The notes beneath the pieces are model-generated. The model was not told the DNA's origin. It saw only the letters and a list, made by a program, of their open reading frames with translations, and searched no databases. A program made the position numbers and the translations under genes. From Corynebacterium amycolatum (GTDB lineage Bacteria > Actinomycetota > Actinomycetes > Mycobacteriales > Mycobacteriaceae), in assembly GCF_049243625.1 (NCBI RefSeq), contig NZ_CP046975.1: a DNA stretch of 32,000 nt; one strand, written 5' to 3'. Shown piece after piece: positions 1 through 32,000 of the stretch. Within the stretch, counting starts at the first letter, position 1. Each line of letters starts with the position of its first letter.

Positions 1-2972
1 AGGTATAGCGTGAAGGCGACGAGTACGCCGGGCGTCGTAGTTCCCGCAGCAACCTGTTGGGCGCCGACAGCCAACACCGCAGCTGTTGCCAACTCAGAGA
101 CGAAGTTGATGCCGGGGAAGAATAAGGCCACGGCCAGCTGTGCTCGCTGACGAATTGCGCGATACTTATCGGATTCCTCGGCAAAGGAAGATTCGATATC
201 GGCGACGCGGTGGTACATCTGAATCTCGCGAAGCCCACCAATGGTCTCCTGGAAATCAGCGTTGACCAAGGAAAGTTGCTCGCGTGCAGCCTTGTATAGG
301 CGCGAGGAGATTCGGCGGAATACCAGGGTGGCCGCCACAATGATGGGAAGCGTCGCCAACGCCACCGCGGCGAGTGACACCTGTGTGGCAAGCAACAGCA
401 CTGAGACACCGAGCAGAGTGAACGTGGCAATCGCGCCCTCTGCCAATCCCGTTTGTAGGAACGACGACAGCGCGTCGATGTCGGTTGTCATCCTCGTCAT
501 GATGGCACCCGAGCGATTGGCCTCGAAGTAGTTAATGCCAAGCGACTGCAGGTGACGGTAGCAGCGCACACGCAGGGCATAGAGCAGCCGCTCACCAGTA
601 CGCGCAGTAATAACAGCATTTGTGGCTACGGCAATCCAGCTGATGAGGACTGTCGCCAAACCGCCTGCGGCGCAGGCCCACAACACGGCTTCATTGTGCT
701 CACGGATGCCGTGGTCAATGGCGTAGCGCACGAGCATGGGGAACGCGAGATCGGCAACGGCAATGAGGGCGAGCAGCGCAATGACGCTTATAAATAGGCC
801 GCGGACGTAGGAGAGCAGCCGGCGCAGAGAAAAAGGCTCGGAGTTGTCGAGTGCTCGAGCTGGTACACGCGGTTTTTCGCTAGCGGGTGGGAGGTTTCGC
901 ACACGCTCGAGAAGCTCTGGCGTCGCAGGAGCATTGGCGAGAGCCGCCCCCATGCCGCCACGCCCGCCGCCGCGGCCACCGGGACCACCAGGGCCACCGG
1001 GTCCACCTGGACCGCCTCCGGCTCGGCCAGCCCCGCGGGCCATTTGAGAAGTGGCGCCTCCGGGAAGCCGCGCAGAGGTGTCTGACGTGGAGTCGTCGGA
1101 GGTTGGTGCGGATTCGTCGGGCCAGAGTTCCTCGGGGCTGGGGTCCTCACTGTCGATGGGGTCGAGAACGAGGTTTTCGATTTCGGGGTAGGCACTCTGG
1201 TCGATGTCCATCAGCTCGGTGAAGCGCGGATGAGAAGTAATCAGTTCGGCCTTGGTTCCAATGCCGGTGAGGGCACCGTCTTCGAAAATGGCGATGTGGT
1301 CCGCCTGCTCGAGAGTGGAAGATCGATGCGCCACGATGACGATAGTCGTATCCGCCAGCTGTGAGGTCAGCGCGTTGAAGATTTCCAACTCAGTTGCAGC
1401 ATCGATTGCTGAGGTTGCGTCATCGAGAACCAAAACTCGAGGAAGGGCGAGGAATGCCCGTGCTAATGCCACGCGTTGAGCTTGTCCGCCGGAGAGATTA
1501 TGCCCGCGCTCGCCGATGGCTGTGTCCCACCCCTGAGGCAGGTCGTCGACGAAGTTGACCTGGGCGGCGGTCGCTGCGGCGATAATCTCTTCCTGGGACG
1601 CCGCGGGATTGGCGAATGCAATGTTCTCACGCAACGTGCCCGCAAATAAATAAGGAGTGTCCGGAACGACAGTAATAGCGTCATATACGTCGCTGGAGAG
1701 AGTGCGCGCGGTATCTGTGGATGTGCCGTGGCTGGGCGCATCGATAGTGATAGTTCCCGAATCCGGCAGATAGTGACGGCCGAGTAACTCCGTGGCGATA
1801 GTCTTTCCGGACCCCGGTGGGCCAATCAACGCTAAGGTCGCCCCTGGCGCGACGGAGAATGAGACATCGTCGATAAGCGTGCGTCCGCCACGGCTGTGGG
1901 TGACGTGGTTGAAGCTGATGCCAACGGGGCCGTCGGGGAGAGGAAGCGCGTCGGTGGGTTCGGGGTTGTCTGGTCGGGCGTCGATGACATCGGAAATGCG
2001 GTCGATGCTTGCCGACGTCAGCTGTATCGAGATGACCATGTTGGAGACCAGACGCGACAGGGCAGTCAGGCTGGTGAGATACGTGGCAAAAGCTACGAAC
2101 GTGCCTAGGGTGATGTGTCCGTGAATCGCTAGCCAGCCACCGACCGCGATATTTCCGACGAGGGACAGTTGCGGCAACGACTGCAGCGCCGGTTGGAATC
2201 GAGCGCTGAGTTTTGCCGCTCGCAGGCGGAGGGAATAGAGCAGAGACGAGTTACGCTCCATCTTCACAACTTCGTTGTCACCCTGCGCAAACGCCTTGAC
2301 AACACGGATGCCGGAAACGGTTTCCTCGACTTGTCCGGCAATCTCGCCTGCTTGCTGTTGGGCAGCCCAGGTTGCGGCATGGAGTTTGTCACGCGAATTC
2401 ACTGCAATGTAGACAATCGCTGGCACCACGGCGAGGCCGACCAGTGTCAGGGGCAGCGAGAGGGCGAGCATGATGCCGATAGTGATGAATAGCTTGACGA
2501 CGGACCCCAGCGTCAACGGCAGCATCGCCAGTAGTCCGGACACAGCCTGGAGGTCGGAAATTGACCGTGACACAACCTGGCCGGTGTTGACTCGGTCTTG
2601 TGCTGGACCATCGAGGTTTTGTAGGGAGCGAAGGATTTTTAGTCGCAGGTCGTGCTGAACATCAATGGAGAGTTTGCCGGAGAAGAATCTGCGCCCCACC
2701 TGGGCGATGAAGCGTACTAACGCGATGGCCAGAAATACGGAAATGACTGCCTGCAGGGGAGTTAGGGACGGCAGCAGGCGCGCGGGGACACCGCCATCGG
2801 ACGAGCCCGTTGCTACATCAATGGCATCTCTAGTGAGAAGCGGAAGTACGGACTCCACCCCGACAACGATTAGCGCTGCAACAACGACACCATAGAGCGG
2901 TAGTGGCCTGTGAAGAGACTGTTTCCACAAGAACTTCATAGGAGAGGTTCTGCGGGGTTTGCTCTGGGCCAT
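1..2972 (-). CDS. Fused ABC exporter (TMD-NBD, Gly/Pro linker, second TMD); 3' end lies beyond the window start
   Basis: The ORF has no stop codon inside the window, so it is missing from the ORF track. My minus-strand translation from ATG (rc of 2970-2972) reads MAQSKPRRTSPMKFLWKQ... followed by an exporter TMD. It then shows Walker A LIGPPGSGKT (rc ~1791-1832), signature LSGGQAQR (rc ~1480-1500), Walker B VLVLDDATS and IVIVAHRSSTLEQAD. It continues in frame through an acidic segment and GGGPGGPGGPGGPGGRGGGRGG into a second TMD (FSLRRLLSYVRGLFISVIALLAL...) that runs off position 1. Confidence 0.85.
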   Translation of the reverse strand, partial: MAQSKPRRTSPMKFLWKQSLHRPLPLYGVVVAALIVVGVESVLPLLTRDAIDVATGSSDGGVPARLLPSLTPLQAVISVFLAIALVRFIAQVGRRFFSGKLSIDVQHDLRLKILRSLQNLDGPAQDRVNTGQVVSRSISDLQAVSGLLAMLPLTLGSVVKLFITIGIMLALSLPLTLVGLAVVPAIVYIAVNSRDKLHAATWAAQQQAGEIAGQVEETVSGIRVVKAFAQGDNEVVKMERNSSLLYSLRLRAAKLSARFQPALQSLPQLSLVGNIAVGGWLAIHGHITLGTFVAFATYLTSLTALSRLVSNMVISIQLTSASIDRISDVIDARPDNPEPTDALPLPDGPVGISFNHVTHSRGGRTLIDDVSFSVAPGATLALIGPPGSGKTIATELLGRHYLPDSGTITIDAPSHGTSTDTARTLSSDVYDAITVVPDTPYLFAGTLRENIAFANPAASQEEIIAAATAAQVNFVDDLPQGWDTAIGERGHNLSGGQAQRVALARAFLALPRVLVLDDATSAIDAATELEIFNALTSQLADTTIVIVAHRSSTLEQADHIAIFEDGALTGIGTKAELITSHPRFTELMDIDQSAYPEIENLVLDPIDSEDPSPEELWPDESAPTSDDSTSDTSARLPGGATSQMARGAGRAGGGPGGPGGPGGPGGRGGGRGGMGAALANAPATPELLERVRNLPPASEKPRVPARALDNSEPFSLRRLLSYVRGLFISVIALLALIAVADLAFPMLVRYAIDHGIREHNEAVLWACAAGGLATVLISWIAVATNAVITARTGERLLYALRVRCYRHLQSLGINYFEANRSGAIMTRMTTDIDALSSFLQTGLAEGAIATFTLLGVSVLLLATQVSLAAVALATLPIIVAATLVFRRISSRLYKAAREQLSLVNADFQETIGGLREIQMYHRVADIESSFAEESDKYRAIRQRAQLAVALFFPGINFVSELATAAVLAVGAQQVAAGTTTPGVLVAFTLY
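955..1026 (-). repeat. GGN-CCN hexanucleotide-like coding repeat encoding the (GGP)n / RGG linker of the fused ABC exporter
   Basis: The plus strand reads ccgccacgcccgccgccgcggccaccgggaccaccagggccaccgggtccacctggaccgcctccggc. Its mirror-frame artefact is the poly-Pro ORF at 844..1047. Confidence 0.7.
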
Positions 2973-3030
2973 GGTGGGTACCGCTCTTCCATTGAAAAAC
3001 GTCGCTGAAGGGTAATCGGAGTAAGAGGAA

Positions 3031-3897
3031 CTACTTATTCTTCTTTTTCTTCGGCCACTTCAGCGCCGAGGGAATCGAGAACCTCGATGACTTTGAGTCC
3101 TTCTTCGAGTCTTCAGAGGTGTTGGATTTAGCCGGTAGCTTTCGTTCAAAGTCCGACCAATCCTGGGGAAGTGGGCCCAGAGATGCGCGAGTGGAGCTGA
3201 TAAGAATGCCACCGAGCTTGCGGTTTGCGGAGGCCCCAACCACGGCGCCAATTCCAAATGGCAAAATCTTACCGATGATGGCCAGACGAGCGTTCTTCAT
3301 CAAGCGCTTGCGTGCCTCGCGAATTAGCAGACGGTTTGCTGCACCCAGCTGCGGAACGCCAAGCCGTGGCAGTAGGGAATTCACGGAAGTTTTGGTCTGC
3401 TTCCGCAGCGATTCCTCGCCAAGCAGGGAGGCCATAATAGCTGTCCCTTCAGAACCGCTCATGGCCGCAAGAATCAGCGTGCGACGGCGTTGTGGATCGG
3501 TGATGTCAATATTGCGCAGGGTTGCTGAGGCCAGTGTGTACCAGGCGGATGCTTCCAGGAACAGCAGCGATTCACCGGTAACTGCAGCCAAGCCCGTAAT
3601 CATGCCGACGCCGGGAAGAACCGCGCTGCCCCCAGCTGCACCACCGGTGCCGGTGACCAGGTTCAGGTAGTGGGAATCAATACGTTCCTGTACCTGCGCC
3701 GGAGTTTCATCTTTTTTGCGCTTGTGCAGGGAACTGACGTACCCGGTGATGGCAGATGACTGCCAGCTCATGGTCTTATCCAGGGTTTGGATAAGAAGGG
3801 TTCCCAGTTTTCCGGCATCACGTTCAATCGCTTCGGGGGTTGAGTTCACTGCATCAGTTACTGTGCGAGTTGAATCCTTCTTCGTCTTTTGGAACAA
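3031..3897 (-). CDS. EcsC-like family protein (uncertain family call)
   Basis: This is the listed ORF 3031..4149, trimmed to a TTG at 3897 that sits 9 nt after a perfect AGGAGG (rc of ~3907-3912). An alternative ATG is at 3942. The glycine-rich core LVTGTGGAAGGSAVLPGVGMITGLAAVTGESLLFLEAS and the distal LPFGIGAVVGASANRKLG resemble B. subtilis EcsC from memory. It lies 58 nt upstream of the ABC exporter on the same strand. Confidence 0.55.
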   Translation of the reverse strand: MFQKTKKDSTRTVTDAVNSTPEAIERDAGKLGTLLIQTLDKTMSWQSSAITGYVSSLHKRKKDETPAQVQERIDSHYLNLVTGTGGAAGGSAVLPGVGMITGLAAVTGESLLFLEASAWYTLASATLRNIDITDPQRRRTLILAAMSGSEGTAIMASLLGEESLRKQTKTSVNSLLPRLGVPQLGAANRLLIREARKRLMKNARLAIIGKILPFGIGAVVGASANRKLGGILISSTRASLGPLPQDWSDFERKLPAKSNTSEDSKKDSKSSRFSIPSALKWPKKKKNK

Positions 3898-4035
3898 AGT
3901 AGTAGACCTCCTAAACGGGTCCGTTGAGAGCCATATGCCCATATAAACACTACTGAGCTGTGGGGAAATTCCGTAGTCGGTGGAAAAATAGACAGGTGTA
4001 CGGCGATTAAAACAGTTGATAGAAGGACGAGACTG

Positions 4036-4848
4036 GTGAACGATGTCATGCGGGGTGCCGCATTGCCTCCCGAGTACTCCCAGCTTTTGGCGGACTTTCC
4101 TCGGTTTTCCGCAGATGTCATTCCTCACGACGGTGCTGCGGATTGGCACCTTTCAACCGAAGCTGTAGCTGCCGGAATTGAGGCCGGGAGAAAGCTGTTT
4201 CCCATGCCTGAGGTTGCGGGCGATACCCGTTTCCAAGCGCAGTTGTGGTGGTGGTCCATGTGCGGAGCATTGGTGGGGCCATCGCTGGCATGCGTGTTGG
4301 TTTCCGATCGAGTTCCAGTGTGGCAGTGGTCTTCTTGGTTCACATTTCTCCGAGATGACTATTGGGTTGGGTTCCAAGCTCAACAGTTTGAAAGCATTTC
4401 TGCTGAGGATGCGGATGAGCTGAAGGATTCCGGCGAAGCACTGGCCCATTTCTTGGAGCCGTTGGCTCAGGTTGTTGGAGAAGTCGGGGAAATCAAGCCT
4501 GCTCCTCTTTGGGCCGTGGCTGCCGATGCCGTAGCTAATGCCGCAATATCCGCCGGTAATGAGCTGATGGAGCCCTGGCGCGGAGCGCTTATTGGCAAAC
4601 ATGTCGTTGAGGGAATACAGCGAGTACATCGGGTTCCTCTTCCTCGTTTCATGGATTCCTGTGGAGGCGAGGTGCGCCCCTGGGACGAAGCCGCCGCGGA
4701 ATCGGGAGAAGAACCGGACTTCGATGTAGTTACTCACCTGGAGAGAGCTACTTGCTGCATGATTTATCACAGCCCAGACGCCGATCTGTGTGTCTCGTGT
4801 CCGAAACGTTCGCGTGAGGAACGCCATCAACTCTGGGCACGCTACTGA
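4036..4848 (+). CDS. FhuF-like (2Fe-2S)-binding protein / putative siderophore-iron reductase
   Basis: 270-aa ORF with a GTG start and GAAGGA upstream. The C-terminal motif CCMIYHSPDADLCVSCP (C-C-x10-C-x2-C) is typical of the FhuF C-terminal 2Fe-2S domain. Confidence 0.75.
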   Translation: MNDVMRGAALPPEYSQLLADFPRFSADVIPHDGAADWHLSTEAVAAGIEAGRKLFPMPEVAGDTRFQAQLWWWSMCGALVGPSLACVLVSDRVPVWQWSSWFTFLRDDYWVGFQAQQFESISAEDADELKDSGEALAHFLEPLAQVVGEVGEIKPAPLWAVAADAVANAAISAGNELMEPWRGALIGKHVVEGIQRVHRVPLPRFMDSCGGEVRPWDEAAAESGEEPDFDVVTHLERATCCMIYHSPDADLCVSCPKRSREERHQLWARY

Positions 4849-5046
4849 GCGCTCTGTTTTCGAGAATCGACAGCTGGCGGCCTGTCCCTCAACCGGCCGC
4901 GTTGGCGGCTTTGATGTAGCACGCGCACTGCCGGCGTGATCTTTCGCAGCAATTGCCGGGGGCATGAGCCACCCCATGATTGCGCGTTTGTCGCTACGAT
5001 TGGCTGCGGGTAGAGGCCAATTATCTTTCAAGGGAGGATTCCACCC

Positions 5047-5880
5047 ATGAGCTTTTTCGAGCAGATTGCTGCGGCACTGGACCGCGAGGGCATTGAAAGT
5101 CGTGTCAACGATGACACCCTCTTCGTTCCCATTACCTCTGACCTGGAGGTTCAGTTCGTCACCATTGATGAGGACATCCCGGCTGCCGAAGTTTACGTAG
5201 CCGCTGCCGATGTGGATGATGAGGACGACGAGTTCGAAGCTGTTCTGGTCTCCGCTGTATTCTCCGTCGAAGACGCCGTCGCAGCAGTCGCTCACCATGT
5301 AGCTACTGACCAGGTTGTTGGCCTGCTTCGCACTCTGCTCGATGGCGACGATGACCGCATTGCTGACCTGGAGTTTGAACAGGACCCCGAAGAGGCAACT
5401 CTGGTTACCTCCGAAGTTGGTACCTCCTCGTTGGTACAGGTTTTGGTAACTGCCCACAACAACGAGCCCAGCGCACACGTCCGCTTCATCTCCCAGGACG
5501 CAAACTTGGACGACATCGTCGATCAGGCCATCGCGGAGTTCTGGGACTCGGACACCGAAACGGTTCTCACCGATGATGACCGTCGCAAGATGTTTGCTGA
5601 CCTCTACTCTGACATCCAGACCTTGCGCAATGAGGTTCTGACACTGGGCACCTTCAAGGACTTTGACAAGCTGATGGATGTCCTTGCGCTCGTGGTAGAC
5701 CGCGCAGAGGAATGGGAAGATCAGCTGGCACCCGTCGATGACGGGTATGCAGAGTACATCTACTCTGATCACGTTGCCTCCTTGGACGAGGATGATGACG
5801 ACGACGAGGACGATGATGACCTCTACGACGATGGCGACTATGACGACGAGGACGACGAAGAAGGCGACGACAGCGAGTAG
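5047..5880 (+). CDS. Hyper-acidic hypothetical protein with a poly-D/E C-terminal tail
   Basis: 277-aa ORF with RBS AAGGGAGGA just upstream of the ATG. Coding-like codon usage. The tail reads LDEDDDDDEDDDDLYDDGDYDDEDDEEGDDSE. I recognise no domain. Confidence 0.75.
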   Translation: MSFFEQIAAALDREGIESRVNDDTLFVPITSDLEVQFVTIDEDIPAAEVYVAAADVDDEDDEFEAVLVSAVFSVEDAVAAVAHHVATDQVVGLLRTLLDGDDDRIADLEFEQDPEEATLVTSEVGTSSLVQVLVTAHNNEPSAHVRFISQDANLDDIVDQAIAEFWDSDTETVLTDDDRRKMFADLYSDIQTLRNEVLTLGTFKDFDKLMDVLALVVDRAEEWEDQLAPVDDGYAEYIYSDHVASLDEDDDDDEDDDDLYDDGDYDDEDDEEGDDSE

Positions 5881-5908
5881 CTATACTGCGGCAGCGCTGT
5901 GACTAGTG

Positions 5909-6463
5909 CTAAGCCGCTGATGGGCGAGAAGAAAAGAGCTCGCTAGGACACGGCAGTGGCCGCGCGTCCCTGGTGCCAATCCAACTATAACGGCGCCCGG
6001 GGAGTGCGAGGTCAGTGCCGTTTTCGTGTATCTTGCTGCAGTCCTGCGCACGATGGAGAGCCTCGGCTACAGCCCGAGTGCGTCGGCGGTTTTCTTCCCG
6101 TGTCCGATTCGAACCGCCAATTCCGCGGAGGACTACCTCCGATGAGGATTCCACCTTGACGGAAACGGAGTACATGAACATGGGCTCATCCTTCAGGATG
6201 AAGTATTCCGCGTGCACGTCGGCAAGCTGAGAGACCAGTGCGCGAGGAAGCGCTATCCGTGACGCTCGGACGGTGACCACAGGCCCGTCGGGAAGCGAGA
6301 AGGTGTGATCCAGCGCGCCGGGCCAATGCCTACGGCCGATGGTGGGGTGGCAGAGGATTGTGCGGATGAGGGCGAGGTCTTCGAAACATTCTGCACGGTA
6401 GGTAGCGGATAGCGGGGGAAGGGCTAGGCGACGGTGAATGGGAAACTCGTTTGTTGTACTCAT
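5909..6463 (-). CDS. Hypothetical protein, candidate SOS-regulated
   Basis: 184-aa ORF with an ATG start. It is convergent with the acidic-protein gene. A LexA-type box lies in its upstream region. I recognise no family. Confidence 0.6.
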   Translation of the reverse strand: MSTTNEFPIHRRLALPPLSATYRAECFEDLALIRTILCHPTIGRRHWPGALDHTFSLPDGPVVTVRASRIALPRALVSQLADVHAEYFILKDEPMFMYSVSVKVESSSEVVLRGIGGSNRTREENRRRTRAVAEALHRAQDCSKIHENGTDLALPGRRYSWIGTRDARPLPCPSELFSSRPSAA

Positions 6464-6508
6464 GGCTCACAAATTATCGAACACCCCGGACTCATTTTTT
6501 CGAACGCC

Positions 6509-6524
6509 TAGAACTCGTGTTCGA
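6509..6524. promoter_or_regulatory. Candidate LexA SOS box (TAGAAC-TCGT-GTTCGA), with extra TCGAAC half-sites at 6477-6482 and 6500-6505
   Basis: The palindrome GAAC-N4-GTTC has flanks close to the actinobacterial consensus TCGAAC-N4-GTTCGA. It lies 46-61 nt upstream of the start of the minus-strand gene 5909..6463. Confidence 0.5.
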
Positions 6525-6740
6525 AATAAGATTAGTATCAGTGGGCCACCCAAGTGGGGGTAGTCAATTGGCTAGGTGTTTGGTGTTATTGCAGGGACGC
6601 GTGGGGTTGTGGAAACGATTCGATAACGACTTTTGTAAAAGCCCAAGAGTCTGAGAAAACACTATTTCCGGGGGTGGGGTGGTGGATTAGTGTGAGTAGT
6701 GGCCCTAAAGAAAAACTAAAAATCTGAAAGATTCGTCTCA

Positions 6741-7823
6741 ATGAAGCACGCAAGAAGTCGACTGGCGGTAGCGGCTTTCGCAGCACTTTTGTCCTTGGTG
6801 GCCCCGGTCGCTGCACATGCTGTCGTGGTTGGTCCGGGTGACCCGATTCGAACTCCCATGGAGGGAAGTCCGTGGGATGGGTATCGAAATATCAACTCGC
6901 CGATGTGTTCGGCGGGTGTTCCGGGGACGGTGACGGACCGCAACGGCGAGAAGCATCGGGTCATGTTGACCGCAGGGCACTGCCTGAATGATGCTCCGGA
7001 TGTGGGTCTGCCAATCGTCACTGGTGAGGTGTATGTGCCAACCACTGAAGGTGATAAGCGCATTGGTACCGCAGGTGCCCATCGTTGGGAATTGCCGCAG
7101 GAAGATGCCGGACTGGAGTCGTTGCCGGCAGGCTTTAATGGCGCGGACTACGGAATAATCAACCTGGATCCGGACGTAGAGACTACCGGCGCAAGTTACT
7201 CCATTGATGAAAATGGTCAGAGCTACGGGGAGCCGGTAGTGATGACTGGCATTCAGGACAATGAAGACCTGCCGCGTGGCGAAGTCTCCTTCGATAATCT
7301 TGGCAAGCCTATCTGCAAGGACGGTATGCGCACCGGACGGGCCTGTGGATACCAGGTATTCCGAGCTCGAAACGGCATCTGGACGGTTGGTATTGGCGTT
7401 GATCACGGTGACTCTGGCGGAAATGCCTACGACCCGACCACAAATGAAGTTATTGGCGTGAATTCGATGACCTTCGGTCCGGTCTCGCGTGTGATGCCCG
7501 CAGATATTGCCATTCAGGAGGCCTACGGTATTCCCGACGGTCAAGTAAACGACCACTTCGAGGTATCGGATTCCACGGCTCAGCGCGACTCCACCTATCG
7601 CACCCTCAACGAGGATATGGCGGCGGATCAGGAGTATGTCCGGGCGCAGGATTCACAGGATTCACAGGAAGGTTCTGTACCGCAGCTAGTCGATCTCGTG
7701 GACCAGCTGCCGCAGTTGCCGAAACTCCCTGAGCTGCCACAATCGCCCCAATTGCCACAATCGTCACACCTGTCTGGGTCGCCTCAGTTGGCAGAAATTC
7801 AGCTTCCAAGCTTTGAGAGCTAG
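6741..7823 (+). CDS. Secreted S1 (streptogrisin/alpha-lytic-like) serine protease with a Pro/Gln-rich C-terminal tail
   Basis: Signal peptide MKHARSRLAVAAFAALLSLVAPVAAHA. Catalytic triad context is LTAGHC, ADYGII and HGDSGG. ICKDGMRTGRACGYQV is a streptogrisin-like disulfide loop. The tail reads LPQLPKLPELPQSPQLPQS. Confidence 0.85.
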   Translation: MKHARSRLAVAAFAALLSLVAPVAAHAVVVGPGDPIRTPMEGSPWDGYRNINSPMCSAGVPGTVTDRNGEKHRVMLTAGHCLNDAPDVGLPIVTGEVYVPTTEGDKRIGTAGAHRWELPQEDAGLESLPAGFNGADYGIINLDPDVETTGASYSIDENGQSYGEPVVMTGIQDNEDLPRGEVSFDNLGKPICKDGMRTGRACGYQVFRARNGIWTVGIGVDHGDSGGNAYDPTTNEVIGVNSMTFGPVSRVMPADIAIQEAYGIPDGQVNDHFEVSDSTAQRDSTYRTLNEDMAADQEYVRAQDSQDSQEGSVPQLVDLVDQLPQLPKLPELPQSPQLPQSSHLSGSPQLAEIQLPSFES

Positions 7824-7867
7824 CACCAGTCTGAGAATCTGACAAAAATCACCCCCGAACCGTTAAG

Positions 7868-7904
7868 AGAGCCAGAATCATCCAAGGCGGATGGTTCTGG
7901 CTCT
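7868..7904 (+). terminator. Stem-loop after protease 1 (agagccagaa ... ttctggctct)
   Basis: A 10-bp perfect stem that extends through catcc/ggatg, followed by a weak T-containing tail (ttgcatt). Confidence 0.5.
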
Positions 7905-8078
7905 TGCATTGCTGTTGAGCAAACTTTTTGATGTCTAATGAGTCTGAAATGAAGACGAATGAACGGTTCCTCGACTGAGAATTTCACCCTAGGTTTCATT
8001 TTTGGAGAGCTTTGTAAAGGTGTCCCTAATACACTGAGTGGGACAAGTTTTCTGTACAGAAATGGAGTAGCGCACACT

Positions 8079-9218
8079 ATGGCCAGTTCGAAGAAGGTCG
8101 CCACACTCACGGCTGCACTGTCGGTAGCTGCAGGTGGCTTTGTGCCCGGAATCGCGGTAGCTGAGGCTGCACCGGCAAACTCGGATGTTGTCATCGGCCC
8201 GGGTTCGCCGTTGCGGATGCCGTTCCCGAGCAGCAAGAACATCGACGGACGTCATGTTCAGTCTCCGATGTGCTCTCTGGGAGTTCCTGGCACCGTTGTG
8301 GATCAGAATGGTGTTTCGCATCGCGTCATCATGACTGCCGGCCACTGTGTTGTGGCGAAGGATACTGAAACCGGCGAAGAGGTCACCGGCCAGTTCTTCA
8401 TCCCAACCAAGGACGGCGACAAGCTGGTCAACAAGGACTACATGGGCACCGATGTCATGCCGGAAGAGAGCGACTTCGACGAAAACACCACTATGCCGGA
8501 GTTCTTCAACGAGCTCTTCAATAGCGGTGACTACGGCATCATTGAGGTTCAGGACGACATTAAGACCACCTCCATGTCCCACTCTGTGGATGAGTTCGGC
8601 AACGTCCACGGCGAGCCGGTCCAGATCGTCGGTATCGAGGACAAGCGCACTCTCGACCCGATGGAGATTTCCGTCGACAACTTCGGTGAGCCCGTGTGCA
8701 CTGACGGTTCCCGTACTGGCCGCGGTTGCGGCTTCCAGGTCTTCCGTGTCCGCAACGGTGTCTGGGCCATCGCTCCGATTGACCACGGCGATTCGGGCGG
8801 AAACGCCTACAACCCAGAGACTCGCGAGGCCATCGGCGTTAACTCCATGGGTATTGGCCCGCTGAGCCGCTTCCAGCCGATTGACGTTGCTCTTGAAGAG
8901 CAGTACGACATCCCAGACGGCCAGGTTAACGAGCGCTTCAAGGTAGAGACCTCCACTGAACCGCAGTCTGAGTTCCGCACGATTGACGAGGACGTTCAGT
9001 ACACCAACCAGCACGTCCCGCAGGAAGAGCCGGATTTGGGTCCGATTGGCGAGCTGCTTCCAGAGGGCGTCGAGGTCCCGCCGGAGATTGCCGACATCAT
9101 CTCGGAGAGCCCAGCTCTCCCGGAGCTGCCCATTCCGGAGCTGTCGGGGTCGACCGCTCAGGCAACACAGGCTGTCAGCAACCTCTCCTCGCAGGCAGGT
9201 CTTCCGAGCCTGTTCTAA
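8079..9218 (+). CDS. Secreted S1 (streptogrisin/alpha-lytic-like) serine protease, paralog of 6741..7823
   Basis: This is ORF 7959..9218 trimmed to ATG 8079, which gives the signal peptide MASSKKVATLTAALSVAAGGFVPGIAVAEA, with GGAG upstream. It has the same motifs as its neighbour: MTAGHC, GDYGII, VCTDGSRTGRGCGFQV, HGDSGG. Confidence 0.85.
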   Translation: MASSKKVATLTAALSVAAGGFVPGIAVAEAAPANSDVVIGPGSPLRMPFPSSKNIDGRHVQSPMCSLGVPGTVVDQNGVSHRVIMTAGHCVVAKDTETGEEVTGQFFIPTKDGDKLVNKDYMGTDVMPEESDFDENTTMPEFFNELFNSGDYGIIEVQDDIKTTSMSHSVDEFGNVHGEPVQIVGIEDKRTLDPMEISVDNFGEPVCTDGSRTGRGCGFQVFRVRNGVWAIAPIDHGDSGGNAYNPETREAIGVNSMGIGPLSRFQPIDVALEEQYDIPDGQVNERFKVETSTEPQSEFRTIDEDVQYTNQHVPQEEPDLGPIGELLPEGVEVPPEIADIISESPALPELPIPELSGSTAQATQAVSNLSSQAGLPSLF

Positions 9219-9270
9219 TCAGGTCACTGCAGTCTCGTAGATAGAGCGTTCGCTTTACGACGCTCCGTTT

Positions 9271-9316
9271 AACCCCCTATTCCGCCATGGTGGCGGAGTA
9301 GGGGGTTTAGCTTTTG
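9271..9316. terminator. Bidirectional terminator between convergent genes
   Basis: The stem is AACCCCCTATTCCGCCA-tgg-TGGCGGAGTAGGGGGTT, about 17 bp with one mismatch or wobble. It is followed by tagcttttgtt. Confidence 0.7.
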
Positions 9317-12205
9317 TTAGTCAATCGGCTTTGCGTGAAGGTACTCGAAGAATGTGTCGGGAACGGGATGTTCAAGGTGAAGCTTCATTGTGACAACATC
9401 TAATTCTTTGTCTTTTAGCCCCTTCATTGTCGTTTGTTGTGGATCGCTGGGAGTCACTTCGCCAAGGTAGGTGAATCCTTCATCTGGTAAATCATCCCTA
9501 CGCACAAACAAATGGATTGGGAACTTGTGTTGGATGATGCTCTGGACCTCTTGGCTCTTGAGGGTCCTATTTGAACGTGTAAACCAGCGCATCGTCGAAC
9601 GGTCAATGAATTCATCTTCGTAGGCAATGCTCGGAGCAAGCCCCTTGTGTTTACGGTAGTTCACGAAGATAGGGATCGTCTGCGAGTGGGAATCAATCTT
9701 GTAGCCATTTAGCGTGCCTGTTTGATCCGACCGAAGCCTCAAAAGACGAGAAACATCCTTTCTGGAATAGCGTTGATTGCGGCGAAGCACACCCGCGAAA
9801 TAATCATTTTCGCGGGACAGGAAAAGACCAGTTTGAATGATGTCATCCACATGCTCTCGAAAGCTATTTGGATATGTCGAATCCCACTTGTTGTACAAAG
9901 TCAAAAATTCCTCAGTCAGACTGTAACGTGAGGTTTCGTCATCGTACCGGACCAATCTAATTTCTTCGTAGGCCCGCTTCGGGTAAAACTCGAGGTTGAG
10001 CACTCGTTCGACAACAGAGAGATCCAGCTCGCTGTGAGAAACAGCCCTTGTGTCGAGAAAGTCAGAAAATTCTTCACGTGTGATGGAACCATGCTTAATA
10101 AGCTGGTCAAGTAGAAGTAACTCTTGGGGTTGCTTTCCGGGAAGTAGCTCGCGGGACAAAAACTTCAAGTATTCACTCTGCTTATCCGTTGGTCCTGTTG
10201 CTGCTTTGTCTACTCGGTGGAGGAGTTCCCAATAATTCTTGGTACGCCTGGTCGAGATCACTGCAGGGTCAACGAGGTTGAACCGAGCAAAATCCATTAG
10301 TCGTGGTACACGATTCAGTCGGTACTGGAGAAGTTGAATATCCTTTTTAAATTCAGCAATCGTGTCTACCGAGGCTGTATCGATGGCTTTAAGGATCTTC
10401 TCCTTGGCAATTTCATCAAAGCTTACAGTGGAGCCCGATGGGATATTGGAGGGATCAACGACTTTGCTCTTGAGCTTCGACTTATTTCTAGATGAATCGC
10501 CGAAAAGAGCCATCGGGATCATGTAATTGTTCTTGTAGTTTCCAATAAAGTCAATTACTCGGAGGTGGTCTTTTCCTGGGGCTTTGCGAAGACCACGGCC
10601 CAGCTGCTGGGTAAAAATGATGTTTGACTCGGTGCCGCGTAGCATCACTACTTGATTTACTGCCGGAATGTCGATGCCCTCGTTGAAAATATCAACGGTG
10701 ATGATGTAGTCGAGTTCGCCTGCAGATAACTCCGCAACGACAGCATTTCGTGTCGAGATTGAGTCTTCACCTAGAAGCACCTTCGTCCGTAGCTGCCGGC
10801 CAAAGAGCTGCTTTTGGTTGAGCTGCTCCGACAGCGCTTTCGCTTCGTCTTTCCGACTGCAAAACATGAGCCCCTTAACTCTCTCAGGAAACCCGTAGAC
10901 ACGGAGCTTCTCCAGGAGATAGTCGATACGATCTTCAGCGACGAGAGCATCGATGGATGCAGTCTTATCACCGATCGCTCGAACTCCATCATCAAAATCG
11001 GTGACACCGAAATAATGGAATGGTGCGAGCATGTCGGCTTCAAGAGCGGCTTGCAGTCGGATTTCGTAAGGAACGTTGAAATCAAAGAGGCGAAAGATGT
11101 CCCCTGAATCTGGACGCTCGGGAGTTGCGGTCAAGCCGAGGACAAACTCGCTGTTGAAGTATTCAAAAACTGGCTTGTAGGAATTAGCAGCGCCACGATG
11201 AACCTCATCGATAATGATGAAGTCAAAGGCATCTGGAGAAAAGGTTTTGTAAGTCGATTGGGAATACAAGGATTGAACTGAGGCAAAAAGGTATCGTGCA
11301 TCAGTTTCTTTTTTCCCACCAACCAAGAGTCCAAAGTCGGCGTCCGTAAGCTCAGAACCGGAATAAGCAAGTACCTTTCGGAATTCACTCTTAGTCTTTT
11401 CCAGAATCTGTTCCCGGTGGGCGACGAACAAGACGCGCTCGGCCTCTGCTTCTTTAACTGCTAGTGCAGCAAGGATCGTCTTCCCCGTGCCGGTAGCGGA
11501 AATTATGAGGCCTTTCCGCTCGCCTGACTGCCTCAAGTCAGCGATATTCGACAGCGCTACCTGCTGCATTTGATTGGCAATAACTGGGCCCTCGGGCAGC
11601 AACTTTGTGTGCGTGTTTTTCGAAACTGGAGGTACGCGGTTCTGTTCGTACTCATCGACCCATTGATGAGTTAGTGGGATGCAACGGTTACGTTGCATAT
11701 CAATGGCCGTCTCAATTTGGAACGTGATATCACCATTCTGGTGGCTGGAAAAGTGTAGATTCCACTCTTCGTTTTCCTGGAGCGCCTTTTGCGTCAAATT
11801 TGCGCTGCCGACGATGGCTGAAAGCTCAACCTCTTTGTAAAAGAGGTATCCCTTTGGATGAAAACCCCGGTGATGATCCTCGGGGTAGATGTAGACGTTC
11901 AGTCCCTCAATTTCGAGTAGTTCTCTGAACATCGATGGTGAATTGAAATCAAGGTAGTTCGACGTGATGATCGTCATTGGGCCAGAAAACTGAAGGAGAT
12001 CCTCCTTCAGCATGGCAAGAGCGGCCGGAGAAATAAATGCTACTGAAAATATGAAACTCGTAGCGGTGCGTAGCTCCTCGCGGAGCGCATTGTACATAGT
12101 GGCCGACTCATCGTTGCGAATGAGTCGGGGATTGTATTTTTTGTCGGCAACGATGTTTTTATCGATGAAGCCGTATCGCAGGTCTCCGACCAGGGAATTC
12201 ATCAT
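9317..12205 (-). CDS. HKD (PLD-family) nuclease / SF2 DEAD-DEAH helicase / DUF3427-type C-terminal domain fusion protein
   Basis: 962-aa ORF. The N-terminus has a single HKD motif, FHPKGYLFYKEVELSAIVGSANLT. Helicase motifs are I SATGTGKT, II IIIDEVHR, III LGLTATPER and VI QQLGRGLR. A ~300-aa C-terminal region follows, and calling it DUF3427 is from memory of this architecture. The gene is visibly AT-richer than its flanks. Confidence 0.85.
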   Translation of the reverse strand: MMNSLVGDLRYGFIDKNIVADKKYNPRLIRNDESATMYNALREELRTATSFIFSVAFISPAALAMLKEDLLQFSGPMTIITSNYLDFNSPSMFRELLEIEGLNVYIYPEDHHRGFHPKGYLFYKEVELSAIVGSANLTQKALQENEEWNLHFSSHQNGDITFQIETAIDMQRNRCIPLTHQWVDEYEQNRVPPVSKNTHTKLLPEGPVIANQMQQVALSNIADLRQSGERKGLIISATGTGKTILAALAVKEAEAERVLFVAHREQILEKTKSEFRKVLAYSGSELTDADFGLLVGGKKETDARYLFASVQSLYSQSTYKTFSPDAFDFIIIDEVHRGAANSYKPVFEYFNSEFVLGLTATPERPDSGDIFRLFDFNVPYEIRLQAALEADMLAPFHYFGVTDFDDGVRAIGDKTASIDALVAEDRIDYLLEKLRVYGFPERVKGLMFCSRKDEAKALSEQLNQKQLFGRQLRTKVLLGEDSISTRNAVVAELSAGELDYIITVDIFNEGIDIPAVNQVVMLRGTESNIIFTQQLGRGLRKAPGKDHLRVIDFIGNYKNNYMIPMALFGDSSRNKSKLKSKVVDPSNIPSGSTVSFDEIAKEKILKAIDTASVDTIAEFKKDIQLLQYRLNRVPRLMDFARFNLVDPAVISTRRTKNYWELLHRVDKAATGPTDKQSEYLKFLSRELLPGKQPQELLLLDQLIKHGSITREEFSDFLDTRAVSHSELDLSVVERVLNLEFYPKRAYEEIRLVRYDDETSRYSLTEEFLTLYNKWDSTYPNSFREHVDDIIQTGLFLSRENDYFAGVLRRNQRYSRKDVSRLLRLRSDQTGTLNGYKIDSHSQTIPIFVNYRKHKGLAPSIAYEDEFIDRSTMRWFTRSNRTLKSQEVQSIIQHKFPIHLFVRRDDLPDEGFTYLGEVTPSDPQQTTMKGLKDKELDVVTMKLHLEHPVPDTFFEYLHAKPID

Positions 12206-12246
12206 TGTTTTAGCATACTAAATGCACGCTGCGTCGCTTGTATTGA

Positions 12247-12639
12247 TTATTGTTCGTTTACAAGAATGTCGACTGTAGGGATGTCCGCTGGCGCCCAATC
12301 AACGGAATAAAGTTCGGCCGGTTCTAACCAACGATATTCAGTGTGCTCCGTTAGCTTGATTTCGGGAGAAGAAACGGAACAAAAGTATGTCGCCAGTGAG
12401 ATAACGGCGAAGTCATACTCATGGTCGACAGTGAGAATGTGGTTCCCAATCTCAGCTTCAAGTTTTAGCTCTTCTCTTAGTTCACGGGCTAGAGCCTCAC
12501 GAGGGGACTCACCTTCTTCGATCTTTCCACCGGGAAATTCCCAATAGTTTTCCATCGAGCGACCTGGGCCGCGTTGGGCGGCGAAGATTTTTCCTTCGTA
12601 GGTAAGAACCGCACCTACAACTTCGATTCGTTTTTTCAT
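12247..12639 (-). CDS. Nudix hydrolase, MutT/NudG-type (deoxy)nucleoside triphosphate pyrophosphohydrolase
   Basis: The Nudix box is GGKIEEGESPREALARELREELKLE. The start is chosen at ATG 12639 (MKKRIEVVG), which has GGAG 5 nt upstream. The longest ORF starts at 12660. AT-richer composition, like the downstream helicase gene. Confidence 0.85.
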   Translation of the reverse strand: MKKRIEVVGAVLTYEGKIFAAQRGPGRSMENYWEFPGGKIEEGESPREALARELREELKLEAEIGNHILTVDHEYDFAVISLATYFCSVSSPEIKLTEHTEYRWLEPAELYSVDWAPADIPTVDILVNEQ

Positions 12640-12759
12640 CTCAACTCCGCGTTCTGTCATTGCGCCTCATTCTAGTAATCGTCACTGTTTGCAGATCGGG
12701 CTATGGTGAACTCCTGGGCTTTTTATTTTCTCTTTTGCACAGTAGAAAGGACCGTTACC

Positions 12760-14142
12760 TTGTCAGCTTCCCGTTCGCGCGGCCTGCTTCGTCGTAAAGC
12801 AAAGTGCGAATCTCAGCCGGCTATCGCATCGGAGGTGGGAAGCGAATCACAAGGTCTGGGTCCTCAGTCGAGTGAATTAGACCGGACAAAACAGCCGATT
12901 CCGCGAGAGATTTGGATTCTGGTCAGCGCCGCGTTCATCATCGCGCTGGGCTTTGGGCTGATTGCTCCAATTCTTCCGCAGTACGCACGCAGCTTCGATG
13001 TGGGTGTGTTCGCGGCCAGCTTCGTGGTCAGTTCGTTCTCCATTTTTCGGCTGATCTTCGCGCCGGCATCGGGTTCGCTGGTAGAGAAGCTCGGATATCG
13101 ACGCACGTACCTGACCGGCATCAGCATTGTCGCATTCTCGACTTTGCTTGTCGGTATTGCGCAGACTTATTGGCAACTGCTGGCGTTTCGTGCGCTCGGA
13201 GGCATCGGTTCGACGATGTTTACGGTCTCGGCAATGGGGCTGATTGTGCGGATTTCACCGCCGGAGATCCGCGGTAAGAGCTCGGCCGCCTACGGCACAG
13301 CCTTCCTGTTGGGCAATGTCTTTGGCCCAATTATTGGTGCGGCAATGGGCGCATGGGGCATGCGAGTGCCGTTTTTCATCTACGGTGGCGCGCTGATTGT
13401 GGCAACGATTGTGGTCGGCATGTCGCTGAGCGCGGAGCATCTTCGCCACGTAGTGCCAAAGCGCACGACTCCAGTGCTGAAGTTCTCCGAGGCAATCCGG
13501 GACTCGGCATATCGAAGCGCACTAGTCGGAGCCTTCGCCAACGGTTGGTCGAACTTCGGCGTGCGCGTCGCGATTGTCCCGCTGTTCGCTGCGGCAACGT
13601 TCTCCCATGTCGGCGCCCCAGAACCGGGCAGCGATGTGGCAGTAGCTGCCACTGCCACAGCTGGTTTCGCGCTGACGGCCTTCGCGCTCGGCAATGTTAC
13701 GGCACTTCAGTTTTCCGGTCGTTTGTCCGACCGCATCGGCCGTCGTCCACTGCTCATCACAGGCCTGTTTATCAACGGCGTATTCACTGGCGCAATCGGA
13801 TTTAGCAGCGGCGCCATTCCGCTACTGATTCTCTCAGTCCTCGCCGGCTTCGGCGCTGGCATGATTAATCCATCGCAGCAGGCCGTGCTTGCCGACGTCA
13901 TCGGCGCCAACCGCCAAGGTGGAAAGGTGCTCGCCAATTTCCAAATGGCTCAGGACTTCGGAGCGATCTCCGGCCCGCTGATTGTCGGCGCAATCGTGGA
14001 TGCCGCAGGGTTCAAGGCCGGATTCCTTGTTTGCGGTGTCATCTCGCTGGTCGCGATGGTGGGCTGGATATTCGGGCGCGAGACTCTACCAGCCCACTCG
14101 TCGAACAGCGGAGCAAAAGAAGCCAAAGCGAAAACAGCTTAA
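12760..14142 (+). CDS. MFS transporter (DHA1-like)
   Basis: Multi-TM protein with MFS-type loops (GSLVEKLGYRRTYL, RLSDRIGRRPLL). The listed ORF starts at 12703, but its first 19 codons are T-rich and atypical. TTG 12760 follows GAAAGGA. The start remains uncertain. Confidence 0.8.
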   Translation: MSASRSRGLLRRKAKCESQPAIASEVGSESQGLGPQSSELDRTKQPIPREIWILVSAAFIIALGFGLIAPILPQYARSFDVGVFAASFVVSSFSIFRLIFAPASGSLVEKLGYRRTYLTGISIVAFSTLLVGIAQTYWQLLAFRALGGIGSTMFTVSAMGLIVRISPPEIRGKSSAAYGTAFLLGNVFGPIIGAAMGAWGMRVPFFIYGGALIVATIVVGMSLSAEHLRHVVPKRTTPVLKFSEAIRDSAYRSALVGAFANGWSNFGVRVAIVPLFAAATFSHVGAPEPGSDVAVAATATAGFALTAFALGNVTALQFSGRLSDRIGRRPLLITGLFINGVFTGAIGFSSGAIPLLILSVLAGFGAGMINPSQQAVLADVIGANRQGGKVLANFQMAQDFGAISGPLIVGAIVDAAGFKAGFLVCGVISLVAMVGWIFGRETLPAHSSNSGAKEAKAKTA

Positions 14143-15203
14143 ACAGAAGCGGATTTGCTAGATTCCTTGCCTTCATCGAGCTTTCGGCAAATAGTCACAT
14201 AGATAGCGCCAGTAATGTTGTGCACCACCGCGGCCACCGCGCCAGGAAGCGCGGCCTCTGGGGTAAAGAACTTCGCCGCCATACCGGAAGACAGACCCTC
14301 GGATTGCGTACCGACCTCCACGGCCACCGTGCGCTTGCCCGCAGTCGGCATCCCGACCAGCTGGCCTGCAAAGAAGCCGAGCACGTAGCCCAGCACGTTG
14401 TGGATGATTACAGCCACAAACACAATGAGGCCAATGTGCGCCAGGCTCTCCGCATTCTTGGCCACGGCACCGAAGACCACGCCGCCGATACCGAGGATGG
14501 AAATCCACGGCAGAATCGGCAGGATTTTATTAATAAACGAGTCGGCCACAAAGCGAATGATCAGGCCACCAACCACAGGCAGGAGGACTGTCTGGCAGAG
14601 GCTCCACGCCATCCCGAGGCCGTCGACCTCCGTGTGCGCGTCGGCAAGCACGAGCATGAGAAACGGCGTCATAATCGGCGAGACCAGCGTCGACACGCTG
14701 GTCATAGCGACGGACAGCGCGACATCACCGCGTGCCAGGTAAGCGATGACGTTCGATGAGGTGCCGCCTGGGACGGAGCCCAGCATCAGCAGACCGACGG
14801 CCAGCGCCGGGTTAAGCCCGAGCACTTTCGCCACGGCAATTGCTAGCAGCGGCATGATGACAAACTGCGCAATGACGCCGACGAGAATCGCCAACGGGCG
14901 CTTAGCGACCTGCTTAAAGTCCGGAATGGTCAGGGTGAGGCCCATCGCGAACATGATGATCATCAGGAAATATGTGATGTAGTCCGTCAGCGGAGTAAAC
15001 GGGGCGGGGAAGAAGAATGCCAGCGCCGAACCCGCCAAAATAAAGCCCGGAAATCCGAGAACCTCAATTATCGCCGAGAGCTTCGACGGTGCCTTATTTT
15101 CCTGCTTGCCATTCCCAGAAATCTCCTCGGGAGAATGTGGTTTTAGCGGGGACTGTCGGGGCGAAGACAGCTGCGTTTCTGGTGCGTTGTTATTGCTGGA
15201 CAT
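14139..15203 (-). CDS. Bile acid:sodium symporter (BASS) family transporter
   Basis: 354-aa polytopic protein. MLGSVPGGTSSNVIAYLARGDVALSV and the overall pattern match the SBF/BASS family as I recall it. The ATG start is at 15203. Confidence 0.8.
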   Translation of the reverse strand: MSSNNNAPETQLSSPRQSPLKPHSPEEISGNGKQENKAPSKLSAIIEVLGFPGFILAGSALAFFFPAPFTPLTDYITYFLMIIMFAMGLTLTIPDFKQVAKRPLAILVGVIAQFVIMPLLAIAVAKVLGLNPALAVGLLMLGSVPGGTSSNVIAYLARGDVALSVAMTSVSTLVSPIMTPFLMLVLADAHTEVDGLGMAWSLCQTVLLPVVGGLIIRFVADSFINKILPILPWISILGIGGVVFGAVAKNAESLAHIGLIVFVAVIIHNVLGYVLGFFAGQLVGMPTAGKRTVAVEVGTQSEGLSSGMAAKFFTPEAALPGAVAAVVHNITGAIYVTICRKLDEGKESSKSASV

Positions 15204-15240
15204 TCTCTAGCGACCTTGGGTTTATACGTTGCGAAATTGC

Positions 15241-15275
15241 AAAAATCCGCCGAACGGTGGGTGTTCCACGGCGGA
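15241..15275 (-). terminator. Terminator-like hairpin plus U-tract inside the BASS leader region
   Basis: The minus strand reads TCCGCCG-(16 nt)-CGGCGGA followed by TTTTT. It ends about 38 nt upstream of the BASS ATG. Confidence 0.4.
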
Positions 15276-15782
15276 AAATAGCAGATATGTGTACAAACGT
15301 GTAGGGAAAATGTTAACTACCTCACCCCATGCAATTGCAAAATAGATACCCCGAAGTGGGTGCAATGTGCTCGTTTGACGTCGGCCCCAGCGCCGGGCCT
15401 CATCCAAGAAATCGACCACCTAGTGTTGTGGCCTTGCTAACGGGAAATGGTTTTTTGACCGACGGTGGCGTAGTCTGGGCAGTCGGTGTGAAATCCTGAC
15501 GACAATGTCGCAGAGAATCTGGCAGCGGTATAAATTCGCTGGTGAAACGCTTGAGAGTGCATAGTGCATGATGGGCGCCCCTCCTCGGAAGTAAAAGCTG
15601 AATTGGGTTTGGGCGCAATTTTTCGAAGTATGTGCAAGAGAAGCGATGTCATCGCAATTCCGACGTGAGAGCACTGAAAACAAGAACGTAAATTGGGCGG
15701 GTCATGTATGTGCGACCCAACTGTGAGTAATCAACTGTTGAATATTGAGTGTGCGGGCGAAAAGGCCCAGGAAGAGCCCCAA

Positions 15783-17930
15783 ATGGCTAATAATGAAATG
15801 AATGGCAGCGTCGAGGAAAATCGCGAGGATCAGCGCGAAAACCAGCGCGAGGACGCAATTGTGAAGGCCGAGGATGTAGTGGCCGGGGAAGCACCAGTGG
15901 CCGGAGAGAAGGCCGCTGAGGAAAAGACCGAGAAGGTAGAAAAGACTGCCGAGGCCGAAAAGAAGGCCGAAAAGAACAAACACGACAACGATGACGACAC
16001 CGTCGGCTTCGATGAGCTCGAGCTGCCGGATGACATTGTCAATGCAGTTCGCAAGGTTGGGTTTGAGACTCCTTCCCCAATTCAGGCTGCAACTATCCCG
16101 ACTCTGATGAGCGGCCGCGACGTCGTCGGCCTGGCTCAGACTGGTACTGGTAAGACCGCGGCGTTCGCGCTGCCGATTCTGGCTCGCATTGATCGCTCCG
16201 TCCGCGCACCGCAGGCGCTGGTGCTCGCTCCGACCCGTGAGCTGGCACTGCAGGTTGCGGATTCCTTCCAGTCGTTTGCTGATCACCTGGGCAAGATTCA
16301 GGTCCTGCCAATCTACGGTGGTCAGTCCTACGGAGTGCAGCTGTCGGGTCTGCGTCGAGGTGCACAGATCATCGTCGGCACGCCGGGTCGTGTCATTGAC
16401 CACCTGGAAAAGGGCTCGTTGGACATCTCCGACCTGCGCTTCCTGGTACTGGACGAGGCCGATGAGATGCTGCAGATGGGTTTCCAGGAGGATGTCGAGC
16501 GCATTCTTGCCGACACTCCGGATGACAAGCAGGTCGCACTGTTCTCGGCTACCATGCCGGCTTCGATTCGTCGCCTGTCCAAGCAGTACCTGAGGGAGCC
16601 GGAAGAGATCACCGTCAAGTCCCAGACTCGCACTGCGGACAATATTCGCCAGCGCTTCCTGATGGTCAGCCACCGCAACAAGCTGGACGCGGTGACCCGC
16701 ATCCTCGAGGTCGAGGAATTTGAAGCGATGATCATGTTCGTGCGTACCAAGCACGAGACCGAGGAGCTCGCTGAGAAGCTGCGTGCCCGCGGATTCTCCG
16801 CTGCCGCCATCAACGGCGATATCCCGCAGACCCTGCGTGAGCGCACGATTGATCAGCTCAAGGACGGCCGCCTGGACATCCTGGTGGCAACCGATGTGGC
16901 TGCTCGTGGCCTGGACGTTGACCGCATTTCCCACGTGGTCAACTACGACATTCCGCACGACACCGAGTCCTACGTCCACCGCATTGGTCGTACCGGTCGC
17001 GCTGGCCGCTCCGGTGAGGCGCTGCTGTTTGTCACTCCGCGTGAGGGGCGCCTGCTGCGCTCGATTGAGCGTGCGACCAAGTCCCAGCTGCACGAGATGA
17101 AGCTGCCGACCGTCGATGAGGTCAACGACTCCCGTAAGCAGAAGTTCGCTGATGATTTGACTGAGGCACTTGCTGATTCGCAGGTTCCGGTCTTCCGCGA
17201 GCTCATCGAGGAGTACGCTGAAGAGCACGACACTCCGCTGGTCGATATCGCCGCTGCTATCGCTGCGCAGGCACAGTCGGGCGACTTCCTGATGAAGGAG
17301 CCACCGCGTGGCCGTCGTCATGATCGTGACCGTGATCGTTTCGACCGCGACCGCAACCGTGGCCGCGATGGTCGCTCCCGTGGTGAGCGCGGTCAGGGCA
17401 AGCGCGCCGACCTGGTCGAATTCGAACGCGAGGGCACCGCAACCTACCGCATCAGCGTCGGTCGTCGCCAGCACGTCCGCCCGGGTGCCATTGTGGGCGC
17501 CATCGCCAACGAGGGCGGCCTGTCATCAAAGGACTTCGGACACATCGACATCCGTGGCGACCACACCCTGGTCGAACTGCCGGCCAACCTGCCGCAAGAA
17601 GTCATCAACAACCTCTCCGATACCCGCATTTCCGGCCAGCTCATTGGGCTGAAGCTTGACGACGGCACCTCGGTCGACGACAGCGATGACTACCGCGGTG
17701 GCCGTGGTGGCTACCGTGGCAATCGTCGTGATGGCGGTCGCGGTCGCGGAGGATACCGTGGTGGTCGTGGCCGCGATGACCGCCGTGGTGGCGGACGTGG
17801 CCGGGGTAGCTACCGTGGAAACTTCGATGACGGTGACGGTTTCGGCGGTCGTGGTCGCGGACGCGGTCGCAGTGGCTACCGTGGTGACCGGGATGACCGC
17901 CGCGGTGGTTACCGAGGCGGACGCCGCTAG
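15783..17930 (+). CDS. deaD: DEAD-box ATP-dependent RNA helicase (DeaD/CsdA-like) with a DbpA-type RNA-binding domain and an RGG-rich tail
   Basis: Motifs are Q-motif FETPSPIQ, AQTGTGKT, VLDEADEM, SAT and HRIGRTGRAG. It has the DbpA-like segment YRISVGRRQHVRPGAIVGAIANEGGL. The start is trimmed from TTG 15693 to ATG 15783, which has AGGAAGAG upstream. Confidence 0.9.
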   Translation: MANNEMNGSVEENREDQRENQREDAIVKAEDVVAGEAPVAGEKAAEEKTEKVEKTAEAEKKAEKNKHDNDDDTVGFDELELPDDIVNAVRKVGFETPSPIQAATIPTLMSGRDVVGLAQTGTGKTAAFALPILARIDRSVRAPQALVLAPTRELALQVADSFQSFADHLGKIQVLPIYGGQSYGVQLSGLRRGAQIIVGTPGRVIDHLEKGSLDISDLRFLVLDEADEMLQMGFQEDVERILADTPDDKQVALFSATMPASIRRLSKQYLREPEEITVKSQTRTADNIRQRFLMVSHRNKLDAVTRILEVEEFEAMIMFVRTKHETEELAEKLRARGFSAAAINGDIPQTLRERTIDQLKDGRLDILVATDVAARGLDVDRISHVVNYDIPHDTESYVHRIGRTGRAGRSGEALLFVTPREGRLLRSIERATKSQLHEMKLPTVDEVNDSRKQKFADDLTEALADSQVPVFRELIEEYAEEHDTPLVDIAAAIAAQAQSGDFLMKEPPRGRRHDRDRDRFDRDRNRGRDGRSRGERGQGKRADLVEFEREGTATYRISVGRRQHVRPGAIVGAIANEGGLSSKDFGHIDIRGDHTLVELPANLPQEVINNLSDTRISGQLIGLKLDDGTSVDDSDDYRGGRGGYRGNRRDGGRGRGGYRGGRGRDDRRGGGRGRGSYRGNFDDGDGFGGRGRGRGRSGYRGDRDDRRGGYRGGRR

Positions 17931-18006
17931 ACCTGTTAGGCAGGCGAGCAGGGGGGGCGTCGTCAGGCGACCACTGTCCGTGGCGCTGACCTAGAAAATA
18001 AAAAAA

Positions 18007-18078
18007 CTGCCGGTGCGCATGTACTTCCCAGCCCTAAAAGTCGGGCCGAAACGTACAGGCGCACCGGCAGTTTATTGT
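18007..18078. terminator. Bidirectional terminator between the deaD-like gene and the membrane-protein gene
   Basis: An 18-bp stem (CTGCCGGTGCGCATGTAC / GTACAGGCGCACCGGCAG, one mismatch). An A-run lies upstream (17996-18006) and TTTATT lies downstream. Confidence 0.75.
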
Positions 18079-18126
18079 GTCTGAGCGTGTGCGTAGGCGC
18101 GGGGCCTAAGCGCTAGAGCTCAATCC

Positions 18127-18627
18127 TTAGATGAAGAACATCAGGATGCCGGCGACAACCCACAGCAGGGAGAAGATGCCGGAGAACATGGCCAGCTGGC
18201 CCTTCTGCTTGTCCCAGTCGAGCTCGTCAGCCTTCTTGCGACGCTCGATGAACTTCGGATCGTCAACATCCTCGTCTTCATCAGCGATGCCGAGGCCGGC
18301 CATCATCAGACGCTGACGCGGAATGATCAGGAAGAACAGCAGTGCCCAGGCGATGATTGTCAGCAGGATTGCGGCGTGCATTGCCCCGGACTTCATGTAG
18401 GTCGACACATCGGTGAACATGACACCGAAGCCGAGCAGCGGCACGAGCAGCGACCACATGCCGTAGGTGCGCGAAATGGCGTGCATGGTGCGCGCGGAGC
18501 CGACCGTTCCAGCCTCTCCGCCGCGGGCTGCAAGCGCGAGCTTCGGGAACATCGAAATTGCGACAGTCACCGGTCCAAGCAGCAGAATTGCCGCTAGGAC
18601 GTGAACCATAAGAACTACGTTTTGCAC
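18127..18627 (-). CDS. Small integral membrane protein (DUF2269-like, uncertain)
   Basis: 166 aa with a GTG start 6 nt after GGAAAGG. It has four hydrophobic segments and an acidic loop, ADEDEDVDDPKF. Confidence 0.65.
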   Translation of the reverse strand: MQNVVLMVHVLAAILLLGPVTVAISMFPKLALAARGGEAGTVGSARTMHAISRTYGMWSLLVPLLGFGVMFTDVSTYMKSGAMHAAILLTIIAWALLFFLIIPRQRLMMAGLGIADEDEDVDDPKFIERRKKADELDWDKQKGQLAMFSGIFSLLWVVAGILMFFI

Positions 18628-18735
18628 GTATTACCTTTCCACGACTGAATGTAGGCCTCGCGTTCAAGCGAGGAGTGGCCTGGATATTTCCTTATTAAGA
18701 CCAGTCCTTAACTTAACGTGCTCGCACTATTTTCT

Positions 18736-19377
18736 CTATTTCGTGCCTTTCCCAGCGCGGATCCCACACGCAGCTGCCAGCGCCGTCCAGTCTGCCGAAG
18801 ATACGGGCAGGTCCCATTTAATGGCCACCGCTAAGTAACGCTGCGAATAGTCACACGCCTTCGCATCTTCGGGAAGCCATTCCGCCGGGCTGGCATCTCC
18901 TTTATCCCTGTTGACCGCACTTCGGGTGGGCGCGAGGTTGGCCTCGATATCGTTGCCAAATCGCCGACGCCGCTCGGCATCCCAGGCGTAGGCTCCGAAA
19001 TCCCACGCCGCTGCCAACGGATAAATGTGGTCGATATCGACCTCATGCGCACCCACCGGGTCACCCGTGTAAGGGTCGGGGATTTCGCGCAGGGCGCCGT
19101 CGTCAAGCGAACATACAGAGCCCCCGAACCACGCCGCCAACACTTTATGGCGTGTATTGCAATCGGCAGAACCTGCCCAGACGTCGAAGCGCTCGCGCTT
19201 GTACCCGGTGACGGTGGGGCGGCCTGCGACGACGCGCACAGTGCGCAGTTGCTTGACGACGGCTTCGGCGTCCGGCCCAGCGGGGGAGGATGTGACGAGA
19301 ACTCGCGTAAGTGCAAAGGATGAGACAAAGGCGGCGGTCAAGACGGCGGCTAGGATGGCAAATAAAAAAGGGCGCAT
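18736..19377 (-). CDS. Secreted or membrane-anchored HNH / DUF1524-type (His-Me finger) nuclease
   Basis: An N-terminal hydrophobic signal or anchor, MRPFLFAILAAVLTAAFVSSFA. The motifs DIDHIYPLAAAW ... NLAPTRSAVNRDKGDASPAEW are typical of the DUF1524 HNH family. Confidence 0.7.
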   Translation of the reverse strand: MRPFLFAILAAVLTAAFVSSFALTRVLVTSSPAGPDAEAVVKQLRTVRVVAGRPTVTGYKRERFDVWAGSADCNTRHKVLAAWFGGSVCSLDDGALREIPDPYTGDPVGAHEVDIDHIYPLAAAWDFGAYAWDAERRRRFGNDIEANLAPTRSAVNRDKGDASPAEWLPEDAKACDYSQRYLAVAIKWDLPVSSADWTALAAACGIRAGKGTK

Positions 19378-19473
19378 ACCTAGTTGGGCGCGAAAAATAC
19401 TTTTTCGGTTCCTTGTAGGTATGCGCCGGGGCTAGCCTGTGGGGCTAGCGGAGGCCAAGCCTAAATCGAAGTG

Positions 19474-20997
19474 TTAGACCAGAGCCTGCTTTGCTGCGTG
19501 GTCGAACTCTTCCTTGATCTTCTCATTCGGTTCCTTCGTAGCCAGCGTGACGATGATCATCACGACAGTTGCAGCGGCGAAGCCCGGGACGATCTCGTAG
19601 AGAGTGTCGCTGAGCGAGCTCATGCCCCATGCGAAGGAGACAACCGCACCAGTGATCATGCCGGCAGCAGCACCTGGCGTGTTCAGGCGCGACCAGTAGA
19701 GGGCGGCCAGCAGCACCGGGCCGAATGCCGAGCCGAAGCCAGCCCACGCGAAGCCAACCAGATCCAGAATGGAGCTGTTGGGGTTCGCAGCGATGATTGC
19801 GGCGATAATGGCAATCAGCGCAACCGCGACGCGGGAGAGAGCCATGTAGGTCTTCGGACGCAGGGACTTGTTGACCATTGCCTTGAACAAGTCCTCGATT
19901 AGCGCGGAGGAAGACACCAGCAGCTGCGAGGAAATGGTGGACATGATTGCTGCCAGTACTGCAGTCAGAATCAGGCCTGCAATCAGCGGGTGGAACAGGA
20001 TGCGGGTCATGTCCAGGAAGATGGTCTCGTAGGAAGACGCATCAGTGACCGAAGCATCTGGGTTCGTAGTGAAGAAAACAGTTGCAGTCAGCGCCACGAG
20101 GACGGAGCCGAGCATGCACAGTGCCTGCCAGCCAACGCCCCAGCGGCGGCCCTCGGTTGCGTCCTTCGCGCTACGCAGAGCCATAAAGCGAACGATAATG
20201 TGCGGCTGGCCGAAGTAGCCCAGACCCCAACCGAGCAGACCGATAATCGTGATTAGCGGAATGCCAGCGAACGGATCGAAGAAGGTCTCGACCGGCTGTC
20301 CCTCGCTGCCCGGGTAGGGGTTGTTAGCAGCAAAGCTGAAGATGTCCGAGGCGGAGTTGCCATTGTTGATTAGGTAGATGATGCCGACAGTCGGAACCGT
20401 CAGCAGCGCGATGAACATAATGATGCCCTGCACCGTGTCTGTGTAAGACACAGCCAGGAAGCCACCGAACAGGGTGTACGCGACAGTGATAGCCGCTACC
20501 AACAGCATGCCGACGAGGTAGTTGCCACCGAACGTCGACTCCCAGTAACGGCCACCTGCCACCATGCCCGAGGACACGTAGAAGGTGAAGAACAGCAAAA
20601 TAATCAGGCCTGCGGCAACGCGCAGCACCTTCGATGTATCGTGCAGACGATTCTCCAGGAACGACGGCACGGTAATCGAGTTACGAGCAATCTTGGTGTA
20701 ACTACGCAGGCGTGGTGCGGTGAACTTCCAGTTCAGCCATGCGCCTGCGACCAGGCCGATTGCAATCCAGGTCTGGTTCAGACCCGAAAGGTAAATCGCG
20801 CCGGGCAGACCCATCAGCAGCCAGCCGGACATGTCCGATGCACCCGCTGACAGTGCCGCGACGAACGGATGTAGGCCGCGGCCGCCAATCATGTATTCGT
20901 CATACTCTGCAGTCTTTTTCCATCCGGTCCAACCGATGTAGACCATCAACAGCAGATAAATGACTAGTGCGATGATGAACCATGTGTGTTGGTCCAC
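19474..20997 (-). CDS. putP: Sodium/proline symporter PutP (SSS family)
   Basis: Strong similarity to E. coli PutP from memory (GGRGLHPFVAALSAGASDMSGWLLMGLPGAIYLSGL; GWGLGYFGQPHIIVRFMA). The longest ORF starts at ATG 21012, but AGGAG followed 7 nt later by GTG 20997 is the more likely start. Confidence 0.9.
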   Translation of the reverse strand: MDQHTWFIIALVIYLLLMVYIGWTGWKKTAEYDEYMIGGRGLHPFVAALSAGASDMSGWLLMGLPGAIYLSGLNQTWIAIGLVAGAWLNWKFTAPRLRSYTKIARNSITVPSFLENRLHDTSKVLRVAAGLIILLFFTFYVSSGMVAGGRYWESTFGGNYLVGMLLVAAITVAYTLFGGFLAVSYTDTVQGIIMFIALLTVPTVGIIYLINNGNSASDIFSFAANNPYPGSEGQPVETFFDPFAGIPLITIIGLLGWGLGYFGQPHIIVRFMALRSAKDATEGRRWGVGWQALCMLGSVLVALTATVFFTTNPDASVTDASSYETIFLDMTRILFHPLIAGLILTAVLAAIMSTISSQLLVSSSALIEDLFKAMVNKSLRPKTYMALSRVAVALIAIIAAIIAANPNSSILDLVGFAWAGFGSAFGPVLLAALYWSRLNTPGAAAGMITGAVVSFAWGMSSLSDTLYEIVPGFAAATVVMIIVTLATKEPNEKIKEEFDHAAKQALV

Positions 20998-21546
20998 AGG
21001 GCAACTCCTCATTATTTATTAGTCGTACAGTCGGACTCGCGCACTACCTAGCGCACCAAAAAGCATTTTCGGCGCACAACTCAATTTCGCTTAATCAAGT
21101 CTGCTTGACGACGTTCACAGCGACGCGGCAGCATCGAGCCAAAAAGTGGCCGACGTCCACGGTGGAACCTGCGGTTCGCGATTCAACACAGCTTCAGCTT
21201 CCGGACTATCTTCGACAGTCATCGGAGCCTACTGGCACATGCGAACCATGGCAGAACTATTGCACGAGTCACACATTTTTAATTCTTGTGGCCTATACGA
21301 CGTTTTCATGTGATGCGCTGCATTGCAAGATAAGAAGCGTTGAAAAAGCTTTTAAAAATCGGTTAAGTGCGACAAATTACCTGGGAAAAGGGGTATTTGG
21401 GCAGAAGGGGAGTAGTTTTTGCAAGATACATAATTCGAACAAGCGTGCTAATGTTGTGGTGTGGTGGAAAAGCTGATCCGGGGTGCGTGGCAGAATCTTC
21501 ATTGAACAAATATCTGGTGGCGAAGTCGCCGGGTGATTAGACGGTG

Positions 21547-21591
21547 ATGACTGAGCAGGCGATGACTGAGCAAGCAGTGGGGAGGAAGTAA
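21547..21591 (+). other. Candidate 14-codon upstream ORF (MTEQAMTEQAVGRK) whose stop overlaps the SNF2 ATG
   Basis: It reads atg act gag cag gcg atg act gag caa gca gtg ggg agg aag taa. The TAA (21589-21591) shares its last base with ATG 21591 (TAATG). It is built on a 15-bp tandem duplication at 21546-21575. Confidence 0.3.
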
Positions 21592-24500
21592 TGGATCAAG
21601 TTGCTAAGTCAGCGGTGCCGTTGCTGCTGCACGCGGTCTGGAAAGATGATTCGGGTCTTCACCTATGGGTGGAGCGGCCAGAGGGGCACCGGATTATTGC
21701 GGACGTGGATTTGCTGGAAGTCCCGGCGCATCAGCGTCGGCTTTTTGCAGTGCTGGACCAGGGGAGTCGAGCGCAACTGACGCTAAAACTGCGCACACCG
21801 AAGGGGCGGGCAGTAGAGAAAGCGGTACCCACATGGGTGTTCCCGCCATGGGCTGCGGTGACAGCACTGGTGCAATTGCAGGAGGAAGTTGCCTCGGCGG
21901 CGATGGCACCGGATCTTCGGTTCTTTGTGGATGTTGTACAGGGATTGGATGCTTTCGCACGCTCTGGGCGGGCATTGGTGGCGCTGACATGGGAAGACAA
22001 TGAGTGGTGGCCGACGTGGCGGATGTCGGAGGGGCTGAGTGAGATTGCTTGGCAGAGTCAGGTCATTTCCCGTACACCACCGGTGTTGATTGATAACGGA
22101 GGTGCCACGGTGGCTGAGGACTTCATCAATCGGATGTTTCATTGGGTCACCAACGCGCTCCTGGCCGATTTGGATGAACCGGCAGAACAGCGTCAGAGTT
22201 TCGTGCGGTCGTTGTTGCAGTCTCAGTCCCTGGGGCGTGCGACGCCGGGGGTGGCGCAGTCACTGGCAAAGTGGAGACTGTCGGCCGATGGTGAGGATGT
22301 TCGTCTGCAGCTAATGGTGCAGGAACCTGTTGGTTTTGAAGGCCAGCTGGAAGACTTGCCGGATGTGGATCTTCCGCAGCTGTTGGAGTTGCAGGATCGA
22401 GCGGATGAAGAAGGGGGCTCAGTAACTCGCTTCAATCCTCGTTCAGCTGCGGTGGAACATGAGACTCTATGGCCATTGCGGATGTACTACCGCATCGGCG
22501 TCGCAGCTCCGGAGCACCTGAATCCAGAAATGTGTCGCCGGTCCGTGCTGTCGCTGCTTCGCCCGCAGCTATTGGCTGCACAGGAGGCATTCCCAACGCT
22601 CAAATATGCGAAGGCAGCGGGCCACCCGGGCTTGGATCTGCTGCTGACCTCAGAGCAGCTGATAGAGCTTATGACTGATGGCATCTCGCAGCTGGCAAAG
22701 GTTGATATCGATGTGATGCTGCCGCCGAACTGGAAGTCAGTGGAGACCACCCTGCAGTTGCACACTGAAGTCATCCAGTTAGATCCGACGGGGCCTGCTG
22801 GGCGCCGTTCGGAACCGAAACTCGGATTTGACCAACTGGTTGATTACGAGTGGAAGCTGGCCGTGGGGGATGCCGTACTGACGGAAGCGGAAATGCGTGA
22901 GCTCGCTGCATCGAGTACGGGGCTAGTGCATCTGCGAGACCATTGGGTGCACGCGAACCCAGAGGTAGCTAGGGAAGCCCTGAAGTTTTTGGTGGAGCAG
23001 ACCAAGGCCGGGGAGGAAACCGGTAAGGGGCAAGCCACCCTGAAAGAGCTGGTCTTCGACGGTGGCTTAGAGTCGCAAGCTCCAGCAGCAGTGCCAGTCG
23101 CCCCCAGGGATCCCTCTTGGCTCAAGGCGTTGGTGTCGAAGTACTCAGACGGTTCCACGGTCCTCGCAGAGTCCGTCGAGGTGCCACCGAGTTTTGTCGG
23201 TGAGCTGCGGGAGTATCAACAGCGCGGTGTGGAGTGGCTGACGGATATGTCCAACCGCGGCTTTGGTGTCATTCTCGCTGATGACATGGGGCTCGGTAAG
23301 ACTGTGCAAATTCTGGCGCTGTTGGAGTATGAGCGCTGCCGTCGGAAAGCAGATGCTACGGCTCAAGAGCACAGGACTTCGCTTCTGGTGGTTCCGACAG
23401 GTGTGTTGCGCAATTGGGCAGCAGAAGCGGCTAAGTTCACTCCAGAGCTTAAGGTTGGGCTGCTGCATGGTTCAAACCGCCCTCATGGTGGAGAACTACA
23501 AGAATTTATCGGAAAACACGATGTTGTTGTGACGACCTATGGTGTTGCTACCCGCGATGTGAACGAACTCGCCCAAGTGCAGTGGGATCATGTGATTGCT
23601 GACGAAGCACAGGCAATTAAGAACCCCAACGCACAGGTATCCAGAGCGCTGCGGAGCCTGGGCTCGCGACACAACATCGCCATGACTGGTACTCCGGTGG
23701 AAAATGACTTGGGCGAACTGCGCACCATCATGGATTTCTGTAATCCAGGCATGCTGGGCTCGGCGAATGCATTTCGCAACAAGTTTGCGATTCCCATCGA
23801 GCGTGATGGGAATGCGGAAATGCTACTGCAATTGCAGTCGATTACAGCACCTTTTATCCTGCGCCGACTCAAGTCGGATCCAGCTATCGCGCCGGACCTG
23901 CCCAAGAAGAATGAGCAGGTGGAGATGGTTCCTCTCACGACGGAGCAGGCTTTCTTGTATCAGGAGGCCGTGAAGGATATCGAGGACAAGCTTAAGCGCT
24001 CGAAGCGGAATCGTTCTGGCAGCTTCGGGCGAAAGAGCATCATCCTCGGCGGCATCATGAAGTTGAAGCAGATTTGCAACCACCCAGCGCACTACCAGCA
24101 CGACGGCTCGGGGCTGCTTAATCATGGGCAGCATCGCTCGGGCAAGGTCGCACGGTTGGAAGAGCTCGTCGATGAGATTGTGCAAAACGGTGAACGCGCG
24201 CTTGTGTTCACGCAGTTCGTGGAGTTTGGCAAGATGCTTGCCCCTCATTTCAGCAAGCGCTTGGGCGTGGACATTCCGTTTATTCAAGGGGCAATGACCC
24301 CAGCACAGCGCGAGAAAGTAGTGGCAGAGTTTAATGCCCCGGACGGTCCGCCAATCATTTTGCTGTCGACTCTCGCGGCAGGTGTCGGCATCAACCTAGT
24401 TGCCGCCAACCACGTCATTCACATTGACAGGTGGTGGAATCCAGCGGTTGAAAACCAGGCCACGGACCGTTCCTACCGCATCGGTCAGCGTAAAGACGTC

Positions 24501-24830
24501 CATGTGCACAAGCTGGTCAGTGTTGGAACGCTTGAAGAACGCATCGACGAGCTGATTTTTGAAAAAGCAGAATTGGCGGATGCAGTTGTGCGCGCTGGTG
24601 AAACCAAGCTGACGGAGATGGACTTTCACCGTTTGCGGTCACTGTGGCAATTGGACAAGGACAAGATTCAGTCACTGCGTGAATCGATGGACGCAGCGGA
24701 GTCAAAGTCCGGTGGGACGGTGACCGATGGGGTGAACCCGGAGGCCACGGCATTGGATTCCGCAACCTCGGATGACGATTCGATTCCCAACAATGTGACA
24801 CCGTTTAGAGTCCAGAAGAGGTGGTACTAA
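21591..24830 (+). CDS. SNF2-family helicase (HelZ-like) with a long N-terminal SNF2-associated region
   Basis: 1079 aa with RBS GGAGGA. Motifs are I LADDMGLGKT, II DEAQAIKN, III MTGTPVEN and VI QATDRSYRIGQ. The upstream region LVHLRDHWVHANPE is typical of bacterial SNF2-associated domains. Confidence 0.9.
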   Translation: MDQVAKSAVPLLLHAVWKDDSGLHLWVERPEGHRIIADVDLLEVPAHQRRLFAVLDQGSRAQLTLKLRTPKGRAVEKAVPTWVFPPWAAVTALVQLQEEVASAAMAPDLRFFVDVVQGLDAFARSGRALVALTWEDNEWWPTWRMSEGLSEIAWQSQVISRTPPVLIDNGGATVAEDFINRMFHWVTNALLADLDEPAEQRQSFVRSLLQSQSLGRATPGVAQSLAKWRLSADGEDVRLQLMVQEPVGFEGQLEDLPDVDLPQLLELQDRADEEGGSVTRFNPRSAAVEHETLWPLRMYYRIGVAAPEHLNPEMCRRSVLSLLRPQLLAAQEAFPTLKYAKAAGHPGLDLLLTSEQLIELMTDGISQLAKVDIDVMLPPNWKSVETTLQLHTEVIQLDPTGPAGRRSEPKLGFDQLVDYEWKLAVGDAVLTEAEMRELAASSTGLVHLRDHWVHANPEVAREALKFLVEQTKAGEETGKGQATLKELVFDGGLESQAPAAVPVAPRDPSWLKALVSKYSDGSTVLAESVEVPPSFVGELREYQQRGVEWLTDMSNRGFGVILADDMGLGKTVQILALLEYERCRRKADATAQEHRTSLLVVPTGVLRNWAAEAAKFTPELKVGLLHGSNRPHGGELQEFIGKHDVVVTTYGVATRDVNELAQVQWDHVIADEAQAIKNPNAQVSRALRSLGSRHNIAMTGTPVENDLGELRTIMDFCNPGMLGSANAFRNKFAIPIERDGNAEMLLQLQSITAPFILRRLKSDPAIAPDLPKKNEQVEMVPLTTEQAFLYQEAVKDIEDKLKRSKRNRSGSFGRKSIILGGIMKLKQICNHPAHYQHDGSGLLNHGQHRSGKVARLEELVDEIVQNGERALVFTQFVEFGKMLAPHFSKRLGVDIPFIQGAMTPAQREKVVAEFNAPDGPPIILLSTLAAGVGINLVAANHVIHIDRWWNPAVENQATDRSYRIGQRKDVHVHKLVSVGTLEERIDELIFEKAELADAVVRAGETKLTEMDFHRLRSLWQLDKDKIQSLRESMDAAESKSGGTVTDGVNPEATALDSATSDDDSIPNNVTPFRVQKRWY

Positions 24831-25888
24831 TGGCCGGTGACGGAGACGTGACATGGGGCGACAATGTCATCTTTGCCGAGTTTGGCAAGGGCCCCTCTGG
24901 AAAGCGCGGTCGTAAAAGGACTACGGCGCGAAGCGCACCAGCAACCAGCTCGACGATTGAAAAGCTCCTGGCCACCCAGGACTGGGCTGGTGCATTTACC
25001 GGGCAGCAGCGACGTGGAACCTCAGCGCGTGTGGCGGTCGAGCCACGTACTACTTTTGCCCGGTGGGTGTGGGAGTTCATCATCCGTGGTGCCGATTCGG
25101 GTCGTATTCACAGAGGCGAGAAGTACAGGTTCGACGGCAATGTGCTCGGGCTTCGAATCGCGGATGGTTACATCATCGGGGAAGTGCAGGGCAGCCAGCC
25201 GGAACCATTCTCAGTCTTTATTCGGTTCCCACGGCGGGAGCAGAAACAAACTGACGACGTACTGCGGTGGTTGGTGAACAATCCGTCGGCTTTTACGGAG
25301 TTTGAGCACGGCGAGTTGCCGTATGAGCAGATGGAAATGCTGTTGTGCGATGGTGAAGAGCACATTTATAGCGAATGCACCTGCCCGGACCCAGCACCTG
25401 TGTGTAAGCACACCGTTGCAGTCGCCGCTCAACTTGTCGCTGATATCGACCGTGATCCGCTGTCGCTAATGCAGCTGCGCGATTATCCGCAGCGCGAATT
25501 GCAACGCCGGCTTCAGGAACTAACACAGCTGCGAAACCGGACTGCGCCAAAGCGCCTCGGGCTTGGCGGCGAGGTTCGGGAAGATCCCAATAAAACCACC
25601 CAGAAGTCGGGTGACGCTGGTGGAAATGATGGCGGTGACAACGAGCAGAAAAAGGTTGCCGAGCTTTTCGCGGTCGAAGCCGACTACTGGGGCAATGATT
25701 TGGAACGAGTCAGTGTTCCTTCGCTCGAGGTTATTGACCCGCTAACAGTTACCGACCGTAGTTTGCTGCATGAAGCATTGCAGCCAACCTGCGTAGTTTC
25801 GAGAGAGACCATTCGTGCAGTCGCCGATTTGGAAGATTGTTGGCAACATCTGCAGGAATCGCTGAGCCTGGAACAAAAGGAGCGCTAG
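24830..25888 (+). CDS. SWIM zinc-finger protein
   Basis: The SWIM motif is CTCPDPAPVCKH (CxC-x6-CxH). ATG 24830 overlaps the SNF2 stop codon (TAATG). The ORF track starts it at the in-frame GTG 24821. Confidence 0.85.
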   Translation: MAGDGDVTWGDNVIFAEFGKGPSGKRGRKRTTARSAPATSSTIEKLLATQDWAGAFTGQQRRGTSARVAVEPRTTFARWVWEFIIRGADSGRIHRGEKYRFDGNVLGLRIADGYIIGEVQGSQPEPFSVFIRFPRREQKQTDDVLRWLVNNPSAFTEFEHGELPYEQMEMLLCDGEEHIYSECTCPDPAPVCKHTVAVAAQLVADIDRDPLSLMQLRDYPQRELQRRLQELTQLRNRTAPKRLGLGGEVREDPNKTTQKSGDAGGNDGGDNEQKKVAELFAVEADYWGNDLERVSVPSLEVIDPLTVTDRSLLHEALQPTCVVSRETIRAVADLEDCWQHLQESLSLEQKER

Positions 25889-25890
25889 TC

Positions 25891-27066
25891 ATGAAATTCA
25901 TTCACACCTCAGATTGGCAACTGGGAATGACTCGGTGGTTCCTAGAGCTCGATGGCGGTGAAGCCCAAGCTAGGTTCCACGAAAGTCGCCTCAACGCCAT
26001 CGACCGCATCGGTGAGTTGGCGACCAGCGAAGGCGCTGAGTTCATCGTCGTCGCTGGAGACGTGTTCGATTCCAATACGTTGCCGGACAAGGTGTTCTTG
26101 CGGGCTCTTGAGCGAATCGCCAAGCTACCCGTGCCGGTGTATCTCCTGCCCGGCAACCATGATGCGCTTGATGCTTCTTCCATTTATCGACGTAGCGCTT
26201 TCGAATCTTTGGAAGACCGAGGAGTTTACGTAATTCGCGACAGCGAGCCCATTTCCATCCGTGACGGGGTGGAACTCATCGGTGTGCCAGTACACGGCAA
26301 GTATTCGGCAGACGACATCGTGGCGGAAATAGCCACGGAGCTTGAGCCGGCCGATGGAATCCGAGTGATGGTCGCACACGGCCAAGTAGAAGGCTTTGGT
26401 GCTGATGCGGGAGCCACCATTGATTTGACCAGCTTGGAACAGGCTATTGACCGTGGGGCGTTGCACTATGTGGCGCTGGGGGATTCCCACTCCACGAGCC
26501 AACTTGACCATGCTGGCAGAGTTTATTTCTCCGGCGCGCACGAAACCACAGCGTATGACGACAAAGAACGGGATTCCGGCAATGCGCTAGTCGTCGACAT
26601 TGCAGAGGACGACCCCGAAAAGGGCTCAGTTACCGTGGCCTCCCACCGAGTGGGGCAGTGGGCTTTTCATGCCATCGACATGGATATCACTGGCGCGGAA
26701 GACCTCGATGAGTTCTTTGCTGAACTGGACGGTATCGAGGCGAAGACAGACACAGCGGTGAAGTATTCATTGCGAGGAACCGTGACACTGTCAGAGTCGA
26801 CTACCTTTGAAAACCGACTTGAGCAGTACCAACAGCTTTTCGCTGCACTTTATCGCCGGGAAAGTGGCTCCGATTTAACGGTGGTTCCGTCCGAAGGAGA
26901 TATCTCTAATCTCAATCTCACCGGTTATCCGCTCATAGCTGCAGAAAAACTAACGGTCTTGAGTAAAGGGCGAACCGAGAGCGGTAGCCCCCTATCAGAA
27001 TCTGAAACCACCGCAGCAGCTGATGCGCTTCGCTTGCTGGCCCGCCTAGCCGGAGAGAAGGAATAA
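25891..27066 (+). CDS. SbcD/Mre11-family metallophosphoesterase nuclease subunit (YhaO/SbcD-like)
   Basis: Phosphoesterase motifs are HTSDWQLG, VAGDVFD, LPGNHD, VAHG and LGDSH. ATG 25891 follows AAGGAG and lies 2 nt after the SWIM stop. The track's 25837 start is an upstream extension. Confidence 0.85.
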   Translation: MKFIHTSDWQLGMTRWFLELDGGEAQARFHESRLNAIDRIGELATSEGAEFIVVAGDVFDSNTLPDKVFLRALERIAKLPVPVYLLPGNHDALDASSIYRRSAFESLEDRGVYVIRDSEPISIRDGVELIGVPVHGKYSADDIVAEIATELEPADGIRVMVAHGQVEGFGADAGATIDLTSLEQAIDRGALHYVALGDSHSTSQLDHAGRVYFSGAHETTAYDDKERDSGNALVVDIAEDDPEKGSVTVASHRVGQWAFHAIDMDITGAEDLDEFFAELDGIEAKTDTAVKYSLRGTVTLSESTTFENRLEQYQQLFAALYRRESGSDLTVVPSEGDISNLNLTGYPLIAAEKLTVLSKGRTESGSPLSESETTAAADALRLLARLAGEKE

Positions 27067-27069
27067 ATC

Positions 27070-29727
27070 ATGCGTTTTCACGACATCGAATTACACAATG
27101 TACGTGCGATTGATTCACTCTCAATCACAGGGCTCGCCGAGCGCGGCGTGGTAGTGATTTCCGGTGAAAATGAGTCGGGTAAGACGACAATCGCCAAAGC
27201 TATTCACGTTGCACTGACGACAAAATGGAAGTCCAGGTCAAGCGAAGCGCTTAGTCTGAACAGTCACTCCAGCCAGGAAAAGCCGCAGGTTAAGCTCCGG
27301 CTGGAGCTTGACGGCTACGAATTTACGCTGGACAAGATCTTTGGTGGCACCAAGGACACCGGCACAATCGTCACCGTCCACTCTCCGACAGCCGAGGTTC
27401 TCAAAGATGACCAGGCGGAGGAGTGGCTGGCCGCCCGAATGCACAATGCAGATACCAAGAACCTGTGGCAGGTTTTCGTTGCTGAACAGGGGCAAGCACA
27501 AAAGACCCTCTCCTTGGGCGGTTATGTACAAGTCACTAGCGCATTGCAGTCGGCATCGGGGCAGCGCGCGGAAACCGCAGAAGAGGTAGGCCTTTTTGAA
27601 GCCGTTGAAGCCGAATACGGCAACTATTTCCAAAAAAATGGCAAAGAGCGCAAGCAGCTTACCGACGTAGACAAGGAGCTGGCGGAAGCCCAGCAGGTGC
27701 GCGACGAAGCGGCGAAAAAGGTCCGGGAATTCGAAGCGCTCAATGAGGAAGCTGCTCGTAATGAAGAAAGCCAGCAAACGCAGCGGGCATCGTTGCCAGA
27801 AGCCCAAAACGAAGTCGAGCACTGGGGCCAGGCACTAGAAGAACTCGAAAAGTTCAGGGTTGCCGTCTCCCAGGCACAGGAGGTCTCTGCAGCGGCGAAG
27901 CAGCAGCTGGACTTAGCTAAACAGGCTCAGCAAGAGCGCGAAGCTTTCATTCAGCAGGCACAAGAAGCCAAGGATCAGCATTCTGCCGCAGAGAAGAAAG
28001 TTGCTGAATTTAAGGAAGCGTTCGATAAGGAGGTCGCAGCTTTAAAGAAGGCGCAGGAAGATCGCGATGCGGTTGTAAACACGTACCGCGAAGCTCGAAA
28101 GGCAGAAGAACTGGCCGCAGCTGAAGTTGCATTGGGAGAGAAGCGCGGTTTGGTTGAAGCTCTGTCGAAGCGAGTGAAGAAACTCGATGCGCTCCGCGCG
28201 CAATTGGCAGAGCACAAGGAGATAATTACTCGGAATTCCGTTACCGAAGAGGTAATGGAAAAACTGTTGACCTGCGAACGCGAAGTTGCAACAGCCGCCG
28301 CTGTGCTGGAGGCATCGAGCCCGAGTGTGCAGCTCTCGGCTAGTAGTGCGCAGGAGGTCACGGTCGACGGCGAGAAAGTGGGGCTAGCTCCGGAGGCTGA
28401 GACAGTTCAACGCGCGGTTACTAAGCCATTGGCCATCGAAGTCGGCGACGTCACGGTTGCTATACAGCCCGGAGACGGCTCAGATTCGCAGCAGCGCAAG
28501 CTAGAAAAAGCAGAGACATCGCTCAAAGAACAGCTTGAGGTTGCAGGCGCTGATTCCGTCGCGGAAGCACAAAAGGCATACACACGACGTCGGGAAGCGG
28601 AAAAAGCAAAATTCCAGGTGGAGACATCCATAACTGCGGTGTCCGACGGTGTGGAGTATCACCAGCTCACAGCAGAGTTGGATGATGCGAAGGAAGAAGC
28701 ACGAGTACACGGCGAGCGGTATCAGGAACTTGCGGGCGAGGATGCGCCGACGGAGATTGACTTGGTATCGGCAAAGTCCCGGCTGGAAGAAGCTGCAGTG
28801 GGGCGTAGGGATGCCGAGTCGGAGCGCGACAGTGCTGATATGCGCTTATCGAAGCTGGAGAAGCGTCCTGCACACGCCAACTATACGAAGGCCAGCAGCG
28901 AGCTTGAAGGGGCTCGGTCCGTTCTGAAGGTCCGCGAAGATTCGCTCACGGCGACGCGAGAAAAAGCCTCGGACGCCGAGATCTTTGCTGCGGTGGAAAA
29001 CCGAGGCAAGGACTATGAGGCGGCAGAAGAGCAACTGGCTGCGGCTCAGAAGAAGCTGGCGCAGCGGGATGCCGACGACGTGGAAGCATCGCTCGCGGGC
29101 GCTAAGCAGCGACGGGATGCAGTTGAGAATCGCCTGGCTGAGCTGGAAAAGCGTCGGCAAGAGATTCGGGTGCACTTGGACTATTTCGACAGCGCGAATG
29201 AGAAACTGGCAGCAGCTGAGGGAGTAGTGGAGCGAACACAGCGAGATCGGAATTCAATGCGTCGACGTGCAGCTGCCGCCAAGACTCTCATGGAGGTAAT
29301 GACACAGGCACGTGTGGCATCGCGGAATGCGCTGGCTGACCCCTTGCTGCGCAAGCTCGAAGAGTACGGTGGCGGTGTGTTCGGTGCGGGAACTCAGTTC
29401 ACGATGAATGAGGACTTGCAGATTGAGTCACGGTCCAATGCCGATGGCAAGTTCGATGTCGATGAGCTATCTGGTGGAGCGCAGGAGCAGCTGGACATTC
29501 TGCTGCGCTTGGCCGTTGCCGGTGTCATGGAGGGCGGGCAAGGCGCTCCGGTGATTATTGATGATGCATTAGGTTATTCAGACGAACACCGTTTGCGGCG
29601 GATGAATAATGCTCTTGCCAAAGCGGGGCGCGATATGCAGGTATTAGTCCTGACGTGCGATGAAGCCCGCTTTGATCGTGTGACAGGAGCGGAGTTTATG
29701 AAAATTCAGGATTTGGTTTCAAGATAG
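27070..29727 (+). CDS. SbcC/Rad50-like SMC-type ATPase (YhaN/SbcC-like), no visible zinc hook
   Basis: Walker A GENESGKTT. A long E/A/K/Q-rich region looks like coiled coil. The C-terminus has the signature LSGGAQEQL and Walker B VIIDDALGYSD. The ATG lies 3 nt after the SbcD-like stop. Confidence 0.85.
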   Translation: MRFHDIELHNVRAIDSLSITGLAERGVVVISGENESGKTTIAKAIHVALTTKWKSRSSEALSLNSHSSQEKPQVKLRLELDGYEFTLDKIFGGTKDTGTIVTVHSPTAEVLKDDQAEEWLAARMHNADTKNLWQVFVAEQGQAQKTLSLGGYVQVTSALQSASGQRAETAEEVGLFEAVEAEYGNYFQKNGKERKQLTDVDKELAEAQQVRDEAAKKVREFEALNEEAARNEESQQTQRASLPEAQNEVEHWGQALEELEKFRVAVSQAQEVSAAAKQQLDLAKQAQQEREAFIQQAQEAKDQHSAAEKKVAEFKEAFDKEVAALKKAQEDRDAVVNTYREARKAEELAAAEVALGEKRGLVEALSKRVKKLDALRAQLAEHKEIITRNSVTEEVMEKLLTCEREVATAAAVLEASSPSVQLSASSAQEVTVDGEKVGLAPEAETVQRAVTKPLAIEVGDVTVAIQPGDGSDSQQRKLEKAETSLKEQLEVAGADSVAEAQKAYTRRREAEKAKFQVETSITAVSDGVEYHQLTAELDDAKEEARVHGERYQELAGEDAPTEIDLVSAKSRLEEAAVGRRDAESERDSADMRLSKLEKRPAHANYTKASSELEGARSVLKVREDSLTATREKASDAEIFAAVENRGKDYEAAEEQLAAAQKKLAQRDADDVEASLAGAKQRRDAVENRLAELEKRRQEIRVHLDYFDSANEKLAAAEGVVERTQRDRNSMRRRAAAAKTLMEVMTQARVASRNALADPLLRKLEEYGGGVFGAGTQFTMNEDLQIESRSNADGKFDVDELSGGAQEQLDILLRLAVAGVMEGGQGAPVIIDDALGYSDEHRLRRMNNALAKAGRDMQVLVLTCDEARFDRVTGAEFMKIQDLVSR

Positions 29728-29741
29728 TAGGCTCTGTACAT

Positions 29742-30233
29742 ATGCAAGATATTCCGTGGTTAAGTGATGAAGAGCAGCGGTTATGGCGCTCAATTCTGAA
29801 CGCTAAACGGGCCGTTGACAGGTCAATCGACCTTCAGCTGCAAGATTCTCTCGATATTTCCACTGCAGATTTTTCGGTTCTGGTTGTTCTCTCCGAGGCT
29901 GAAGACAATGTAGTGCGCATGCGCACCCTGTGTGAATCCCTGGAGTGGGACCGCAGCCGAATGTCACACCAAATTACTCGTATGGAGCGACGCGGGCTAG
30001 TAACTAAGGAACGCTGCGCCTGCGATAACCGTGGTATCGATGTCACGCTTACTGAACACGGTCGAACTGTGATTGAGAAAGCGGCGCCGAACCATGTGAA
30101 GCTTGTGCGCCATGTTTTGTTTGATGTGCTCGGTGAAAATATCGACTATCAGGGGATTTCCGCTGTGCTCGATAAGATTGCAGAGACCGCCAATGCTACG
30201 GTCACCGATTCAGTCGACGGACAAGCAGAGTAG
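29742..30233 (+). CDS. MarR-family transcriptional regulator
   Basis: 163 aa. It has a MarR-like winged-helix pattern (ISTADFSVLVVLSE ... RMSHQITRMERRGLVTKE ... DNRGIDVTLTEHG). It starts 14 nt after the SbcC-like stop. Confidence 0.8.
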   Translation: MQDIPWLSDEEQRLWRSILNAKRAVDRSIDLQLQDSLDISTADFSVLVVLSEAEDNVVRMRTLCESLEWDRSRMSHQITRMERRGLVTKERCACDNRGIDVTLTEHGRTVIEKAAPNHVKLVRHVLFDVLGENIDYQGISAVLDKIAETANATVTDSVDGQAE

Positions 30234-30302
30234 CCAAAAGTTTTTGTGAGTGTTTTCTCATTTGTCTCCGCTACGAGGCTCTCACCATTAGCCTAGAGCA
30301 GT

Positions 30303-30755
30303 ATGAACTCATTTGAATGGCTGAGTGATGATGAACAGCTCTTTTGGCAGTCGATGGTAGCTGCTTTTCGCGAGGTAGAGCGCAATATCGAGCGGAGCCT
30401 ACGCACTCGAACCGGGCTGACGTTCGCGGACTTTACCCTGCTCATCGCTCTGCATGAGGTAGAGGAGGGGATTCTGCATGTTGACAAGATTTGTGATCGA
30501 CTGAAGTGGAACCATCCCCGCGCGCTGCTACATACCAACAGGTTGGAAAAGCGCGGATTTATTCACACCGAAGACCACGGCGAAGACCCGGATTCGGATT
30601 ATGTCGTCGTCTTAACAGGCGTTGGTCGGCACGTGTTTGCCGAGGCGGCGCCGGATTATGTAGACACTGTTCGCCAGGAAGTTATTTCACCACTTGCTGA
30701 TGAAGACCGCGAAGTGATGCTGAGGTGCTTCCAGTCGGTTCTCGAAAGGAAATAA
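30303..30755 (+). CDS. MarR-family transcriptional regulator (paralog of 29742..30233)
   Basis: 150 aa. It shares the N-terminal WLSD(D/E)EQ..W motif and the helix-turn-helix layout (LTFADFTLLIALHE ... RLEKRGFIHTE). Confidence 0.8.
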   Translation: MNSFEWLSDDEQLFWQSMVAAFREVERNIERSLRTRTGLTFADFTLLIALHEVEEGILHVDKICDRLKWNHPRALLHTNRLEKRGFIHTEDHGEDPDSDYVVVLTGVGRHVFAEAAPDYVDTVRQEVISPLADEDREVMLRCFQSVLERK

Positions 30756-30766
30756 GACTTCCAAGT

Positions 30767-30803
30767 CCTGCTAGTAAAACAATCACTAGCAGGGCGCTTT
30801 TTT
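30767..30803 (+). terminator. Rho-independent terminator after the second MarR gene
   Basis: The stem is CCTGCTAGT-aaaacaatc-ACTAGCAGG, followed by gcgcTTTTTT. Confidence 0.8.
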
Positions 30804-30924
30804 CTCTACGTTTCAAGTTGTAAAGTAAGGCGTGCCTAAAGCAAAGGGGTGAGTGCTCACTTCTCTTTGTGCACCCTAAGTACCAAAAACTACGCAGAAA
30901 TAAACAAGGCAGAAACTGAAACGC

Positions 30925-32000
30925 ATGAGAGTCAATATTTTCGCCAAGGCTAAAACCGCGCCAAAGACCAAAACTCTGGCCGCAATCGGGTGTGCAGCGC
31001 TGAGCTTCGTCGCTACAGCATGCGGTGCGGACGCAGAGTCGAACGAGGCTGCCGACAACAAAGGAGAACTCACTGTCACTGATGTCGCAGGTCGCACTGT
31101 GACCTTCGACAAGCAGCCAGAACGAGTCGTGCTCGGTGAAGGCCGCGCCATGTTTGTCACCGCGATGCTTGACCACGAAAACCCGGGTGACCACGTTGTC
31201 GCCATGGGCAGCGATTTGCATTCGGGCGCGCCGTCGTTTGAAACCAAGCTTTTCGAGACGAACCCCGAGCTGAAAGACATGCCGACCATCGGCAATATCG
31301 CCAAGGGCGATGTCACAGTTGAAAACCTCATCTCCCACGACCCAGACGTGGTCGTCATGACCCTTGACCACAAGAAGGCCGCGGAGCAGTCCGGTTTCCT
31401 CACCAAGCTCGATCAGGCAGGTCTGAAGTACGTATTCACCGACTTCCGGCAAAAGCCCCTGGAGAATACCGCCAAGTCCGTCGAGCTCCTCGGCCAGATC
31501 GTCGATGAGCAGGACAATGCCAAGAAGTTCACCGACTTCTACACAAAGCGCGTCAACGAGATCACCGAACGTGCCGCCAAGCTCGAAGACAAGCCAAAGA
31601 CCTTCGTCTGGCGAGCAGCCGGTCTCAAGGATTGCTGCTCGACCGTCAACAAGTCCAACCTCGGTGACCTTGTCACAGCAGCCGGCGGTGAGAACCTCGG
31701 AGACAGCCTCCTCGACACCGAATCGGGCGACGTGACCGCAGAGAAGGTCCTGTCCGTCCAGCCGGAGAAGATCATCGCCACCGGTGGTTCTTGGGCGCTC
31801 GATCCGAAGAAGCCGGAAGTGCTGCCACACGTCGAACTCGGCTACACCGCCACCCCAGAGACCGCACAGCGCACTCTGGAAGGCCTGCTGAAGACTCCGG
31901 GTTTTGACACCCTGACCGCGCCGAAGAAGGGTGATCTGTACGCCGCCTTCCACCAGTTCTACGACTCGCCGTACAACGTCTTCGCGCTCGAGCAATTCGC
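30925..32000 (+). CDS. ABC-transporter substrate-binding lipoprotein, iron-siderophore/cobalamin (FecB/PBP type 8) class; 3' end lies beyond the window
   Basis: The ORF has no stop codon inside the window, so it is missing from the ORF track. My translation gives MRVNIFAKAKTAPKTKTLAAIGCAALSFVATACGADAES... with the lipobox VATAC. After that: VTDVAGRTVTFDKQPERVVLGEG ... NLISHDPDVVVM ... KPKTFVW, typical of periplasmic siderophore-binding proteins. The antisense ORF 30682..31995 is spurious. Confidence 0.8.
   Translation, partial: MRVNIFAKAKTAPKTKTLAAIGCAALSFVATACGADAESNEAADNKGELTVTDVAGRTVTFDKQPERVVLGEGRAMFVTAMLDHENPGDHVVAMGSDLHSGAPSFETKLFETNPELKDMPTIGNIAKGDVTVENLISHDPDVVVMTLDHKKAAEQSGFLTKLDQAGLKYVFTDFRQKPLENTAKSVELLGQIVDEQDNAKKFTDFYTKRVNEITERAAKLEDKPKTFVWRAAGLKDCCSTVNKSNLGDLVTAAGGENLGDSLLDTESGDVTAEKVLSVQPEKIIATGGSWALDPKKPEVLPHVELGYTATPETAQRTLEGLLKTPGFDTLTAPKKGDLYAAFHQFYDSPYNVFALEQF

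Follow-up and report, generated by a model that had tools for sequence, protein, structure and literature searches.

Two adjacent genes of Corynebacterium amycolatum, contained in a 32,000-nucleotide stretch of contig NZ_CP046975.1 (the window), are best explained as a SauUSI-type restriction enzyme and a Nudix partner that would keep modified cytosine out of host DNA, the pair occupying an exchangeable slot in the chromosome. We place the probability of this reading at roughly 80%. The module is a known kind of defence, in that the enzyme family, its architecture and its linkage to a Nudix gene have all been described already. Its public names are 'DUF3427 domain-containing protein' or 'DEAD/DEAH box helicase' for the large protein and '8-oxo-dGTP diphosphatase' for the small one, and these labels are better replaced by those of a Type IV restriction enzyme of the SauUSI type and a partner Nudix.

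Gene layout and the SauUSI-family enzyme

As a preliminary description of this DNA had stated, the two open reading frames (9317-12205 and 12247-12660) run in the same orientation, on the minus strand, with 41 nucleotides between them (Table 1). Together they probably constitute a single operon. The start of the Nudix gene is most likely the ATG at 12639, which has GGAG 8 nucleotides upstream and is also the start in two RefSeq-type records; the alternative ATG at 12660 would extend the product from 130 to 137 amino acids. The flanking genes are those named earlier, a trypsin-like protease (7959-9218) on one side and an MFS transporter on the other. The MFS gene most likely begins at the TTG at 12760, upstream of which a GAAAGGA ribosome-binding site is kept in C. 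lactis. A sigma-70 consensus scan of the spacer between the Nudix and MFS genes returned no promoter. At the opposite end, where the protease and restriction genes converge, a hairpin has a fold energy of -30.6 kcal/mol (z = -4.95) and a T-tract on the plus strand, the arrangement of a protease terminator. Rfam and tRNA scans of the 32-kb window gave no matches.

Table 1. Coordinates of the features of the restriction-Nudix module and its borders, in window positions
Feature	Position	Strand	Evidence
Restriction gene, 962 aa	9317..12205	-	Full-length SauUSI 7CLG and PADLOC mREase_IV PDLC03658 matches, Pfam domains
N-terminal PLD (HKD) nuclease domain, ~aa 1-195	11621..12205	-	H116, K118, N136, E147
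SF2 helicase-like ATPase motor, aa 211-557	10535..11575	-	ResIII E 4e-38, Helicase_C E 1.5e-11
DUF3427 region: alpha-helical coupler and SRA-like target-recognition domain	9320..10162	-	DUF3427 E 1.4e-70
SRA-like target-recognition domain, ~aa 810-962	9320-9778	-	Within DUF3427 region
Partner Nudix hydrolase, 130 aa	12247..12639	-	NUDIX and PDC-S07 matches
Spacer, 41 nt, Nudix stop to restriction-gene start	12206..12246	-	Sequence
Nudix-MFS divergent intergenic region, presumed promoters	12640..12759	.	Junction comparison with C. lactis L088, L092
GC-rich hairpin, 17 bp, between convergent protease and restriction genes	9271..9307	.	Terminator scan

Judged from its sequence, the large protein is a SauUSI-family Type IV restriction endonuclease, modification-dependent (5mC/5hmC) and ATP-dependent. 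It can be aligned over its whole length with the Staphylococcus aureus enzyme SauUSI (PDB 7CLG; residues 3-956 against 6-951, E = 1e-203) and matches the PADLOC model mREase_IV PDLC03658 with E = 1e-210 (2-956 of 953), and these full-length matches bear out the earlier proposal of a restriction-like defence module. A Pfam search likewise recovered every domain that had been proposed, namely an HKD nuclease (PLDc_2, residues 88-155), a complete SF2 core (ResIII/Helicase_C, 211-540) and DUF3427 (682-956). The preliminary description had regarded this architecture as uncharacterised and its C-terminal domain as one of unknown function. Both views have to be given up, since the architecture is that of the SauUSI family, for which biochemistry (PMC3141236) and a structure (7CLG, PMC7913695; see also bioRxiv 10.1101/2025.10.16.682607) are published, and the C-terminal part corresponds to an alpha-helical coupler and an SRA-like 5-methylcytosine reader.

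The resemblance to SauUSI (SAUSA300_2431) extends to equal length, the collinear order of PLD nuclease, SF2 ATPase, coupler and SRA-like domain, the lack of a companion methyltransferase and a Nudix gene directly upstream. The C. amycolatum protein differs in being only about 40-45% identical, in belonging to an actinobacterium with 57% GC, and at two positions of interest: the DNA-intercalating Met-829 is replaced by Asn, and Glu-126 of the 'HxK(x)4E' motif by Tyr-123. SauUSI prefers the context S5mCNGS; for the C. amycolatum enzyme the sequence specificity, and even the dependence on 5mC, is extrapolated from this 40-45% identical homologue.

Residues required for catalysis are retained throughout. 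The PLD domain holds one HxK...GSxN motif only, and the earlier suggestion that such a domain would need to dimerise describes how the SauUSI family works; as in BfiI, a dimer would form a single HxK active site, to extend what is seen in 7CLG. Residues H116, K118, N136 and E147 align with H119, K121, N139 and E150 of SauUSI, whose alanine mutants abolish cleavage (PMC3141236), and are invariant in 79 homologues. The motor motifs (Walker A ATGTGKT 237-243, DEVH 333-336, TATP 359-362 and QQLGRGLR 533-540) are invariant in a homologue alignment as well as in those 79 homologues. In the SRA-like domain, the pocket residues Y835, F847, D864 and W874 align with SauUSI Y831, F841, D858 and W868 and are again invariant in the alignment, so that, of six residues which the SauUSI model places around the flipped 5-methylcytosine, four are conserved; SauUSI I842 aligns with V848. 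M829, the finger occupying the DNA cavity in that model, corresponds to N833 at a position that varies across the family.

A role in DNA repair or recombination, as a helicase-nuclease of the RadD, XPB or UvrB kind, is scarcely credible for this protein. There are weak partial matches to all three over the helicase core, and the public names go no further than 'DEAD/DEAH box helicase', but these matches cover the motor only and fall far under the family cut-offs, whereas the full-length match is to SauUSI. In some strains, moreover, the large gene is frameshifted or truncated, a typical fate of dispensable restriction genes.

Modification-dependent restriction without a methyltransferase places the system beside McrBC, Mrr, McrA and GmrSD, and none of the open reading frames scanned across the 32-kb window had a cognate methyltransferase domain. 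The other Type IV systems, BfiI and NgoFVII differ from the C. amycolatum enzyme in having other motors (the GTPase McrB) or none, and other readers. We know of no conserved Nudix partner for McrBC, Mrr, McrA, GmrSD, BfiI or NgoFVII.

A Nudix partner with a proposed role in excluding modified cytosine

The association of the two genes is widespread. With one SauUSI-like gene taken per species across Actinomycetota and Bacillota, a Nudix homologue adjoins 73 of the 80; it lies upstream and co-oriented in 60 (gaps of 6-204 nucleotides) and downstream in convergent orientation in 13. A third order, with the Nudix gene downstream on the same strand, occurs at 24 metagenomic loci. Sequence identities of the two proteins are correlated pairwise (Mantel r = 0.46, a value reached by none of 999 permutations). 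The preliminary description knew of no characterised function for the pairing; the linkage itself was already published (PMC3141236, PMC3312211), with at least 60 linked SauUSI-Nudix pairs described in 2011 (PMC3141236) and co-localisation of the two genes in 23 of 23 cases in S. suis, and PADLOC lists the Nudix family as candidate PDC-S07. In S. aureus, too, the Nudix gene (SAUSA300_2432; NWMN_2385) precedes the restriction gene.

The small protein has an intact Nudix box (G45-x5-E51-x7-R59-E60-L61-x-E63-E64-x-K66-L67 in the numbering of the 137-residue form), in which Lys replaces the penultimate Gly. It matches Pfam NUDIX (E = 4e-18) and, over 7-135 of 135, PADLOC PDC-S07 (E = 3.7e-52). Among PDB structures 5X1X ranks first (E = 7e-36), ahead of 3GWY and NudG (2RRK). 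The first of these, deposited as 'Mutator MutT protein', is 46% identical to the C. amycolatum Nudix and shares the Lys substitution; its identity to the Nudix that accompanies the S. petrasii SauUSI homologue is 77%, and it is probably itself a Staphylococcus SauUSI-linked Nudix. The placement in the NudG/MutT group made earlier agrees both with these structures and with the pyrimidine (d)NTP / 5-methyl-dCTP diphosphatase NudG (NF007834) being the top-scoring NCBIfam family, at 103.8 bits, below the equivalog cut-off of 156.

The nearest relative with characterised biochemistry is 3GWY (Bacteroides fragilis Q5LBB1), which scores 85 bits against the C. amycolatum protein and 128 bits against a profile of the partner clade, and is 44-57% identical to partner Nudixes. 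This enzyme hydrolyses 5-Me-CTP, 5-Me-dCTP and 5-hydroxymethyl-dCTP at 4-7e6 M-1 s-1, and canonical NTPs with much lower activity; the base modifications of its substrates (5-methyl and 5-hydroxymethyl cytosine) are the two that SauUSI reads in DNA. E. coli NudG (Orf135, 2RRK) and mycobacterial MutT2 (5ZRC), which have the same MutT-type fold and box, also prefer 5-methyl-dCTP, over CTP or dCTP. The partner-clade profile ranks 3GWY and NudG ahead of MutT2, with E. coli MutT behind all three. The partner clade shares with NudG the C-terminal motif aPADIP. At Orf135 R72 and R77, residues that we take to be important for substrate recognition, the partner clade has Tyr and Gly (native numbering derived from the alignment).

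NudG and MutT2, unlike the C. amycolatum protein, are housekeeping genes without restriction linkage, and 3GWY differs in its C-terminal sequence (WAEADKP versus WAPADIP) and its DprA-like Bacteroides neighbour. We considered 3GWY as a SauUSI partner itself and rejected it, as no SauUSI-like gene adjoins it in Bacteroides. Other Nudixes of the clade too occur without a SauUSI-like neighbour, in housekeeping contexts: the ten neighbours scanned at 7 of 17 free-standing loci were housekeeping-type genes, and the same scan revealed no link of the clade to other 5mC-dependent enzymes.

The large protein is expected to follow the steps established for SauUSI, to the extent that the conserved residues carry them over. 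Homodimers would assemble through the N-terminal PLD domains, jointly building the active site, and the SRA-like domain would flip a 5-methylcytosine or 5-hydroxymethylcytosine out of incoming DNA. Recognition of the base would turn on the SF2 ATPase, driving translocation along the DNA, and the nuclease would cut both strands, repeated cycles shredding the foreign molecule. A methyltransferase would be unnecessary in a host that leaves its own DNA free of C5-methylation.

The Nudix partner would not be required for restriction. Because its closest assayed relatives (Q5LBB1, NudG and MutT2) prefer 5-methyl-dCTP, we propose that it prevents modified cytosine, released from shredded DNA or scavenged, from being built back into the host chromosome and thereby exposing it to the cell's own enzyme; it may in addition starve phages that build hmC DNA. 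Polymerases incorporate 5-methyl-dCTP no less readily than dCTP, and its main intracellular source has been suggested to be the degradation of methylated DNA. Since Type IV enzymes have no methyltransferase with which to mark self, the cell would instead keep the modified base out of the dNTP pool. That the protein is a dedicated 5-methyl-/5-hydroxymethyl-dCTP pyrophosphohydrolase, acting as the self-protection arm of SauUSI-type restriction, is a tentative proposal to which we give somewhat less than even odds. If true, it would represent control of immunity through the nucleotide pool, not yet described for restriction systems. No function for the SauUSI-linked Nudix or for PDC-S07 was assigned in the literature that we found; a partner conserved and unexplained for 15 years now has a specific biochemical hypothesis.

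Two other roles for the Nudix have to be weighed against this proposal. It could be an anti-phage effector, destroying phage 5-hydroxymethyl-dCTP or depleting dCTP or CTP and so complementing cleavage rather than protecting the host. Nucleotide-depleting defences are known, 3GWY hydrolyses 5-hydroxymethyl-dCTP no less well than 5-methyl-dCTP, and PADLOC carries PDC-S07 as a stand-alone defence candidate. We nonetheless consider such a role unlikely: the papers found report no phage-resistance phenotype for PDC-S07, many hosts in the set presumably lack known hmC phages, and constitutive depletion of dCTP would be costly to the cell.

The other role is that of a generic house-cleaning or antimutator enzyme, a MutT-like 8-oxo-dGTPase or broad (d)NTP pyrophosphatase, which merely travels with the restriction gene. 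This agrees with the public annotation, with the free-standing clade members among housekeeping genes and with a deletion of the partner gene in S. aureus, which did not relieve restriction (PMC3312211). The deletion was viable in a SauUSI-positive strain, and the Nudix is therefore not an essential antidote in the laboratory. Co-travel without functional coupling is nevertheless quite improbable in view of the adjacency in 73 of 80 species and in three gene orders, including a convergent one that does not allow co-transcription. Furthermore, in a remote branch of the SauUSI-like family, at 31% identity, the partner is a Nudix of a different clade. As to MutT activity, E. coli MutT (76 bits against the partner-clade profile) is the lowest of the MutT-type structures with E < 1e-20, and the small protein scores 82.7 bits against MutT TIGR00586, below the cut-off of 97.9. 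In the Lactobacillaceae enzymes, the cytosine-contacting residue equivalent to D864 is changed from Asp to Asn, and the Nudix has been lost from five of the six, a hint that partner and reader specificity are coupled.

The SauUSI-type enzyme leads to a practical prediction: Dcm-methylated plasmid DNA should be rejected by C. amycolatum, an emerging multidrug-resistant commensal of the skin, so that dcm- E. coli donors would be advisable, as for S. aureus.

An exchangeable slot between protease and transporter genes

The site between the protease and MFS genes is an exchangeable defence slot. In C. lactis L088 and L092 the flanks are 98% identical, but one genome carries a NaeI endonuclease with a C5-methyltransferase and the other a SauUSI-like gene with its Nudix, separated from the flanks by precise break points. 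The left edge of the cassette follows directly after the hairpin at 9271-9307, of which both C. lactis alleles have an equivalent where homology ends; the right edge falls within the intergenic region 12640-12759, immediately before the MFS gene's conserved ribosome-binding site, which lies at about 12745. In near-identical C. lactis genomes the slot holds in one case a nuclease that depends on 5mC and in the other a restriction-modification system that writes it, a natural example of mutually incompatible defence alleles. Other relatives have further contents in the slot, such as an acyltransferase (Corynebacterium sp. H78) or other genes.

The preliminary description had taken the two genes for an insert, and this stands in part. 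The cargo of the slot does differ among close relatives. On the other hand, the module is at this locus in all ten C. amycolatum contexts returned for the identical flanking SBF protein, and a C. lactis genome has an orthologue at the same site (70% identical in protein). No empty site, with the protease directly beside the MFS gene, was present among five related contexts, and neither an integrase or recombinase domain in the neighbouring open reading frames nor a tRNA in the window was found. Around the SauUSI-like genes of four other Corynebacterium species and 76 other taxa there was no synteny of the flanks.

The module is AT-richer than its neighbours, as had been noted: windowed GC is 0.46-0.50 over 9500-12500 compared with about 0.57 in the flanks, and the restriction gene has a GC content of 0.481 and GC3 of 0.533, the 19 other long open reading frames of the window averaging 0.565 (s.d. 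0.034) and 0.630. Because a GC deficit is a trait of the whole gene family, found at 72 of 79 SauUSI-family loci whatever the host, we rejected low GC as proof of recent acquisition.

A supposed integration scar fared worse. The strings TAATC..GTCACTG..CAG are literally present at 9216-9232 and 12676-12694, but in a local alignment they score 20, a value attained in 19% of shuffled junction pairs and in 23% when segments of the window are paired at random, and the window contains GTCACTG seven times. The left copy shares bases with the stop codon of the protease gene and lies about 100 nucleotides outside the segment exchanged in C. lactis, at whose junctions the repeat is absent. With the repeat at chance level, no tRNA and no recombinase domain nearby, we rejected an integrated mobile element or genomic island.

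These observations also bear on the broader alternative, in which a previously uncharacterised nuclease-helicase-DUF3427 protein and a Nudix, in a novel pairing, would form a defence system recently integrated at a specific site and leaving a repeat scar. The low GC, the variable cargo and the existence of the repeat strings would fit it. It is very improbable all the same, given a chance-level repeat lying outside the exchanged segment, the missing integrase and tRNA, the presence of the module at this locus in all ten C. amycolatum contexts and its synteny in a C. lactis genome, the family-wide GC deficit, and an architecture and pairing already published and represented in PADLOC and the PDB.

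We also rejected a recent transfer between phyla, which similarity to a Staphylococcus protein equal to that to other corynebacterial ones might suggest; an MFS orthologue of Corynebacterium type lies on the same 'Staphylococcus chromogenes' contig, whose label is probably wrong. Plasmids and phages seldom carry the genes: matches, most of them partial, came from 23 plasmid records out of 72,556 and from 9 phage records.

Composition and architecture of the two-gene module

Two co-oriented open reading frames, 41 nt apart, fill the interval between a protease gene and a transporter gene. In windowed analysis GC content is 0.46-0.50 over 9500-12500 versus ~0.57 elsewhere, and the large gene (GC 0.481, GC3 0.533) is likewise low against the 19 other long ORFs of the window (mean GC 0.565, sd 0.034; mean GC3 0.630). 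These data agree with a preliminary description of two closely spaced genes that are AT-rich relative to their surroundings. The nuclease, helicase and DUF3427 layout described there was also borne out by a Pfam scan (PLDc_2 at aa 88-155, ResIII/Helicase_C at 211-540, DUF3427 at 682-956), as was the NUDIX domain of the small protein. The Nudix gene probably begins at ATG 12639 (130 aa), not at the longest-ORF start at 12660, given that a GGAG lies 8 nt upstream and that two complete-genome records use the same start. Similarly, the MFS gene probably begins at TTG 12760, not at its longest-ORF start, 12703; a GAAAGGA ribosome-binding site precedes this TTG and is kept in C. lactis. Between the convergent protease and restriction genes lies a 17 bp hairpin (9271-9307; -30.6 kcal/mol, z = -4.95) with a T-tract on the plus strand only.

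Coordinates of the module, its flanking genes and the C. lactis cassettes. Positions are those of the window unless a fetched locus (L088, L092) is named.
Feature	Position	Strand	Remarks
Trypsin-like protease, paralogue 1	6741-7823	+	Pfam
Trypsin-like protease, paralogue 2	7959-9218	+	Pfam
SauUSI-like large gene	9317-12205	-	962 aa ORF
Nudix gene, longest ORF	12247-12660	-	137 aa
MFS transporter, then SBF-family transporter			Other flank of module; Pfam
NaeI + C5-methyltransferase cassette	L088:5838-7973		C. lactis
SauUSI-like + Nudix cassette	L092 (reverse complement) 8000-11414		C. lactis; both cassettes correspond approximately to window 9317-12735

The large protein, named in public records only as 'DUF3427 domain-containing protein' or 'DEAD/DEAH box helicase', had been thought to have an architecture without a characterized function. 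This is contradicted by an end-to-end match to the PADLOC model PDLC03658, 'Type IV methyl-directed restriction enzyme' (E 1e-210), and by collinearity (aa 3-956 versus 6-951, E 1e-203) with PDB 7CLG, the crystal structure of Staphylococcus aureus SauUSI (PMC7913695). SauUSI cleaves DNA containing 5-methylcytosine or 5-hydroxymethylcytosine in an ATP-dependent manner, and restricts methylated plasmids and phage (PMC3141236; review PMC3874153). In the structure, the PLD domains hold the dimer with a pre-formed HxK site, followed by an SF2 ATPase, a helical coupler and a C-terminal SRA-fold target-recognition domain (PMC7913695); the last two account for the C-terminal region formerly regarded as a domain of unknown function. 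Recognition of 5mC leads to unidirectional translocation and repeated cutting, by which the DNA is shredded (2025 preprint, bioRxiv 10.1101/2025.10.16.682607).

Residues H116, K118, N136 and E147 of the large protein align with SauUSI H119, K121, N139 and E150, whose alanine mutants are inactive (PMC3141236), and the Walker A lysine and DEVH box are intact. The residues modeled around the flipped 5mC in SauUSI (Y831, F841, D858, W868) have equivalents in Y835, F847, D864 and W874. Across 79 homologues, there is no variation at the four catalytic residues or at K242, D333 and E334; F847 is kept in 78, and the remaining pocket residues are nearly invariant. Two positions differ from SauUSI: N833, in a column that varies across the family, replaces M829, which is modeled as filling the space vacated by the flipped base, and Tyr-123 replaces E126 of the 'HxK(x)4E' motif. 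A scan of the whole 32-kb window gave no methyltransferase domain. The module, a Type IV restriction enzyme of the SauUSI type accompanied as usual by a PDC-S07 Nudix, is an ordinary member of a known defense family, and C. amycolatum would be expected to restrict Dcm-methylated DNA.

An exchangeable slot in relatives

The locus is an exchangeable slot. The flanks of C. lactis RW2-5 (CP006841.1) and a C. lactis metagenome-assembled genome are 98% identical; the former holds a NaeI-family endonuclease (E 1e-92) with a C5-cytosine methyltransferase (E 9e-63), and the latter a SauUSI-like gene (70% protein identity to that of the window) with a Nudix gene. The cassettes are bounded by the protease terminator and the MFS ribosome-binding site, with the left homology break directly after the terminator hairpin (window equivalent 9271-9307) and the right break ~27 nt ahead of the MFS start. 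Near-identical genomes differ at this one position, with a 5mC-dependent nuclease in one and a 5mC-writing restriction-modification system in the other. These look like allelic defense cassettes that are probably mutually incompatible: were the corynebacterial enzyme to have the S5mCNGS preference of SauUSI, GCCGGC methylated at either inner cytosine would be a target. In Corynebacterium sp. H78 an acyltransferase occupies the slot, and C. pacaense, C. halotolerans, C. dentalis and C. variabile have their SauUSI-like genes at other genome positions.

The preliminary description had proposed an AT-rich insert with an imperfect direct repeat as an integration scar. The different cargo in relatives upholds variability at this position, but the evidence for a scar does not stand: shuffled sequences reach the score of the best local alignment between the two junctions (20) in 19% of cases, and randomly paired window segments do so in 23%. 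Scans of the surroundings gave no tRNA, Rfam element or recombinase. Low GC is not peculiar to this locus: 72 of 79 species have a SauUSI-like gene with a GC content below that of its flanks (mean -5.9 points), from Staphylococcus (0.26 versus 0.36) to Corynebacterium (0.51 versus 0.64). Plasmids and phages seldom carry members of the family. Among the distinct C. amycolatum contexts returned for the identical flanking SBF protein, all 10 carry the module here with at least 99.9% identity.

In one of these contexts, from Corynebacterium sp. HMSC074C04 (KV836272.1), a 1-bp deletion frameshifts the restriction gene, which is called as 650 aa; truncated alleles of 665 and 259 aa occur in a few strains of the 90% cluster. 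Such alleles may have been inactivated naturally, as was that of S. aureus RN4220, or may stem from sequencing error. Near the orthologous MFS gene of C. hansenii (CP047211.1; L089:1-6386), a Z1 / DUF4420 / DUF6339 cluster has the look of a defense-type island, and the MFS neighborhood may be a recurrent landing place for defense genes. A 213-aa protein with GmrSD_C (DUF1524) and HNH_4 matches, 6.5 kb from the module (18736-19377, minus strand), probably does not belong to a variable island, since its position is conserved in C. lactis. Further along (21591-29727, plus strand) are a SNF2 helicase with DUF3670 (1079 aa), a 355-aa ORF without Pfam matches and an SbcCD-like pair (Metallophos, 409 aa; AAA_23, 885 aa), followed by two MarR-family regulators (29742-30755). 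One 456,358-bp 'Staphylococcus chromogenes' contig encodes corynebacterial-looking SauUSI-like and MFS proteins (P0035 and P0214; 50% and 55% identity to those of the window), and is probably a mislabeled or contaminated assembly.

Pairing and proposed role of the Nudix protein

The pairing, previously described as uncharacterized, is documented. Xu et al. drew attention to SAUSA300_2432, a conserved MutT/Nudix gene beside sauUSI, and to 'at least 60' linked pairs (PMC3141236); the partner family is the PADLOC candidate PDC-S07, matched by the window protein at E 4e-52, and a 2025 survey of S. suis found PDC-S07 co-localized with Type IV restriction-modification in 23/23 cases. The proposed neighborhood check on Nudix and DUF3427 helicases covered 80 SauUSI-like loci, each from a different species of Actinomycetota or Bacillota (38-54% identity). 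In 73 of them a gene homologous to the window Nudix is directly adjacent, upstream and co-oriented as in the window in 60 (gaps 6-204 nt) and downstream on the opposite strand in 13 (gaps 19-117 nt). When 80 metagenomic loci were fetched with the Nudix as starting point, 34 adjoined a SauUSI-like gene, and in 24 of these the arrangement was a third one (downstream, same strand). That the two genes stay adjacent in three arrangements, including one in which they cannot be co-transcribed, favors a functional link beyond a shared operon. Pairwise identities of the two proteins are also correlated (Mantel r = 0.46; 0/999 permutations reach this value). Alternatively, the Nudix may be a house-cleaning gene merely hitch-hiking with the restriction gene; 17 metagenomic Nudix loci, each with 1.5 kb or more of sequence on either side, lack a SauUSI-like neighbor, and the neighbors scanned there are housekeeping-type.

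On another Corynebacterium-like contig (L091:9311-12950), a divergent PLD-helicase-DUF3427 protein (1053 aa, 31% identity) has as its partner a 161-aa Nudix from a different clade, across the orthologous MFS gene from the module's side. In Streptococcus oralis (L064:10886-11293), a convergent Nudix beside a SauUSI-like gene has an in-frame stop codon and may be a pseudogene.

Against solved structures, the partner-clade profile scores highest with 5X1X (215 bits), ahead of 3GWY (128), NudG 2RRK (115), Bartonella MutT 3HHJ (104), 3EES (103), MutT2 (101) and E. coli MutT (76). The unannotated 5X1X ('Mutator MutT protein') shares 77% identity with the Nudix that adjoins the S. petrasii SauUSI homologue, and is therefore almost certainly the staphylococcal SauUSI partner itself. 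NudG shares a C-terminal aPADIP motif with the partner clade. The B. fragilis protein Q5LBB1 (3GWY) hydrolyzes 5-Me-CTP, 5-Me-dCTP and 5-hydroxymethyl-dCTP at 4-7e6 M-1 s-1, and is far less active on canonical NTPs (PMC5158307); NudG and mycobacterial MutT2 prefer 5-methyl-dCTP as well. Polymerases incorporate 5-methyl-dCTP no less readily than dCTP, and its main intracellular source has been suggested to be the breakdown of methylated DNA (PMC10742078).

Because its nearest characterized relatives act on 5-methyl-dCTP, and Q5LBB1 on both base modifications that SauUSI reads, the partner Nudix might clear 5-methyl- and 5-hydroxymethyl-dCTP from the nucleotide pool, a role to which we give slightly less than even odds (about 0.4-0.45). 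Modified cytosine supplied by shredding of foreign DNA or by outside scavenging would then be kept from entering the unmethylated host chromosome, which would stay off target for its own restriction enzyme. This offers a concrete hypothesis for a long-unexplained gene. It agrees with the finding of Monk et al. that deleting the Nudix in strain Newman does not relieve restriction (PMC3312211). Against it, a SauUSI+ strain tolerates the deletion, the window Nudix scores 103.8 bits versus the NCBIfam NudG cut-off of 156, and free-standing clade members exist, including 3GWY, which adjoins a DprA-like gene; no link of the clade to other kinds of 5mC-dependent nucleases was found among the scanned neighbors in free-standing loci. 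The Nudix may instead be a direct anti-phage enzyme that destroys phage hm-dCTP.

In six Lactobacillaceae enzymes (L073, L080-L084), the equivalent of D864, the cytosine-contacting Asp in the SauUSI model, is Asn, and five of the six lack an adjacent Nudix. The substitution may indicate an altered base specificity coupled to partner loss; the six form one clade, so that both changes may represent a single evolutionary event.
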